A DNA stretch of 64,000 bases from a virus (taxonomy: Duplodnaviria; Caudoviricetes). Every line of letters starts with the position of its first letter. Position 1 is the first letter of the stretch. Location of the stretch: positions 1 to 64,000 of the IMG/VR virus record IMGVR_UViG_3300033121_001287; one strand, 5' to 3'. Positions 1-64,000 of this stretch are shown here, piece by piece. A program made the position numbers and the translations under genes. The notes beneath the pieces were generated by a model. It saw only the letters and a list, made by a program, of their open reading frames with translations. It made no database searches and was not told where the DNA came from.

Positions 1-381
1 GCCGAGGTGGCGCAGGCCCGTGCGGAGCGGGATGAGTGGCAGGCGCGTGCCACGCGAGCAGAGATCGCGCAGGTGGAGGCGAGGATGCAAGACATCTCAG
101 AACGACAAGCCGAATCGGTATTGCAGGCTATTGAGGACCGAGGCTTGGTGACATGGGCGACAGAGCGAGACATTCTCATCCGTCGCGCCGAGCAGGCCGA
201 GGCCACCATCGCCACCCTGCGGGCCGCGCTGGCCCAGGTGGAGTGGGTGCCTGAATGGGAAGCGGCACCAGACCGCGAGTCAGATGCGTGCCCGTGGTGC
301 TGGCAGACACGACAGGAAGACCACGCCCCCGACTGCGCCCGACAGGCCGCGTTGGGCGTGGGCAGGGGGGAGGGAGAGTGA
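1..381 (+). CDS. Hypothetical coiled-coil protein with C-terminal Cys/His motif (frame open at the left window edge)
   Basis: Ala/Glu/Arg heptad-like sequence; CPWC...H..DC near the C-terminus; stop overlaps the next start. Confidence 0.6.
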   Translation, partial: AEVAQARAERDEWQARATRAEIAQVEARMQDISERQAESVLQAIEDRGLVTWATERDILIRRAEQAEATIATLRAALAQVEWVPEWEAAPDRESDACPWCWQTRQEDHAPDCARQAALGVGRGEGE

Positions 382-578
382 TGGACCGCGAGAAGCGCAC
401 ACGTAGCCTGTTGGCCCTCTACCAGCAGTGCGGCCACAACATCTATGAGTTCGTGCGGACCATTGTGGATGGGGAGGAAGTCATGCACGAACACATGGAT
501 AGGCTCAACGAGATTATCCTTGACGGCATTGCCCACGAACGGTCAGAGCGTAGGCGCGCACGAGAGGTGCAGTCATGA
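381..578 (+). CDS. Small hypothetical protein (MDREKRT...)
   Basis: ATG at 381 after a G-rich GGAG RBS; overlaps both neighbours (ATGA at 575). Confidence 0.55.
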   Translation: MDREKRTRSLLALYQQCGHNIYEFVRTIVDGEEVMHEHMDRLNEIILDGIAHERSERRRAREVQS

Positions 579-1291
579 CCCCGCCAACCCCTGACCTCAC
601 CGCGCTGGAGCAGTGGGCGCGGGAGCAGATGGCAGGCTGCGGCAATTGCCCACGGTGCGAACGCTACAAGGCCATCCTCGCCCTGTGCGAGACGGTGCGG
701 GCGCAACAGACCGCGTTAGACGAGGCTACTGGTGCCTGTCATGAGTGGGCCGCGTTGCACAAGGCTGCCGTGGCCCGTGCGGAGCAGACAAACGCTAGCT
801 ACAACATCCTCAAAGATAACTACCGGGATCTATTAGAGGACAAGCGCAGGGCCGTGGCCCGTGCGGAGCAGGCCGAGCGGGAGCGGGATGCGCTGATGGT
901 GCGGGTGGACCAGTTGCGACGGATGGCGGATCGGGAGGTGACGGCCCATGTGGAGATGCGGGCCGAACGCGATGCCGCCAGGGCCGAAGTGGCGCATGAG
1001 CGGCTGCGGTACGACGGGATGCGCTCCGACCGGAATGACTGGAGGCAGCGGGCCGAGCAGGCACAGGCCGAAGTGGCGCAGTTGCGGAGTGAGCGGGACG
1101 AGATGTTGATGCTAGCTGAACATCCGCAGATCAGCGACATGCGCGATCTAGCACAAGAACTCGTGTATCGAGGGCAGCGCATCATAGAACTGGAAAGCGC
1201 TCATACAGAAGCGCTGGTTCCCTGTTGCGTGTCGGCAGCATGCGAATACTGCGGCGGGACAGGCGTCGCAAAGGAGATGCACCATGAATGA
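575..1291 (+). CDS. Coiled-coil protein with Cys motifs
   Basis: CGNCPRC and CEYC motifs flanking long RAEQA/RAEVA heptads. Confidence 0.65.
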   Translation: MTPPTPDLTALEQWAREQMAGCGNCPRCERYKAILALCETVRAQQTALDEATGACHEWAALHKAAVARAEQTNASYNILKDNYRDLLEDKRRAVARAEQAERERDALMVRVDQLRRMADREVTAHVEMRAERDAARAEVAHERLRYDGMRSDRNDWRQRAEQAQAEVAQLRSERDEMLMLAEHPQISDMRDLAQELVYRGQRIIELESAHTEALVPCCVSAACEYCGGTGVAKEMHHE

Positions 1292-1991
1292 CTGGATGGC
1301 ACGCATCAGCCTCAACCGTCACCCGCTTCTGCGCGGAATCCACGATGCGTGTCAGGCAGTCGAGGTGTGCGGGGCATCGACTGCGTTGACCTCCGCTGTG
1401 ACGAAGGTCGGCGATCTAATGGAGCCTGCTCGCGTGCTACTTGACGAGCGAGATTCTCTCCGCGCCGAGGTGGCGCAGGCCCGTGCGGAGCGGGATGAGG
1501 CGCGCACGGCCCTTGATGGGTGGGTCAAGTGGGCATCCACGTCGCGGTGCATCTACTGTGGGCAGGAGTTCACCCACGATCCGCACGATCAGGAAGCGGC
1601 AGACGAGCCTAAGAAGGCGCATATCCTCGTGTGCGAGTCGCATCCGTTGCGGCAAGCCAAGGCTGAAAACGCCACCCTCCGTGCAGAGCTACAGGCCGCG
1701 CAGGCGGTGGTGCGCGAGTGGATCGCAGCCGTGGCGGACTATCACCCGTTGACATGGGCGATGGACCCGACCTCCCCTCGTCTCATGGTTGGCAATATCG
1801 TGCGGGCGGCTCGTGAGCAGGCCCACCCCACCCCCGCGCAGGAGGGGACGAAGCAGCGCACGGTCGCGGGCTATCCCTGCCCGTCGTCCGAATGCCCGTT
1901 CTGCTCCGGTGAGCAATGCTGGACGCACAGCGGTGACTGTAACTGCGACGTGTTGGCGCGGCACGAAGGTGCCCCCGCAGGAAGGCTCTGA
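1284..1991 (+). CDS. Coiled-coil/Zn-binding hypothetical protein
   Basis: CIYC...HILVC and CPSSECPFC motifs; shares the RAEVAQARAERDE segment with ORF 1-381. Confidence 0.65.
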   Translation: MNDWMARISLNRHPLLRGIHDACQAVEVCGASTALTSAVTKVGDLMEPARVLLDERDSLRAEVAQARAERDEARTALDGWVKWASTSRCIYCGQEFTHDPHDQEAADEPKKAHILVCESHPLRQAKAENATLRAELQAAQAVVREWIAAVADYHPLTWAMDPTSPRLMVGNIVRAAREQAHPTPAQEGTKQRTVAGYPCPSSECPFCSGEQCWTHSGDCNCDVLARHEGAPAGRL

Positions 1992-2383
1992 TGTACGGCT
2001 GGCCACGTTTTGTGAACGAGCCTCTATCGGAAGGACGGAAGATGGGCGTGATTCATTGCGAGAACTGCCACGCTGAGATGGTTCGCAAGGGACCGCGACA
2101 TCGGTACTGCGCGCGGTGCGCGAGGGACCGTGAACTGCGGAGGCTCGTGAGGCTGCGGAAGGAAGAAGCGGTGCGAAATCCGGAGCCGGAAAGCGCAGCA
2201 GAAACGACGCAAGCGGAAGTCACTTTGAGCGTGACGCAGCGCGAAGTGAAACTTTCGAACGGTGAAGAGTTCATTGTGACTTGGTCCGGCGATGTGGGTT
2301 GGCTCAACAAGCCAGCCAGTGAACGACGGAGGGGCGGGCTGCTGCCACTCTGGCCGCAGAAAGATCGCGGTTTCACTCCTTAG
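1991..2383 (+). CDS. Zn-finger hypothetical protein (alternative start 2042)
   Basis: CENC-x13-CARC. Confidence 0.55.
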   Translation: MYGWPRFVNEPLSEGRKMGVIHCENCHAEMVRKGPRHRYCARCARDRELRRLVRLRKEEAVRNPEPESAAETTQAEVTLSVTQREVKLSNGEEFIVTWSGDVGWLNKPASERRRGGLLPLWPQKDRGFTP

Positions 2384-2494
2384 ATTTCACTCCCGATGTG
2401 GGCTTCGCCTCCTTTCGCCCCTCCCTTTGCACCGGGCCATACATGGTGCGGTGATCGAGCCTGTTTCCGGGCTCCTGCCCTAACGGAAAAGACC

Positions 2495-2808
2495 GCTAAC
2501 ATCGCTAACAGGCTCGACCGTAAGGCCGGTTTTTGTTAGCGGTTCGCGGTCTTGTTAGCGGTCGGGGCTTTCACTTTTTGCAAAATGTGGCCGTGTTAGC
2601 GATGTTAGCCACGTTAGCGGGGGTTCGCACACTAGAACGCGGAGGTACGAAGTGAGCAGTGATAAGCGCGTGAATCACGACGACGTGTGCCGGTGGCCAG
2701 TTAGCCCCTCCCTTTATCTTAGAACTTAGAGCTAACATCGCTAACATTGCTAACAAGTGAAAGGGGTCAAAGACTTAGGGCGTTCGCGGTCCCGTTCGCG
2801 TCGTTAGC
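2495..2808. repeat. Array of 12 GCTAAC/GTTAGC hexamers in both orientations
   Basis: GCTAAC at 2495, 2504, 2731, 2740, 2749; GTTAGC at 2535, 2554, 2595, 2604, 2613, 2700, 2803; 9-bp spacing within clusters. Confidence 0.85.
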
Positions 2809-2859
2809 GGTCGGCCCGAATGCAAGGACCGGGCCGGGCAGCCGGGCTGTTTACAACGG

Positions 2860-2888
2860 TTGACTTAGATCCGAGTGAGTTCGATCAT
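2860..2888 (+). promoter_or_regulatory. Possible sigma70-type promoter for the terS operon
   Basis: TTGACT (2860-2865), 17-nt spacer, GATCAT (2883-2888); weak -10. Confidence 0.3.
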
Positions 2889-2897
2889 GGAGGCGCG

Positions 2898-3572
2898 ATG
2901 TCTGAGAAAGATTCAGTGGATCGGGTAACGGAGCCGGAAGCAGCAACGGAAGAAGAACTCACTCGTTTGCAGAGTGAGATTGCTGCGCTTGAGGCTGATA
3001 TCGCCGTGGCGAGCCTGACTCCTCGTCAGAGAGCTTTTATCCGTGAATACCCCGTCGACCTCAATGCCACAAAGGCCGCGATTCGGGCGGGTTACAGCTC
3101 TGTTCCCGCGAGTGCGGGCCTTCTCGGTCACCTTCTGCTGAAAAACCCCATTATCAAGGGTGCTATAAATAAAGCTCTGGAAGATCGCGCTGCCCGCATC
3201 GGGATGACGCAAGACACAGTGATCGCCGAGATGGCTGCGCTCGCGACCTCCTCCGTCGATCACTACTACATCGATGACGAGGGCCAAGTGCAACTGCAGC
3301 CCGGTGCCCCGTCGAATGCGATGGCCGCGATCCAGTCCATCAAAAAGAAGACGCGCGTTCACTACGGCAAAGACGGCGAGATCACCGGTAAGGACTACGA
3401 CGTCGAGATTCGGTTGTGGGACAAGCCCACTCCGTTGAAGTTGATGGGCCGCCACGTCGGCATCACGGCGTTTTCAGACCGCGTCGAAGTGACTGGCAAG
3501 GACGGCGAGCCCATCGTAACGAAGATCATTCGAGAGATTGTCGATGCCAAGCACGACGACAGCCACTCGTGA
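2898..3572 (+). CDS. terS: Terminase small subunit
   Basis: LTPRQRAFIREYPVDLNATKAAIRAGYS HTH typical of the Terminase_2 family; GGAGG RBS before ATG 2898; upstream of terL. Confidence 0.9.
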   Translation: MSEKDSVDRVTEPEAATEEELTRLQSEIAALEADIAVASLTPRQRAFIREYPVDLNATKAAIRAGYSSVPASAGLLGHLLLKNPIIKGAINKALEDRAARIGMTQDTVIAEMAALATSSVDHYYIDDEGQVQLQPGAPSNAMAAIQSIKKKTRVHYGKDGEITGKDYDVEIRLWDKPTPLKLMGRHVGITAFSDRVEVTGKDGEPIVTKIIREIVDAKHDDSHS

Positions 3573-4764
3573 TCTTCGCATCAAGACTCCACGGGCCTTT
3601 CTCCCTTTCTTAGAGCCTGCGCGCTACAAGGGTGCGTACGGTGGTCGCGGTTCGGGCAAGTCGCACGGGTTTGCCGAGATGCTCATCGAAAAGAGCTACA
3701 TGGATCCCGGCACTCGCGCTGTGTGCATTCGCGAATTTCAGCTTTCACTCAAGCAGTCAGTGAAACGGCTGCTCGAAGATAAGATCAAAGATTTCGGCCT
3801 TGGATACGCCTTTCGGGTGCTCGATACGCACATTGAGACGCCCGGCGACGGGATCATCATTTTCCAAGGTATGCAATCTCACAACGCGGAAAGCATCAAG
3901 TCACTTGAAGCTTACAAGATCGCTTGGGTCGAAGAGGCGCAGTCACTGTCGCAGCGCTCACTTGACTTACTGAGGCCCACGATTCGCGAAGAGAACTCCG
4001 AGATCTGGTTCACGTGGAACCCGCGTAACGCGACTGATCCCGTCGATGCCTTCCTGCGCGGGGATCCGCCGCCTCCGAACTCGATTGTTCGACACGTATC
4101 TTGGCGCGATAACCCGTTTTTCCCCGACGTTCTGCAAACTGAAATGGAATGGGATCGCGCACGCGATCCAGACAAGTACGCGCACGTATGGGGCGGGGGT
4201 TACGAGAAGAACAGTGAAAGCCGCGTGTTTAAGAACTGGCGCATCGAGGAGTTCGAGACTCCCGAGAACGCGATTCTCTACTGCGGCGCTGACTGGGGTT
4301 TTGCCGTTGATCCTGCGGTGCTCGTGCGGTGCTTTTTGGCTCACGATAAGAAGACCCTGTATATCGACTACGAGGCCTATAGAGTCGGCGTAGAAATCGA
4401 CGATTTACCGAAGCTTTTCGATGCGGTGCCGAACGCGCGCCAGTTGGTGATCACGGCGGATAACGCACGGCCCGAGACGATTTCTTACATGAAGCGTCAC
4501 GGCTACCCGCGCATGGAGAGTTCACTCAAGGGAAAAGACAGCGTGAAAGAGGGTGTGATCTTCCTTCAGGGCTACGACATCGTGGTGCATCCGCGTTGCG
4601 TGCATACCATCGACGAACTCACGATGTATTCCTACAAGGTGGATCGGCTCACTGGCATGGTCACGAACGTCTTGCAAGACGCGAAGAACCACGTCATTGA
4701 CTCACTCCGATACGCCGTCGAGCGCCTGCGCAGGGCTACGAGGGAAGGCACATGGGGCAGGTAG
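3538..4764 (+). CDS. terL: Terminase large subunit (PBSX-like)
   Basis: Walker A GGRGSGKS, Walker B WVEEA, TWNP motif C, nuclease DWGF..D and NHVIDSLRY. Confidence 0.95.
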   Translation: MSMPSTTTATRDLRIKTPRAFLPFLEPARYKGAYGGRGSGKSHGFAEMLIEKSYMDPGTRAVCIREFQLSLKQSVKRLLEDKIKDFGLGYAFRVLDTHIETPGDGIIIFQGMQSHNAESIKSLEAYKIAWVEEAQSLSQRSLDLLRPTIREENSEIWFTWNPRNATDPVDAFLRGDPPPPNSIVRHVSWRDNPFFPDVLQTEMEWDRARDPDKYAHVWGGGYEKNSESRVFKNWRIEEFETPENAILYCGADWGFAVDPAVLVRCFLAHDKKTLYIDYEAYRVGVEIDDLPKLFDAVPNARQLVITADNARPETISYMKRHGYPRMESSLKGKDSVKEGVIFLQGYDIVVHPRCVHTIDELTMYSYKVDRLTGMVTNVLQDAKNHVIDSLRYAVERLRRATREGTWGR

Positions 4765-7346
4765 GAAACGTCTTGGACTTTTCACGGCAAGGCATGCTCC
4801 GCACGTTGACTTCGGCTCTCGTCGAACGATTCAAGTTCGCGAGGCAGGCTGGAATCACGTTCGGAGGGCTGCGTGACGAGTACGAGATCTTCGGATACGA
4901 CCGCGATATCACCCTTAAGCAGTACCGAGACGAGTACGCGCGTGGCGGCATTGCCAAGCGCATCGTGCATGCCTTCCCGATGGCCACTTGGCGCGGAAGC
5001 ATGGAGCTGATCGAGGAAGAGGACAACCCCGAGTACACGCCGTTCGAGCAGGCTTGGGCCGATCTTGACAAGAAGTTCAAGTTGCAGTCGGTGTTTCGGC
5101 GAGTGGATATCCTCGCCGGGCTGAGTCACTACTCAGTGCTGTTGATCGGTGCGCCCGGCGACTTGAGCACCGAGTTGCCGAAGGGCAAGCCCGAAAAACT
5201 ACTGTATTTCACGCCGTTTCCCGGTGGTGGTAGTCCGATTTCACCGACCTCGGCTTCGGTCAACAATCTCGAGTTCGCGGACGCAACCATCGAGAGCCTT
5301 GAACTCGATCCCACCAATCCGCGCTTCGGTCTGCCGAAGGCGTACAACCTCCGTCGTATTGATGTGAGTAACCCGGCGTTCAACAAGCCGGTGCACTGGA
5401 GTCGCATCATTCACATTGCGGAGGGGTGCGTTGACAACGAGTTGTTCGGCACGCCCACTCTGGAAGCCGTCTGGAACCTGCTGATTGACTTGCGGAAGGT
5501 GACCGGCGGCGGCGCAGAGGCCTTCTTCCAGCGCGCGAATCAGGGCATGAACCTGAATCTCGATAAGGAAGTGGATCTCGACACCGAAGCCTCGACGAAG
5601 TTGAAGGACGAAGTCGACGAGTACATGCACAAGGTCAGTCGCGTGCTGAAGACGCGCGGCATGGAAGTCAAGATGCTCGGCAGCGACGTCGCGGACTTCG
5701 CGAATCCGGCCGATGCGATCCTGACTCAGATCGCGGGCACCACGAGCATCCCGAAGCGCATTCTCACTGGCAGTGAGATGGGCGAACTGGCCAGTTCGCA
5801 GGACCGGGACAATTGGAAGGACCAGATCAACGGGCGGCAGGACAATTACGCCGGGCCGTACATCGTGCGTCCGCTCGCGGATCGTCTGATCGCCTACGGT
5901 TATCTGCCCACTCCGAAGAAGGGTGCCGACGCCTACACCGTCGTATGGCCCCACATTCAGACGCTTACCGAACAAGAAAAAGCCGATGGGGCGTCGAAGT
6001 GGTTCAGCATGAATGCTGGCCCAGTGCCGACGTTTACGGTCGACGAGGTTCGCGACAAGTGGTACGGCATGGGACCGCTCACCGAGGAGCAGTTGGAACG
6101 GGAAGCGGAATTGCGCCAGTTGATGGCCCCGCCTGCTCCCGCAGCACCTACCGCGCCCGGTGCGCCGCCGAGTGGCGATCCCGAAGACATCGATACGGAC
6201 GGCCTCGTCGATGCGTTGATGGACGACGACCCTGAAGAGGAAGCTGACGCCGATCCTGAATCAACGCCCGAACCTAAAGCCGCGCAGGAGCCTGCTGATG
6301 CTGAATTTCCGGCCTTTTCCATGAAGGTCGATGGTCGGTGGCTCGGCGGCCCCGGATCCGGCGTCGTTGGGCACATGACGCCCGGCCAGCCGCCAGCACT
6401 GGACGCTCGACAGCAGGCGCAGGTGGATCGCTACATGCCAGCCGTTGCCGCCGTCGTACGCAAGGGCGGCGGATCGCTGAAAAAGTCCAAGCAGCAAGTG
6501 AAAGCCGAACTTGAGCACAAAGACGAAATGGCAGCGGCTTCCACGATGCGGAAGTTGCAACTCAGTCTGAAGGCCAAGGGATTCACTCCTGCAGTTGATA
6601 AGAACGAGAAGCCCATTGAGGGTCAGTTCGTCAACAAGGACGGCCGGAAGGCCACGATGCGAATGATCGGGAAGAAGCTCTCGATCTCGATCACGAAGAA
6701 ACCCGCGAAAAAGGCCGAAGAACTGAAGGATGCTGAGGGTTACAAGTATTCTTCGATGCAAGTCAACATGCCGCCAAGCATCGCATCGCGCATGTTGAGC
6801 TTCGGTGAAGCCATTCCCGACATCGAACTTGTCGATCACGGCCGCGAAACCACTCCGCACGTGACGGTACTTTACGGGCTGCACACTCAGAGCGCCGCCG
6901 ACATTTACAAGGTGCTCGATGACGTGCCCGGCCCCGTGCGCGTGCGACTTGGTGAGTTGGATTATTTCGAGGGCGATGGTTACGACGTGATCGTTGTGCG
7001 CGTTGAGAGCCCCGATCTTGTGACTCTCAACGAGCGCTTGCGCGCGGAACTGCCCTACACGAACGGGTATCCGGATTACCAACCGCACGCCACGATTGCC
7101 TACGTGCAGCCCGGCGTCGGCGAGCGGTACGCCGGGATGAAGACGTTTGAGGGTCTTGGGTTCGAAACTTCGTCGCTCGTGTTCAGCCCGAAGGAAGGCG
7201 ACGACGTGGTGGTGGACCTTGGGCTTCGGGCTGCAATGGCGAGCTTGATCGACGAAGACAGCGAAACGGTGCAAGTGCTCTCGGACGCAATTGCGGCCGG
7301 AAACATGGAAGTTGTCGCCGAGATGCTTCGGCGCGAGGAGATGTGA
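4752..7346 (+). CDS. Portal protein (DUF1073-like) with long C-terminal extension ending in a 2H phosphoesterase (Acb1/T4 57B-like) domain
   Basis: Follows terL; HWSRIIH, IPKRILTG and RQDNYAGP portal-like segments; two HxT motifs (TPHVTVLYG, PHATIAY) at about 6858 and 7086. Confidence 0.85.
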   Translation: MGQVGNVLDFSRQGMLRTLTSALVERFKFARQAGITFGGLRDEYEIFGYDRDITLKQYRDEYARGGIAKRIVHAFPMATWRGSMELIEEEDNPEYTPFEQAWADLDKKFKLQSVFRRVDILAGLSHYSVLLIGAPGDLSTELPKGKPEKLLYFTPFPGGGSPISPTSASVNNLEFADATIESLELDPTNPRFGLPKAYNLRRIDVSNPAFNKPVHWSRIIHIAEGCVDNELFGTPTLEAVWNLLIDLRKVTGGGAEAFFQRANQGMNLNLDKEVDLDTEASTKLKDEVDEYMHKVSRVLKTRGMEVKMLGSDVADFANPADAILTQIAGTTSIPKRILTGSEMGELASSQDRDNWKDQINGRQDNYAGPYIVRPLADRLIAYGYLPTPKKGADAYTVVWPHIQTLTEQEKADGASKWFSMNAGPVPTFTVDEVRDKWYGMGPLTEEQLEREAELRQLMAPPAPAAPTAPGAPPSGDPEDIDTDGLVDALMDDDPEEEADADPESTPEPKAAQEPADAEFPAFSMKVDGRWLGGPGSGVVGHMTPGQPPALDARQQAQVDRYMPAVAAVVRKGGGSLKKSKQQVKAELEHKDEMAAASTMRKLQLSLKAKGFTPAVDKNEKPIEGQFVNKDGRKATMRMIGKKLSISITKKPAKKAEELKDAEGYKYSSMQVNMPPSIASRMLSFGEAIPDIELVDHGRETTPHVTVLYGLHTQSAADIYKVLDDVPGPVRVRLGELDYFEGDGYDVIVVRVESPDLVTLNERLRAELPYTNGYPDYQPHATIAYVQPGVGERYAGMKTFEGLGFETSSLVFSPKEGDDVVVDLGLRAAMASLIDEDSETVQVLSDAIAAGNMEVVAEMLRREEM

Positions 7347-7347
7347 A

Positions 7348-7758
7348 ATGGCGAATGCTCTTTACCCGAAGTTCAAGCAGTCACTGCTCGACAAGCTGCA
7401 CGATCTCAACACCGACGACATCCGGGTGATTCTGGCCGATCTGGCCGATTACACCTACAGCGCGGCCCACGACTTCGTCGATGACGTTACCGCGCCCGCG
7501 CGAGTGGCGACCTTGGGTGCGGCCGTCGGATCGCCGACCATCACGGACGGCGTGTTTGACCATGCCGACTACGCGTTCACTTTGGTGACTGGCGATCAGT
7601 CCGAAGCGCTGATCTACTACAACCACGGGCAGGCTGGCGCGGACACGGGTCGCGGGCTGATCTGCTTCTTCGACACGGGCGTGACTGGTTTCCCGGTGAC
7701 TCCCGGCGGCGGCAACATCAACGTCACGGTTCACGCGTCCGGCGTCTTCGCGCTGTAA
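7348..7758 (+). CDS. Putative virion structural protein
   Basis: MANALYPKFKQSLL...; Gly/Thr-rich beta protein; high GC3 like the capsid genes. Confidence 0.6.
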   Translation: MANALYPKFKQSLLDKLHDLNTDDIRVILADLADYTYSAAHDFVDDVTAPARVATLGAAVGSPTITDGVFDHADYAFTLVTGDQSEALIYYNHGQAGADTGRGLICFFDTGVTGFPVTPGGGNINVTVHASGVFAL

Positions 7759-7768
7759 GGGAGCGGTC

Positions 7769-8233
7769 ATGGACAAGCCCTTCGGAGTAAGTGATCCCAA
7801 TTCCGCACACCAGACGTGGGCTCGGTGGGCGTTCGACGTGCGTGCAGTCACTGCGGCATGGTTGGCTCCGGATTTCGAGCAGGTCAAGTTGAACATGGCT
7901 CGATTCTTCCGTCGCCTGACGCAGGGCACTTCGGCCGCGTTGAACGTCGAGCAGGTTGCGAGCGCCACTTCGCCGGGCACGCTGCGCTACGTGATTACCC
8001 TGTGGTGGGATCGTCGCGATGTCCTTGACACGGAGTTTCACGAGCGCATTCGCAGTGAGTTCGAGCGCTTCATGAAGGGCGGCTTGGGCGAATCCACTCA
8101 AGTCACCCTGAAGGCTCCCAAACTACTGGCCGGTGACTTCGAAGATGGATTGCCACCGGCGCAGTGGTTGCACATGGCTCCTCGCATCCATGAAGGCCGG
8201 ATCATTCGACCAGACGGGCAGAGTGAGTCATGA
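7769..8233 (+). CDS. Hypothetical protein
   Basis: GGAG RBS; contiguous with the operon. Confidence 0.6.
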   Translation: MDKPFGVSDPNSAHQTWARWAFDVRAVTAAWLAPDFEQVKLNMARFFRRLTQGTSAALNVEQVASATSPGTLRYVITLWWDRRDVLDTEFHERIRSEFERFMKGGLGESTQVTLKAPKLLAGDFEDGLPPAQWLHMAPRIHEGRIIRPDGQSES

Positions 8234-8466
8234 TCGCATGTCACTCCTGCGCGTTTTTCGTGGCGGAATCCGCGTTTGATCCAAGCCGACAGAACGCGGA
8301 ATGTCGCCGAAACCCGCCGGTTACTACGCTGGTGCCGATGAGCACGCCACAGGGCATGCAGCCCGTGCCCATCGCGGTGTTCGCGCAACCTATTGACCGC
8401 AACTGGTGGTGCGGTGAATACAAACCTCGTCCGGATTATCCCACTCGGTTGTCCGGCCCGGCATAA
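8230..8466 (+). CDS. Small Cys-containing protein
   Basis: CHSC...CRRNPP...WCGEY pattern. Confidence 0.6.
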   Translation: MIACHSCAFFVAESAFDPSRQNAECRRNPPVTTLVPMSTPQGMQPVPIAVFAQPIDRNWWCGEYKPRPDYPTRLSGPA

Positions 8467-8481
8467 CAGGAGTGAACTAAC

Positions 8482-8784
8482 ATGGCAGGATACGCAAACA
8501 AGTACACTGCAGCCAACACCGCTGCCTTTCAACAGCGCGTGCAGATGGCGCTGACGCGCCACGTGCATTTCACGTTGGGCAATGGCACGCCAACGCAGCA
8601 GCAGACGAATCTCTGTCGTGCGATTCTCGCCGACAAGTCGGGATGGGCGTTGAAGTTCTCGTTCTCCATCGCGTCCGAACCGTCGCTGGCCACGAAGCTC
8701 GATGCGGTGTCTGACGGATCGACCACGACGGACGTCGAGATCGAATCGGCGATGCAGTCGGTCTTCCCGCATTACCTCGGATAA
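8482..8784 (+). CDS. Hypothetical, possibly structural, protein
   Basis: AGGAG RBS; 100 aa. Confidence 0.6.
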   Translation: MAGYANKYTAANTAAFQQRVQMALTRHVHFTLGNGTPTQQQTNLCRAILADKSGWALKFSFSIASEPSLATKLDAVSDGSTTTDVEIESAMQSVFPHYLG

Positions 8785-8795
8785 GGAGCCCGTCG

Positions 8796-9293
8796 ATGCC
8801 GACTCTCTTTGGACAGGGTTGGGGAACCGCAGCTCAGTCATACGAAGCTGCGAACTTCTCAGCGCTCGCGAATGGTTCAGCGCGCACGGGGCCGATTCTT
8901 ACGCTCAGTGACAAGACGCTGCTGGACGTGCTGATCTTCATCCGCTGCAAGGTCACGGCCGGTGCCGTCGCCGATCCGAAGATCGTCGGCTGGTTTGCCG
9001 CAGGTACCGTCGATGGCGGCACGACGTTCTCAGGTGGCGCGGCAGCGAACGCTACCACGGCGAGCTTCTCGTCGGATCTGAGCATCTACCCGAATGTGAG
9101 ATTCGGGATGCCGCTGGCATTCCAGGTCTACAACGTCTTCCAGTATGCGGGACCGTTCTCGCTGGCGGCGTTGTTCGGCTATGTGCTGCCGACGCACGTG
9201 ATTCTCGGGCTGCACAACCAGACCGGTCAGGCTCTGACAACGAGCGCGACCGATAACTACATCCAGTACCAGACCGTCCACACGCAGGCGTAG
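8796..9293 (+). CDS. Putative beta-sandwich structural protein
   Basis: AAGGAG RBS; Ala/Thr/Gly-rich. Confidence 0.55.
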   Translation: MPTLFGQGWGTAAQSYEAANFSALANGSARTGPILTLSDKTLLDVLIFIRCKVTAGAVADPKIVGWFAAGTVDGGTTFSGGAAANATTASFSSDLSIYPNVRFGMPLAFQVYNVFQYAGPFSLAALFGYVLPTHVILGLHNQTGQALTTSATDNYIQYQTVHTQA

Positions 9294-9298
9294 AAGCC

Positions 9299-11488
9299 AT
9301 GTTTGGGCCTCGCGTAATTCAGAAGAGCGGCGGGCAGCAGTATGGAACCTCGCCGCTCGATCTGACGCTGACGAATGTGCGAGCAGGTTCGACGCTCGTG
9401 CTGTTGGTGTCAGAAATCTCCGGCTCGAGACCCCTCGAGATCAATGGAGGTGTGGACTCGCGGGGAAACGTGTGGAAGGAAATCGCGCAGCAGACGGAAT
9501 CCTCGAACGGCTTTCAGGCGTGGGTGTTCCTCGCTAAGAATGTCGTTGGGGGAACAACCGTCGTCCGTTTGCAGCAGGTCAGTGGGAGCTCCTACCAAGT
9601 CCAAGCGGCACTGTATGAGGCAGAACCGTCGTCGCTACTTGCGGTATATACATACGAAAACGGCGTTGGTGCTGAGATTCATTATGCGTCGTCATCGGGG
9701 GTGAATACACCTCCCGGTTGCTCGTTCTTCGTCGCTGGAGCGCATCCGGTTGATCGAGGAACGATGGTTCCCTCGAACGGTTTCACTCGCACAACGGATC
9801 TAGGGGATCAGGCACTCGACGAATACTGCATGCTCATGCACTACACGAGCGATGCTGCGCTTACTGGATTTCGTGGAGAGTGGCGTCAGACAGCGGGGTC
9901 CGGCGGAAGCCGTAGCGCCGCCGTGATGGTGGTGTTGCAGAGCGGACCAGATAGCCATCCTGGTGGGCGTTCTCGTCTCATACGTCCATGGTCATCAAGA
10001 TCGATGGAGGCACTCGATATTGACCGATCCAACCCTATCGTTAAAGGGATGCGGGGTTGTGTGATTGGTGGAATACCAGTTGATCTTGTTACTAAAGTTA
10101 ATCGCGTCACACTGAATGGCGCGACGGTTTTTGCAAGTGATGGTCAGTGGGGCCTTGGGTGGGCGGTATCTGGAGGCGCCGACATCCGTTGGTATACTCC
10201 ACTAAATCTAGCTGCTGGTGAATTCACTCTTCGCATTGTGCATCGTCCTGCATGGTGGCCCGGTGCTTACACTGCGGTATTCGATAAGGGCTCAAGTTCG
10301 CAGGAAAGAGAACTGAGTTTGTTTGTCGGTTCTGGTGGCGATGCGTCCTACGCAGGCGTCGGCCTCTATGGATCTGGAGGCGTGGGTGCGCCCTGGACCG
10401 CTGCACTAGGGATGACTGCGGGAAAGACGTGGGACCTGTGCGTCAGGCGCGTCGGTGCGGTGGTTTCGGGTGTTGTTAATGGTGTGCTCAACGCCACAAC
10501 GGTATCGTTAAACACTACGTCCACTGCGGGGGCATATCTAAGTCTCGGGGCAAATCCAACTAATGGTGGGCAGAACTACGATGGTGCCTACTTTCTCATG
10601 CAGTATTGGGATCGAGCACTATCCGCGCGTGAGATGTTTGAGTTGTATCACCCCTCAACACGGTGGAATTTTCTCGCGCCTGCGGTGAATCGATCCTCTG
10701 TGATCGTGCCGACCGTCTACGCTCCGGGAGAACGGCTCGCGGTGAAGCCCGCGCCGATCAATGCGCGTCGCGGTTGGACAGAGCGTCCGAATGGACTTGT
10801 CACACCCGACCAGTCGTGGCCGTTGTTGAGAGGCGCGACGCTCTACGATCACCAGCTCCCCGGATCGAAGATGGTGCGCAGCGGTGCAACGACGTGGCCG
10901 CACGTTGCGATTGGATCGCTTGGCGTCGGCATGCACTGTCGGTCTGATGCGGGAGACGACACGTACTGGTCAGACGCGACGGCGACGCACGGGAACACGA
11001 TCACCCTGGCGCTTTGGGTGCAGTTTATCCGCAATCCCAACACGCCATACTTGGTGTTTTCGAAACGCGCCGCGTGGGACAGCACCGATGGGTTCGGTCT
11101 GTGGTGCGGATACAACGGATCGGATTGGGTGTTTAGCGTCAACGGCACCCGCGCTGGAATGGTTTCTGGCACGTCTGTTGAAGGAAACACCTATCACCTC
11201 GTCGGCACGTACGATCAGCAGAACGTTAAGCTCTACATCAACGGCGTTCTGAATGGGTCTTCGGCGCTGACGGCGGCCATCGGCACGAACGCGTCTGTGC
11301 TTCGTTTCGGCGCGCTGAAGAACAGCGAGATCCTCGTTTACGCGGCGCAGTTTTGGGCCAATCGCGCATTGACTGCGACCGAAGTCGGCATGCTGTATTC
11401 AGCGCAACGCTGGCCTTACACGCCACCACCGCGTCGTGTGATGTCTGCTCCCGTCGCGTACCCCGGTGCGCTGCTGAGGGGGCGGTAA
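9299..11488 (+). CDS. Protein with two LamG/concanavalin-A-like domains (putative appendage or adhesion protein)
   Basis: TITLALWV, YHLVGTYDQQNVKLYINGVLNG, WDRALSAREM and WANRALTATEV LamG_3-type signatures. Confidence 0.75.
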   Translation: MFGPRVIQKSGGQQYGTSPLDLTLTNVRAGSTLVLLVSEISGSRPLEINGGVDSRGNVWKEIAQQTESSNGFQAWVFLAKNVVGGTTVVRLQQVSGSSYQVQAALYEAEPSSLLAVYTYENGVGAEIHYASSSGVNTPPGCSFFVAGAHPVDRGTMVPSNGFTRTTDLGDQALDEYCMLMHYTSDAALTGFRGEWRQTAGSGGSRSAAVMVVLQSGPDSHPGGRSRLIRPWSSRSMEALDIDRSNPIVKGMRGCVIGGIPVDLVTKVNRVTLNGATVFASDGQWGLGWAVSGGADIRWYTPLNLAAGEFTLRIVHRPAWWPGAYTAVFDKGSSSQERELSLFVGSGGDASYAGVGLYGSGGVGAPWTAALGMTAGKTWDLCVRRVGAVVSGVVNGVLNATTVSLNTTSTAGAYLSLGANPTNGGQNYDGAYFLMQYWDRALSAREMFELYHPSTRWNFLAPAVNRSSVIVPTVYAPGERLAVKPAPINARRGWTERPNGLVTPDQSWPLLRGATLYDHQLPGSKMVRSGATTWPHVAIGSLGVGMHCRSDAGDDTYWSDATATHGNTITLALWVQFIRNPNTPYLVFSKRAAWDSTDGFGLWCGYNGSDWVFSVNGTRAGMVSGTSVEGNTYHLVGTYDQQNVKLYINGVLNGSSALTAAIGTNASVLRFGALKNSEILVYAAQFWANRALTATEVGMLYSAQRWPYTPPPRRVMSAPVAYPGALLRGR

Positions 11489-13606
11489 ATGGGCAACTGG
11501 CTGACGCGGCCTGATACGATCATCCTCGACCCGTCGAGTCCGCAGGCGAGGAGACTGCACCTGTGGGTGCCAGGGACGCCAGAAGTCGCTCCGTACGAGC
11601 AGATCTGGCGAACGAGGACAACCCGATTCAACACGACGGAGTCGATTCGACGAGTACCAAGCGCGGGCGGGTTCGGAATGTCGTGCGATGGCACGTCTGC
11701 GACGAACGACAAGCGTGTCGCGACGGTGCCCGCACTGACAACCGCCAATGTGACGCTTGTCACATGGGTGTTCCCCCGGTCTTCTGTGGCGGCGTACTCC
11801 GGATCGCTGTACGAGAACTCGATCGGATACGTCGGGATGTTTGCGTCCGGCGCAGCAGGAAACCCGCTGACGTATCAGTGGGCTGGAGTGACTGCCGAGT
11901 ACAACGGAGACACCGGCCTAACGATTCCCGTGGGCGAGTTGCAGATGTGGGCCGTCGTCATCACGCCAAGCGATGCGACGGTGTATCTCGGTGCGTCGAG
12001 TCTCGGTTTGAAGTCGTGGACACGCACAGCCGCGCATTCTGCTCGAACACTCGACACCGACTGGAAAATCGGACGGGCATCAACGGCAACGCCTGTCAAC
12101 GGCGAGGTCGTCGACGCGCGCATCTACACGCGATCCCTCTCGTCGGCTGAGATCCGAAGCCTCTACGACCCCACGACGCGATGGGGATTGTACCTCCCGC
12201 AGGGTCGTACACGCGTCTTTCTCGTCCGCCCGGCCGCCGACGCACCTCCCGCCGGTGATCAGTCAGTCACTCAGCCGACCATTGGTTCGGGATCGCAGCT
12301 GTTTGGCCCCACGGTTTCCACTGCAAGCACGCTCGCGCAGCCAAACATCGCTTCAACGCTGCAGCTTTTCTCTTCGACCATCGTTGCGCATGCAGCGCTG
12401 ACGCAGCCGACGCTCGCATCCGGTTCGCAGACGTTCGCTCCGTCGGTGATCGCGCATGCGGTCCTGACGCAGCCGCTTTTGTCATCGGCTACGCAGCTGT
12501 TTGCGCCTTCGGTAGCGGCAGCGGGCGTACTGACGCAACCGCACATTGCAAGTGGCGCTCAGACCTATGCGCCAACGGTGACTGCGGCCGGAGCCGTCAG
12601 TCAACCGCACATCAGTTCGACGCAGCAGCTCTTTGCGCCATCCGTAGCTGCAGCCGGTGCGCTGACGCAGCCGCATATCGCGTCTGCTCTGCAGACCTTC
12701 GCGTCCACGGTCGTTGCGGATACTACGCTGACGGCCCCGTTTTTGGCTTCTACGGCGCAGCAGTTCGCACCGTCCGTTACCGCGCATGGGGCTCTTACGC
12801 AGCCCGTGATCGCCACCAGCGCGCAAACGTTCGCGCCCACGGTGCTCGCGCACGCGTTGCTGACTCCTCCGGTCATTGCCACCGGCGCGCAGTTGTTTGC
12901 GCCTGCCGCATCGGCCGCAGGAGCGTTGACGCAGCCGTTCTTGTCAAGCACGGCGACGTTGTACGCTCCGACCGTGGCATCGGCCGGAACAATTACGCAG
13001 CCGACGATTGCAGCTACGTCGCAGTTGTACGCCCCGTCGGTGACGGCCGCCTCCGTCGTGACGCAGCCGGTGATTGCCACTGGTTTGCAGGTCTTTGCGC
13101 CTGCGGTAGCTGCGGAGCGCTCGATCAGCAGCCCGTTCATCGCGTCGGCGGTTCAGACATTCGCACCTTCGGTGGTGGCTGCGGGAGCATTGACGCAGCC
13201 GCTGCTTGCCAGCACCGCAGCGCTGTATCCTCCGGCCCTGTCCGCAGCAGGAACCTTGGTGCAGCCGTTCATTGCATCGACGGCCGCGTTGAATGCACCA
13301 ACGGTCACTGCGAGCTTTACGCTGACGCAGCCGTTGCTCGCGAGTGGCTTGGCGCTCTTTGCTCCAACCGTAGGACTGCCCACTCAGTACGCAAATCTTC
13401 CGCAGATTCCGAGTGGTTCCTCGCTGTTTGCACCATCAGTCATCGCGTCGGCGAATCTGAGTTGCCCGATGATCGGGAGTGGAAGTCAGGTATTCGCTCC
13501 GGGGCTGTTGTTCGCGCTTCCCGTATACCGGGATGTGGTGTATGTGCATCCGGTTTACGATGTGCTTTTCCATCAGTCACGCTATGACGTGCTCTTCGAG
13601 GAATAA
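11489..13606 (+). CDS. LamG-like domain plus 22-aa tandem-repeat fibre-like protein
   Basis: VDARIYTRSLSSAEI LamG end followed by about 19 LTQPxIASxxQxFAPSV repeats. Confidence 0.75.
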   Translation: MGNWLTRPDTIILDPSSPQARRLHLWVPGTPEVAPYEQIWRTRTTRFNTTESIRRVPSAGGFGMSCDGTSATNDKRVATVPALTTANVTLVTWVFPRSSVAAYSGSLYENSIGYVGMFASGAAGNPLTYQWAGVTAEYNGDTGLTIPVGELQMWAVVITPSDATVYLGASSLGLKSWTRTAAHSARTLDTDWKIGRASTATPVNGEVVDARIYTRSLSSAEIRSLYDPTTRWGLYLPQGRTRVFLVRPAADAPPAGDQSVTQPTIGSGSQLFGPTVSTASTLAQPNIASTLQLFSSTIVAHAALTQPTLASGSQTFAPSVIAHAVLTQPLLSSATQLFAPSVAAAGVLTQPHIASGAQTYAPTVTAAGAVSQPHISSTQQLFAPSVAAAGALTQPHIASALQTFASTVVADTTLTAPFLASTAQQFAPSVTAHGALTQPVIATSAQTFAPTVLAHALLTPPVIATGAQLFAPAASAAGALTQPFLSSTATLYAPTVASAGTITQPTIAATSQLYAPSVTAASVVTQPVIATGLQVFAPAVAAERSISSPFIASAVQTFAPSVVAAGALTQPLLASTAALYPPALSAAGTLVQPFIASTAALNAPTVTASFTLTQPLLASGLALFAPTVGLPTQYANLPQIPSGSSLFAPSVIASANLSCPMIGSGSQVFAPGLLFALPVYRDVVYVHPVYDVLFHQSRYDVLFEE
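12266..13522 (+). repeat. 66-bp (22-aa) coding tandem repeat: 17 regular plus 2 degenerate units
   Basis: Units aligned by hand from VTQPTIGSGSQLFGPTV to LSCPMIGSGSQVFAPG. Confidence 0.85.
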
Positions 13607-13609
13607 CTC

Positions 13610-13957
13610 ATGAGCGTTCTGTTTGAGGTCGTCGAAGGCTGGACCGGGGTGCTTGGTCCTTTCACTCTCCGAGTGAACGAAGTTCCACTTGACCTTACAA
13701 GCTATACTGTGGAATTAGTCCTCCGGAGCGGGGATGGCACCCTCATTAGCGTAGCTGGCCAAGTCACAAAGCTCAATCAAGTGGCGAATCCCGGCCAAGT
13801 GACATTTTCACCTGCGGCTGGTGATTTCGTGCATCAGACGGGACGCTACACCCGTAGCACTTCGTACCAGATGCATTGGAAAGCGACGGATGGATCCGGC
13901 AAGGTGGTCTTCTTCCCGAACGACGACTCACTTGAGGTGGTGGTGAATCGTGCCTAG
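13610..13957 (+). CDS. BppU N-terminal-like Ig-fold anchor protein
   Basis: PLDLTSYTVEL...GQVTF...D...GRY...TDGSGKVVFFP pattern. Confidence 0.55.
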   Translation: MSVLFEVVEGWTGVLGPFTLRVNEVPLDLTSYTVELVLRSGDGTLISVAGQVTKLNQVANPGQVTFSPAAGDFVHQTGRYTRSTSYQMHWKATDGSGKVVFFPNDDSLEVVVNRA

Positions 13958-15953
13958 TCTCGCCGTCGTACCCGGCGGCCGGATTGCCTTGCTGCTCCTT
14001 GCGGCACGTGAACGTGCGCTTGGCGGCAAGGGAAGTGGCAATTTCGGCCACAAAGGACGGCCCGGTGAGGTCGGTGGATCTGCTGCGGATAACGGTCTCC
14101 CGCAGGAGCGCGCGTCCGTCGTGCAGAAATTCAACATGCAGGCGATCCCGGCCGGTGCGATGCATCGGATCATGATCAACCCCGAAAATGGGAAGATGAT
14201 TCTTGGCCGCGTCTTTGAGGATCCCGGATCGAACGATGCGATGGACGAAACACACTCTGGTGTTTACTCAGACGCGACTGGGAAAGTGGAAGGATTTGAC
14301 GACTATTATCGTGGATACGTCATGGGTGCGCGACCTTCCACTCCATTCGGGTACATCGAGATATACGATCCTGCAACGTTTGAGGAGTCTTTGGAAGATC
14401 TGACTGAAGACGATAATGCTCGCGTCTTTGATGATCTTTCAAAGATTTTCACACATCTCGCTAAGAACGGTGGCTTGCATCCAAAGACTCGGTGGGCTGG
14501 TGCATTGGATGCGATGCTAGATCAGCCAGTTGAAGTCGGAGAGCAGTTTCCATTCGTCTTCCAGAAGAAGCGCGCGCTCGGCGGCCCTGGCTCAGGGAAC
14601 TTCAATCACAAGGGTCGTCCCGGTCAGGTCGGTGGTTCGTCGTCTGACGGTGGAAGCGCTCGCAACATTCCACTGCGCTATCGCGTGCGTGAGAAGGCCG
14701 CTGCGAAGCCGGCGCGTGCGAAGGAAGCCGCACCGAAGGCCACACTGAAGGCCGCACCGAAACCGAAGCAGCCTGAAACCATCACCGTCTACCACAATTC
14801 GCCCGACGTGTTCGAGGATAACAAGCCGAACTTCTCGGCGTATTTCGGTGATTCTGACTTCCTCAAGTCATTTCCAAACGAGTGGGGTGAGCACACCTAC
14901 GCGATTGACTTGCCCACCGAGAAGCTACTCGATCTTGACAAGGGTTCATCCGACGCGCGTGAGTTCATGACGATCATGGCCACGCTGGCTTATCCGAATG
15001 ATCCGGGGAACCCGGAGTTCATCGAGAAGCTCAAGGCCGGTGATCCTGAAGCGGTGGACGACTTCTACGAGGCGTGGACTGATAAGAGCTTTGTCACTCA
15101 CGCGCTCGAACTTATGCCGAAGTACGAAGCGGTGCGCTTCCGCAGTGAGTTCGTCGTACCGCACCAGACGCTCGCGAAGCTGCAGGGTCGCAAGTTCAAG
15201 GCGCTCGGCGGGCCGGGCAGTGGGAACTTCGGTCACGCAGGAAGGCCCGGTGAGGTTGGCGGCAGCGCTTCAGCCGATGTGAGTATCGAGTTTGTTTCAA
15301 GTGCTACAACGCCGATTGAAAAAACACTTGAACAACTCGATATGAGCGAGGAAAACGTCAAGAGCGCTATTACGTCAATGACCCGTAATTTTCCCGGTAA
15401 GTGGCTCATTGAGGTAACTCCGTTTGGGCGTAATGAACTCAGTATTGAAGGGACTGGAATCTTTCCCGAAGATGAGAGCGCTCCTTCTGGATCTTTCAGT
15501 CGAGTGTTTTCCATTGATGACGAAAACGAGCTTTTTGTAGTGCATTCCTCATTTAGCTTGCCTGAGTCAATGCAAAATCAAGGTCACGCAAAGCTCATGA
15601 TGCGTAATGCTCTTGAAACCTACGATAAAATGGGGGTTTCACAGATTGAGACGCATGCAGTTGACGTCGGTGCCTACGCGTGGGCACGAGCAGGATTCCT
15701 TCCGGAAAAGCCACAGGCTGTTGCACGTTCGATGCGCACACGGATTAACTTACTGACTGATGGTGGCGTGATTACCGAGTCTGACAGATCTCGTTTGCTA
15801 GTTGCCGCGGAGGGTTCACGCGCATTGTGGAGAATAGCTGACGATCCGCAGGGTCGATTGATACTCAGGGGACTAAGCTACGACGCGAAACTAAACTTGA
15901 AGGATTCTGCGGCTGTTCGCCGTGCGCGTCACTACGCAGGACTCGAATCATGA
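13950..15953 (+). CDS. Tagged effector polyprotein 1: unknown domain, ART-like domain, GNAT
   Basis: Tags at 14022, 14580, 15207; TVYHNS..AYFG..YAIDL; QNQGHAK..VGAYAWARAGF. Confidence 0.8.
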   Translation: MPSLAVVPGGRIALLLLAARERALGGKGSGNFGHKGRPGEVGGSAADNGLPQERASVVQKFNMQAIPAGAMHRIMINPENGKMILGRVFEDPGSNDAMDETHSGVYSDATGKVEGFDDYYRGYVMGARPSTPFGYIEIYDPATFEESLEDLTEDDNARVFDDLSKIFTHLAKNGGLHPKTRWAGALDAMLDQPVEVGEQFPFVFQKKRALGGPGSGNFNHKGRPGQVGGSSSDGGSARNIPLRYRVREKAAAKPARAKEAAPKATLKAAPKPKQPETITVYHNSPDVFEDNKPNFSAYFGDSDFLKSFPNEWGEHTYAIDLPTEKLLDLDKGSSDAREFMTIMATLAYPNDPGNPEFIEKLKAGDPEAVDDFYEAWTDKSFVTHALELMPKYEAVRFRSEFVVPHQTLAKLQGRKFKALGGPGSGNFGHAGRPGEVGGSASADVSIEFVSSATTPIEKTLEQLDMSEENVKSAITSMTRNFPGKWLIEVTPFGRNELSIEGTGIFPEDESAPSGSFSRVFSIDDENELFVVHSSFSLPESMQNQGHAKLMMRNALETYDKMGVSQIETHAVDVGAYAWARAGFLPEKPQAVARSMRTRINLLTDGGVITESDRSRLLVAAEGSRALWRIADDPQGRLILRGLSYDAKLNLKDSAAVRRARHYAGLES

Positions 15954-17998
15954 GTGACTGGCTGATTGAAGAACTGCTCGGCGACGACGACTACATTCCG
16001 CAACCGGATGAGTACGACGATGATCCGGAACCGAAGTCGCTTGGCGGGCCGGGCAGTGGGAACTTCGGTCACGCGGGTCGTCCCGGTGAGATTGGTGGAT
16101 CCGCACTGGCTGCGGAGGGCAACCGCATTTTCAAGACTCGTGACGATCTGAAGCTGAACAAGGGTTGGTACGGCGAGAAGGACTACTACACGTGGAAAGA
16201 CAAGCCCGGCATGATGGTGACCGGGCGCGTACTTGACAAGGCCGAACTTCCCGACACACTTTACCACGTCACGACGAACGCAACCGCCGTCGAATCATCC
16301 GGCTACCTGCGCGGACAGAACGCCGACGTGGGGCTTGGTGGCGGGCAGGAAGACGGTGTGTCGTTTACCACCGATCTGACCGACGCGAAGGTGATTCAGC
16401 GCGAGCTTCGTCGGGCCGTCGAAATCGCGCAGCAGAAGCACACCATCGAGAGTCTTGACCGCTTCGCGCGAGAAGACGAGCAAGAGGCCGGGATGGCAGA
16501 GGGCTCGCTGAACGACGCGGTGAACTACGCGCGCAGGAATTGGGATGTCAATATCACTTCCCCGGTGTACGACTCAGAGCAGAAGAAGGCCTCGCTGCTC
16601 GAAGACGTATTCAAGATGTACCTGCAGATTCGCGGCAACTCGAAGGATCCACTGCTGAAAAACCCGATGCTCTTCGGGCGGCAGGAGCATTTGCGGAATC
16701 TGGATCCGAACAACATCCGCACGCTGCACGTGCCGAAGAGTGGCATTCCGGATCGTGCGCTGGTGACTTCCGGCTCGGACGATTTCCTGCACGAGGTGCG
16801 CGTCTATTCCGACGTACCCGTCGCCGGGATGCGCGTGGCGGGCGGCCCCGGCAGCGGGAACTTCGGACACGCTGGCAGACCGGGGTCTCCGGACGAGTAC
16901 GACGATCTTGAGGTGCTTGGCGGGAAGGGGAGCGGTAACTTCGGTCACAAGGGTCGGCCCGGTCAGGTTGGTGGATCGGCCGGTTGGCAATCCGGCAGCT
17001 ACGATGCTCCGCGTGGACAGGAAGAGAACTGGCTCAATGACTCAGTTCGTAATCCACTGCTCCCATCGGATTTGAAACTTGAGGGAAGCGAGCAAGCTGA
17101 TAACAAGCTGATCAAGGAGTACCACTCGAAGACGCTTCCGGCAAAGGCCATCGCGCTATGGGACAAGGCTGTTACGACTGAGATTGGTCGCGGTAACAGC
17201 CCCACAAAGGTGGTGCCCGTTGACAAGATTCTCACTCGGCAAGCTACGCTTGCAACTCGCATCGTGGAGGGTTACAAGAGAGATCTTGAGTCAATGGGTC
17301 GTTTCATTATCGGTGGCGCGAACGACCCTGTAGGATCGGCGATCAAGTACGGAGATCAGTACCTGCTTATCGATGGTAATCACCGGATTAACGCGCTGAT
17401 GCGTACCGGATCGAAGCGGGTTGAGATTCGCATCGTCGCTGAGATCCCCAAGGCCCGCGATCTTGGCGGCCCCGGCAGTGGCAACTTTGGCCATGCCGGT
17501 CGCCCCGGTGAGATCGGTGGATCGGCCCCGGCCGAGATGCCCGCGCATGCGAAAGAGACGCTCGACGCGTGGATCGCCGATTCCGACTACGCGATCAACG
17601 CAGCCGCGCGCAGCAAGCAGGATTCAGCGCTCGTCAAGCGGATGGACGAAGTGATCGCAGCAAGCCCCGTCGTCGATGGCACGGTCTATCGCGGAGTGAG
17701 TTTGGATCCCGAAGATCCGAACCAGATTTACATCCTTGACAATCTCAGGAAGGGTTACTCCTTCGGTGAGAAGGGCTTCTCTTCAGTCACCTCGAACGAG
17801 AAGATCGCAACTGACTTCGCCACGGGCGGGAACACCGGCAACGTAGAGGTTGTGTTCGAGATGAAGGTCAGTGGCCGACGCGGTGCCGTCGTACCGAGTG
17901 GGCTGGACGAGACGGTGCTCGAACGCGGAGTTACCTACAAGATTGACAAAGTGGTTCGCAACGGGTCGAGAGTCAAGGTGACCGGGAGAATCTTCTAG
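15950..17998 (+). CDS. Tagged effector polyprotein 2: ART-like, empty module, ParB/Srx-like, R-S-E ADP-ribosyltransferase
   Basis: LYHVTT..VSFTTD..HEVRV; YLLIDGNHRINAL; VYRG..GFSSVT..LDETVL. Confidence 0.8.
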   Translation: MSDWLIEELLGDDDYIPQPDEYDDDPEPKSLGGPGSGNFGHAGRPGEIGGSALAAEGNRIFKTRDDLKLNKGWYGEKDYYTWKDKPGMMVTGRVLDKAELPDTLYHVTTNATAVESSGYLRGQNADVGLGGGQEDGVSFTTDLTDAKVIQRELRRAVEIAQQKHTIESLDRFAREDEQEAGMAEGSLNDAVNYARRNWDVNITSPVYDSEQKKASLLEDVFKMYLQIRGNSKDPLLKNPMLFGRQEHLRNLDPNNIRTLHVPKSGIPDRALVTSGSDDFLHEVRVYSDVPVAGMRVAGGPGSGNFGHAGRPGSPDEYDDLEVLGGKGSGNFGHKGRPGQVGGSAGWQSGSYDAPRGQEENWLNDSVRNPLLPSDLKLEGSEQADNKLIKEYHSKTLPAKAIALWDKAVTTEIGRGNSPTKVVPVDKILTRQATLATRIVEGYKRDLESMGRFIIGGANDPVGSAIKYGDQYLLIDGNHRINALMRTGSKRVEIRIVAEIPKARDLGGPGSGNFGHAGRPGEIGGSAPAEMPAHAKETLDAWIADSDYAINAAARSKQDSALVKRMDEVIAASPVVDGTVYRGVSLDPEDPNQIYILDNLRKGYSFGEKGFSSVTSNEKIATDFATGGNTGNVEVVFEMKVSGRRGAVVPSGLDETVLERGVTYKIDKVVRNGSRVKVTGRIF

Positions 17999-20900
17999 TG
18001 AATCCTCAACGCTTGACTTGGACGGGGAGCGAGCTTGCCGCGATTATGCTCGATAGCGATCTGCGGCTCGCTGGTGGTCCCGGTTCCGGCAACTTCGGAC
18101 ACGCCGGAAGGCCCGGTGAAGTCGGTGGATCCGCATCCGGTGGATCTACGACATTTCACGGCACATCGCAGAAGAAGCTTGACTCCATTCTGAAGGAAGG
18201 ACTGCGCGCGTCCTATAGTGGAGTGATTTGGCCGAATCAAAGCAAGCCCGGTCATGTCTACATGTCCACGAACATGGAAGAGGCGCAAGCATGGGCAATT
18301 CAGACCGTTGATCGTGAGTTCATGTTTCGGAAGCGCGGCCCCGATGGCACTTACTCATTTGACAAGGGGCAGCCGGTTGTTCTCGAAGTGACAATCCCTG
18401 AAGACGTGCAGGACCGCGTCACGAACGATGAGCACTTCCCCACCGAAGGTGAGTACGCGGTGCGGGAGTCGAACAATCGGCAGTTTCAGGGCGATATCAA
18501 GCCTGAATGGATCACCGGCATTTGGAAGGGTGAAGTGAAAGGCGACGACGCGAAGTGGATTCGTACGCTTTCCGCTCGCACCTTCTACATTCCGTTTGTC
18601 ATCCCCGTCGATGAGCCGGTCACGCTCGGCGGCAAGGGCAGCGGGAACTTCGGTCACAAGGGTCGGCCCGGTGAGGTAGGTGGCTCGTCGTCCGACGGTG
18701 CTACCGGTTCCTTCAAGCGTAGCACAGTACCCGTCGATATGATGGCTCCCATCGGTGACATCAAGGCTGATAGTTACGCTTCAGGCTTCGTTCAACTTTA
18801 CCATGTAACTGATATCGATGCGGCTCAAAGCATCAGTAAGAACGGTTTTGATCGTCACGCGAAGAATCAGTTTCAGGGATTTGAGAGCGCACGAAAAGCT
18901 GTGTATGGATGGTCAAGTCGTGATCGCGCTCGGCTAGAGGTTCAACGCGCCGAAGAAATGAGTCCGGGTTCCGCGAAGGACTTTGCCATTGTGCAATTTC
19001 AGGTACCGAAGGCAGAGTGGAATAAACTTCATGCGGACGAGGACGCTGGCCCGGTGGATTGGAAGCAATCCTACGAAGAGATGAGCGCAGCCTTTGAAGG
19101 CGACGTCCCTCCGCGATGGATCAACGCTGTGTTCGTCGATCACGAGGCGTTCAAAGCACTCGGTGGTAAGGGCAGCGGCAACTTCGGTCACAAGGGTCGT
19201 CCCGGTGAAGTTGGTGGATCAGCCGATGATGGCGTTTCCGAACCGAAGCTATCGCCGAAAGCTCAGCGCGAACAGGAAAAGCTGAAGCAGCAGGAGCTTG
19301 CTGACAAGCAGACGAATCCACTCGCGCATCCACCGGTGATTCTTGGCCGTCCACCGCTGTTCGGCATCGAGGACTACGTTGCTGCCTACGGCGAGGAATT
19401 CACTCCCGCGCCGCTGCCTGAAGACGTTGAACGCGGCCCGATGGGTCAGTGCTATCGCAATGCTACGCTTCTCGTACTGAGTCGCCCTGATCTCGATCTG
19501 GACTTTGCGGAGGGCTTCGCGCAGAGCGCTGGTACGGGTGATTTGTCATTTATGCACGCGTGGGCGGTCACGAAGGATGGCAAGGTACTGGATCCCACTT
19601 GGGACAAACCCGAAGGTGGTAAGTACTTCGGAGTGAGATACGACCGACGCGCTTACTTGAAGGGCATCGAGAAACGGAAATACTACGGAGTGATCGGTGC
19701 TTCGGACAAGAACGCGCAAAAGGTGATTGACACTGGCGGGGCAAAGATGCGAAGTAAGGCTCGCGACCTTGGCGGCCCCGGCTCGGGGAATTTCGGGCAC
19801 GCCGGTCGACCGGGCCAAGTAGGTGGATCATCTTCGGACGGTGACTTTGCGCGATTCGAATCGCAGGTGCTCGGAGTGCTGCAAACGCAGTCACGCACCG
19901 TCGGTCAGTTTAAGGATTCAGGACCAGTCACTGAGAAGCCAGCGCTTGCCGTCGAAGGAAAGGCCGTTGGAGATCTTGCGGATCGGAACGCGCGCAAAGC
20001 GTTGCGAATGGTGTTTGACAAGAAGTCACTCGCAAGCCCCACGGACGCCGAAGACTTTATCACTCAAGTCAATAAGCAACTGACTGAGGGGATGCTGCAA
20101 CCGGGTCAAAGTCAACTCCGCACGTGGGAGACTCCGCACAAGCAAACGCCGCCCGATCAGATCGAGCAAGGCCTGAAGGATTTCGGCGAGGAATTCTACA
20201 ACCGCATGCAGCAAAACGATCCAGTAGCCACGGCTGCTTGGGTCGAGCACCAATTGGATTCACGCCTGCATCCGTTCGCAGACGCGGTGGGGCGTACGAC
20301 GAAGATCATCAGCAACTGGGTCTTGGACCGGGCCGGTCTCCCGTCGCCGACGTACCCATCCAGAGGCGAGTACTACTCGCAGATTGAGAAACCGCTCGCG
20401 TCGTGGACGGACTACTACCGTTCGATGCTTGCACCGAAGACCGCAGAGGATGCAGACATGGCCGAACTGACAGTGCTTGGGCGTACGGGCGACGTCACCT
20501 ACCTCGATGCTGATCTGAATGTCACCACGCTCGAAGACGCCGTGTGGGCTCGCGTCGAGTATCCCGATGGTGAGATTCTCACTCTGCGGTCCTTGGGCGG
20601 TCCCGGCAGCGGAAACTTCGGGCACAAGGGACGTCCCGGTGAGGTTGGTGGATCCGCATCGTCCGACGAGATCAACACAAAGCCCGCAAGCACGCCGGGA
20701 GATCTCACCAAGGGAAAGAACGAAACCCCTGAAATCGCGGCGATTCTCGCCAGACCGTCTTCGGCGTACCCCAAGGCTCGCAGCGGCCCGACGATGATGG
20801 CTGTGGATCACAGCAACGATCCTGATGCAGCGCATGATAGGCCGCGTGGGCTCGATACGCTGCAGGAACACACGCTGCCTGACGGATCAATCACTCCCGA

Positions 20901-21630
20901 ACGCCGTGAACTGCACGAAGCCATCGTCGAGAAGATGCTCTACGGTCACAAACCCCCGTCGGATGCCCCGGTCGCGCATCTGATGGGCGGCGGCGGCGCG
21001 AGTGGTAAAAGCGTTATGCAGTCGCAGTTGAGCTTGCCGGAAGATCAGGTTCACATCGACGTCGACATCATTCGTACTCATCTTCCGGAGTGGGACGAAG
21101 AACTCGCTCGCGCGAAGGCTGAAAATCGGAAGGCTGACAACTATCTCGGCAACTACACTCACGAAGAAGCGAGCGTGATTTCCAAGATGGTGATCGACCG
21201 GGCCTCGCGCGAGGGCATGAACCTGATGGTGGATGGCGCGGGTGACACCAGCGTTGACAAGGTCGCGCAGAACGTTGCTCGTTACAAGGTGGGCGGCCAG
21301 AAGGTGATCGCCGACTACGTCACCGTTGACTACGACCTCGCGTATCAGCGCATGCGTGACCGTGGTGACCGCACCGGACGTTACATTCCGGCTGCTCACC
21401 TACGCGCAGTGCATGCAGAGGTCGCACGCGTCTTCCCGGCGGCCGTATCGCGCGGATTGTTCGACGAATTCACGCTGTGGGACACTTCCGCCTCGACGCC
21501 GGGCGTGAACGCGAAGCCCGCGAAGATTGCTTCTGGTCGTGGATCCGACATCACGATTCACGATCAGGAAGCATGGAAGAAGTTCCTCGAACGAGGCAAG
21601 GGCATCGCACCGCGTGCGGGCGAAATCTAA
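17998..21630 (+). CDS. Tagged effector polyprotein 3: two Tpt1-like ART domains, papain-like, Fic, zeta-toxin-like kinase
   Basis: FHGT..ILKEGL..VYMST..IKPEWI; LYHVT..VYGWS..VPPRWI; GQCYRNA..HAW..DPTW; HPFADAVGRTTK; GGGASGKS..THEEAS..RTGRYIP. Confidence 0.8.
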   Translation: MNPQRLTWTGSELAAIMLDSDLRLAGGPGSGNFGHAGRPGEVGGSASGGSTTFHGTSQKKLDSILKEGLRASYSGVIWPNQSKPGHVYMSTNMEEAQAWAIQTVDREFMFRKRGPDGTYSFDKGQPVVLEVTIPEDVQDRVTNDEHFPTEGEYAVRESNNRQFQGDIKPEWITGIWKGEVKGDDAKWIRTLSARTFYIPFVIPVDEPVTLGGKGSGNFGHKGRPGEVGGSSSDGATGSFKRSTVPVDMMAPIGDIKADSYASGFVQLYHVTDIDAAQSISKNGFDRHAKNQFQGFESARKAVYGWSSRDRARLEVQRAEEMSPGSAKDFAIVQFQVPKAEWNKLHADEDAGPVDWKQSYEEMSAAFEGDVPPRWINAVFVDHEAFKALGGKGSGNFGHKGRPGEVGGSADDGVSEPKLSPKAQREQEKLKQQELADKQTNPLAHPPVILGRPPLFGIEDYVAAYGEEFTPAPLPEDVERGPMGQCYRNATLLVLSRPDLDLDFAEGFAQSAGTGDLSFMHAWAVTKDGKVLDPTWDKPEGGKYFGVRYDRRAYLKGIEKRKYYGVIGASDKNAQKVIDTGGAKMRSKARDLGGPGSGNFGHAGRPGQVGGSSSDGDFARFESQVLGVLQTQSRTVGQFKDSGPVTEKPALAVEGKAVGDLADRNARKALRMVFDKKSLASPTDAEDFITQVNKQLTEGMLQPGQSQLRTWETPHKQTPPDQIEQGLKDFGEEFYNRMQQNDPVATAAWVEHQLDSRLHPFADAVGRTTKIISNWVLDRAGLPSPTYPSRGEYYSQIEKPLASWTDYYRSMLAPKTAEDADMAELTVLGRTGDVTYLDADLNVTTLEDAVWARVEYPDGEILTLRSLGGPGSGNFGHKGRPGEVGGSASSDEINTKPASTPGDLTKGKNETPEIAAILARPSSAYPKARSGPTMMAVDHSNDPDAAHDRPRGLDTLQEHTLPDGSITPERRELHEAIVEKMLYGHKPPSDAPVAHLMGGGGASGKSVMQSQLSLPEDQVHIDVDIIRTHLPEWDEELARAKAENRKADNYLGNYTHEEASVISKMVIDRASREGMNLMVDGAGDTSVDKVAQNVARYKVGGQKVIADYVTVDYDLAYQRMRDRGDRTGRYIPAAHLRAVHAEVARVFPAAVSRGLFDEFTLWDTSASTPGVNAKPAKIASGRGSDITIHDQEAWKKFLERGKGIAPRAGEI

Positions 21631-21641
21631 CCGAGAGGTGA

Positions 21642-21818
21642 ATGACAATGGTGAGTGGTGAAGCAGCATCGCGGATTCTCCTTGAGGTGATGTCCGGAGT
21701 TCTCGTGTCCACAAAGGACTCGCCGGAGGAAGCTGAGTACCGCAAGCAAGTCAAGGTCGAGGTTGATGAGATTCACGCCAAAGGCGGCACCGTGCAGTTG
21801 CCGAGGGAATGGCTGTGA
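21642..21818 (+). CDS. 58-aa protein not in the ORF track (candidate antitoxin)
   Basis: GAGGTG RBS; MTMVSGEAASR...LPREWL; stop overlaps the GTG at 21815 of the next ORF. Confidence 0.6.
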   Translation: MTMVSGEAASRILLEVMSGVLVSTKDSPEEAEYRKQVKVEVDEIHAKGGTVQLPREWL

Positions 21819-22399
21819 CACCGGAAGAACTTGTATCTGCTCCGGGTGATCCTATCGACGATGCTACCCGCGCGTTGATCGCGCAGATGCTCGACGAAGA
21901 CGAGCAGCTACGAGCAGCCTACAGCCCTGATCAGGCTCGCGGAAGCGATGGTAAGTGGACGAAGGGCGGCGGCAGCGCCCCGTCGTCTGACTCCCACAAG
22001 TCGGCCCGCATCGCACGCGCGAAATCCACGCATATTCCTTCGACGCGATCCTCGCAGAAGGCCGCTGCACGAAGTGAGAAGGTCGTCGCAAACGCTTTGC
22101 AAGGGAAGAGCACTGACGATCATGAGCCAATGGACGTCGTGGTTAACGAGAACGGTCGCGTTATCGGCGTGGAAGTGAAATCAATTCTCGCCGGGAAGAA
22201 CGACAAGATTACCATGCACCCCGATTCACTCGCGCGTAAGGTGGAGTGGGTTAAGGCGCACAAGGCTACCGGGCATACCATCGCGATTGATCTGCGCGGT
22301 GGGCAGCGCACGTTCTACTATCGAAAGGGCTTCGGCTCGTTTCGATTGTCATCCATGCAACGCGTCTCCGTCAAAGAGCTTCGCGAGTTGGTGCGATGA
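21809..22399 (+). CDS. PD-(D/E)XK-like nuclease with YSPDQARGSDGKW leader
   Basis: E...PMD-x9-EVK restriction-fold signature; LRAA precedes YSPDQ. Confidence 0.65.
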   Translation: MAVTPEELVSAPGDPIDDATRALIAQMLDEDEQLRAAYSPDQARGSDGKWTKGGGSAPSSDSHKSARIARAKSTHIPSTRSSQKAAARSEKVVANALQGKSTDDHEPMDVVVNENGRVIGVEVKSILAGKNDKITMHPDSLARKVEWVKAHKATGHTIAIDLRGGQRTFYYRKGFGSFRLSSMQRVSVKELRELVR

Positions 22400-24423
22400 G
22401 CTATTACCTGTTCGACTCACGGGGTTATGTCAGCGACGGCCCGTCGATTCAGGGATGGGAAGACTTCGTTGACTGGATCGCGTCCGAAACTGACATGGAT
22501 GCGGTGGATCAGTTCATCAAAGATGGCTCCGTTGAGGCGCTCGATGAGTTCATCGGTGAACTGGGCACCGTTAACGCACCGGGATCAGTTGAACGCACGC
22601 GCAGAATAGTGTTGGCCGCTGCGCGCAGGGCTCAGGACATCCTGATCCTGTCAAACGGTTTCGAGCACGGCGACCTGCGGGCGGCCGGAGGGGCTGGCAG
22701 CGGGAACTTCGGGCATGCGGGCAGGCCCGGTCAGGTGGGAGGATCGGCACCGGACGTCGCAGCTGAATCGTTCAACGCGGACTTGAGTCAGTTCGGCTTT
22801 GTCAATCCGATGAACGAGCGTGAGTTCGTGATCAACAACGAGGCCGCCGTCGAATTGAGCCGCACGTCGAACGGTATTCGTCTGCACGCGATTCGGTCAT
22901 TTGCTCCGAAGAGTGGTGCCGGTACTCGTGCGATGCAAGTGGTGATGAACGTCGCAGACAAGCACGGGTTTACCATTACTGGAACCGCGAAGCCTTTTGA
23001 CACCGGTCAGAAGGGAACGCTCAAGTCTGCACCGCTCAAGCAGTGGTACAAGAAGCTCGGATTTGAAGTGGATAGCCGTGGTGACATGGTTCGGCGGCCA
23101 CTTCGTACAGCCGGTGGTGCAGGGAGCGGGAACTTCGGGCATGCGGGAAGGCCGGGTCAGGTAGGTGGATCCTCGCCGGATGGCCGTGAAGCCATGACTC
23201 CGAAGGAATTACGACAGCAAGCTATTGTGGCGCTCGTTTACAACGAGCTTGCTGCACCGGCGTACCATTCGAAGCAAGACTTCAGTAGAATGAGTCCGGA
23301 AGATCGCGTGAAGCTTCTGGATGTTTCTGGAAAGTTGATTGACAAAGAGCACATGCCTGTTCAGATCCGAACGGATCGGAACAACTACGATAAGAACGGC
23401 GTCGGCGCTTACGCTTATTCCGCGTTCAAGCGTGAATCTGAAGAGAAGAATTGGACTCCGCAGCAAGCCTTTGATGAGGGATTGAAGAGAGGATTGTTCG
23501 TCGTTGCGGAAGGTTCGATTAATGGATACGAACCGATGTCGTCTATCGGTGCTTCCGTATCCCGATTCAATATTCTCGAAGGCATGAACGCTGACGAACG
23601 GGACAGATTCGAAGAAGCTTACATTCGCACGTTTGCCGATGGAAAGAACCGCAAGGAGCCTATCGACTCTCTTGAGTACCTTATCAAAGGCGGCTGGACT
23701 ACAAATGAACTAGAGCGCTTTGCGGATCGCGTGCAGATGGCAGGTGGTAGTAGTTCAAAGCCATACGATGAACGCTCGAACATCGATTCCTTTGCTCGAA
23801 CATTGGCGTTTTACTCAAAGGATTACGATGAGTTTCGTGCGCAGATGTTCAGTGGTTGGGCCTCTGCGAGTAACACGGCCGTCGCGCTCACCACGCGTGG
23901 TGTTGCTGCAGAAGCATTTCCATTGAAGGCTGGTAAATTCTACGAGGCGCATCTTGAAGATTCGTCTTACGGATGGACCTTCAATGGTTACGATCCGCGT
24001 GTATCTTTTTCGCCGCGCGCCGTCGAGAACATGCGCCGTTTGAAGTCTGAAACGGAAGCCTTCTACAAAAAGCAATTGAAGACGGACGATCTGACTACGA
24101 AGCCCCTTGTAGCCATGAGGGCCATTGGTGGTAAGATCGAAGCTTACACGCCCGCGTCTGTTGAATCGTGGACGACGGATGCTCGCACGGTGGATCGATT
24201 CGGGAAGATGATGGGAAAGAACATTAAGCGTGATGGTTGGGGAAGCGATACGATTTACACCAGCCTTCAGACTGAAGTAACTTTTGACGATGTACTCTGG
24301 AGTTATAAGAGCGCCAAGGGTCAGCGCGGTTGGCCTGAGGAGAAGCAGCTCAAAGGGAAGAAGGAATTCGTATTGCTCGGTTCACGAGTGAAAAAGGTCG
24401 AGGCCAAGCATGTCTACCTTTGA
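22396..24423 (+). CDS. Tagged effector polyprotein 4: acidic N-domain, GNAT, large domain ending in an ART-like fold
   Basis: KSGAGTRAMQ..WYKKLGF; AMRAIG..VESWTTD..KEFVLLG. Confidence 0.75.
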   Translation: MSYYLFDSRGYVSDGPSIQGWEDFVDWIASETDMDAVDQFIKDGSVEALDEFIGELGTVNAPGSVERTRRIVLAAARRAQDILILSNGFEHGDLRAAGGAGSGNFGHAGRPGQVGGSAPDVAAESFNADLSQFGFVNPMNEREFVINNEAAVELSRTSNGIRLHAIRSFAPKSGAGTRAMQVVMNVADKHGFTITGTAKPFDTGQKGTLKSAPLKQWYKKLGFEVDSRGDMVRRPLRTAGGAGSGNFGHAGRPGQVGGSSPDGREAMTPKELRQQAIVALVYNELAAPAYHSKQDFSRMSPEDRVKLLDVSGKLIDKEHMPVQIRTDRNNYDKNGVGAYAYSAFKRESEEKNWTPQQAFDEGLKRGLFVVAEGSINGYEPMSSIGASVSRFNILEGMNADERDRFEEAYIRTFADGKNRKEPIDSLEYLIKGGWTTNELERFADRVQMAGGSSSKPYDERSNIDSFARTLAFYSKDYDEFRAQMFSGWASASNTAVALTTRGVAAEAFPLKAGKFYEAHLEDSSYGWTFNGYDPRVSFSPRAVENMRRLKSETEAFYKKQLKTDDLTTKPLVAMRAIGGKIEAYTPASVESWTTDARTVDRFGKMMGKNIKRDGWGSDTIYTSLQTEVTFDDVLWSYKSAKGQRGWPEEKQLKGKKEFVLLGSRVKKVEAKHVYL

Positions 24424-25348
24424 GTTGCCCATCATCGTTGACGATCAGGAAGCACTTGACAAGCTACGCGCGGAAGGCAAGCTCGCGTGGGCTGGAGATG
24501 ACGATGCGACCGTCATGCGCTCACTCGGCCGCCGACTCCCTCCGAACGAAGTGCATGCTGCGGCCGACGCGCACGAGGCCAAGATGGTGGTGGCCCTGAA
24601 CTACGCCTTCGCTGCTGCCCGCAAATCGATTGACAAAGTTGCTCTCTTGAGCGCCTTGAAACTTGACTCTCGCCCGGCCAAGCGGCGGGCCTTGATCGCG
24701 GCCCTTCGGCCGGTCCCGGCCGCCTTAGAGGCGGCATTGGGCCGCACCGTGCCGCCCGTGTTGGAGCGTTGTTACGGGGCGGGCGGGGCGGCGGGGGTCA
24801 CGAGGCTCGGGGCACAGGCGCGAACGTTGGCGGCTATAGATGACGACGCGCTGCGTACCCTCCGTCGCGAATCGGCACCGGTGTTCGAGATGCAATTCGA
24901 CGCCAAAAGCGCAGCAGCGATCAAGTGGGCGCGCAAGCATAGTGGCGAACTCGTACGGCAGATTACCAAGACGACTCGCAAGCGCATTGCGCAGGCCGTC
25001 GTACGCGCGTTGGATGGCGGAAGCCCGCGTGAACTCTACAAGGACATCTTGCAAGTGATCGGCGATAAGGAGCGAGCCGATCTCATTGCAAGGACCGAAC
25101 TGATGGACGCAGCGAATTCCGGTCAGCGTGAGGCGTGGGCTCAGGCTGTCGAGGAAGGCTTGCTCACTGGATTGGAAATGCGAGAGTGGATCGCAACGGA
25201 TGATCCTTCATTGTGCGATCACTGTGATCGTCTCGATGGGAAGCTCGCAGAGCTTGACGGTGATTACCCCGACGGCGGCGGCATCGGCCCACCACTGCAT
25301 CCGCGTTGCCGATGCAGTGAAGGCATCTCAGCGCGGAGGCGCTCATGA
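24410..25348 (+). CDS. MuF/SPP1 gp7-family minor head protein
   Basis: RADLIARTE..EWIAT..CDHCDRLDG..PPLHPRCRC. Confidence 0.9.
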   Translation: MSTFELPIIVDDQEALDKLRAEGKLAWAGDDDATVMRSLGRRLPPNEVHAAADAHEAKMVVALNYAFAAARKSIDKVALLSALKLDSRPAKRRALIAALRPVPAALEAALGRTVPPVLERCYGAGGAAGVTRLGAQARTLAAIDDDALRTLRRESAPVFEMQFDAKSAAAIKWARKHSGELVRQITKTTRKRIAQAVVRALDGGSPRELYKDILQVIGDKERADLIARTELMDAANSGQREAWAQAVEEGLLTGLEMREWIATDDPSLCDHCDRLDGKLAELDGDYPDGGGIGPPLHPRCRCSEGISARRRS

Positions 25349-25530
25349 GTGAATCGACCCCCCGGAAGCCAGCAACGGCGGTAATCTCTGCCCGTATGCC
25401 TGCGGAGTTAGTGGATCGGGTCTACCAGACCGCGCGAAGTAAGAAGCAGACCGCATCCGAGTTCGTGCATGAAGCAGTCATGCGGGCGATGTCTAGCAAA
25501 GATGTCAAGGACGGCGGAAACCGGGTGTAA
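25345..25530 (+). CDS. Ribbon-helix-helix (CopG/Arc-like) DNA-binding protein
   Basis: VISARMPAELVDRV..SEFVHEAV beta-alpha-alpha pattern. Confidence 0.7.
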   Translation: MSESTPRKPATAVISARMPAELVDRVYQTARSKKQTASEFVHEAVMRAMSSKDVKDGGNRV

Positions 25531-25549
25531 ACAGCCCGGCCTGTTTACA
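25526..25549. promoter_or_regulatory. Inverted repeat, putative operator
   Basis: TGTAAACAG-cccggc-CTGTTTACA; 25526-25540 is the exact reverse complement of 2841-2855. Confidence 0.55.
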
Positions 25550-25639
25550 GCCGAGATTTCCGCTTGATTCCGGTGCATGCTAAGAGCGTCGAGGAGGTCC
25601 GCCCGGCCAGACCGGGCGGCTTTCCGTTGCTCAAGGCAC

Positions 25640-27307
25640 ATGGCTGATCCCACTGCTCGCCTCCTGCATCTGTACGGTGCAACCGGACGTGCTCGAACAG
25701 AAATGTTCGAAGGACGCGAGCATCTTGTGGTCCCCGTTATCGCGCTCATGGAGGGTGTGATCCATGCGGTAAACGCAGAGAATCCAGAGTACGTGCCCGC
25801 ACGCGCATTAGGGGTCGCCCCTCAATCGTGGAACGGGCGACCCCTGATGCTTGGACACCCCTCGCGTAACGGGGTGCAGATCAGCGCCAACGACGCTCGC
25901 GTGCTTGAGTCGCAGTCATTCGGTCGCGTGTTCAATACTCGCTTTGACGGCCGCCGACTCCTCATGGACGCCTACATCGATCCTGCCAAGACTGAGCAGA
26001 TCGGTGGTAGTGAGATGCTTCGCAGACTTCGTAACAATGAACTCTGCGAGGTGAGCGTCGGAGCCTTTGTCACGACCGACCCACAACCGGGTGAGTACAA
26101 CGGCAAAAAGTATAAGGCCGTTTGGAACAGCATCTCGCCTGACCACTTGGCATTTCTTCCGCAGGGTCGCGGAGCATGCAGCGCCGAAATGGGCTGCGGT
26201 GCGAACCGCGCAGCGGCTGCGTTTATCACTGCCGAAGGTTACCGAGAGGTGACTGAGGAAGAGTTGAAGACGATGGCTGAAGCTCGTGCCGAAGAAGATG
26301 CCGAACTCATCACATGGCAATCGATGCGTGATCACTGCGACATCCTTGATCGGATTCGCGTTCGCATTCGACAGCTTGTGGACGAGTTGATCAGCGCCGA
26401 AGGCACCCACGTTGAAGGCCTCGATGAATCGGACGAGACCGTCGTCGAGCGTGCAAGGCTTGAAGCCATCGGGCAACTGGCTTATTCGGCGCAGTCAGTG
26501 GTGTCTGGAATCAGCTCGCTGTGCATCAAGTCCTTGAGTCCTCATGGTGAAAGCGTACCGTCTCCCGCGTACAACGCCATGCTGGCTGAGTTCGTGAAGG
26601 ACGTGCCGATTGTCACTCTTGCCGAGAACGGGGTGAAGCTATGGGAAGCGGTTGCAAACGAAAGCGTTAAGGCGCTCAGCCTGAACAAGCCCGAACAGGA
26701 AGTCGAGAACAAGCAGGTGACTGCGGCAGGTGATGCACCGGCAGCAGCAGACAAGGTCGCGGGATCTGCCTGCGGCTGCAAAGGAGACAAGAACATGACG
26801 AAGGAACAGCGTGCGGAGATGATCGCAACGCTCATCGCCTGCAAGCACAGCGGGTTCACCGAAGGCGATCAGGCGATGCTCGACAACGCGACCGACGACC
26901 GTCTCGAAGCCTTCAAGGTGGCGAGCGAAGCGCGGATGCGGACGGAGACTGACCTCAAGGCAGCGGCGGCCAAGCCCCTGACCGAAGAGGAGTTCATGGC
27001 GAATGCGCCGGAGAGCCTGCGTTCGCTCATCGCGCGCCAGCAGCGGCAGGAGACGGCGTTCAAGGCCGAACTCGTCGCCGAGTTGAAGGCCGCGCAGGAA
27101 GAGTACTCGGAGACCGAACTCTCCGCGATGCCCATCGAGCAGCTGCAGCGCATGGCGCGCGTGGCCCGCATCGAGGTGCAGCCGGACTTCTCGGGTCGCG
27201 GACTGCCGCGCGTCCTCTCGTCGAAGAAGGAAGACGACGTCTACGCCAACCCGCCGGATCCGTACGCCGCCGACATCGAGCGCCGCCGGGCGGCTCAGGG
27301 CCGATAA
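25640..27307 (+). CDS. DUF2213-like head protein (putative prohead protease/scaffold)
   Basis: WNGRPLMLGHP, EVSVG, PDHLAFLPQGRGAC; charged helical C-terminal half; lies between MuF and capsid genes. Confidence 0.75.
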   Translation: MADPTARLLHLYGATGRARTEMFEGREHLVVPVIALMEGVIHAVNAENPEYVPARALGVAPQSWNGRPLMLGHPSRNGVQISANDARVLESQSFGRVFNTRFDGRRLLMDAYIDPAKTEQIGGSEMLRRLRNNELCEVSVGAFVTTDPQPGEYNGKKYKAVWNSISPDHLAFLPQGRGACSAEMGCGANRAAAAFITAEGYREVTEEELKTMAEARAEEDAELITWQSMRDHCDILDRIRVRIRQLVDELISAEGTHVEGLDESDETVVERARLEAIGQLAYSAQSVVSGISSLCIKSLSPHGESVPSPAYNAMLAEFVKDVPIVTLAENGVKLWEAVANESVKALSLNKPEQEVENKQVTAAGDAPAAADKVAGSACGCKGDKNMTKEQRAEMIATLIACKHSGFTEGDQAMLDNATDDRLEAFKVASEARMRTETDLKAAAAKPLTEEEFMANAPESLRSLIARQQRQETAFKAELVAELKAAQEEYSETELSAMPIEQLQRMARVARIEVQPDFSGRGLPRVLSSKKEDDVYANPPDPYAADIERRRAAQGR

Positions 27308-27352
27308 ACAGACGGCCCACATCGCCGTCCCGAAGGAGAGGAGTGAGAGGCA

Positions 27353-27793
27353 ATGGCAATCACACAGAAGGATCCGAACACGATCTGGCTCGGCGGCCCA
27401 CGCACGGAGATCAACGATCTCGCAGCGTCGGAAGTCATCAAGCCGGGCCATCTGCTCGTGCGGTTCAATAACAACGGCGTCATCCGACTGAAGAAGCACG
27501 CCACGGCTGGCGGCGCTGCAGTCAAGATCGTCGCGACCGAACAGAGCATGCTCAACAAGGGCGTGGATGACACCTACGCCGCGAACGACCTCGTCGAGGC
27601 ATCGGAGTTCGGTCCCGGCGCGTCGGCGTGGATGTTCATCAACTCGGGCCAGAACATCTCGGCCGGAGGTCTGCTCGAATCGGCCGGTGACGGCACGCTC
27701 CGCACGCTCGCCTCGGGTGTGGCGCTCTTCGCCGCGCTCGAAAACAAGAACGCCACCGTCTCGCCGACGCGCATCCGCGTCGAGGCCGTCTAA
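27353..27793 (+). CDS. Capsid decoration/cement protein
   Basis: Position before the major capsid gene; GQNISAGGLLESAGDGTL motif; strong codon bias. Confidence 0.7.
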   Translation: MAITQKDPNTIWLGGPRTEINDLAASEVIKPGHLLVRFNNNGVIRLKKHATAGGAAVKIVATEQSMLNKGVDDTYAANDLVEASEFGPGASAWMFINSGQNISAGGLLESAGDGTLRTLASGVALFAALENKNATVSPTRIRVEAV

Positions 27794-27829
27794 CCTAGAC
27801 GCCTCGGCGTCATCAGGAGGATCCGCACC

Positions 27830-28876
27830 ATGTTCGACAACATGCGATTCACGGCAGCCGGTGGCAAGAGCCCCATCGCTGGCGCGTTGCTTCGTGCTCT
27901 CGCGGAAACAGGTGACCTGTCGGTCGCTTCGCTCCGCTCGCTGTCGCCACTCAGCGACAAGGCGCAGGTGATGGTTGACAAGGCCGTCGTCGAGGTGGGG
28001 CTGCAGCGCCTCTCCTTCGTCGCCGACCTGCTCGCCGAAGGCCTGACGTACCCCCTCACCGATCCGCTGTCGGTGACGCAGCTCGAATGGGAATCGGTCA
28101 ATCAGGTCGGGCACGCGCAGCGCACCATGAGCCCTTCGGCTCGCGGTGAGTTCCAGATGCCGAACCGGACGATCTACCGGCTTCCCATCTACCTCACGAC
28201 TGACGACTTTTCGCTCGGCATCCGCACGCTCAAGATGTCGCAGCGCGTCGGTCAGCCCCTCGATACGTCGCTCATCAAGCAGGCCACTCGCCGGGTCAAC
28301 GAGTCCATTGAGGACGCCGCGATCAACGGAGCCACCACGCTCGACGGTCAGCCGCTCTACGTCGGCGGCTACGCAGCGCCGGGCCTGCTCAACGCACCGA
28401 ATGCCAACACCGTCTCGCTGACGGTTGATTGGACCGGCGCGAACACCATCGGCACGACCGGCCCCGGCATGGTCACCGACGTTCTCGCGATGATCGGCGC
28501 AGCGCAGGCCGACAAGAAGTACGGGCCGTACAACCTGTACGTCGGCACGAAGGCCGGGAACCTGATCGAAGGCGACTTCAAGGTCAACACCACCGACACG
28601 ATCCGGCAGCGACTGGAGCGGATCGAGGTTGGCGGCCGTCGCCTGCAGATCAAGGTCACCGACATGTTCCCCGGTGCATCGACGGGCAATCAGTGCGCGC
28701 TCGTGCAGATGACGAACGACGTCGTCGAGATCGTCGATGGGCAGCGTCCGACGGTGATCCCGTGGACGAGCAACGACGGCTTCACGCTGTTCTGGCTCGT
28801 CATGGCCATCATGGTTCCGCGCTTCCGCTCGGACTACGACGGCAACAGCGGCGTGGTGCTCGGCGTCAAGTCGTAA
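27830..28876 (+). CDS. Major capsid protein (HK97 fold, encapsulin-like)
   Basis: 348 aa; AGGAGG RBS; GLLNAPNA and YGPYNLY segments; strong codon bias; synteny. Confidence 0.85.
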   Translation: MFDNMRFTAAGGKSPIAGALLRALAETGDLSVASLRSLSPLSDKAQVMVDKAVVEVGLQRLSFVADLLAEGLTYPLTDPLSVTQLEWESVNQVGHAQRTMSPSARGEFQMPNRTIYRLPIYLTTDDFSLGIRTLKMSQRVGQPLDTSLIKQATRRVNESIEDAAINGATTLDGQPLYVGGYAAPGLLNAPNANTVSLTVDWTGANTIGTTGPGMVTDVLAMIGAAQADKKYGPYNLYVGTKAGNLIEGDFKVNTTDTIRQRLERIEVGGRRLQIKVTDMFPGASTGNQCALVQMTNDVVEIVDGQRPTVIPWTSNDGFTLFWLVMAIMVPRFRSDYDGNSGVVLGVKS

Positions 28877-28992
28877 GGATCCCCACACTACAAGAGATCG
28901 TGGGGGTCTCTACGGTAGGTGAAATTGGATCGGGCGAGGGTGAGCCGACAGGCAAACCCTCGCCTCTTACAACTTGAAAGCGAGTACAAGCA

Positions 28993-29286
28993 ATGGCTGA
29001 AGACAAGAAGTCCAAGGTCGAAGCGGAACCTCAGACCGAACCTTCCAAGGCTCCCGTCGAGCCGAAGCCCATCGCATCGATCATCGGTGCACCGGGATCG
29101 ATCTTCAACATCAACGGTGACTTCGGCCGGGTTGGTGTGCTGACCATCGGCGGTCAAGCCATCGTTCCCACTCGTTGGGATGAGCGTGGACTGCGCGGTC
29201 TTCTCCCGACGGACGCAAGTGGCGAAGTGAAAATCGTCAACGGCGACGGTGAAGTCTGGACCGGTCACTATCCGGCGAAGGCGTAG
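28993..29286 (+). CDS. Hypothetical protein after the major capsid gene
   Basis: 97-aa ORF with codon usage like the structural genes. Confidence 0.55.
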   Translation: MAEDKKSKVEAEPQTEPSKAPVEPKPIASIIGAPGSIFNINGDFGRVGVLTIGGQAIVPTRWDERGLRGLLPTDASGEVKIVNGDGEVWTGHYPAKA

Positions 29287-29291
29287 ACGCC

Positions 29292-29474
29292 GTGGACACC
29301 ACGAAGCAGGTGCCCGTCGAGGAACTTCGGCATCGGGTTTTTGTCCCGATAGAGAAGCGTAATCTCGACGGCACCTACGTCTTCCGCACGTCAGATCGTG
29401 AGAAGTACTTCCGGCTTCCCAATGGCCAGATTCGACGGGCCGTACCGAAGGTCCGTCGCAAGCGGAAGGGGTGA
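29292..29474 (+). CDS. Small basic protein
   Basis: 60 aa with an RRKRK tail. Confidence 0.5.
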   Translation: MDTTKQVPVEELRHRVFVPIEKRNLDGTYVFRTSDREKYFRLPNGQIRRAVPKVRRKRKG

Positions 29475-29477
29475 GTC

Positions 29478-30050
29478 ATGCCGACGATCATCGCTACCGT
29501 CGGCGCGGCAAATGCGAATAGCTTTGCCACTCACGCTGAAATCAACACCTACTTCGAAGAGCGTCTTCCACTCGCCACTCCGTGGGTCGCGAGCGGACAA
29601 GAGGCCGTGATTATCATGGCCGCGCGCACGCTCGAATCGATTATTCGCCCGGCGAAAACGCTCATGGTAGATAGTCGCGGTACGCGATACTATCGTGCGC
29701 GTCGTCAGTGGACCGGCTCCCCGGCTACCACCACTCAGCGTCTTTCGTGGCCGCGCATCGGCATGTTCGACCGCAATGGCAATGCAATTCCGTCGGATGT
29801 TATCCCGACTGAATTGAAGGAAGCGCAAGCCGAACTTGCAGGTCAGCTTCGCATGGGAGATCGCACTCTCGACAACGACGTCGTGGTGCAGGGCTTGTCC
29901 TCCCTCCGCGCCGGTAGCGTGTCATTGTCATTCAAAGACGGCATTGTGCCGCAGGTACTGCCAGACGCAGTCCTCAATCTTCTCGTCGATTCGTGGTTGA
30001 CGGAAGAGACGATCAGTTACCCCACCACGGCACTCTTCGAGTCGATCTAA
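29478..30050 (+). CDS. Head-tail adaptor (DnaT-like phage family)
   Basis: ANANSFAT...QRLSWPR...IPTELKEAQAELA pattern; synteny. Confidence 0.7.
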   Translation: MPTIIATVGAANANSFATHAEINTYFEERLPLATPWVASGQEAVIIMAARTLESIIRPAKTLMVDSRGTRYYRARRQWTGSPATTTQRLSWPRIGMFDRNGNAIPSDVIPTELKEAQAELAGQLRMGDRTLDNDVVVQGLSSLRAGSVSLSFKDGIVPQVLPDAVLNLLVDSWLTEETISYPTTALFESI

Positions 30051-30433
30051 TGGGTCTCCTCGACGTTGTGCGATCCGGGGTGAAGATTGCGGATGCCCTG
30101 ACGAAGTCTCTGCAGGCTTCAGTCACCTACCGTCGTTGTATTTCGACGAACCAGTACGGCGTCAAGCAGCTCGGTTCGCCTGTGACACTACTGGCACTCG
30201 TTGAGAACAAGCAGCGTAAGGTGATGTCACCGACCGGCGTGATCGTAGACTCAAACATTACCATCACGCTGCTGAACGTAGCCGCCGTCGTAGCTGCTAC
30301 CGGTGGTTTTGGGATTCGCGTCAATGACGAGATCGTACTTGCCGACGGATCCACCAACCCGGTACTGAACGTCGGTGGCTTTGTAGACGCTGGAACGAAT
30401 CAGCCGTTCGCGACGGAGGTGTACCTTGGGTAA
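30050..30433 (+). CDS. Head closure/neck protein
   Basis: TAATG overlap; size and position. Confidence 0.6.
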   Translation: MGLLDVVRSGVKIADALTKSLQASVTYRRCISTNQYGVKQLGSPVTLLALVENKQRKVMSPTGVIVDSNITITLLNVAAVVAATGGFGIRVNDEIVLADGSTNPVLNVGGFVDAGTNQPFATEVYLG

Positions 30434-31505
30434 CCTCCAGTATCCGGTTGGATGCCCCGATCTTGGGCCGTTTGAGGCAGCAGCCGTTGCTGCGGTCATG
30501 GCCACAGGGCATATCACGCACGGCCCGGCGGTACGTAGGTTTGAAGACCTGCTTGCGGTGCATCTCGGAGTCAAGCATGTGATCGCTTGCTCCAGTGGAA
30601 CCACTGCATTGCATCTGGCTTGCGCTTCGATCTTCGGACCTGGAGATCAGGTGCTTGTACCAGACGTGACCTATGTAGCCACCGCGAACGCAGTGACCTA
30701 CACTGGTGCTGAACCGGTGCTTGTAGATATTCATCCGGATACGTGGAACATCGATCTCGCACAAGCGGAGCGCAGACTGACTCCTCGCACACGCGCGATG
30801 ATCGTTGTGCATTTGTACGGCGTGCCGTGCAACATGGATGAAGTACTTGAGTTCGCGAACAAGCACGACCTCATTGTCATTGAGGACGCGGCCGAAGCGC
30901 TTGGTGGTTCGTGGAACGGCAAACCCTGCGGAACGATGGGCTTGTGCGGCACGTTTTCGTTCTACGGGAACAAGATCATGACCACTGGCGAGGGCGGGGC
31001 CGTCGTTACCGACGACGATTCGCTCGCGCACGACTTGAGGCTTCTGCGTGGTCAGGGTCAGTCGCCGAATCAGCGCTTCTGGCATGAGCTAGTTGGATAC
31101 AACTATCGCATGACCGATCTACAAGCTGCGATTGGTATCACTCAGTTGCAGCGCTTGGCTGAAATGCTTCGATTCCGGCATGAAGTGGTACAAACCTATC
31201 GCGACATGCTTGCTGAAGTGCTTTCGTTTCCGGAGATTCCCGGCACTGCTCCTTGGCTGTTTACTGGCCTGCTTCCGGAAGGCAAGTCAGTTACTGAGAT
31301 CGCGCAGCGCCTGCTTGATCGTGGTATTGAAACACGTCCGGTGTTCGTGCCGATGCATCGACTTCCCATGTATCAGGAGCAAGACGGTGAATTTCCCGTT
31401 TCCTGTTACATCGCCGATCACGGTATCAGTTTCCCGACGTACTCAACGCTCGTCAAGCGTGATGTTCAGTTTATCGTTTCGAACCTACTCAGGGCGCTGC
31501 GATGA
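30426..31505 (+). CDS. DegT/DnrJ/EryC1/StrS PLP-dependent sugar aminotransferase (perosamine synthase-like)
   Basis: SSGTTALHLA, EDAAEALG, SFYGNKIMTTGEGG (PLP lysine), GYNYRMTDLQAAIG. Confidence 0.92.
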   Translation: MGNLQYPVGCPDLGPFEAAAVAAVMATGHITHGPAVRRFEDLLAVHLGVKHVIACSSGTTALHLACASIFGPGDQVLVPDVTYVATANAVTYTGAEPVLVDIHPDTWNIDLAQAERRLTPRTRAMIVVHLYGVPCNMDEVLEFANKHDLIVIEDAAEALGGSWNGKPCGTMGLCGTFSFYGNKIMTTGEGGAVVTDDDSLAHDLRLLRGQGQSPNQRFWHELVGYNYRMTDLQAAIGITQLQRLAEMLRFRHEVVQTYRDMLAEVLSFPEIPGTAPWLFTGLLPEGKSVTEIAQRLLDRGIETRPVFVPMHRLPMYQEQDGEFPVSCYIADHGISFPTYSTLVKRDVQFIVSNLLRALR

Positions 31506-32101
31506 CTCCTCAAGAACTTCAGTTTCTCGAAGACATCAACTTCGCGTCGGTTGGTGACCCTCGACTCCTCGCCGTGCGGGCCTCGGAATTGCTGCACTGG
31601 CTCGAAGAGCAGGAGCAGGCCGGTCTAATTCCGGAGGCGGTGATTTACGAGCCGGTGGTGCAAACGAAGGTCGACAAGATTGTCATTGGGCGTGGATCGC
31701 GCATCGACAGCTTCGTCAAGCTCGAAGGCGGCCTGCGACTGACCATCGGTCGTTACGTTCACATCGCAAGCTTTGCGCATCTCGGCATCGGTGGCGGCAT
31801 GTTGAGTCTCGGTGACTTTTCCGCCGTCGCCAGTGGCGGAAAGATCATCTCGGGTTCAAATCAAGCCGACGCCATGACCATGTCGGCGTGCGCTCCGTCG
31901 CACACGCAGCGGATTCAGGCCTCGGTTACTCGCATCGGGAATTTCGCATGCGTACTCAGCGGTGCGACGGTGCTTCCCGGCGTCACACTCGGTGAGGGTG
32001 CGGTGTTGGCTGCGGGTGCGGTTGCGACGAAAGACATCCCTGACTGGGAGATTTGGGGCGGTGTTCCGGCGAAGTTCATGGCCAAGAGGATCGTGCGGTG
32101 A
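31502..32101 (+). CDS. Hexapeptide-repeat acyltransferase
   Basis: IGRGSRIDSFV, IGRYVHI, VLPGVTLGEGAVLAAGAV..GGVPAK. Confidence 0.85.
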   Translation: MTPQELQFLEDINFASVGDPRLLAVRASELLHWLEEQEQAGLIPEAVIYEPVVQTKVDKIVIGRGSRIDSFVKLEGGLRLTIGRYVHIASFAHLGIGGGMLSLGDFSAVASGGKIISGSNQADAMTMSACAPSHTQRIQASVTRIGNFACVLSGATVLPGVTLGEGAVLAAGAVATKDIPDWEIWGGVPAKFMAKRIVR

Positions 32102-32778
32102 ACATTGCCATCGGGTCGGCATTCCGAAACGCCAGTCACTTTGTGCATCGATACATTGCACAGGTGCGGCGGCTTCAGGAGCACGCCGGTCCCGATCATA
32201 CCGTTCGAATCATTGCGGCCGAAGGCGACTCCGTCGATGACACGCGGTTGGCCTTGATGCGGGCCGCTACTGATGCGGGGCTTGGGATCGAATTCGTAGA
32301 GTGCTCACATGGGAAGCGATGGTTCGGCTCTACTGAGGAAGTCGAACGGTTAGAAACGCTCTCGAAAGTGGGCAACGCGATTTTCAACGGCGTACGAGAG
32401 ACCGACGACGTACTGCTTTACGTGGAATGCGACCTGCTATGGGATCCGCACACGGTTGGATCCTTGATTGACATGGCCTTCAGGCGTGATGAAGGGTTTG
32501 ACGTATTCGCGCCGATGGTGATGGCTGGCGAGCATTTCTACGATATCTGGGCGTTTCGCATGCGCGGTGAACGATTCGGCCCGTTCGCTCCGTTTGCTCG
32601 ACTGAATGCCGGGTTGACCGAAGTGGATAGCGTAGGAAGCTGCTTGACCATGCGTGGTAGCGTAGCTCGTGAATGCCGAATTGAAAATGATTACTGCTTG
32701 GTGGGCTGGTGCGAAGGCGCTCGTCAACGTGGTTATCGCATAGCAGTTCATCCCGGCTTCAAGGTGCATCACCCATGA
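32098..32778 (+). CDS. GT-A-fold glycosyltransferase-like protein
   Basis: VLLYVECDLLW ExD motif; FYDIWAFR; VDSVGSC; GTG start overlapping the upstream stop. Confidence 0.6.
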   Translation: MNIAIGSAFRNASHFVHRYIAQVRRLQEHAGPDHTVRIIAAEGDSVDDTRLALMRAATDAGLGIEFVECSHGKRWFGSTEEVERLETLSKVGNAIFNGVRETDDVLLYVECDLLWDPHTVGSLIDMAFRRDEGFDVFAPMVMAGEHFYDIWAFRMRGERFGPFAPFARLNAGLTEVDSVGSCLTMRGSVARECRIENDYCLVGWCEGARQRGYRIAVHPGFKVHHP

Positions 32779-33704
32779 GGGTCTACGTCAATTCGCCGTC
32801 GCACTTGTCTCGCGCAATGTTCCGCGTAGACAAGGCGCTCGTGAAGTATCTCCCACCGAATGCTGCGGTGGTTGAGAGACTTGCACTGGCGGATCTCGTG
32901 GTGATCCCGGTGATCGGGTACCCGGATGCCGTCGGGGCCGTGCAGGACTGCATTGATCGCGGACAAGATTTCGCGATGATTCAGTACTGCGTACGAACTA
33001 CGCAGGAGCCGCACACTCGGAAGTGGCTTCCCTTGTGGAAGCAAGCCAAGTGCGTGTGGAGCTACTACAATCTGAATCAGATGATTCGGGATGATAATCC
33101 CGATATGACCGAAGAAGAGCGTCACATCCCGTCGTTCTACGCGCCGCTCGGCGTCGATGAGGTCTTTGCCGGTCACCGTTCGGGCTACGCACCGCGCACC
33201 ATTGGTGCTGTTACAACCGGATACGTTTCGGGATCATCTGCGGAAGCCATTGAGGAAGTGGCTATCGCTGCTGGAAAGCTCGGCAAGCGAGTTTCGCATA
33301 TCGGGCCGTTTCCGGTTGGTATGTCCACCGAGTCACCCGGTAGCCACTGGCAGTTTCACTTTGCCATTAGCGATGAGGAACTTCTGCACATCTACGAGCG
33401 CACCGAGTGGGTGTCTGGTCTTCGGCATGGCGAGGGGTTTGAACTGCCGGTCCTTGAAGGTCTTTGTTGCGGCGCACGTCCGATTCTGTTCGACCGTCCT
33501 GAAATGCACTACTGGTATGACGGACACGCGGTGTTCGTACCGGAGTGCTCTGGAGAGGAGCTAGTCGCTCACCTTGTTCGAATCATGTCCACGCCGCCTG
33601 AGCCGGTATCATTCGACGAGCGCAGGCGGATCATTCGACGCTTTGACTGGGCGTCGATTGCTGCAGACTTCTGGTCATACACTTTTCAGAGCGTGGGGCA
33701 ATGA
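32775..33704 (+). CDS. GT-B (GT4-like) glycosyltransferase
   Basis: EGFELPVLEGLCCGARPI (E-x7-E). Confidence 0.75.
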   Translation: MRVYVNSPSHLSRAMFRVDKALVKYLPPNAAVVERLALADLVVIPVIGYPDAVGAVQDCIDRGQDFAMIQYCVRTTQEPHTRKWLPLWKQAKCVWSYYNLNQMIRDDNPDMTEEERHIPSFYAPLGVDEVFAGHRSGYAPRTIGAVTTGYVSGSSAEAIEEVAIAAGKLGKRVSHIGPFPVGMSTESPGSHWQFHFAISDEELLHIYERTEWVSGLRHGEGFELPVLEGLCCGARPILFDRPEMHYWYDGHAVFVPECSGEELVAHLVRIMSTPPEPVSFDERRRIIRRFDWASIAADFWSYTFQSVGQ

Positions 33705-34852
33705 AAAAGCTGTTATGGATCGGTGATGCTGCGTGTCCAAGCGGGTTCGCACGTGCGACCCATGCGGTACTGGATGCGCTGAAAGAGTACTACGCAATTA
33801 CGGTGCTTGGTATCAACTACCGTGGCGATCCTCATAGCTATCCGTATCCCATCTACACGGCCGCAGCCGGTGGTGATATGTTCGGGATCGGCCGGACAAT
33901 CTGGATGTGCGATACCGTCAAGCCCGATGTGATTGTCATTCAGAATGATCCGTGGAACTTTCCCGGCTACCTCAAAAAGTTGCAGCAGTTCGAGGAGTAC
34001 AAGGACGTTCCCGTGGTTGGCGTTGTAGCCGTTGACGGAAAGAACTGCGGCGGCAACTGGCTGAATGGACTGACGCACGCGATCTTCTGGACTGAGTTCG
34101 CGCGCCAAGAGGCCGTCGAAGGCGGATACACCGGAACGTCGAGCGTGATTCCACTCGGCGTCGATCTCGACATTTTCACCGTCGTAGATCAGAAGATGGC
34201 GCGCGAACGCATCGGGATTCCGGAAGTGCTGATGGACGCTTACTTTGTCGGTAACGTCAATCGCAATCAGCCGCGAAAAAGGTGGGATCTGTGCGTGCGT
34301 TACTTCGCGAAGTGGATTCAGCAGTTCGACATCAAGGATGCGTACCTCTACCTGCATACCGCCCCCACCGGCGATACTGGCGTAGACGTCGCCAAGTTGG
34401 CGAAGTACTACGGTGTAGCGGATCGACTCGCGTTGATGGAGCCTCCTACATGGTATGGCACCTCCGACGAGCACATGCGCGACACTTACAACTCGTTCGA
34501 CGTTTGCGTTAGCACGACGCAGGGCGAGGGCATGGGATTGACAACGCTCGAAGCAATGGCTTGCGGCGTTCCATGCATTGTACCTCAGTGGTCGGCGCTT
34601 GGTGATTGGGCCTCGCAGGGAGCGTATCAAGTGAATTGCGATACAACCTGCATTGGGCCGCCTTACGTGAACGTGATCGGTGGCGTTCCCAACGAGGAGG
34701 ACTTCATCGAGGCTCTTCAGACGATGTACTCCAGTAAGCGGATGCGCCGTCATTGGGGTACGCGTGCTTTGGACTGCGCGCACGAGCAGCGTTTTTCATG
34801 GGCGTTCATCGGTGAGCAGTGGCGTGAAGTCATGAAGGGTATCACCGCATGA
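33701..34852 (+). CDS. GT4-family glycosyltransferase
   Basis: GFARAT, NVNRNQPRKR, EGMGLTTLEAMACGVPCI. Confidence 0.88.
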   Translation: MKKLLWIGDAACPSGFARATHAVLDALKEYYAITVLGINYRGDPHSYPYPIYTAAAGGDMFGIGRTIWMCDTVKPDVIVIQNDPWNFPGYLKKLQQFEEYKDVPVVGVVAVDGKNCGGNWLNGLTHAIFWTEFARQEAVEGGYTGTSSVIPLGVDLDIFTVVDQKMARERIGIPEVLMDAYFVGNVNRNQPRKRWDLCVRYFAKWIQQFDIKDAYLYLHTAPTGDTGVDVAKLAKYYGVADRLALMEPPTWYGTSDEHMRDTYNSFDVCVSTTQGEGMGLTTLEAMACGVPCIVPQWSALGDWASQGAYQVNCDTTCIGPPYVNVIGGVPNEEDFIEALQTMYSSKRMRRHWGTRALDCAHEQRFSWAFIGEQWREVMKGITA

Positions 34853-35265
34853 AGCTGACCGGTCGACTTCGAGGTCGTGAAGCGATGGTGCGAACGCTCC
34901 AGCGCATTGCGACGAAGTTTCCTGATCACGTCGCCGCTGCGATGTATCAGGAAGCTCAGATCGAAATGACCGAAAGCAAGCGTCGTTGCCCGGTGTCGCC
35001 GCTCCCGGCCCCAAAGGGCGTGGTACCGGGAACGCTTCGCGACAGCGGGCAGGTGGCGCGGCCTGACCGGCGTGGAAAGCACATCTCGGTGACCATGAGT
35101 TACGGAGGGGCGGCCGAAGACTACGCCGTCGTGCAGCACGAGAACTTGGATTTTCACCATACGACGGGGCAGGCGAAGTTCTTGGAGTCGGTGATCAACG
35201 AATCGAGGCCGTACATGGCCGGGCGCATTGCGGATCGCGTCCACCTGAATAAGGTGAGGTTCTAG
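34849..35265 (+). CDS. HK97 gp10-like tail completion protein
   Basis: CPV..GTLRDS..YAVVQHE..GQAKFLE. Confidence 0.75.
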   Translation: MKLTGRLRGREAMVRTLQRIATKFPDHVAAAMYQEAQIEMTESKRRCPVSPLPAPKGVVPGTLRDSGQVARPDRRGKHISVTMSYGGAAEDYAVVQHENLDFHHTTGQAKFLESVINESRPYMAGRIADRVHLNKVRF

Positions 35266-35670
35266 ATGCCGTTTCTCGATGAGATTGCTGCGTGGTTGGC
35301 AACGGAGGGAGTGGGAATTCCGGGTCAATCGTTATTCCTATCTTCTGCGGCAATACCTCCGAACGGGGATGGGCCGTACCTATCCTTGAAGGAGACCGGC
35401 GGTACTGGATCGACGAGGATCCAAAACAAGGCTTCGGCGGCAACGCATAGACCTACAGCGCAGGTAAGCGTAAGGGCGAAGGACTACACCGAAGCACGTG
35501 CGATGGCAGCAGCCGCGCACGATGCACTCGATGGGATCTTCAATCAGAACCTTGCAGGCGTCTGGTATGTCAGCGTAACGGCGAGGCAACTCCCGACTGA
35601 CGCGGGATCGGACGACGTAGGTCGCGCGATGGTGGTGTTCAACATCGACGCGGAAAAAGAACCCTCATAG
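35266..35670 (+). CDS. Tail terminator/minor capsid-like protein
   Basis: ETGG..PTAQVSVRAKDY..GRAMVVFN; synteny. Confidence 0.65.
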   Translation: MPFLDEIAAWLATEGVGIPGQSLFLSSAAIPPNGDGPYLSLKETGGTGSTRIQNKASAATHRPTAQVSVRAKDYTEARAMAAAAHDALDGIFNQNLAGVWYVSVTARQLPTDAGSDDVGRAMVVFNIDAEKEPS

Positions 35671-35685
35671 GAGGAGTGAAAGACA

Positions 35686-36126
35686 ATGAGCATCGCCATC
35701 AGCGGTCACGGAACACTCGTCGCGCGTGCCCTTTCGGCCACGCCGACCGTGTTCACCAACATTGCCGAAATGCAGGACGTCACGCCCCCGCAGCTTTCGC
35801 GCAATGAGTTCGACGCCACCACTCAGGACCGGAACATCGACGCGTACGTGCTCGGCGTGTTGCGCCGCAGCGCGTTCACGATGTCGCTGAACTTCCTGAA
35901 CACCGACGGTTCTCACGACCACCTCACCGGTCTGATGAAGGCGATGATCACGGAGCCGCCGCCCATCGACGGTTATCGCATCACCTTCCCCGACGGCGTC
36001 GTGTGGGTCATGAGCGGTCAGGTCCAGTCGATTTCCCCGAAGGCGCCGGTCGACGGCAAGCTGTCGGCCGATGTCACGATCCGCCCCTCGGGCAAGATGA
36101 CCATCGGCGGGGTCGTCGTCGGGTAG
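35686..36126 (+). CDS. Major tail tube protein
   Basis: AGGAG RBS; DVTPPQLSR..YRITFPDG..ADVTIRPSG; strong codon bias. Confidence 0.8.
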   Translation: MSIAISGHGTLVARALSATPTVFTNIAEMQDVTPPQLSRNEFDATTQDRNIDAYVLGVLRRSAFTMSLNFLNTDGSHDHLTGLMKAMITEPPPIDGYRITFPDGVVWVMSGQVQSISPKAPVDGKLSADVTIRPSGKMTIGGVVVG

Positions 36127-36239
36127 CAAGCTGCCCCACGCAGCGCTTCGCGCTTCTCTCTGGCCCGGTCTCAAGGGGCGAGTAGCGTAGATCGGTGAGA
36201 CCGGGCAAAACAAACAACCTGCGTGGGAGAGGTTCAGTC

Positions 36240-36590
36240 ATGAGTGAAAATCAGAAGGTTCTGTCGATGGACGACATCATGAAGGCCGATGATGTCGAGT
36301 ACGCCACCATTCCGGGGTTCAAGGACGGCGAGGTGTTCCGCATCCAGTCCCTGACCGCCGGAGACCTGATCGAGTGGAGCGAGGCCAACGAGGGCGAGGC
36401 CAAGCGCACAGCCGGTCTGCGCTTGATCACCAAGAGCCTCGTCGATGCCGATGGCAAGTCCATCGCCAACGACTCGCACATCGCGGTGCTCCGTCGGAAG
36501 AGCCACAAGGTGACGGAGAGGATTGTCAAACAGATCCTCGAACTTAACGGGATGAACGTCAAGCAGGAGGGCAAGGCAAAAAACGACTGA
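36240..36590 (+). CDS. Tail assembly chaperone (gpG-like)
   Basis: Lies between tail tube and tape measure; ends in a slippery site. Confidence 0.8.
   Translation: MSENQKVLSMDDIMKADDVEYATIPGFKDGEVFRIQSLTAGDLIEWSEANEGEAKRTAGLRLITKSLVDADGKSIANDSHIAVLRRKSHKVTERIVKQILELNGMNVKQEGKAKND
36578..36584 (+). other. -1 programmed frameshift site A AAA AAC giving a gpGT-like product that ends at 36934
   Basis: X XXY YYZ heptamer in the correct phase; the -1 frame reads RLKRSPHRRFAYQLALRLGYANVDAML into ORF 36659-36934. Confidence 0.85.
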
Positions 36591-36934
36591 AGCGAAGCCC
36601 GCATCGACGCTTCGCGTACCAGTTAGCACTTCGACTGGGATACGCAAACGTAGATGCGATGCTTCGGTCAATCACCGCCAAGCAATTCGTTGAGTGGGAA
36701 GCTTACGCGCGGATGGATCCGTTTTCCGAAGCGCGAGCCGACTATCGGGCCGCATCGATTGCAATGACCGTGTATAACATGGCTGTTGAGTCGAAGCACC
36801 GAAAGAACCTCAGTGAATTCCTGCTGAAGTGGGACGAGGAAGAGCAGAAGCCGCAAAAACAGACTTGGCAGCAGCAAAAGGCTATCGCTTACATGATTGC
36901 CACTGCTTACTCGGTACCGGGACGGGACACCTAA

Positions 36935-39900
36935 ATGGACATCGGCTCACTGACAGGTCAGATCGCAATTGAAGATCAACTGACAGGAAAGCTGACGCAA
37001 ATCACCTCCTCGGTGAAGCGCTTCGCAGAGAGCTTCGACGGTGCGCTTGGTGCAACTGCTATCGCGGCAGGTGCTATTGGCGCGGCCGTAACGGGGATTG
37101 CCATTAGCATCACATCGCTTGGTGAAAAGGGTTCTGTCATCCTCGGCGTCGAGGAGTCGTTTGATCGGCTGGCGCGCACTGCCGGTTCTACAGGCGAAGA
37201 GCTGATCAACGGACTCAGTCGTGGAGTCAAGGACACCGTCGATTCGATGGTGCTCATGGAATCCACGAACCGCCTCTTGTCTTCCGGAATGCAGTTGTCC
37301 GGTAAGGACATGGAACTCATGGGCGCCGTCGCTCGTGAGATGGGCAAGGCTACTGGTCAGGATGCAGCGGGCGGGCTGAATACCCTGAGTAGTGCCTTGC
37401 TCACCGGCAATACGCGCTCGTTGAAGCGCTTCGGCATTCAAGTCGATCTGGTGAAAGCCGAGAAAGAATTTGCGGCATCACTCGGCGCAACACGCAGTGA
37501 GTTGAGCTACGAAGGCAAGCTGCAGGCGGATCGTAACGCCATGTTGGCAGCTATGAAAACGAAGCTTGACACACTCGGCGTGTCCGAAGTCAGTTTCAAA
37601 GAGAAGATCATGCAAGGGAAGATTGCCATTGGCAATTGGACCGACTCCCTTGCAAAGGCCGTAGCCGCGTCTCCGCAAATCAACAAAGCACTGGACTCCA
37701 TCAAGGCGGCGTTTGCTCGCGTCGTAGGCAGCGAGAGTCAGAAGGCTCTCGACTTCCTGATGACTTGGGCGAACCGCTTTGCTGATGGGGTATCGGAAGC
37801 AGCTCCAAAGATCGCGACGTTCATCGAAGGAGTTAAGCAGAAGATCAGTGAAATCTGGAACTGGCTCGTCGACTTCAACGAGCGATGGCAGATCACTAAC
37901 ACGCTCGTTACGGTAGGAAAGAAGGCGTGGGATCTACTGCAGACGGCATTGCAGTTCGTTGGAACCGCTATCGAAGAAGTGAAGCGAGCGTGGGCTGAAC
38001 TTCCGGAGTGGTTGCAGCGCTTGACGCAGGGCGCTCTTGAATCGGCGATTGCCATTGGTACGTACACCATTGCGATCAACGCGGTAGCAACGCCGTTTGC
38101 GGCGCTGATGTCGAAGCTCGATCTTGGCATCAACGTTATCGGTAACTTGACCGGAGCCGTCTACAACCTCCAGAATCTCACTTGGCTGTGGCAAACGCCC
38201 ATTGGGGCCGTCGCGAAGGCTTACGGTACGCTTTCGACGGCGATTGCGACGAGCACTATCGCGCAGGTGGCAGCGACCACGGCTACGACGGCGATCACAA
38301 ACGCCAAAGCGATCTGGTCGATTGTCACTATCGGCATTAGCGATGCTCTCGTCGCGCTCGGCACGCGTATTTGGGTTGTAACTGGCGCGCAAGCAGCGCA
38401 GGCGACGGCAACGAAGCTACTGGCTGGCGTGCAGGCTTTCATGCGCGGAGTGGTATTCGCGCTTTCACTGGATTACATGACGCTGACAACCGCTATCGGC
38501 GGCTCGACGTTCATGATGAACGCGCATCGGGTTGCGAGCATTGCTGCTGCAAGCGCTTCCGTCGCACTCGGCACCGCGTTGCTCGCGATCAAGTGGGTGT
38601 TGATTCCGTTGGCAGCGGCATGGGCCGCATGGGAATTTGGAAAGTGGCTCGGATCGTTTGCAAGCGTGCAGCGATCAGTCATCTGGTTGGCTGAAAAGCT
38701 GCACGTTATCTCGGCCGAAACCGCACAGGCTCGTCGTGAGTTTCTCGGACTTGATCAAGCGGTGCAGGACTGGGGTGACAATACCGGTTACGTCAAGGTC
38801 ACTCCGGAGATGCTCGACTTCCAAAACCGCATGACTCAGATCGGCAAAGAGGCCGGGAAAACCGGCGTCGATCTCGATAACTTCGTGACCGATGCTGTGC
38901 GGAAGGTGCATGAACTGAAGGACAACGGCGCAACGGCCGTGTCCATCATGACCGAACAGTTGAAGCTGCTTTCGAAGGCTGGAGATAATGCGGGGTTGAA
39001 AAAGCTCGCAGAGGAAGCAGCCAATTTGAAGGCACAAGGCGCGCAACTGACTCCGGAGCTTGACGCTCTCATCAAAAAGATGGGTGAAAAGCCTGGTGGT
39101 GGTGGTGGTGGCTGGCTGAAGACCGGTGCGGAGGATGCCGAGTCTTTCGCGCAGAAGGTTAAGGATCTTCGCAAGTCAATCGTCGATACAGTCGAACCGG
39201 TAAGAGTGTTCGCGGCGATGTTCGAAGGTCTTTCTGGATCGCAGCGTAGCAGTTGGGAGATTCAGCAGAAGATTGTCGGTGAGTTCGACAAGATGATCGC
39301 TGCTGGTCAGCTTCTAACTCCGCAGATGCAGGAGACCTACAACGCTTACACGGCCAACGTTCAAGCGATTCGTGCGGCTGCTGCAGCCTCGCTGACCGCT
39401 CAAAACGTTACGGCTGAAGAGGTTGCACTTCGTCAGAAGAACGGCGAATCACTCATTGCCATTGCTTACAGCTACGGTGTCACAACAGATAGCTTGAACG
39501 CTTACATCGAAACGGTGAAGCAGTCAGCCTCGGATGAAGAAACGGTGGCTGCTTCTCGCATGAGCGCATGGAAAGCATGGCACGATAAGCAGCAAGCGTT
39601 CTACGATCAAGGCGTCTCACTCGAAAACGAATACAAGCAGAAAATGGTGGCTTCGGCCGGTGAAACGGCCGCCACTCGCGTGGCCGCCATTCAGAAAACG
39701 CTGCAGGCCGAATTGGATCGGCTTGAGCAGTTCAAATTGATGGGCACGTACGAAGCGAGTGAGATCGACAAACAGATCAGTCTCCGTCGGAAGATGGCAA
39801 ACGAAGAGATTGCCATTGCCAACGGCACCTCGCGCACCATCGAAACGCGCATGCGCGCTCAGGGCGTACTCACTCGCCGTGAGATGCAGCAGACGGCGCT

Positions 39901-41758
39901 CGACGCAATTCGTGATTACAGCCAAATGAAGGCAAGCGGGTTGTACTCCGCAGATCAAATCGAAGCTGCTTTCAAGCGGGCGCAAGAGGCGATGGATGCT
40001 GCGGCCCCGGCTGAGAAGTGGCGCAAGATCGCCGTCGAAGTCGCCGACGCCTTCGGCGATATGTTTGAGGGCATCAACAGCAACGTCGCGCAAGCTATTC
40101 ACGTCTTTGCGCGAGGCTTGGAAGTCATGGTTGACAAATCCAAGTCTGGTGCTGCGCGCATTGCAGCCGCGTTCGGCACTGCGGCATCGGTGCTCAACTC
40201 ACTGCTTGGTGATAATAAGGGTCGCAGAGGTAGCGCCGCAGTTAGCGGTCTGAGTGGCGCGGCTGCTGGCGTAGGTGCTGGCGCAGCCATTGGATCTATC
40301 GTACCCGGCATCGGCACGGTTACCGGCGCCGTCGTAGGTGGGATCGTTGGCGGCATCGGCGGTATGATTGGCGGTTGGAACTCCGGTGGGGCCGCGAAGG
40401 CCGCCGAGAACAACGACGCTACGAAGAAGATTCGTGAGTACCAAGCGGAGCTAGTCAAGACCTACGGATCGCTGCAGGCAATCGACCGATACGGTCAAAT
40501 CCTCGGTGTGGATCTTGCAGCGGCTTGGGGCGATCAGTCGGTTGCCGGATTGGAACATTTCCAGCAGTTGATGGAGGAGTTCAAAGGTAGGATGGAAGGT
40601 TTGCAGTCAGCGCTGGAAACTTACGGACTGACTTGGCGCGATCTCGGAAGTGAAATGCAGCAATTGTCATTTACCGAGACCGCACAGAACCTCATTCGCG
40701 ATTTCAATCTCCTGACAAGAGCGGGTGCAGACTCGGATCTTGTGATTCGACGTATGGGTCCATCGCTGAGTCAGCTTGTGACTGATGCGGTGCAGACCGG
40801 CGTGAAGATTCCGCAGGCGTTGCAGCCGATTTTGGAAAAGCTGATCCGCATGGGCGGCCTGACAGACGAGGCTGCACGCGCGATGCTCGGGTTGACGCAG
40901 ACGGCCGGGCCGTCGTTAGGTCAAGTTACAGAGGCTGCGGAGCGCTACGGACTGAAGCTGGATGATCTTGGTCCAAAAGTGCAGCAACTTCGTATCACTG
41001 AAACCGCGAACCAGATTGCAGCCGACTTCAAAACGTTGACCGAAGCCGGGGTGCCCTTCGAAGCCCTGATGAAGGACACCACGAAGCGCGTCACTGATAC
41101 CGGTGCGAGCTTCGACTCGATGTCAGCGCAGGCTCAGAAGTCTTATCTGGATGCTGGCGGCGTAATCACGACGGTGACTACCGGCATGCACCATGACATC
41201 CAAGACATGGTGACAAAGGCGCTCGCTTCTGGCGCTGAGTTGCCGCGCGCAATGCAACCGATCATTGAGCAACTGATTGCGGCCGGTGGGCCAAACGGGC
41301 TCGTCGATCAGTTTGGCAACGCACTGACCGACGTTTCAAAGCTGAATTTTGCGGCTGACTTGTCGGGCATGTTCGAAGACCTGATTACGAAGCTCGACGA
41401 GTTGATCGACAAGATCGGTAACGGCATCGGCGGCGCAGCAGACCGAGCAAGCAATCACACCATCGTAATCCCTTGGAAATACGAGCAGCAAGGTGGCGAC
41501 GGTGGTCCCGATGCTACCGGTCGCGCCGGTGGTGGTGTGATTTACGCATCCGGTGGATTCCGAGTGCGAGGAACCGATACGGTTCCGGCCATGCTGACGC
41601 CCGGCGAACGCGTGTTGACCGTCGCCGAGAATCGTGAGTACGAACGCGGAGGCGGTCAGGAGTTTGTGATGGCTCCGGTCATCATGGAAGGCATCAAGGT
41701 CGCAGAGGCGATGGTGATCACGAAGCGTAGGCACGGTCTCGGAAGGGGCCGCCGCTAA
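36935..41758 (+). CDS. Tape measure protein
   Basis: 1607 aa, Ala-rich and helical; C-terminal GTDTVPAMLTPGERVL. Confidence 0.92.
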   Translation: MDIGSLTGQIAIEDQLTGKLTQITSSVKRFAESFDGALGATAIAAGAIGAAVTGIAISITSLGEKGSVILGVEESFDRLARTAGSTGEELINGLSRGVKDTVDSMVLMESTNRLLSSGMQLSGKDMELMGAVAREMGKATGQDAAGGLNTLSSALLTGNTRSLKRFGIQVDLVKAEKEFAASLGATRSELSYEGKLQADRNAMLAAMKTKLDTLGVSEVSFKEKIMQGKIAIGNWTDSLAKAVAASPQINKALDSIKAAFARVVGSESQKALDFLMTWANRFADGVSEAAPKIATFIEGVKQKISEIWNWLVDFNERWQITNTLVTVGKKAWDLLQTALQFVGTAIEEVKRAWAELPEWLQRLTQGALESAIAIGTYTIAINAVATPFAALMSKLDLGINVIGNLTGAVYNLQNLTWLWQTPIGAVAKAYGTLSTAIATSTIAQVAATTATTAITNAKAIWSIVTIGISDALVALGTRIWVVTGAQAAQATATKLLAGVQAFMRGVVFALSLDYMTLTTAIGGSTFMMNAHRVASIAAASASVALGTALLAIKWVLIPLAAAWAAWEFGKWLGSFASVQRSVIWLAEKLHVISAETAQARREFLGLDQAVQDWGDNTGYVKVTPEMLDFQNRMTQIGKEAGKTGVDLDNFVTDAVRKVHELKDNGATAVSIMTEQLKLLSKAGDNAGLKKLAEEAANLKAQGAQLTPELDALIKKMGEKPGGGGGGWLKTGAEDAESFAQKVKDLRKSIVDTVEPVRVFAAMFEGLSGSQRSSWEIQQKIVGEFDKMIAAGQLLTPQMQETYNAYTANVQAIRAAAAASLTAQNVTAEEVALRQKNGESLIAIAYSYGVTTDSLNAYIETVKQSASDEETVAASRMSAWKAWHDKQQAFYDQGVSLENEYKQKMVASAGETAATRVAAIQKTLQAELDRLEQFKLMGTYEASEIDKQISLRRKMANEEIAIANGTSRTIETRMRAQGVLTRREMQQTALDAIRDYSQMKASGLYSADQIEAAFKRAQEAMDAAAPAEKWRKIAVEVADAFGDMFEGINSNVAQAIHVFARGLEVMVDKSKSGAARIAAAFGTAASVLNSLLGDNKGRRGSAAVSGLSGAAAGVGAGAAIGSIVPGIGTVTGAVVGGIVGGIGGMIGGWNSGGAAKAAENNDATKKIREYQAELVKTYGSLQAIDRYGQILGVDLAAAWGDQSVAGLEHFQQLMEEFKGRMEGLQSALETYGLTWRDLGSEMQQLSFTETAQNLIRDFNLLTRAGADSDLVIRRMGPSLSQLVTDAVQTGVKIPQALQPILEKLIRMGGLTDEAARAMLGLTQTAGPSLGQVTEAAERYGLKLDDLGPKVQQLRITETANQIAADFKTLTEAGVPFEALMKDTTKRVTDTGASFDSMSAQAQKSYLDAGGVITTVTTGMHHDIQDMVTKALASGAELPRAMQPIIEQLIAAGGPNGLVDQFGNALTDVSKLNFAADLSGMFEDLITKLDELIDKIGNGIGGAADRASNHTIVIPWKYEQQGGDGGPDATGRAGGGVIYASGGFRVRGTDTVPAMLTPGERVLTVAENREYERGGGQEFVMAPVIMEGIKVAEAMVITKRRHGLGRGRR

Positions 41759-43665
41759 TGCCGACGCGCACGCTGACCATCAATGGCGCGACAAAACAAA
41801 TTCTGCCCGGTTGGACGATCAATGAATCGATCAACAACCGGTCAGTTTTTTCATTTCAGTTGGTCGCCGATACTATCGCGAGCATGCCCGCGCTCGGCGA
41901 CGAGGTCGTCTTCATTGAAAGCCTCGAACGCATCTTCGGCGGGAACATCGACACGCCGGTAGCGACGGGCGTCAGTAGTGAGCCATCGACGAAGGTCATC
42001 GCGCAGATCTCCTGCACGGACTACAACGCGCTCGCCGATACCCGATTCGTATTGCTCGACTTGGATTCGGCAACCCTCAAGAGCGTGCTGCAAAGCGCGG
42101 AGGCTGCCGGTTTCTTTCCGGCCGGTGTGACGCTCGATGCGGCGCAAGTCACCGGGCCGACGCTGCCGAATTTATCATTCAGAGACTACGAAGATCGATG
42201 CATGCTGTCGAACTTCCTGAATGAGATTTGCGCGCTCGATCCGACCTATAAGTACATCTGGAACATCGACTACAATAAGAAGCTGAAGGTCTTCCTTCCA
42301 TCGACGAACCCTGCGCCATTCGACATGATCGACGGCGACCAGCGGATCATTGGCGACCTTCGCGTCGAGCCATCCAGCCTGAACTACGCGAACCGCATCA
42401 TTCTGCTCTTCGACGCTATCGACGCCCCCGTCGCTGCTTGGGGCTTCCTGCAAGTCACCACGAACTTTGTGGACGGTGATAAAGTCAAGCTCGGATCGAC
42501 GACTTACACCTTTAAGAACTCAGTCGGTACCACCGCAAACCAAGTCAAGGTTGGTGTCGACTCAGAAACTAGCCTGCAGAATCTCGTAGCCGCGATCAAT
42601 CTCGGTGCTGGTAGTGGGACGCTTTACGGTTCAGACACCGAGTTGAACGATTCGGCTTACACCTACATGGGTGCTATCGGAGCTACGGACGCGAACATCG
42701 CGGCCAAGGCCCATGAGCCCGGTGCTGCCGGAAACTCCATCGCTGTTGAGTCGGTGCATTCGGATAACTCACCGAACACCGGTGCAAAGTGGTTGTGGGA
42801 AGGCGGCCTTGATCTTACGACGCTACAAGGTGGCAATGATGAGCGCACGCTGATTCGGTACGTTGACTCGCGTCACTCCTCGTTTGCTACAAACCCCGTC
42901 GAACGCACGATCAAGATCCCCGGATTGACCGACCCCGTAGTCGCACAGAAGTTGTGCGATAACGCCCTGACATTGGCGTTGAACGTCCCGAAGAAGGTCA
43001 ATTACACCACGATCATGACCGGCTTGCATCCCGGTCAGGTGCAAACGATTCAGTACGCGAAGCGCGGTATCAACGGGCAGTACTTGATCACCGATGTTAC
43101 CAAGCGCAGTCGTGACGCCGGTGAAAGCGCGAACGTTGTCATTCATGAAGTCACCGCCATCGAAGGTACGGTTTTCAGCGATGATTGGCGGCAGTCGTCG
43201 ATGTTTGGCGGGGCAGGAGACGCCACGGTAAGCGGCGCACTGACTATCGTCAATAACACATCGTCCGGCGGCGGCGGCACCGGAGGATCCGGGGTTGCCA
43301 TTGTGGAACTTGGGGGTAGCCGTCTTTACGGGTACACCAGTAACGTCTGGCGTGACGCGCCTGAGTTCAACGACAAGATTCTCAATGTATCCGCCGTCGG
43401 ACGATTTCGTTGTCATCAGAAGACAAACGATGCGGGCACAAGCGTACAGACTCGCGTCGTAGCCGTCGATAGCGCTGGAGCGGTCATCGCGCAATGCGCG
43501 ATCTCACCTGCTTCGACGAACACGGGATGGGGCTACGGCGAAGCGGGTCATTACGTGGACGTGGAATTCACTCCCATTGCAGGCGTGAACGCATATCGAC
43601 TGCAAATCAAGGGTTCAAACGCAGCGGCAACAGTGTGGGTCGCAGGAGCCTACTTGTCATGGTAA
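41758..43665 (+). CDS. Tail tip/hub protein
   Basis: Follows the tape measure; YANRIIL and LHPGQVQTI segments; inserted Gly/Thr-rich domain. Confidence 0.6.
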   Translation: MPTRTLTINGATKQILPGWTINESINNRSVFSFQLVADTIASMPALGDEVVFIESLERIFGGNIDTPVATGVSSEPSTKVIAQISCTDYNALADTRFVLLDLDSATLKSVLQSAEAAGFFPAGVTLDAAQVTGPTLPNLSFRDYEDRCMLSNFLNEICALDPTYKYIWNIDYNKKLKVFLPSTNPAPFDMIDGDQRIIGDLRVEPSSLNYANRIILLFDAIDAPVAAWGFLQVTTNFVDGDKVKLGSTTYTFKNSVGTTANQVKVGVDSETSLQNLVAAINLGAGSGTLYGSDTELNDSAYTYMGAIGATDANIAAKAHEPGAAGNSIAVESVHSDNSPNTGAKWLWEGGLDLTTLQGGNDERTLIRYVDSRHSSFATNPVERTIKIPGLTDPVVAQKLCDNALTLALNVPKKVNYTTIMTGLHPGQVQTIQYAKRGINGQYLITDVTKRSRDAGESANVVIHEVTAIEGTVFSDDWRQSSMFGGAGDATVSGALTIVNNTSSGGGGTGGSGVAIVELGGSRLYGYTSNVWRDAPEFNDKILNVSAVGRFRCHQKTNDAGTSVQTRVVAVDSAGAVIAQCAISPASTNTGWGYGEAGHYVDVEFTPIAGVNAYRLQIKGSNAAATVWVAGAYLSW

Positions 43666-46600
43666 AAAGAGCGCTGATCGCGTTGCTGATGCTGGTGTGC
43701 TTCTATTCATCGGCTGCTGCACAAGACATCGTTGGACAGAAGTTGACGCTATTGTCACTCGCATCTCGGGCTTCGGAAACCGAGTGCCTCTGGATCAACA
43801 GTAGCACCGGCGTCGTGGTCAAAGGCGCATGCCCGGCAGGCGATATCACCGGCGTATCCTTCACACTACCCTCGATTTTTGATGCGGTATCGGCTTGTAC
43901 CACTGGTGATTGTGCCTTCACGTTTGTGCTCGCATCCCAGTCGGCCAACACGATTTTCGCGCGTTCAACCGGGGCAGGCCTGCCATCGTTTCAGTCAATG
44001 ACAAAAGCGATGACACCGGCTACGACGGTGCATACGGATCAAACAAATACGTATGGTGCATTCCTGCAAACCTTCGGTGGTGGGTTGACGGTAAGCAGCG
44101 GCACCACGACGACGCAGGCCCTGTCATCGACGACGGGTACGTTTAGTAGTACGCTTGCCGTGACAAGCACTGCGGATCTTAAGGGCAATATCAGTGATAG
44201 TACCGGCAATCTTACATTCAACGACTCGGCTGATATCCTTGACAATCTCAATCTTGGATCGGCCGCCGGTGAGTACGTAAGAAGCGCAAACTACGTATCG
44301 CGCACAACTGGTTGGCAAGCCGACTACGGAGGTAACGCGGATTTTCGCGATCTCTTTTCCGATCAGTTGAAGGTAAAGCTTTTCACCGTCGAACAGACGC
44401 AGGCGGTGAATGGGTCCATGCAGTGGACAAAATCGGTAACAGAACTTGCTGGCGAATCTACCGTAGCTGGCGCGGTAACCTGTCCGACGCTTGGTGCTGC
44501 TGAGACCTATTGGTTCCGTGACTTTCCAAACGCGGCTAATATTCGGGTGTTTCAGGCGAACGACTACGTTTCCATTCGTACCCTTTCATGGGCAGATAGT
44601 GGGACGGATGGCGCCGCCGAATTGAACGTGAGTGACTGCATCGGCGTCGTAACTGCCTACGCGGATGGTACGGCTGGCAACGACGGTTATCAGTCTTGGA
44701 CTTTTACACGACCGGCCGGTGCGAACGGTGGTTCAATGGCGGGAGGCACAAGCATCCCGTTGAAGGTGCAAGCGTTGAACTACGGTGTTACGGCCGATGG
44801 CGTGCTTGAAGCCACAGTGACGGATGGGTCGAACAACGTCAACGCTCCGTACTTCGGAGTGAAAAAGTGGACGACCTCGCCTATTGCGGCAAACTTCACA
44901 GCTCTTGCTCGATTCGGTCAGCTTCGCGGTATCACAGGCACCGACGAGTACGGGATCTTTGCGGGTCCATCTTACAACGCAGTCAACGGGCAGTTTTTCC
45001 GTGCTTCTGATCAGAACTTTGATCTGCACGGCATTGACTTCAGTTTGTGGGATGCCGATAGCGCCAACATTATTATGCGCCGTAACAGCGGCAACCCGTA
45101 CTTTGCCGTCGGCAACCCGGCCCCAACCACCTACGCTTCTGGTGAGGGCATCTGGCAAGGGAGCGATAGCGGTACCTACAAGTTCCGCATCGGAAACCCC
45201 GGTGGGAATCTGCTCGCTTACGATAGCGGAACTGACATCTTGAGTGTGACTGGATCGATTACGGCTGGATCGGGCGCAATTGGTGGCTGGTCGATTGGAA
45301 CGTCGGCACTCACTTCGGGCAGCGGGGCCACAACGGTGGGATTGGATTCAGGCGGAACGAATCCCGCTATCTACGCCGGTAGCGCAACGCCGGGAAGCGC
45401 ACCGTTTAGAGTGACAAACGCTGGTGCAGTGACGGCAACGAACGCAACGGTCACCGGATCGATCCAGACGACGGCGAACTGCGGATCGGCTTCGACGTGG
45501 TGCGGCATCTTCGACTCGAACGGGCTGAAGTGGTACGACTCCAACAACGTGCTGCGCGTGCAGTTGTCGAGCACGTGGAAGGGAGTGGCCGTCCAGTCGA
45601 GCACGTTCAGTGACATCTACGATAAGGAAGGCAATTTCGAGTTCATGGGACCGTCGGGTTCCGTTGGAATCTTTGGCACGACGGCATTCGAAAACGCGGC
45701 ACACACCGTCAAGCACGTGAAGTTGACAACGAGGAACGCCTACGCAACGGGCGCATCGACGAAGGCGGCGTACTTGCACATCACCGCAGAGGGCACGAAC
45801 ACCTCGAACGCGACCGACAGTGAAACGGCAGGCGGCGCGCGGATCGAGCTGTACTCAGCAGGCCCAAGCGCCACGCAGACAATCACGGCAACGGCGGCGA
45901 CGTCCATTGCAGCCGTGACTCCAATCATGGAGGTCGTGCAGGATGCCGCGTCAGCGAACTTACAGGCGACAACCTACATCGGTGCCGGATCCGGACTCGT
46001 TGGCGTGTTGAAATCACGCACGGCTCATGGAACATCCGGATCACCAACACAGATGCTGTCCGGTGAGCGGTACGGCCTCGTCGCCTTCGAAGGCTACGCA
46101 ACGACGACGGGTTTCGTCGCTAGCAGCGTAATTAACGCGTACGCGACGGAAAATCACACGAGCACGGCGCGAGGATCCTACATTTCCATTGGTACGACCC
46201 ATGCAGGTACGACGACGCGTGCAGACCGAGTGAAGATCAGTTCCACTGGTGGGGGCTCCCCAACGCTTGATACGCTCGCAGGCGCATGGGGCACGGGCGC
46301 ATCAGCCTACGGATCCTTCATCGGATCGGGGAATAATTCCTCAGGTAACGGCGCTGCCGGGAACCTTTCGATGTATCGCCGTAGCGGCACCATCGACTAC
46401 GTGTGGTCAGACAACGCCGGGAACCTGCGGATCAACTCCGCGCCGCCGTCCGAATCGCTCGGGTCGCCCAACTACGATACGACCACTGGTACGGTCGTCG
46501 GCACACAGACCTCGTCGCGTCGATTTAAGAACGTGCTACATGAGCGTACTGACTACGAAGCCATGCGAAACGTTGTGTTGTTCGCACCGGTATGGGATTT

Positions 46601-46808
46601 CACTTACAAGTCCGGCGCGTTTGGTGGGGAAACATTCACCGGTATTACCTGCGAGGATACACCTGAATTCTGCATGGATGGTGGTAAAAGCCTCAACCCG
46701 GCAAACGCTATCGGGTACCTGATAGGTACGATTAAGGCGCAGCAAACTGAAATCGACGATCTAAAGACACGTCTCGCTCGTCTCGAAGCTCTTCTCGGCG
46801 GCCGGTAA
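43659..46808 (+). CDS. Tail fibre/spike with C-terminal intramolecular chaperone (peptidase S74-like) and N-terminal signal-peptide-like sequence
   Basis: TSSRRFKN..FTYK..GITCED plus terminal coiled coil; starts MVKRALIALLMLVCFYSSAAAQ. Confidence 0.75.
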   Translation: MVKRALIALLMLVCFYSSAAAQDIVGQKLTLLSLASRASETECLWINSSTGVVVKGACPAGDITGVSFTLPSIFDAVSACTTGDCAFTFVLASQSANTIFARSTGAGLPSFQSMTKAMTPATTVHTDQTNTYGAFLQTFGGGLTVSSGTTTTQALSSTTGTFSSTLAVTSTADLKGNISDSTGNLTFNDSADILDNLNLGSAAGEYVRSANYVSRTTGWQADYGGNADFRDLFSDQLKVKLFTVEQTQAVNGSMQWTKSVTELAGESTVAGAVTCPTLGAAETYWFRDFPNAANIRVFQANDYVSIRTLSWADSGTDGAAELNVSDCIGVVTAYADGTAGNDGYQSWTFTRPAGANGGSMAGGTSIPLKVQALNYGVTADGVLEATVTDGSNNVNAPYFGVKKWTTSPIAANFTALARFGQLRGITGTDEYGIFAGPSYNAVNGQFFRASDQNFDLHGIDFSLWDADSANIIMRRNSGNPYFAVGNPAPTTYASGEGIWQGSDSGTYKFRIGNPGGNLLAYDSGTDILSVTGSITAGSGAIGGWSIGTSALTSGSGATTVGLDSGGTNPAIYAGSATPGSAPFRVTNAGAVTATNATVTGSIQTTANCGSASTWCGIFDSNGLKWYDSNNVLRVQLSSTWKGVAVQSSTFSDIYDKEGNFEFMGPSGSVGIFGTTAFENAAHTVKHVKLTTRNAYATGASTKAAYLHITAEGTNTSNATDSETAGGARIELYSAGPSATQTITATAATSIAAVTPIMEVVQDAASANLQATTYIGAGSGLVGVLKSRTAHGTSGSPTQMLSGERYGLVAFEGYATTTGFVASSVINAYATENHTSTARGSYISIGTTHAGTTTRADRVKISSTGGGSPTLDTLAGAWGTGASAYGSFIGSGNNSSGNGAAGNLSMYRRSGTIDYVWSDNAGNLRINSAPPSESLGSPNYDTTTGTVVGTQTSSRRFKNVLHERTDYEAMRNVVLFAPVWDFTYKSGAFGGETFTGITCEDTPEFCMDGGKSLNPANAIGYLIGTIKAQQTEIDDLKTRLARLEALLGGR

Positions 46809-46838
46809 CTTGCGCGTCTTCGAAAGGAAGCGTGCGCC

Positions 46839-47190
46839 ATGACTCTCATTGATCGACGATCAGGCGCAGACCGTCGATCTACACCCCCCCGGAGCCGACG
46901 TGCCTGAAAACGAATCCCTCAAGGTTGCGATTGCCACTCTGGCGGCGCAACTGCCATTCATAAGCACAGAACTTTCGAACCTAAGATCCGATGTTCAGTC
47001 TGTAAGGGATGCGGTGAATGCCGTGCCTGACCTTATCGATGAACGACTCGAGAAAGCGCTGAAGAACCACGTCCGCGTCGAGGAGTTTGCTCCCATCCGC
47101 GACACTGTCAACAACGCGATCAAGCTCGTGCTGGCAGCGGTGCTAGCCTCAATCCTCGGCTTGGTCATTCTGAAAACAAGGACGCCATGA
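46839..47190 (+). CDS. Holin/XhlA-like coiled-coil protein with C-terminal TM helix; reading frame broken at a C7 run
   Basis: RBS-backed ATG 46839 stops at 46905; the body is in the +1 frame; C7 at 46884-46890. Confidence 0.5.
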
Positions 47191-47663
47191 CTACCCCCGT
47201 CATTTGGCCGTACCGACTCGCGATGGCAGTGATTTGGGTTGGGCTCGTGATCTTTCTCACGACGGTGGGCTACATCGTGTGGCCCTCTCGCCCAATCTAC
47301 GTGAGTGAACCGATCCCTATCGAGAACAAGAACAAGCAGGTTGAAGCGGGAGATATTCTCTATCTTGTCATGGCTTACAATAAGCCATTCGACAACGAGA
47401 CCTTTATCGGTGTCATGGTGGCCAGTCGCGGCACGATATGGCTTCTTCCGGTCACCCTTGCGGCGCTGCCTCCGAACTCCGAAGACGAGCGAGGGCATGT
47501 CATACGAATACCGGTTCCTATTCCGCACGAAGTAACTCCGGGGCAGTACGTTGCCGTGCTATCGATTGTGCATCCGGTACGGCTCCCACTTCCCACTCTT
47601 TTTCATAACGCGGTGCGAGCGCATAGCGAGCCATTCACCGTCGTAGCGGCGAAAACACCATGA
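47187..47663 (+). CDS. Membrane-anchored hypothetical protein
   Basis: N-terminal hydrophobic helix. Confidence 0.6.
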   Translation: MTTPVIWPYRLAMAVIWVGLVIFLTTVGYIVWPSRPIYVSEPIPIENKNKQVEAGDILYLVMAYNKPFDNETFIGVMVASRGTIWLLPVTLAALPPNSEDERGHVIRIPVPIPHEVTPGQYVAVLSIVHPVRLPLPTLFHNAVRAHSEPFTVVAAKTP

Positions 47664-48130
47664 ACAGACCTAGCGAGCATCTCACGTGGGATGAACTGGC
47701 CTGCTGGAACCGATTTGTTCCAAGACCGTTCATGATCGCGCCGTATCCGCTTGACTACCGCGAAACAAGGCTTCCGATCCTCGTGAAGGAGTTCGAAGCC
47801 GTGCGCGCGGAGTTGTGCCATCGCGCTGGACGCGACGTGCCGATTACCATTAACTCCGCGTACCGCACTGCGGGCTACAACGCCCGATTGGAGGGTGCTT
47901 CACCCGTCTCGCAGCACGTTGAAGGACGAGCGCTGGATCTTGCGCTCTCTAGCGAGAACCGCCATCTTCTGCCCGATCTTTACGACTCCGTAGTGTGGAG
48001 ATCGAAGCAACCCGGCAGCGCTCTCAAAGGCATCGGCCGCTACAACACGTTTGTTCACATGGACGTTCGTCCCTCGACTCACGTCGCCACTTGGGATCTC
48101 AGATCCACGAAAGGAAATGACAATGCGTAA
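47660..48130 (+). CDS. Endolysin, peptidase M15A-like
   Basis: SAYRT..N..SQHVEGRALD..FVHMD zinc ligands. Confidence 0.88.
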   Translation: MNRPSEHLTWDELACWNRFVPRPFMIAPYPLDYRETRLPILVKEFEAVRAELCHRAGRDVPITINSAYRTAGYNARLEGASPVSQHVEGRALDLALSSENRHLLPDLYDSVVWRSKQPGSALKGIGRYNTFVHMDVRPSTHVATWDLRSTKGNDNA

Positions 48131-48536
48131 GCTCGCGCTACTGATCAGTCTTCTCCTCGCCTTGTTCGTCACCACGAACGCCTCGGCGCAGGTCATCAAT
48201 CCGACGGCCGTCGAATTCGACGCTTCCGCCGATCACAACACCGTTGTCCTGACGACGCCGGTGCTTACCAGCTACGAGCTGCGCGTTTTCAAGGTCACCA
48301 CGCCCACCGTCGTTGACAAACGGTTGAACCTCGCAAAGCCGTCGCCGGTGGCTGGCAAGATCATGGTCATCGACAAGGCGTTCTTCGATTCGCTCGCTCC
48401 GGGTGAATACGTTGCGCGTGTTGCGGCCATCGGACCAAGTGGGGAGGGAGAGAGTACGGTCACCGCCCCTTTCGGCAGAATGTCGGCTCCGGCGGCACCG
48501 GGGACGACTCCTGTGCTTCGGGTTACCGTCCCATGA
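48123..48536 (+). CDS. Secreted FN3/Ig-like protein
   Basis: MRKLALLISLLLALFVTTNASA/Q signal; SYEL..YVARVAAIGPSGEG. Confidence 0.6.
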   Translation: MRKLALLISLLLALFVTTNASAQVINPTAVEFDASADHNTVVLTTPVLTSYELRVFKVTTPTVVDKRLNLAKPSPVAGKIMVIDKAFFDSLAPGEYVARVAAIGPSGEGESTVTAPFGRMSAPAAPGTTPVLRVTVP

Positions 48537-48838
48537 TCGAGGTGACGGACTGGTCGCGAGAGGTGGCGCAGGGAGCGAGGGCTTGGATCCAATTCCGCCT
48601 CACCCGAGGCGATGGAACCGACCGACCGCCTCTCCGACCAGTCCGCATGCTTACTCTTGACGCGCGAATCGATGGTCGACCCGGCATTACCATTGTTGGG
48701 GACGACCTTCGGTTCGTAACTGGCCTCTCGATGATGATGGAGACGGAAGGCGTGTTCGGGCTGTACGTTTCTGCCGTCGATGACGCCGGTTGCACCGATG
48801 CGACTGCTTCGTTCAGACCTATCGTGGTGACTCGATGA
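48533..48838 (+). CDS. Hypothetical protein
   Basis: ATGA overlaps at both ends. Confidence 0.55.
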   Translation: MIEVTDWSREVAQGARAWIQFRLTRGDGTDRPPLRPVRMLTLDARIDGRPGITIVGDDLRFVTGLSMMMETEGVFGLYVSAVDDAGCTDATASFRPIVVTR

Positions 48839-49209
48839 ATGACAAGCCGGTTGCGGAACTCACGCAACCAGACGTGAACGGCGACGTGCTGTTGCTGTTT
48901 CACTGTCCTGGTTGCGGCATGGGGCATGGTCCTCGTGTGATCGGTACGCGCGTCGCAGCATTGTGGGAGTGGAACGGTGACCTCGTGCGCCCGACGTTGT
49001 CGCCGTCGATTCGAGTGCAGTGGTACCAAATGAGCGGGGAGGGTAAAGCGATGATATCGCGCGGAGAGTCACCCGCCGATGGAGAGTGCTACCCAGGCCG
49101 TGACATGCTTTGTCATTCGTTCGTGCGCAACGGTCGTATCGAGTTTCTCGGTGATTGCACCCATCACCTCGCCGGTCAATCAGTACCACTGGAGCCCATC
49201 GATGATTAG
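48835..49209 (+). CDS. DUF6527-like Cys/His protein
   Basis: FHCPGCGMGH..WNGD..PTLSPSI..CHSFVRNGRIEFLGDCTH. Confidence 0.6.
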   Translation: MNDKPVAELTQPDVNGDVLLLFHCPGCGMGHGPRVIGTRVAALWEWNGDLVRPTLSPSIRVQWYQMSGEGKAMISRGESPADGECYPGRDMLCHSFVRNGRIEFLGDCTHHLAGQSVPLEPIDD

Positions 49210-52200
49210 CGATGGTCGTTTCTCTCGACTCTCACCGCCCGCTGGCGAACATCTCGCAGCGGGCGCTCTTCGTATTACCATTGATGGATTCTTCGTCGGC
49301 TACGGCACCTTTCCGGTGTGGCTGAACGACTACGTACTGCTCTACACCCGTCAACCGGATCCAGCCAATCCGGGGCAGTACCCGGATAACGGCATGCTGA
49401 TGGCGTACAACCGCATCAGCCGTGAAACGGTCGAAGTAAAGATGACCGACTTCACGCCAGATTCGCTCTGCGCGAATCTCCTCGGTCAATGGGCCGTCTG
49501 CCGGGGCCGCACGATTATCACTTCCGACGGGCGTCAAGTGCAGAACGTGTTCCGCTCAACCTACGCTGGCGCTGATCTCTGCTGGTGCGTCGATACTGGA
49601 ACGACGGCGGATCTGTATCGAGAAGGGAAGTTGATTGAGCGCACGGTACATGACGTGCGCGGCGAACCGGACGGTCGCCTCTGTTACGTGAAGGTGCGCG
49701 GCGCAGAGCAGTGGGCTTGCGTGCATTACCCTGATGGCCACATCGCCGAATGGAGGTTGAAGGGTGCAGAAGAGTACCATCCGCACATCATCAACTGGCT
49801 CGGCGAAGAGTGGATGCTCTCGCACACCCGTGACGATAGACTGCTGCTTCGCACCGGCAACAACGGGATTGTCATTGCGCGCGGTGACACCTACGAACCA
49901 GACGCCGTTGTGATGGCGAACGGATTTCTCCGCGTTGTATGGGCCGACACCTTTGGCCGCCTCGTGGATCGCGAAATCGTGCCCCTCACGCGCACAACGT
50001 TTGGGGTTCGGGGCGAAGGGCTCTCCGGCTCCGACACTCTCACCGTGGGCGACCTGCGCCCGGTTGTTGAGCCGATTTCGGCCCCGTGGCCGCCCGGCGT
50101 CGGCTGGAAGGCCCGGCCGGATATCACCGAGATTGACATCGTTGAGTACCTGCTCGGAGATCGAAGCTGGTCGCGTAATGGAATGCACGTTCCGGCTGAT
50201 GCGGTGACTTATACGCATCCGTTTCAATCACGTGTGGTTGGCAGCGCGGTGCAGCATTCGAAGTTCGGGCCACCAAGGACTCGGGCAGCTACATGGCCGT
50301 TTACCGATAAGTGGGTCGGCTTGGGCTACGACGGTACGAATGCTCTTGGTGAAAGCGGAGGGCATACCGGTTATCGGTTTGTGAATCCCGGTACGTCGCA
50401 GACCGCTGCGCTGTATCCGCGCATCATGAAGGTAGGCAAGCAGCATGCTCATATTGTCACTCTCGACATCCTCGACCTCAATACGGGCAAGCCTCGCACG
50501 GTGAAGTGGAAGGGATGGGTTGCGAGCGTTTACGAGAACCTCGTACCCATCGGTGACATTCCAGCGGGCACCACTCACGCCGTTGTGATGTTCGAACCGC
50601 AACCTGATGATCCGGCGACGTGGCGCGAAACGAACATCGGGGCTCGTCATCTCGGGTGCTGGTACTGGGATGCCGAGAAAGTCGGTACCGGCAAGATCGA
50701 TCAACGTTGGGTCGGAACGAAAAACGCACCGCGATTCGAAGACATCGAAGCGTTGTTCGCGGATGCGCCTCCTGTAGAAATCATCGAAGTACCGAAACCT
50801 CCCACTCCACCAGAGGAGCCAGAAGTGCCTTCACCAACATTACCATCCGTCGTCGCTCTCCAATACGGACCTTCGGGTCTCTTTGCAGCCGTCGAACCGG
50901 ATGGTTCGATCATCGTCAATCGCGGCGAAGCAGGCGGGTATGAAACACTGCAGGTGAAGCCAGGTGCCGATGTGTTTCCCGGATCCATCTCGCTGCTCGC
51001 GCACACCGGCAAGTATCTGCGAGCCACTGACGCGGGTGAAAATCTCGGTTTGAAGATCGCAGCCACGGCAGAAGGTGTTGCAACCTACGAGTCGTTCCTA
51101 CCGGTCAAGTACGGCGACGGATACGCCTTGATGACATTCCACGGTGGGGTGCTGCAACCGAACGCGCAGGGAGCACTCGTCGGTGTGCTCAGCCCGCTCG
51201 ATCAGCATCTCTGGACTCTCAAACCGATGACCGGTGGGGGCTCTGGCGGAAGCGGAGGCGGCGGCGGATCAACGAGTGAACGGCTGCTGTCCGGTTCGCT
51301 TCGCATCGCGGATGACGGCAAGTGCTTCGTTGACAATAACGGCCCGTACAACCCGGTCATCAAGCACGCAGGAGATCTACTCTCACGCGTGATTCGCGGC
51401 CTGCGAGGCGATCCATCGCATCTTGCGTTCGTCGAAGAGTCACTGCGAATCGTTCGGGCCAACTTGTACGACGGCATCCGCACGTGGATTGCCACTTACG
51501 GGCCGCGCGAAGGCACCTTCTGGTGGCTGCGCGATACGAACCCGAACGATCCGTTGTTTGATCAGGCGGTCCTCTGGCTTTGCGATGCGCTGAAACGTCA
51601 CGGCCTCGGATGGCTCGTATCGGCCGGTGACATCTCGATGCTCTACTCGTCGATGGCAGAACGCACGGCAATCATGCGCCGCGTGGCGCTGTTGATCGCG
51701 AGCAAAGACCCATCGCTCGTTCTCGGCGTCGATGGCGGCAACGAGGCATGGCAGACCGGCGAGCCCGATCCGGCCCGCTTGCGTCAGATCGCGCAGGCCT
51801 TCCGCGACGTGATTCCGTGCGCGGTCTGGTCTTGCACTTCCGGCGCGTCGGAGTCGACCGAAGACGTCAACAAGTACGTCGGCTCCGTCGCCGATAAGCA
51901 CGGGTTCCGCGATAACGATACATGGGATCGTTTGCGGCACATCTTCTCTCCGACCGTCGAAGGCGGGTACGCGCGTTGGCTCATCATTGACTCCGAGATG
52001 TTCGGGTACGGTCGTAACGTATCAGCAACGAACCGAATGGAAACCGTGACGGCCGACAACGTTCGCATGGCCTGCGTGCAGGCGTGGTTGTCACGCACCC
52101 TGCCGGTGATCATGTCAAGCGTCGGCGTGATCAGCGACGGTAAGGTGGAACGTCTCGACAAGAACGTATTCCGCCCCATCTTCGATGCAGGTGAGAGCTT

Positions 52201-52489
52201 CGCGGATGCGCGCGGGATCGACGCTCCTATCGTGGCGCGGAAGATCGTTCCAAGCAACATCATGGCGTGGCCCGAACGCGTACACGGTGGCGCTCGCATG
52301 GCAGGCCGTCGCGTGCGCGCGGTGCCGTCGGACGATCCGACGCGATCCGATCAGGCGTTGTCAGGCACCGGGCAGGTGTTCGCGTTGGAGTACGGACCTC
52401 GGTGGTCTGAATGCTACTCAGAGAAGTCGTTGACCATCGAGGTTGAGCACCACTGGAGTGAGGGCCGCGCCATCTACGGTCGCCGCTGA
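49202..52489 (+). CDS. Large modular protein: N-terminal domains, fascin-like beta-trefoil, Gly linker, GH-A-like TIM barrel
   Basis: VALQ..AVEPDG..VNRGEAGGYET; GGGSGGSGGGGGS; GGNEAW and IDSEM putative catalytic Glu motifs. Confidence 0.6.
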   Translation: MISDGRFSRLSPPAGEHLAAGALRITIDGFFVGYGTFPVWLNDYVLLYTRQPDPANPGQYPDNGMLMAYNRISRETVEVKMTDFTPDSLCANLLGQWAVCRGRTIITSDGRQVQNVFRSTYAGADLCWCVDTGTTADLYREGKLIERTVHDVRGEPDGRLCYVKVRGAEQWACVHYPDGHIAEWRLKGAEEYHPHIINWLGEEWMLSHTRDDRLLLRTGNNGIVIARGDTYEPDAVVMANGFLRVVWADTFGRLVDREIVPLTRTTFGVRGEGLSGSDTLTVGDLRPVVEPISAPWPPGVGWKARPDITEIDIVEYLLGDRSWSRNGMHVPADAVTYTHPFQSRVVGSAVQHSKFGPPRTRAATWPFTDKWVGLGYDGTNALGESGGHTGYRFVNPGTSQTAALYPRIMKVGKQHAHIVTLDILDLNTGKPRTVKWKGWVASVYENLVPIGDIPAGTTHAVVMFEPQPDDPATWRETNIGARHLGCWYWDAEKVGTGKIDQRWVGTKNAPRFEDIEALFADAPPVEIIEVPKPPTPPEEPEVPSPTLPSVVALQYGPSGLFAAVEPDGSIIVNRGEAGGYETLQVKPGADVFPGSISLLAHTGKYLRATDAGENLGLKIAATAEGVATYESFLPVKYGDGYALMTFHGGVLQPNAQGALVGVLSPLDQHLWTLKPMTGGGSGGSGGGGGSTSERLLSGSLRIADDGKCFVDNNGPYNPVIKHAGDLLSRVIRGLRGDPSHLAFVEESLRIVRANLYDGIRTWIATYGPREGTFWWLRDTNPNDPLFDQAVLWLCDALKRHGLGWLVSAGDISMLYSSMAERTAIMRRVALLIASKDPSLVLGVDGGNEAWQTGEPDPARLRQIAQAFRDVIPCAVWSCTSGASESTEDVNKYVGSVADKHGFRDNDTWDRLRHIFSPTVEGGYARWLIIDSEMFGYGRNVSATNRMETVTADNVRMACVQAWLSRTLPVIMSSVGVISDGKVERLDKNVFRPIFDAGESFADARGIDAPIVARKIVPSNIMAWPERVHGGARMAGRRVRAVPSDDPTRSDQALSGTGQVFALEYGPRWSECYSEKSLTIEVEHHWSEGRAIYGRR

Positions 52490-52490
52490 T

Positions 52491-52694
52491 ATGGAACTTG
52501 AAGATCGGTGTATCGAGTCCTCTCGCCGCGTAAGCGAATGGCTAGACCATGCCGCAAAGTTGTGGAAAAAGGGGCTCGAAGAGGACTCCATCATTGCAGT
52601 GATGGAGGCGAAAAGCACACTGATTCATCTTGAAGGCACAATGCGCTCGCGCATCTGGCGCGCGGCCAAAAAGGAGGAAAAGTCAGATGAGTGA
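52491..52694 (+). CDS. Hypothetical protein
   Basis: Helical 67-aa ORF. Confidence 0.45.
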   Translation: MELEDRCIESSRRVSEWLDHAAKLWKKGLEEDSIIAVMEAKSTLIHLEGTMRSRIWRAAKKEEKSDE

Positions 52695-52983
52695 AAAAAC
52701 AAAGTTGTTCCTAACCATCCTGTTCCGATACGTCGTCGTCGCGTTGCTTGGTCGACTCGTTGACATCGGCGTGTTCACCAAGTCGGAAGCGGAATCCTTC
52801 ACACCGTGGCTCGTCGAAGTCGCGGTCACACTCGGCGTGCCGACGTTCATCGCGTTCTTGGCGCACTACGCGTCAAAGAGCAGACTGCGGCAGGTCGAAG
52901 CAGCTGCATCACTTCAACCCGAAGACGCCTCAATGAAAAACATCAACGAGGTGGCCAACCAGATGAAGAAGGAAGGACTATGA
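52687..52983 (+). CDS. Putative holin (two TM helices)
   Basis: Two hydrophobic segments and a charged C-terminal tail; GGAGG RBS. Confidence 0.6.
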   Translation: MSEKTKLFLTILFRYVVVALLGRLVDIGVFTKSEAESFTPWLVEVAVTLGVPTFIAFLAHYASKSRLRQVEAAASLQPEDASMKNINEVANQMKKEGL

Positions 52984-53453
52984 GCACACGACGCACCGCG
53001 TGCCTTCTGTTCCTCGCCGCAGCGCTGAACATCGGCTGCGCGGGGAACAGAGCGCCTGTCATTGTGGCCCAAGCCACACTCGGTCTCGCCGAGACGGTTG
53101 GGCAACTGCAAGAGTCGATGGTCAAGCTGCACCAGACCGGCGTCGTAGACGCGCAGAAGGCCTTGAAGGTGCAGCAGAAGCTGTTGGCCGTCAACAAGCA
53201 GATCGAACGGATCGTTCCATACCTCGAAGCCATCGACCGGGTGCAGAAGAGCGGAGTGAAGCCCACGGCTGCTGAGATTGACAAGCTGATCTCAGAGGTC
53301 TTTGCCATTCTGCAAGACCTGAACGTTGTTAATGGGGAGGTGCCGGTGGTGGATGCCACCAAGCCCTTTCTCGATCTGTACCGCGCGCTGCATACCGCCT
53401 TGACCACGACGATGATCGAACTCGGTCGAGTGCGCGTTGCGCTGGAGGGCTGA
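52980..53453 (+). CDS. Lipoprotein, helical (possibly spanin-like)
   Basis: MSTRRTACLLFLAAALNIGC lipobox. Confidence 0.65.
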   Translation: MSTRRTACLLFLAAALNIGCAGNRAPVIVAQATLGLAETVGQLQESMVKLHQTGVVDAQKALKVQQKLLAVNKQIERIVPYLEAIDRVQKSGVKPTAAEIDKLISEVFAILQDLNVVNGEVPVVDATKPFLDLYRALHTALTTTMIELGRVRVALEG

Positions 53454-53454
53454 G

Positions 53455-53715
53455 ATGCCGAACGAAAAAATCATGGAGATCGCCGGGCACATCGACGACG
53501 TCGTCATGCTCTTGACGAAGGCAAGCGTCGGGGTGCCCGTGATCACAGAGGCGGTGATCAGCGTGATCAAGATAGTGCAAGCACTCAAGGGCACCGCGCC
53601 GCCTCTGGACAGCATCATCGCGAAGATCAAGGCGCAGGCCGAACTGAACAACGTGCGTGGTCAAGCGATCATTGCGCAGCTCGAAGCCGAGATCGCGGCC
53701 TCGAAGCAGTCGTAG
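53455..53715 (+). CDS. Helical hypothetical protein
   Basis: GGAGG RBS; amphipathic. Confidence 0.55.
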   Translation: MPNEKIMEIAGHIDDVVMLLTKASVGVPVITEAVISVIKIVQALKGTAPPLDSIIAKIKAQAELNNVRGQAIIAQLEAEIAASKQS

Positions 53716-53752
53716 AAAGCTTCAAACTCGGGTCTAAAAGCGTACATCCCAA

Positions 53753-53778
53753 GGCTCCAAGGGGTAACCCTTGGGGCC
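53753..53778. terminator. Hairpin at the convergence of the two transcription units
   Basis: GGCTCCAAGGG-gtaa-CCCTTGGGGCC 11-bp stem; no clear U-tract. Confidence 0.4.
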
Positions 53779-53792
53779 GGGATTTCCAAACA

Positions 53793-53903
53793 CTATCGTT
53801 TGGCTCGGCGTGTGTGTTCCACCGCGCCCACAACCCCCAAGACCAGCAGGCCAAGTACGACGGCCGTCATGAGCATCGCGAAACTCACTTGATCGGGGTT
53901 CAT
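53793..53903 (-). CDS. 36-aa single-TM protein (not in the ORF track)
   Basis: MNPDQVSFAMLMTAVVLGLLVLGVVGAVEHTRRAKR; ATGA overlap with the upstream ORF. Confidence 0.55.
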   Translation of the reverse strand: MNPDQVSFAMLMTAVVLGLLVLGVVGAVEHTRRAKR

Positions 53904-54076
53904 TTTAGACTCATCAGGAAGTTGAAAAACGCTGCCACGAACGCTGCGAAGATCGCGAGCCTGAAGTTCATCGTCGCCTCTTTGTAACGCTCTTCAAGCA
54001 CGCAGAAGCCCGCAGCGACTCCAGCAAGCAGCGAAACAACGACGAGCATCATGAAGCAGATCCTGAGAACGATCAC
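53900..54076 (-). CDS. 58-aa two-TM protein (not in the ORF track)
   Basis: GGAG RBS plus GTG; two hydrophobic helices. Confidence 0.5.
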   Translation of the reverse strand: MIVLRICFMMLVVVSLLAGVAAGFCVLEERYKEATMNFRLAIFAAFVAAFFNFLMSLK

Positions 54077-54200
54077 CTGCGCGCTCCATTTCCAAAAGAA
54101 GAGTTAGAAGCCCCCGATTCGTTCTTCCCACCGCTCGGGAGCCACACGGCTGCGTCCGGAGTCCGAGGCGGCTCGGATCCCTCTCGCTCCGATGGGACTT

Positions 54201-54455
54201 CTAGACCGACGTACGCTGCCGCAGTCCAACCACGAAGGCCAGACCGCTCAGCATGGCTTCGTTCTGCGAGAGCTTCAACTTCGCGTCGGCGAGACGACCG
54301 CTCAACTCCGCGATCTCGCGTTCGAGAAACGAATTCTCGGTGGTGAGCATTGTGCGCTTGCGCGTGATGTTCGGCGTCGATTCGTGCATGTAATCCTGCA
54401 CCGCAGCTTCGTGCGATGCGCTGGCCTTCGTCGGACGGCGACGGCTCTTTGCCAT
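54201..54455 (-). CDS. Small coiled-coil protein
   Basis: LEREIAELSGRLADAKLKL; RBS before ATG 54455. Confidence 0.5.
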   Translation of the reverse strand: MAKSRRRPTKASASHEAAVQDYMHESTPNITRKRTMLTTENSFLEREIAELSGRLADAKLKLSQNEAMLSGLAFVVGLRQRTSV

Positions 54456-54528
54456 TCCTCGGCTCCTATCGATCCCGGTCAACGACGGGGTTACCGCCCC
54501 ACGCAGCGCCCCCGTCGTCGAAGTGTTA

Positions 54529-55359
54529 TTACATCTCGGTGGCTTCACCCTGCCCGTCGAACTTGCCCGTGTCGAAGCTCGTGTCGCCTTCGTCGTCGGC
54601 CACGCCATCACGGTTCGTCTCGATGACCTGATCCTTCAGCGACTCGTGGAACTGCTTCGCGAAGGCGAAGAGCGCCGCGCCAGCGGGCTTGTCCGTCGGA
54701 ATGAACCCGGCGTTTTTCACCGAGAAGACTCCGTAGGTGGTGTCCTCGCCCTTCTTGTTCTTCCCGCGCACGATCTTCGAGGAGATGTTGTACATGCGCG
54801 CGTAGATCGGCCCGGTGGTCTGCGCGATGAACGTCGTCCAGAGCCCGGCGGCCTTGCGCTGCTCCTTGTTCGTGGTCTTGATCGAAACGACCACACCTTC
54901 GGGAGCCTTGCCGGGCCGCAGCAGCAAGCTGATGAACTCGACGAACTCCGTGGCGCGCGGCGGATTGTCACCCTCCCACTGGAGGCGGGGATCACCGGCC
55001 GGGACGTTGCGGTCGAGTGGACGCTTCTTGTCCTGCGGATCGAACTCGATGCGCGTCACGTGACGCTTGACGGGTACGAGACGCAGCGGGCCTTCGCCGT
55101 AGATCTCCTCGCTGACGTCGTTGAACATCTGACCGATGGCCAGCCCCTTGATGTACTCGGCCGTGCCGGGCAGCAGCTGCGGGCTGAGACCCTGTGCGAT
55201 GGCGAGTCGGGGCAGGCGGATCTCGTCGGGCCGGATGTCTTCGGTGCCTGAGCGGTCGTTCGCGTTGATGCCTTCGGGACGCGCGACGGAACCTTCAAGC
55301 TCGCCCCAGTTCTGCTCTGCCAGTTCGAGTGCTTCGTTCTTCTGCGTTGTGTCAGCCAT
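54529..55359 (-). CDS. Putative ssDNA-binding/recombination protein
   Basis: EIRLPRLAIAQGLSPQ N-motif; acidic C-terminal tail; strong codon bias; replication-module context. Confidence 0.55.
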   Translation of the reverse strand: MADTTQKNEALELAEQNWGELEGSVARPEGINANDRSGTEDIRPDEIRLPRLAIAQGLSPQLLPGTAEYIKGLAIGQMFNDVSEEIYGEGPLRLVPVKRHVTRIEFDPQDKKRPLDRNVPAGDPRLQWEGDNPPRATEFVEFISLLLRPGKAPEGVVVSIKTTNKEQRKAAGLWTTFIAQTTGPIYARMYNISSKIVRGKNKKGEDTTYGVFSVKNAGFIPTDKPAGAALFAFAKQFHESLKDQVIETNRDGVADDEGDTSFDTGKFDGQGEATEM

Positions 55360-55597
55360 GTTGCGATCCTCGTGTGCTTTGTGCGTGATGTTGATGACAC
55401 CTTGCGCTCATGGGCAAGGCGCATTTCTTCCGGTTACAGCCCCACCAACCGCCTCCGTTCTTGTGGCCGTAGCACTCGGAGCAGAAGTGCTCGTGCGTAG
55501 GAACCCGATGTTCGCGGCAGTACTTCGTATAGCCGCGCCCGTCACTCTCGTACACCTTGCATCCGCATGCAAGGAGAATCTTCGGAGCACCACCCAC
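55352..55597 (-). CDS. Small Cys/His-rich protein
   Basis: CGC..CREH, CSEC..C..C. Confidence 0.45.
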   Translation of the reverse strand: MGGAPKILLACGCKVYESDGRGYTKYCREHRVPTHEHFCSECYGHKNGGGWWGCNRKKCALPMSARCHQHHAQSTRGSQHG

Positions 55598-55599
55598 GG

Positions 55600-56979
55600 C
55601 TACGATCCGGCGACGGATCCGTCTTCGATCATAACGTTGACGGCCCCGGCGTCCTTCGTGACGTACTCCATCCAGATCTGCGCGTCGGCGGCCTCGGCCT
55701 GCTCCGCGACGGTCTTGATGCTGTCCTCGTCGAGAAGATTGCCATTCCGAATCAAGAGCACCTTCAACGTCGGGTTCAACGCGAGCCCAATGGCCACGCT
55801 GACCTTGAGTTGATCGGAAGATGAAGCCTGCTTGAACGGGATCCCGTTCAGCATCACTCCATCGTCACCAAGGCTGAGGCCAGGCACCGGGAACTGAGCG
55901 GATTCGATCATCACCCGTTTGGCCTCATCGGCGGCTGCGATATCGCCGTCGTACCCGGCGATGACGTTCTCAAGGTTTCGCAGGTCTTGAACCGCCTTCT
56001 CTTTTTCAAGGTTTGCTCGCACGTTGGCGTTCAAATCGCTGATCCGACGCCACTCGGCTCTCAACGTCTCGAAGCTCGTGGAGGCTTCCACGGCGGCTTC
56101 CTCCTTCTTGGTAACGTCAGCGAGCTTTGACCTGAGATCAATGATCCCATCGGTGAGATCAGAAACGTTCTTATCAAGTGCGTTGTACTTGTTCTGAAGC
56201 ACAGTGATCTGCTGAACGATCAGTGCCATCTCGGCGCGGTGATCTCCACGCTTGATGTCCGCGCTTCGGATGAGAAACTCCAGTTGCGTTTTCTCATCAC
56301 GAATGCGTGCGGCCTCTTCGGCGACGGCCATCGTCTCCTTGATCTGACGCTCGATCTCTTCGAGTGGGATCTCCTTCTCAGGAGCATTCTCGTAGAAGGG
56401 CATCTTTGCGACGATGTGGTATCGGCCCTCATAGACCTTCTTCGTGACAAGTCGAAGATCAGAGGCTTGTTTCCGCATGTCCTCGATGCCGCGCGTGTCG
56501 ATGCCAGCAAGGCTTCGCAACGTCTCGAGTTGTCGTTTGGGATCGTCCTGCGCGAAGGCCAGCGGATCGAAGGTGAGGCGTCCGAGAATCTTGTCGAGCA
56601 TCGCTTGCGGTGAAGCGTACTTCGCACCGTCTTTGCTCGACACGGTCAGCGTGCTGCGCGTATCCGAGTACACCGGGTTGCAGGTGCAGTCACCGCCCGC
56701 CAAGCCCAAGCATCCATCGGCGTGCAGGCGATCCCGGCTGAAGCGACGGGTGACAATCCAGTCGCCGAGATCCGCGACGATCTTGGCTTCGGTTTCCCCG
56801 ATGCGAATCGGTTCGGCCGGAACCATCGACGCCCCACCAAGCACCATCGCGATGGAGTTCAGTACGCTGCTCTTCCCGGCCCCGTTCTTCCCGCCGATGG
56901 TGATGAGATTACCATCCGGCGAGATATCGACGGCCGTCAGCCGAAGGATGTTGTTCGATTGCAGTCGGACGATCTTCAT
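55600..56979 (-). CDS. SMC/SbcC-like ATPase (AAA_23)
   Basis: GKNGAGKSS Walker A, long coiled coil, ASSSDQ signature, LLIRNGNLLD. Confidence 0.85.
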   Translation of the reverse strand: MKIVRLQSNNILRLTAVDISPDGNLITIGGKNGAGKSSVLNSIAMVLGGASMVPAEPIRIGETEAKIVADLGDWIVTRRFSRDRLHADGCLGLAGGDCTCNPVYSDTRSTLTVSSKDGAKYASPQAMLDKILGRLTFDPLAFAQDDPKRQLETLRSLAGIDTRGIEDMRKQASDLRLVTKKVYEGRYHIVAKMPFYENAPEKEIPLEEIERQIKETMAVAEEAARIRDEKTQLEFLIRSADIKRGDHRAEMALIVQQITVLQNKYNALDKNVSDLTDGIIDLRSKLADVTKKEEAAVEASTSFETLRAEWRRISDLNANVRANLEKEKAVQDLRNLENVIAGYDGDIAAADEAKRVMIESAQFPVPGLSLGDDGVMLNGIPFKQASSSDQLKVSVAIGLALNPTLKVLLIRNGNLLDEDSIKTVAEQAEAADAQIWMEYVTKDAGAVNVMIEDGSVAGS

Positions 56980-57492
56980 CTACTCCTCCTTCCCGCCAGC
57001 GTACCGGATCTTGACCTTGCTGAAGCAAGTGACGCCATCCGGCTCCGGTTCGCCATGCAGCAGACGTTCCTTCGTCAGGCTGTTCGTCGTCTGCCAAGGG
57101 AGCGCGAGGGACTTTTCCAACCCGTTGTTGATGCACCAGAGTCGGAACGTTTCGCGGTCTTCGACCTGCGCGTATGGCTCGTGCCAGATCGAGATGTTGG
57201 TGCCGTTCTCCAGCTTGATGCTGCCGAGACCCTCGTTGTCGAACCGGTCTGCGAGCAGCTGCGTCAGCGCTTCGATCTCGTCCTCGATGGACTTCAGCAG
57301 CGCTTCCGCAGCGGCCTTGCGCTGGCGAGCGTCTTCGTAGAGTCGAGCGTAGGAACCCGTATCGGTCAGTTCAGGATCGGCCAGCAGCACCTTTTTCAAG
57401 GCTTCGACGCGTTCCTGCTGGTTGCCGTCGGTGTTGAGGAGCGTCGGAAGCGATCCGACGAGGTGTGCATACTTGCCGCGTGGCTTAGCCAT
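56980..57492 (-). CDS. Helical phage recombination-module protein
   Basis: Coiled-coil N-half; LGSIKLENG..PDGVTCF; context. Confidence 0.55.
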   Translation of the reverse strand: MAKPRGKYAHLVGSLPTLLNTDGNQQERVEALKKVLLADPELTDTGSYARLYEDARQRKAAAEALLKSIEDEIEALTQLLADRFDNEGLGSIKLENGTNISIWHEPYAQVEDRETFRLWCINNGLEKSLALPWQTTNSLTKERLLHGEPEPDGVTCFSKVKIRYAGGKEE

Positions 57493-57908
57493 TACAGCCC
57501 CTCGACTCCGGTTATCGCTTTGCCACGAATGATCACGAGGTCGGGCGCGTATCCGCCCTTCGCCACGCGAAGCCATGCTTCGTAGCTTGCTGTTATGCTG
57601 GCGAACGCACCAACGTTGTTTGCAACAAGCCACTCGGCGAGTGCTTCGGGTGTCGGCATCACCGGCGAGATGGGAGTGCCCTCTGTCGTTGATTCGTACA
57701 TCTGGTAGTGCGTGCGTTCGGCTTCGGGCCAGTTCGGCATGCAAGAGATGCCGTAGTGCGGCGGATCCCCTCGCAACCACTCCTCACGCAAGCCTTCTGC
57801 GATCTCCGCTTCGTTGTACGGGAATCGCTCGAACATCGGAATGTAATATCCGTGCTCGTTCTTCGGGTGTTCCCAGTCCGGCGGTACCCGCCGTACTTCA
57901 CGCCCCAT
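57492..57908 (-). CDS. Phage hypothetical protein
   Basis: MGREVRRVP..YQMYESTTEGTPISP. Confidence 0.6.
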   Translation of the reverse strand: MGREVRRVPPDWEHPKNEHGYYIPMFERFPYNEAEIAEGLREEWLRGDPPHYGISCMPNWPEAERTHYQMYESTTEGTPISPVMPTPEALAEWLVANNVGAFASITASYEAWLRVAKGGYAPDLVIIRGKAITGVEGL

Positions 57909-58098
57909 GTTGAGCCTCCAGCGAGGCACGCAGTGCCTCATCAAATGACGGTCGCTTGCTGCCCGCTCGCGCGTGACGTTGACGCGCCTCCTCGCAGCTG
58001 ATCGTACGGTTCGAGTGGTCTCGATGCAGAAGGACGCGCAACCCGCAAAGGCATCGGGCCTCGTAGGTGCTGCGTGGGCGGGGCTTGGTGGCGTTCAT
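57898..58098 (-). CDS. Small Cys-containing protein
   Basis: ATG directly below a sigma70 promoter. Confidence 0.55.
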   Translation of the reverse strand: MNATKPRPRSTYEARCLCGLRVLLHRDHSNRTISCEEARQRHARAGSKRPSFDEALRASLEAQHGA

Positions 58099-58106
58099 TA
58101 GGAGCC

Positions 58107-58135
58107 ACTCTAATGCCCTTTTTAGAACGGGTCAA
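58107..58135 (-). promoter_or_regulatory. Sigma70-type promoter, near-leaderless transcript
   Basis: TTGACC, 17-nt spacer, TAGAGT; A-tract upstream; ATG 58098 lies 9 nt below the -10. Confidence 0.7.
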
Positions 58136-58144
58136 GCCCCTTTT

Positions 58145-58525
58145 TCAAGCCTCCGAAGGATCCGGCAGGGACCGGGAAGGGCTCTGTTTCTGGCCGGTTC
58201 GTGCGGTCCACGCGGCCCGTAGCCGAATGTGTTCAGCCTCGGCGTAGAGGAAGGCCTGCGGGAAGTTCGGGGCCAAACCCTGTCCACCGTAGACGAACAC
58301 ACCGAGAGGCGTGATGGTAATCGATGGCTGATAGCAGGAAGCTTCGAGCCGGGTACACATGTCATCGACCCTGCGGTGCTCCCAGTTCTCAGGAAGCTTC
58401 TGCACCGCGTCGATCCCTGCGAGCAGTCGCGTCCGTTCTTCCGCCGTTGCATCGTAGTTGTCGAAGCCTCCCATGTCGTTTTCGAGAAACGGGATGCACT
58501 TTACGAGCAGCTCGGTGATTGTCAT
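58145..58525 (-). CDS. Hypothetical protein
   Basis: GGAGG RBS. Confidence 0.55.
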   Translation of the reverse strand: MTITELLVKCIPFLENDMGGFDNYDATAEERTRLLAGIDAVQKLPENWEHRRVDDMCTRLEASCYQPSITITPLGVFVYGGQGLAPNFPQAFLYAEAEHIRLRAAWTARTGQKQSPSRSLPDPSEA

Positions 58526-58758
58526 TGATGTCCCTCCTCCACAAGACGTTGCTTCAAATACACCGCGAGATCAAGCACTTCTTCGTACGCATCCAGCAGC
58601 GGGTTTCTTCCATTGAAAGCCTGCAGCGGCGTGCCGTACTTACGCGTGCCGTACTCCTTTCGGCGACGGAGGTCTTCTCGCACAAGATCGTGAATATGCT
58701 CACCGTCGTTTGGAATCGAGAGCGGTTGATCGGTGTCTGGATCGCGAACCTCGCTCAT
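58522..58758 (-). CDS. Small all-alpha NTP-pyrophosphatase-like protein
   Basis: GTRKYGTPL..DAYEEVLDLAVYL. Confidence 0.5.
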   Translation of the reverse strand: MSEVRDPDTDQPLSIPNDGEHIHDLVREDLRRRKEYGTRKYGTPLQAFNGRNPLLDAYEEVLDLAVYLKQRLVEEGHQ

Positions 58759-59029
58759 GGTCGGACCTTTCTTGTGAGATACTTGATCGTATCGATTTTA
58801 TCTTGAGTCAATTCGGATCCAACAGTTCCGCGCTCGATGATCTCGATTAGTCGAAGTATCATTTCAAACAGGTTTACAATGTCATCCTGCGGGTTGCGAC
58901 CTAGCGTCTTGATTAACCGTTTCCAGAGAAGGTTATCCATGACCGGATTCGGCTGAGAGTGCCGTTCCTTTTCGGCTTTCGCGTACTCCTTCATGGCAAG
59001 TACCCACTGAAGCTCTTCGATAGAGATCA
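58755..59029 (-). CDS. Hypothetical protein
   Basis: AGGA RBS; overlaps the next gene. Confidence 0.5.
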
Positions 59030-59032
59030 TTG

Positions 59033-60658
59033 TTATTCCTTTCGCAACGCTTTGACCCAAGCCGATGCCGTCCACGTCGCGATGTTCTCGCCTGCACGTC
59101 GAGCGGCTACGATAGCATGATCGATGGTCTTCTGACCCTTCGGCCCGGTAGCCACCATGTCGAAGTACGCAATCGGTTCCTTCTGCCCCGGTCCGTACAC
59201 CCGATCAGCGCTCTGCGCGAACTTGCCCGGCGAGTAATCGGTCGAGATTGTCACGCTCGTATGCGCGGCCGTCATGTTCAAACCGAAGCTTCCGGTGCCG
59301 AACGTACCACCGACGAACACCGGCTGGTTCGGCGACGTGTTCGGATGCAGCAGCTTGAGCGCTTCCATGCGTTCGGCCTTCTTCTGACCGCCATGCACCT
59401 GCCCCATAACGAACTGCGGAAACGCCTGCGAGACCTCCTCGATCATCCGTGCAAGTTCGGCCTTGAACCGGCACCAGACGACGACCTTGAAGAGTTCGTC
59501 GGCTTCCAAGCGTTCGCCTAAGAACCAGAGCAACAGATCGAGCTTCTCGCGTCCGAAGAACTGAATCTCGTCAGGCGGCGGTTCGGGCTTCGGAGGCTCC
59601 GTTTCGAAGCCCGAAGTTCCGATCACGATCTGATCGAACAGGTCGTCATCCTGCTCGTCTTTTTCAAGGGTCTGCACGCCGGATAGGAAGCCACTGGTGA
59701 TCTGCGAGAGCCTCAACACCTTGATCGCGGCCGTCGCGCTCATGGACGCACCACCGGATAGCCAGACGATCATCTCGTCTCGCATCGCGACGTATCGTTT
59801 CCAATTCTCCGTCGTCAACGGCACCGTCAGCGCGACGGGATCAAGCTTCGGTGGAAGGTCAAGGCAGTCCTTCTGCAGCCGTCGAATCGTATAGGGAGCA
59901 AACCGGCGCTGCAAATCATCGAGGTTGACCCACTTGTTGATCTTCTCAACGACGTAGCCCTCGTCGTTTTTGAGCGCTTTACCATCCCTGCCCTTCACAG
60001 GTTCCATGACTGCGTAGCGCGAACGGAAGTGCGTGACGTACTTGCACTCCAAGATCGACGGGTGCAGCATGTTGCCCTGTGCGAACAGGTCCATTGGCGA
60101 ATGGAAGATCGGTGTACCATTCAGCAGTACGACGCGTCCGCACATGCGACGGAGGGTCTTGCAGGCCTCGGTGCGGCCGGATTTCCAATTCTTAATGTAG
60201 CTCGACTCGTCCATGACGAGGAGCGTCCGCTCGTCGCAGAGTTTGACAAGTTCTTTCAGCCGGTGCGAGTTGATGAGGTACTCGTAGTTCGTAACGATAA
60301 ACTGAAGCGCGCGATCCTTGGCGTGCTCAAGACCCCATACCCATTCGCGACCATAGCTATGAAATTCCACAACTACGGCTGGCGTCTTCAACCAGAGATG
60401 CTTGGCCAGTTCGCCGAGTTCGTCATCGGCCCACACGTCGCGCACCGGGGCCGGAGCAATCACGACGACGCGGTCGATGACGTTCTGCTCAAACAGGAAT
60501 TGCGCGCCATCAATGACAATCTTGCTCTTCCCCGTCCGCATCTCGGAAGCGATGAAGAGGTAAGGACGTTGCAGCAGCACTGCAACGTCCTCTCTCTGGT
60601 GCTGGAACGGGGTGAGCCTTGCCGCTCCGAAGTCGAGGGTTACTGCAGGCGTACCCAT
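59033..60658 (-). CDS. SNF2-family helicase
   Basis: EMRTGKS, MDESS, LNGTP, GSFGLNM, QSADRVYGPGQ. Confidence 0.9.
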   Translation of the reverse strand: MGTPAVTLDFGAARLTPFQHQREDVAVLLQRPYLFIASEMRTGKSKIVIDGAQFLFEQNVIDRVVVIAPAPVRDVWADDELGELAKHLWLKTPAVVVEFHSYGREWVWGLEHAKDRALQFIVTNYEYLINSHRLKELVKLCDERTLLVMDESSYIKNWKSGRTEACKTLRRMCGRVVLLNGTPIFHSPMDLFAQGNMLHPSILECKYVTHFRSRYAVMEPVKGRDGKALKNDEGYVVEKINKWVNLDDLQRRFAPYTIRRLQKDCLDLPPKLDPVALTVPLTTENWKRYVAMRDEMIVWLSGGASMSATAAIKVLRLSQITSGFLSGVQTLEKDEQDDDLFDQIVIGTSGFETEPPKPEPPPDEIQFFGREKLDLLLWFLGERLEADELFKVVVWCRFKAELARMIEEVSQAFPQFVMGQVHGGQKKAERMEALKLLHPNTSPNQPVFVGGTFGTGSFGLNMTAAHTSVTISTDYSPGKFAQSADRVYGPGQKEPIAYFDMVATGPKGQKTIDHAIVAARRAGENIATWTASAWVKALRKE

Positions 60659-61089
60659 CGATCACCGTCGCTCCCATCGTTGCGGAAGGCCAGCGGGTTG
60701 CCGCGCTGACTTTCGGGGAGCACGATCTGCGCGGTGATGATCTCGACGCCGTCCATTCCGAGACTCTTGCCGATGATAATCACGGTGCGCGTGCTCATGT
60801 AAGGCGCGTAACCGTATGTGCCTCCCAGTACGAACGTCGGGATCGTCTTCGGCGTCGGCGGGAGGGCCGCCAAGCAGACCTTCAGTTCATCGGGCTGCGT
60901 GTACGGATTCAACGCGCGGCACTGCTCGACCGTCGTCGCACGAATGGCCGGATGGCCGGGCGGAAGCCAACCGCAGTCCTGCATGACCCAACCGGGACCG
61001 GGACTCGGTGGTACGACGCAGGTCTGTGCCGAAGATGGAACAGACGAGAGCGCGATGAGGAGCGCGAAGCAGAATACGATTCGACGCAT
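60640..61089 (-). CDS. Secreted Pro/Cys-rich protein
   Basis: MRRIVFCFALLIALSSVPSSA/Q signal peptide. Confidence 0.6.
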   Translation of the reverse strand: MRRIVFCFALLIALSSVPSSAQTCVVPPSPGPGWVMQDCGWLPPGHPAIRATTVEQCRALNPYTQPDELKVCLAALPPTPKTIPTFVLGGTYGYAPYMSTRTVIIIGKSLGMDGVEIITAQIVLPESQRGNPLAFRNDGSDGDRWVRLQ

Positions 61090-61158
61090 GGTGGTCTCCT
61101 TTTTCAACCGTGCAGCGCTCCGAGATTGAAGCGCTGCAGGTTGGACCGGAGTATAGCA

Positions 61159-61356
61159 TTACTCCGGGTAGACGTCTTCGGCGCGCAGTCCCTTCTCGCC
61201 TTCGGACTCCTCGAACTCGACGGCCATCCCGACTTCAACTTCCTCGTACTTGACGGTCTTCAGAGCCGACGCGTGGAAGAAATAGTCCTTCCGATCCGCT
61301 CCATTGATGAACCCGCATCGCTTGTCAACCAGCAACTTCTTGATCTTGCCCTTCAT
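61159..61356 (-). CDS. csp: Cold-shock domain protein
   Basis: MKGKIK..CGFI (RNP1) ..DYFFHASAL (RNP2) ..VEFE..GEKGLRAEDV. Confidence 0.88.
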   Translation of the reverse strand: MKGKIKKLLVDKRCGFINGADRKDYFFHASALKTVKYEEVEVGMAVEFEESEGEKGLRAEDVYPE

Positions 61357-62191
61357 GGACCCTCGCCTTCGGTGTGGGATACTGACCGAGCTTTGCCGCC
61401 GCAGCCAGACGTTTCGTATCGGCAGAGAAGTCAGACCTGAGAATGAAATCCCAGTACCCACGATCTGCCGTTCTCATGGGCTTGCCCGCGAATTTGCCCC
61501 ACTGTGCGAAGCACGGTTCACCGTTGACGAACTTGAACTTCCCGTCCGGATCGATCCATCCCGGCCACTGAAGTTCGTGAAGCTCCGCGACGGTGCGCGG
61601 CAACTGCTCGTACTTTGTCACCTGCGCGACGATCACTTCCGTCGAAGCCTCCACGTCCGCGAGCGCTCCGTGCGCTCCTTCAAGCACCTTCCCGGTGTGT
61701 TCGAGATAGAGATGGCTCAGCGTGCGCGGTTTTCCAAGTTGCTCAAGCCGGTCGATATCGATGATGCAGGCTTCGCCGTATGCCCATTCGACGCCCGCAC
61801 GCTCCATTTCGGCCGCCATGATTCGCAGATCGAAGCGCACGTTCTTTCCTGCGAAATCACAGTTTGAAAATCCCGTCGCTAGATTCGTCGCAAGATGCTT
61901 GAAGGCTGGCCAACCGGCGAACTCATGATCGTCCGGGTGCCCCTCAATCGGCATCTTGCAATGACGGCACTGCAGGAAGATGCCGTTGTCGATCCCGTGC
62001 ACGGCCGTCGCCGATTCAGGGATCTTGATCAACGGATTGATGAGTGATCGCCACGACTTTACCAATCCGACGACCGGTTCCCACACCTGAAAACCGATCT
62101 CAACGATGCGGTCTTCACGCGTGTTGGTACCCGTCGTTTCCGTATCGAACACGATCAGGCGACGGGTGATGTTCAGGGTTTCGTGAATCAT
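61325..62191 (-). CDS. DEDDh 3'-5' exonuclease (DnaQ-like)
   Basis: FDTETTG, GKNVRFDLRI, HGALADVEA. Confidence 0.9.
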   Translation of the reverse strand: MIHETLNITRRLIVFDTETTGTNTREDRIVEIGFQVWEPVVGLVKSWRSLINPLIKIPESATAVHGIDNGIFLQCRHCKMPIEGHPDDHEFAGWPAFKHLATNLATGFSNCDFAGKNVRFDLRIMAAEMERAGVEWAYGEACIIDIDRLEQLGKPRTLSHLYLEHTGKVLEGAHGALADVEASTEVIVAQVTKYEQLPRTVAELHELQWPGWIDPDGKFKFVNGEPCFAQWGKFAGKPMRTADRGYWDFILRSDFSADTKRLAAAAKLGQYPTPKARVHEGQDQEVAG

Positions 62192-62364
62192 GAGGTCGCA
62201 GCGCCGCTCTTCGCGCCTCGATGCAAACGTTGCAGCACTCCGAGAAGAAGCGCTTGGTTATCGATGACGACTTCGACGCTATACGCTAGCGACAGTTGTT
62301 CCGCCATCGTTCTCTTCGGCACGAGGTTCAGCGGTGGATCGAATGGCAATAGCAGCTGCTCCAT
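62188..62364 (-). CDS. 58-aa hypothetical protein (not in the ORF track)
   Basis: AAGGAG RBS; MEQLLLPFD...; ATGA overlap. Confidence 0.5.
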   Translation of the reverse strand: MEQLLLPFDPPLNLVPKRTMAEQLSLAYSVEVVIDNQALLLGVLQRLHRGAKSGAATS

Positions 62365-62367
62365 CAG

Positions 62368-62700
62368 TCACTCCTTGAGCTTCCATGCGGGACCAAGGCT
62401 GCGGTACTCGACACGACGGCCGCAGGCTTCGTGATGCTGGATGCCGAGACGCATGCCAGCGCTGATGCCGAGATCTTCGTAGACCGCAATCAGATGCGCG
62501 TTCTCGGCCCACGCGAATCCGGCGATGATCCCAAGGTCACGGTCTCGTTCGACGCGGTCGTCGAGCACCTCGGTGTAGAACAGATGCGAAGCGAACGGTG
62601 CCTCGCCGCGATTGAGGCAGTCGCGCAGGCACATCAAGAGGTACGCGCGGTTCAACGCGTAGTCGCCTCGGAAGGGGCTCTCAACAATGACTCTGTTCAC
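62368..62700 (-). CDS. Small Rossmann-like protein (nucleoside deoxyribosyltransferase-like)
   Basis: VIVESPFRG..EAPFASHLFY..GISAGMRLGI. Confidence 0.55.
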   Translation of the reverse strand: MNRVIVESPFRGDYALNRAYLLMCLRDCLNRGEAPFASHLFYTEVLDDRVERDRDLGIIAGFAWAENAHLIAVYEDLGISAGMRLGIQHHEACGRRVEYRSLGPAWKLKE

Positions 62701-63017
62701 AGGGACTCCGCTTCGAGGGTGTAACCACATTCGACGAGCATCTGCTTCAGCGCATCGGACGACAGCGATGACATGGAAATGCCCCGCTTGTTCGCTTCGA
62801 GCAGCAGAGCGTCCTTGACCGACTCGGACACGTTGATGCCGAGAAACACGTCGCGGGGAACCTCCTGCTTCTTGTGCTTGCGCTTCTTCTCGACGGAGTC
62901 GAGAATCTGATAGATCCTGCCAGCCGAGAGATTGAAGGCGGCTCGCAACTTCAGGATCGGTTCACCCGCCTGATAGCGAGCGATGATCTCCGCGTTGCGT
63001 TCATCGTGCTTGCTCAT
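62697..63017 (-). CDS. HTH plus ribbon-helix-helix regulator
   Basis: RNAEIIARYQAG..FNLSAGRIYQIL; FLGINVSESVKDAL..GISMSSL. Confidence 0.7.
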   Translation of the reverse strand: MSKHDERNAEIIARYQAGEPILKLRAAFNLSAGRIYQILDSVEKKRKHKKQEVPRDVFLGINVSESVKDALLLEANKRGISMSSLSSDALKQMLVECGYTLEAESL

Positions 63018-64000
63018 TGGCCGTCTCGTATGGTCATCACTACGTTAATGAAATCCGAACCATCGGTCAGAAGCAGAGGGGTTTTGAGATCCTTCAGGTT
63101 GACCGTCGCCGTGTTTTCCGCTCCGTGCTCCAAGAAGTCCATCAGGTACTTCCAGCACACCGTGATCCGCAGATCGGGGCCGCCGTAGGTGGCTTCAACG
63201 ACCTCGTTTGCATCTCCGAACTCCGTGCTACGAGCCGAGAGAGTCACGCGTCCGGTCGAGAAGCTCAACGAGATCACGTCGGACACCAGTCCGACGCGGT
63301 TGATAGCCGCCGCAAACAGACCCTTTGGCATCACCGCTCGATGGTTGTTTTCCGTCGGAATGATGCGCTGGTAGCGCGGGAACTCCCCGTCCAGCATGCG
63401 CGAGATCAGCAGACGTCGTTCGTATTGAAAAAAGAGATGCCGATCCCCACGCGAGAAGTAGACATCACCAAGAGGCGGCTGTGCCAAAAGCGCATCGAGC
63501 GTCTTCGTCGGGATGATCACTTGGTACTCAGGCCCGTCCTCGCGCGTGGCCGTCGCGATGGAGAGCCGCTTGCCGTCCGTCGATACCATTGCCATGACGT
63601 TCTTCGTGAGCGTGAGCAACGCCCCCATCATGGCGTGCTGCTGCGCCTTCTCACTGATCGAGTAGCGCGTGCGCTCGATCAGCAACCGCAGCGCACGGGC
63701 CGAGAGCTTCGCGGGTTCACCTACGACGTCGGGCATGGGCGGGAAGTCATCCGGGTGCATGGATGATAATCGTGACTTGTAGTTCCCGGCCGTCAAGCGT
63801 CCGTTGTTGATGTTGATATCGCCGTTCGGCATGCGCTCTAGCACGTCGAGCAGCATCTTGGCCGGAAGCGTAATCGATCCCGTTTCATGCACCTCGGCTA
63901 CGCAGTCGGTGCTGAGTGCGATTTCCAGGTCGGTCGCAGCGATGTAGAGGTTCTGCGCGCCTTCGGCTCGAAGAAGCACATGACCGGTAATCGGAATCGT
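63014..64000 (-). CDS. dnaN: DNA polymerase III beta sliding clamp (5' end outside the window)
   Basis: IAATDLEI, LPAKMLLD, VSTDGKRL, SRMLDGEFPRYQRIIP, VMTIR. Confidence 0.92.
   Translation of the reverse strand, partial: TIPITGHVLLRAEGAQNLYIAATDLEIALSTDCVAEVHETGSITLPAKMLLDVLERMPNGDININNGRLTAGNYKSRLSSMHPDDFPPMPDVVGEPAKLSARALRLLIERTRYSISEKAQQHAMMGALLTLTKNVMAMVSTDGKRLSIATATREDGPEYQVIIPTKTLDALLAQPPLGDVYFSRGDRHLFFQYERRLLISRMLDGEFPRYQRIIPTENNHRAVMPKGLFAAAINRVGLVSDVISLSFSTGRVTLSARSTEFGDANEVVEATYGGPDLRITVCWKYLMDFLEHGAENTATVNLKDLKTPLLLTDGSDFINVVMTIRDGQ

Follow-up and report, generated by a model that had tools for sequence, protein, structure and literature searches.

Tag-headed modules and a protease-linked residue in putative cargo polyproteins of a phage head operon

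Polyvalent proteins of phages and conjugative elements were described by Iyer, Burroughs, Anand, de Souza, and Aravind in 2017 (PMC5512222), with a follow-up on NAD/ADPr systems (PMC9503650). Like the array reported here, they join unrelated effectors (ART, ParB-like, GNAT, 2H, and NUDIX domains) in one polypeptide and are encoded beside terminase, portal, and MuF genes; fusions to portal, MuF, and capsid-processing protease have been described, and packaging, injection, and peptidase release predicted (PMC5512222). These papers define domains rather than junctions, and the glycine-rich tag and cleavage-site grammar discussed below are mentioned in neither (PMC5512222, PMC9503650). Release also differs, since embedded zincin or assemblin peptidases are invoked there, whereas in the array a standard cassette would be cut by the prohead protease that the phage ordinarily uses. 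A second parallel is phage T4, whose internal proteins and Alt carry a 10–20-residue N-terminal targeting peptide removed by gp21 (PMC7411985, PMC9026906). As proposed for the array, a short N-terminal propeptide in T4 brings cargo (including an ADP-ribosyltransferase) into the prohead and is removed by the prohead protease at a consensus site, after which the cargo is ejected with the DNA; the giant phages phiKZ and SPN3US follow the same logic (PMC5694885). T4 cargo, however, consists of single proteins with no reported conserved mature-end peptide, whereas the array places many modules behind one leader, and each mature module would keep a 20-residue header common to phages with different proteases.

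Jamet et al. 2017 (PMC5576092) described MuF polymorphic toxins in temperate phages, which likewise place variable toxin domains behind a head protein domain; the junction and cleavage terms looked for are absent from that paper. In our locus, by contrast, MuF is a separate ORF, and only the N-terminal domain of long MuF proteins heads one array gene (ORF5). Polymorphic toxins have pre-toxin junction motifs (VENN, PT-HINT) that resemble the tag in being short conserved elements at the boundary ahead of a variable toxin module, where modules are exchanged; polymorphic toxins are reportedly the subject of Zhang et al. 2012. The array differs from these motifs in sequence, in belonging to a phage head rather than a secretion system, and in carrying many repeats per protein instead of one.

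The window analyzed here comprises 64,000 nucleotides of a phage whose genome is complete at 84.5 kb (whole virus record, 84,524 bases), and every feature located below lies on the + strand. The array (13950–24423) is directly upstream of genes for a MuF / SPP1 gp7-type minor head protein (24410–25348; PF04233 4e-12, TIGR01641 8.9e-12), a divergent DUF2213-type prohead protease with a scaffold-like C-terminal part (25577–27307; PF09979 3.6e-9, PHROGs head maturation protease), and the major capsid protein (27830–28876; HK97 fold, DUF6260 type); these profile matches confirm the placement proposed in an earlier note on this DNA. The His, Ser, and His of the protease are invariant in an alignment of 13 homologues. 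A portal protein (4752–7346; Phage_portal_3, PF06381 5.8e-28 on its translation) has a C-terminal extension that runs from a Pro/acidic linker through a degenerate tag to a 2H phosphoesterase/Acb1-like domain (PF13563 4.2e-12, PF23474 5.5e-6). Within the array, ORF1 (13950–15953) has a 24-aa leader, similar to PLxPxxxARLLL..R.L leaders in other phages, and three tag-headed modules of 166, 189, and 228 aa; ORF2 (15950–17998) has a 31-aa acidic leader followed by modules; ORF3 (17998–21630) has a 25-aa leader and five modules; and ORF4 (21809–22399) has a 37-aa leader ending in L-R-A-A, a type-C tag, and one module. ORF5 (22396–24423) consists of a 97-aa N-terminal domain, also found as the N-terminus of long MuF proteins in relatives (L094, L026), then a tag, a 122-aa module, a tag, and a 416-aa module. 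At the ORF1/2, ORF2/3, ORF4/5, and ORF5/MuF junctions, the stop codon of one gene overlaps the start codon of the next.

A six-frame regex scan and the translations bore out the earlier count of 14 tags in four coupled ORFs. All copies of this type-A tag, GGxGSGNF[GN]HxGRPG(xVGGS), are on the + strand, with three in ORF1, four in ORF2, five in ORF3, and two in ORF5; when the complete 84,524-base record was searched with the pattern, 13 exact matches were returned (the 14th copy carries N for G), and none lay outside the array. In ORF1 the tags lie at 14022–14081 (copy 1, preceded by R-A-L), 14580–14639 (copy 2, the NFNH variant, R-A-L), and 15207–15266 (copy 3, K-A-L), and in ORF2 at 16043–16102 (copy 4, K-S-L), 16841–16885 (copy 5, truncated to 15 residues), 16919–16978 (copy 6, E-V-L), and 17465–17524 (copy 7, R-D-L). 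ORF3 carries them at 18073–18132 (copy 8, L-R-L-A), 18628–18687 (copy 9, V-T-L), 19162–19221 (copy 10, K-A-L), 19771–19830 (copy 11, R-D-L), and 20596–20655 (copy 12, L-R-S-L), and ORF5 at 22687–22746 (copy 13, L-R-A-A) and 23113–23172 (copy 14, L-R-T-A). Modules of 122–416 aa follow 13 of the 14 tags, matching the range of about 120–420 aa given before. The exception, truncated copy 5, is followed by an 11-aa remnant (16886–16918) similar to the end of ORF2's own leader and then by a full tag, and reads as a gene-fusion fossil.

Since synonymous positions vary freely between the 14 copies, the peptide is conserved rather than the DNA, and codon-level identity among tags is not above expectation from peptide constraint. 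The type-A tags are predicted to be disordered: AF2 assigned pLDDT 35–41, without secondary structure, to both tags bordering one confidently folded domain (about 38–41 for copy 10 and about 35–39 for copy 11). No Pfam, NCBIfam, or PHROGs entry matched over the tag, and its strings were not found in the searchable literature, which likewise yielded no description of it, in keeping with the earlier note. Two further tags went beyond that note: a degenerate type-A tag in the portal (GGPGSGVVGHMTPGQ, 6345–6389, preceded by R-W-L), and a type-C header tag in ORF4 (YSPDQARGSDGKWT, 21920–21961), equal in length to its relatives' FDPDQPRDETGRWT. Most type-C tags read HPRDExGR[FW], and one sibling tag reads NP[Y]HD..GRF. 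Tags A, B, and C look unrelated and interchangeably head the same module types; other phages, for example, have tag A or tag B ahead of the ORF4 module.

Domain matches agree with the view that the modules are of the kind known from head-packaged polyvalent proteins (PMC5512222), and the individual labels first given to them fared unequally. The zeta-toxin kinase (20656–21627, ORF3; Pfam 1.6e-18) and Fic (19831–20595, ORF3; Pfam 1.7e-5) modules are firm. Among the six modules first called ART-like, that at 17525–17995 (ORF2) is supported as an ART fold by profile matches (Pfam 8e-4; 5e-11 to ADPrib_exo_Tox for a homologue). The module at 16103–16840 (ORF2), modeled by AF2 at pLDDT 90 with a fold matching Tpt1/KptA (Z 7.3), Scabin, Arr, and pertussis S1, is moderately supported as an ART fold with a helical insert, and a Tpt1/PARP match (E about 0.08) weakly suggests a Tpt1/PARP-like ART fold at 18133–18627 (ORF3). 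The remaining ART-like modules and the two GNATs were found by no search run on the array, and no domain was assigned to the second module of ORF3. The ParB/Srx and papain-like labels drew weak matches: those to SbnI and SerK (E 0.1–0.9) hint at a ParB/Srx-like module at 16979–17464 (ORF2), and weak papain/transglutaminase fold matches (Z up to 4.1), together with a nearly invariant Cys and invariant His and Asp in a homologue alignment, hint at a Cys-His-Asp transglutaminase/papain-like module at 19222–19770 (ORF3).

The tag matches 5585 protein clusters, and the contigs that carry it have been placed in numerous phyla of bacteria and in some archaea, with capsid, portal, and protease families that vary widely. 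It always stands ahead of a domain and never at a protein's end: among 160 tag proteins, the stretch ahead of the first tag is <60 aa in 63% (peak 20–30 aa), and past the last tag 96% have 100 aa or more and none has <20 aa. Larger parts upstream of the first tag are head anchors, with Phage_portal_3 in 26 of 95 and, in the same set, Phage_portal (3), MuF (5), DUF2213 (5), and S78 (4); a portal was never seen downstream of a tag in this domain survey. Looking downstream of the tag in other phage proteins, as the earlier note had proposed, returned toxin and effector domains (ARTs, zeta, DRAT, GNAT, NUDIX, topoisomerase IB, Ntox50, PBECR3, and CdiA_C). MuF was found in 24 of 30 tag-bearing records. 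Some relatives are MuF-tag-effector fusions, PT-HINT domains lie directly upstream of a few tags, and the tag falls exactly at the protease/scaffold boundary in L016 and L002. In proteins without head anchors, conserved 20–30-residue N-terminal leaders precede the tags and look like the real address for the head.

The residue before the tag (−1) is the motif's most phage-specific position, its entropy falling from 2.42 bits overall to 0.23 bits inside single phages (83 tags in 17 phages; z = 17.9 against shuffled labels). The class at −1 tracks protease family (HK97-type S78 goes with K, T4-type S77 with hydrophobic-x-E, canonical DUF2213 with D, and the divergent DUF2213 of the present phage with [RK]-x-[LA]), a link that may partly be shared descent because phages within a class are related, and for which independent events are few (one S77 phage; one S78 lineage, perhaps two or three sublineages). 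Of 50 records, 5 had S78, and each of these belonged to class K; of the 14 class D records, 13 gave strong matches to DUF2213 (E below 1e-32). The divergent DUF2213 was present in 7 of 11 records of class L/A and in 4 of 5 of class H/Q, but absent from all 20 of class K, N, or E. Among 21 records S77 was seen once, in phage L114 of class E (sites FFE, ILE, LFE, and LFE); in class N phages the protease search identified none. The HK97 protease cuts at K103/S104 (PMC10275583), and those of T4, phiKZ, and SPN3US cut after Glu, with T4 Alt cut at ITE-6 and LTE-619 (PMC5694885); both −1 classes with known enzymology (K and E) fit these specificities. Class K capsid proteins read ..ITK/AAGDG and ..IKK/AAGTS at the delta/mature boundary (slash), and this phage's capsid protein carries LRAL and LRSL inside residues 21–38, kept in relatives, as candidate maturation sites. 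Head proteins contain LRx[LA] at about 4 times the density of the window's other proteins, and the motif is located there at domain boundaries. No matching site was seen in the capsid N-terminus of class H/Q phages, and R/K at −3 is missing from 2 of the 14 sites in the array (E-V-L and V-T-L).

The −1 residue changes in step with protease type, which makes it probable that the strings undergo cleavage within the head; separately tagged effectors after cleavage, as first proposed, are the most likely outcome, with the residue before the tag behaving as a prohead-protease P1. We give an even chance to the full reading that the array encodes polyproteins that an anchor at the N-terminus brings into the prohead, where cleavage ahead of each tag turns them into tagged enzymes. 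ORFs 13950–24423 would then be head-internal cargo polyproteins of the polyvalent kind, with each module headed by a two-part cassette: a prohead protease site, in this phage [RK]-x-[LA] cut ahead of Gly-Gly, and a disordered header tag common to very different phages, present here 14 times as type A and once as type C. The N-terminal part would carry the whole polyprotein into the procapsid, either as a leader of 24–37 residues, similar to T4's capsid targeting sequence, or, for ORF5, as a domain borrowed from MuF. The DUF2213-type protease (25577–27307) would cut ahead of every tag to give 14 or so separate enzymes (ART-fold, Fic, zeta kinase, ParB/Srx-like, Cys-His-Asp, and others). All would begin with a tag and, when the phage next infects a cell, would be expected to exit the head along with the DNA. 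We infer cleavage, virion presence, and ejection of the array proteins, the genomic context pointing to their packaging and delivery. The protease site does not explain the 20 nearly invariant residues past the cut across phages with different proteases.

One account of those residues, which we find doubtful, is that the tag is an address that binds a virion component (capsid interior, portal, MuF, or scaffold) for packaging or feeds modules into the portal and tail channel at ejection; it is compatible with cleavage because the tag would remain on the mature N-terminus. Near-invariance across phages points to a conserved partner, MuF accompanies most tag-bearing records, and tags A, B, and C swap freely on the same module types, as expected of signals. 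However, portal, MuF, and protease domains ahead of tags need no address, anchor-less proteins carry separate conserved leaders, MuF is missing from two records rated 98–100% complete, and a shared protein partner is hard to name because capsid, portal, and protease families differ among tag-bearing phages. The earlier proposal that the tag itself is a packaging signal found no support in that form; since head-resident domains and separate leaders precede tags, the tag is more likely part of a processing cassette or a post-cleavage actor. It is improbable that the polyproteins act whole, as uncleaved beads on a string with tags for flexible linkers and a −1 residue that follows descent. The tags are Gly-rich and predicted disordered, −1 class and protease family are both inherited, and some polyvalent proteins are packaged or transferred uncleaved (PMC5512222), but N, F, H, R, and P would not have to stay invariant across many phyla in a passive linker, and the −1 residue is fixed within a phage while neighboring positions drift and agrees with the specificity of both characterized proteases.

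Release by embedded peptidases, as proposed for polyvalent proteins (PMC5512222), would here make the Cys-His-Asp module (19222–19770) a dedicated peptidase that cuts the tags. Its conserved Cys, His, and Asp, weak fold matches that all fall in the papain/transglutaminase superfamily, and frequent position first after the leader suit that role; its homologues, however, occur in 5 of 50 tag-bearing records and 0 of 12 near-complete ones, a distribution that largely refutes the idea, and its best fold matches are amidases/deamidases (NTAQ1, protein glutaminase, OspI) rather than peptidases, leaving it scarcely credible. Asn self-cleavage has precedents in the NPTH loop of FlhB/YscU and in tetravirus and nodavirus capsids, which are cut at Asn-Phe or Asn-Ala during maturation, and an invariant Asn in the tag might similarly cyclize and cut its own bond (N/F..H). 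Invariant Asn and His at N-x-x-H spacing and the sibling tag NP[Y]HD..GRF suit such chemistry, which would account for the independence of the tag from protease family, yet we judge it very unlikely: known cases of Asn autocleavage depend on a folded domain that holds a loop under strain, the tag is modeled as disordered, tag B and most type-C tags lack N-x-x-H, and the phage-specific −1 residue is left unexplained. There is just as slim a prospect that the repeats are mainly recombination joints for module shuffling, like pre-toxin motifs. Modules are indeed reshuffled at tag boundaries between phages (P0135 has the ORF3 modules in a different order, and P0127 combines ORF1 with ORF2 modules), and a fossil junction lies inside a tag of ORF2. 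Conservation, however, is at the peptide level, and the scrambled synonymous sites of the 14 copies leave no long identical DNA tracts for homologous recombination; shuffling is better read as something that follows from having standard junctions than as what they are for.

The virus record comprises 84,524 bases and is rated 100% complete; the window is its first 64 kb, the left part of which is occupied by a late operon on the + strand. This operon contains, all on the + strand, the small and large terminase genes (TerS, TerL; 2820-4764), a portal (Phage_portal_3, with a C-terminal 2H/Acb1-like domain; 4752-7346) followed by small ORFs, two Laminin_G_3 proteins (9299-13606), the tag array (13950-24423), a MuF gene (PF04233) in its own ORF (24410-25348), a DUF2213 protease with a scaffold-like part joined to it (25577-27307) and, after an intervening gene for a 146-aa protein, the HK97-fold capsid protein (27830-28876). 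The array consists of five ORFs, four of which are coupled by overlapping stop/start codons. A six-frame scan for the tag, GGxGSGNF[GN]HxGRPG(xVGGS), hereafter tag A, found 14 copies, all within the array ORFs, and a pattern search of the whole genome found none outside them. Thirteen copies head modules of 122-416 aa, which are mutually unrelated by BLASTP. In the remaining, truncated copy, the tag gives way to an 11-residue leader remnant (16841-16918 together) and this to a full tag; the remnant, SPDEYDDLEVL, resembles the end of the N-terminal leader of ORF2 itself (QPDEYDDDPEPKSL). We read the truncated tag and remnant as a fossil, left where two once-separate leader-tag genes fused. Codons vary freely among the 14 copies, which indicates selection on the peptide.

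Tag A is apparently both widespread and undescribed. Its degenerate DNA pattern matched at least 114 stretches of viral contigs and 41 stretches in prokaryote assemblies (one genome per species), the latter assigned to Clostridia, Chloroflexi, Proteobacteria, Bacteroidetes, Acidobacteria, Actinobacteria, CPR, Elusimicrobia and some archaeal MAGs, a host range that is provisional because viral contigs can be misassigned by MAG binning. The profile search proposed in the earlier note, run with a profile built from 100 tags against protein cluster representatives, matched 5585 representatives at E <= 1e-3, 898 at 1e-10 and 154 at 1e-30, with a maximum of 9-10 tags in one protein. Scans of tag-bearing proteins returned no Pfam, NCBIfam or PHROGs match covering the tag, and a string search across some 8.4 million preprints and papers found the motif strings of neither tag A nor two sibling tags (B and C, discussed below). 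Domain fusions are described in the main publications on polyvalent proteins, on MuF toxins and on viral NAD/ADPr systems, none of which mentions a glycine-rich junction. Searched with tblastn, a set of 50,697 phage records gave 0 matches to tag A, probably because the peptide is masked as low-complexity sequence. A prophage of Oscillibacter sp. PC13 (L131) carries tag A.

The arrangement of tag-bearing proteins, as read from their sequences, places the tag with the domain downstream of it. Ahead of the first tag there is usually a leader of 20-30 residues (24, 31, 25 and 37 aa in the window), and conserved leader families are common to different phages. Large N-terminal parts are head-resident proteins: the portal in 29 of 95, with MuF, a DUF2213 or HK97-type S78 protease, or NUDIX fused to a portal making up other cases. 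Downstream parts are effectors and toxins, never the portal, and after the last tag there is practically always a domain (fewer than 20 aa in 0/160 proteins). ORF5 begins with a 97-residue domain that also forms the N-terminus of longer MuF proteins in relatives. Arrays swap modules at tag boundaries, and an AlphaFold2 (AF2) model of a domain between two tags gave pLDDT > 90 for the domain and 35-41 for both tags, which lacked secondary structure.

The residue directly before the Gly-Gly of the tag (position -1) hardly varies among the tags of one phage but is not the same in all phages, falling into classes K, D, N, E, H/Q, or L/A with R/K at -3. Among phages with at least three tags (17 phages, 83 tags), entropy at this position was 2.42 bits overall versus 0.23 bits within phages, and its phage-specificity (z = 17.9 versus shuffled labels) far exceeds that of other variable motif positions. 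The -1 class follows the family of prohead protease, in what amounts to few independent events since class and family are both inherited. An HK97-type S78 protease occurred in five records, every one of them class K, a strong canonical DUF2213 match was present in 13 of 14 class D records, and divergent DUF2213 matches were found in 7/11 class L/A and 4/5 class H/Q records versus 0/20 records of class K, N or E. A T4-type S77 protease occurred in just one record, that of a class E phage, whose four sites read FFE, ILE, LFE and LFE. Peptidase_S78_2 occurred in one record only, and a search for a prohead protease in class N records identified none.

Both classes with known enzymology appear to fit in sequence, K with the HK97 type and E with the T4 type: the HK97 capsid protein is cut at K103/S104 (PMC10275583), and the proteases of T4, phiKZ and SPN3US cut after Glu, with T4 Alt cut at ITE-6 and LTE-619 (PMC5694885). 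Capsid proteins of class K phages carry ..ITK|AAGDG at the delta/mature boundary. In the window, L or A precedes all 14 tags and [RK]-x-[LA] precedes 12 of them; LRAL and LRSL lie within the first 38 residues of the capsid protein and are conserved in relatives. The density of LRx[LA] in head proteins is about four times that in the window's other proteins, with occurrences at domain boundaries of the portal, the protease-scaffold and ORF4 (21809-22399), and in relatives a tag sits exactly at the protease/scaffold boundary. For class H/Q phages, no match to the pre-tag site was seen in the capsid N-terminus.

Among class D phages and prophages of Clostridia, single-tag proteins most often have the architecture portal-NUDIX-tag-toxin in one ORF of 600-1860 aa, with Ntox50 or zeta as the toxin (loci L006, L009, L045, L053, L130, L134, L146 and L159 from other records). 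The window portal contains a decayed type-A tag, behind which lies the C-terminal 2H phosphoesterase/Acb1-like (anti-CBASS) domain (6849-7112, residues ~700-786); LRAA occurs after this domain, at portal residue 825. Since the domain ends the portal, up to twelve copies of an enzyme that degrades cyclic nucleotides could sit at the portal vertex.

The best reading of these sequence patterns is that protease site and tag form a processing cassette. An anchor or leader at the N-terminus would bring the whole polyprotein into the procapsid, like the capsid targeting sequence (CTS) of T4, which takes cargo into the procapsid (PMC7411985, PMC9026906). The phage's own prohead protease would cut before every tag, releasing single enzymes each with a tag at its start, and the tag might then act in ejection, shield the new N-terminus, or bind a conserved partner. 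The 20 residues after the site are near-invariant across phages of differing protease, capsid and host. Because the processing cassette is the best reading, the earlier proposal that the array is cut into separately tagged effectors gains indirect support, from the tracking of protease family by the -1 class. The accompanying suggestion that the tag is a packaging signal is not favoured, since tags also stand behind proteins already in the head.

A tag that was simply a passive linker would leave its invariant side chains and the fixed -1 residue without explanation. A role of the repeats in recombination at the DNA level is contradicted by their codons, which are scrambled among the copies. 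The Cys-His-Asp module of the array (19222-19770) could in principle be an embedded peptidase and universal tag cutter, but it is too rare (5/50 records, 0/12 near-complete) and was rejected because of this sparse distribution.

The tag was also compared with several known peptides. The autocleavage loop of FlhB/YscU reads N-P-T-H and forms a strained loop of a folded domain; the tag reads N-F-G-H and is predicted to be disordered (pLDDT 35-41), so that Asn autocleavage of this kind lacks its defining features and is kept only as a remark. AT-hooks have a GRP core with basic flanks (R-G-R-P-K/R). The tag core is x-G-R-P-G-[EQK], flanked by Gly and mostly Glu or Gln, and AT-hook-like DNA binding was set aside because these flanks are non-basic and because tags B and C, which can stand in for tag A, are neutral to acidic. 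Cargo-loading peptides of encapsulins are short, Gly-rich, located at the cargo C-terminus and bind an HK97-fold shell; in 160 proteins the tag is never C-terminal. Collagen-like triple helices consist of long runs of G-X-Y triplets, and the tag has only five in-frame triplets (GNF GHA GRP GEV GGS), with none of this periodicity in tags B and C; this idea, too, is kept only as a remark.

Two further header peptides occupy the position of tag A in the same arrays and even the same proteins: tag B, GD[VL][EP]GH[PE]F[RHY]GNQ[WY]T (GDVEGHPFRGNQWT-like), and tag C, [FWY]D[EP]xx[HQ]PRDExG[RK][FW]T, of which an NPYHD..GRF variant exists. They were seen at six loci (L098, L091, L068, L031, L062 and L096) and in tag-bearing proteins P0008-P0011, P0018 and P0156, with 11 copies of tag B in L098. 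Depending on the phage, one and the same module type has A, B or C at its head. The ORF at 21809-22399, tagless on first reading, has a 37-residue leader ending in LRAA and then a type-C tag. Both also seem to be preceded by the residue typical of the lineage: the -1 class of tag B equalled that of tag A in the same locus in 21/21 cases, an agreement that is not significant because 17.4 of 21 are expected by chance. A cultured phage, Xanthomonas phage Rb1 (L170, PQ569993.1), has one tag B in a 1221-aa gene (51801-55466 of its record) that is annotated as 'internal head protein' and adjoins genes for a DarA-like protein, an M12B peptidase and a giant helicase, making Rb1 a possible experimental entry point.

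A more far-reaching reading, which we consider rather unlikely, is that the three tags make up a small set of 'cargo headers' found in tailed phages almost universally. Once exposed at the N-terminus by the prohead protease, they would be recognized by some conserved feature of the portal/tail conduit or the exiting genome, making any protein that carries them ejectable. If true, this would amount to a general protein-delivery code in viruses assigned to bacteria and archaea, usable for both loading and injecting foreign proteins.

The window array resembles polyvalent proteins (Iyer et al. 2017) in joining at least two unrelated effector or enzymatic domains in one polypeptide and in its place near the portal-terminase genes of a phage genome; such proteins may otherwise be fused to head proteins. 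Packaging in the virion and injection, further traits of polyvalent proteins, are predicted for the window array. As in T4-type CTS cargo, short N-terminal leaders precede the array proteins. T4-type cargo is cut at the consensus of the phage's own prohead protease, and a cut of this kind may occur here too, as hinted indirectly by the covariation of -1 residue and protease together with the fit to HK97 and T4. In MuF polymorphic toxins (Jamet et al. 2017), MuF and toxin share one polypeptide, whereas the window MuF is a separate ORF; relatives of the window phage do have MuF-toxin fusions.

Effectors packaged in the head are the first phage proteins that host defences meet. To our knowledge, how they are loaded, processed and released is unclear beyond T4 and a few giant phages. 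The grammar described here (anchor or leader, protease site, conserved header, enzyme) is testable, and would let cargo be read straight from the genomes of thousands of uncultured phages, predict at which residues uncharacterised prohead proteases cut (e.g., Asp for canonical DUF2213) and explain how more than a dozen enzymes enter the capsid on one address. Should the header be a functional signal, it would offer a ready handle for loading chosen proteins into laboratory phages.

The domain labels of the earlier note stood to differing degrees. Zeta-toxin kinase and Fic are firm assignments, both in one ORF, while another single ORF combines modules labelled ART-fold, ParB/Srx-like and ART. 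The ART fold is supported for 17525-17995 (weak Pfam match and a strong match of a homologue) and moderately so for 16103-16840, whose AF2 model (pLDDT 90.4) best matched Tpt1/KptA (Z 7.3, rmsd 2.4 A over 87 residues), with further structural matches to Scabin, Arr, pertussis S1 and LT and with a helical insert. The ART label of 18133-18627 and the ParB/Srx label are weak. The two GNAT labels and the full tally of six ART-like modules are putative, as searches recovered neither the GNATs nor the other ART-like modules. In the module at 19222-19770, Cys is nearly invariant and His and Asp are invariant, and the fold matches, all weak, lie within the transglutaminase/papain superfamily; the best of them were the N-terminal glutamine amidase NTAQ1, protein glutaminases and the deamidase OspI. 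Rather than a protease, the module may be a deamidase effector. Foldseek against PDB gave no significant match for 16103-16840 or 19222-19770, a PDB sequence search with three other modules no usable match, and a protein atlas only unnamed clusters or no match for the modules queried.

Between portal and cargo array, an odd site for lectin-like proteins, stand the two large Laminin_G_3 (concanavalin-like lectin) proteins (729 and 705 aa), which may decorate the capsid or form fibres. The structural gene block also encloses genes for a DegT-type aminotransferase and a hexapeptide acyltransferase, with further ORFs, unannotated, after them (30426-34852). Further downstream, a 1607-aa protein (36935-41758) has an endolysin-like region at residues ~1010-1163. 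It is likely to be a tail or tape-measure protein that includes a cell-wall hydrolase domain.
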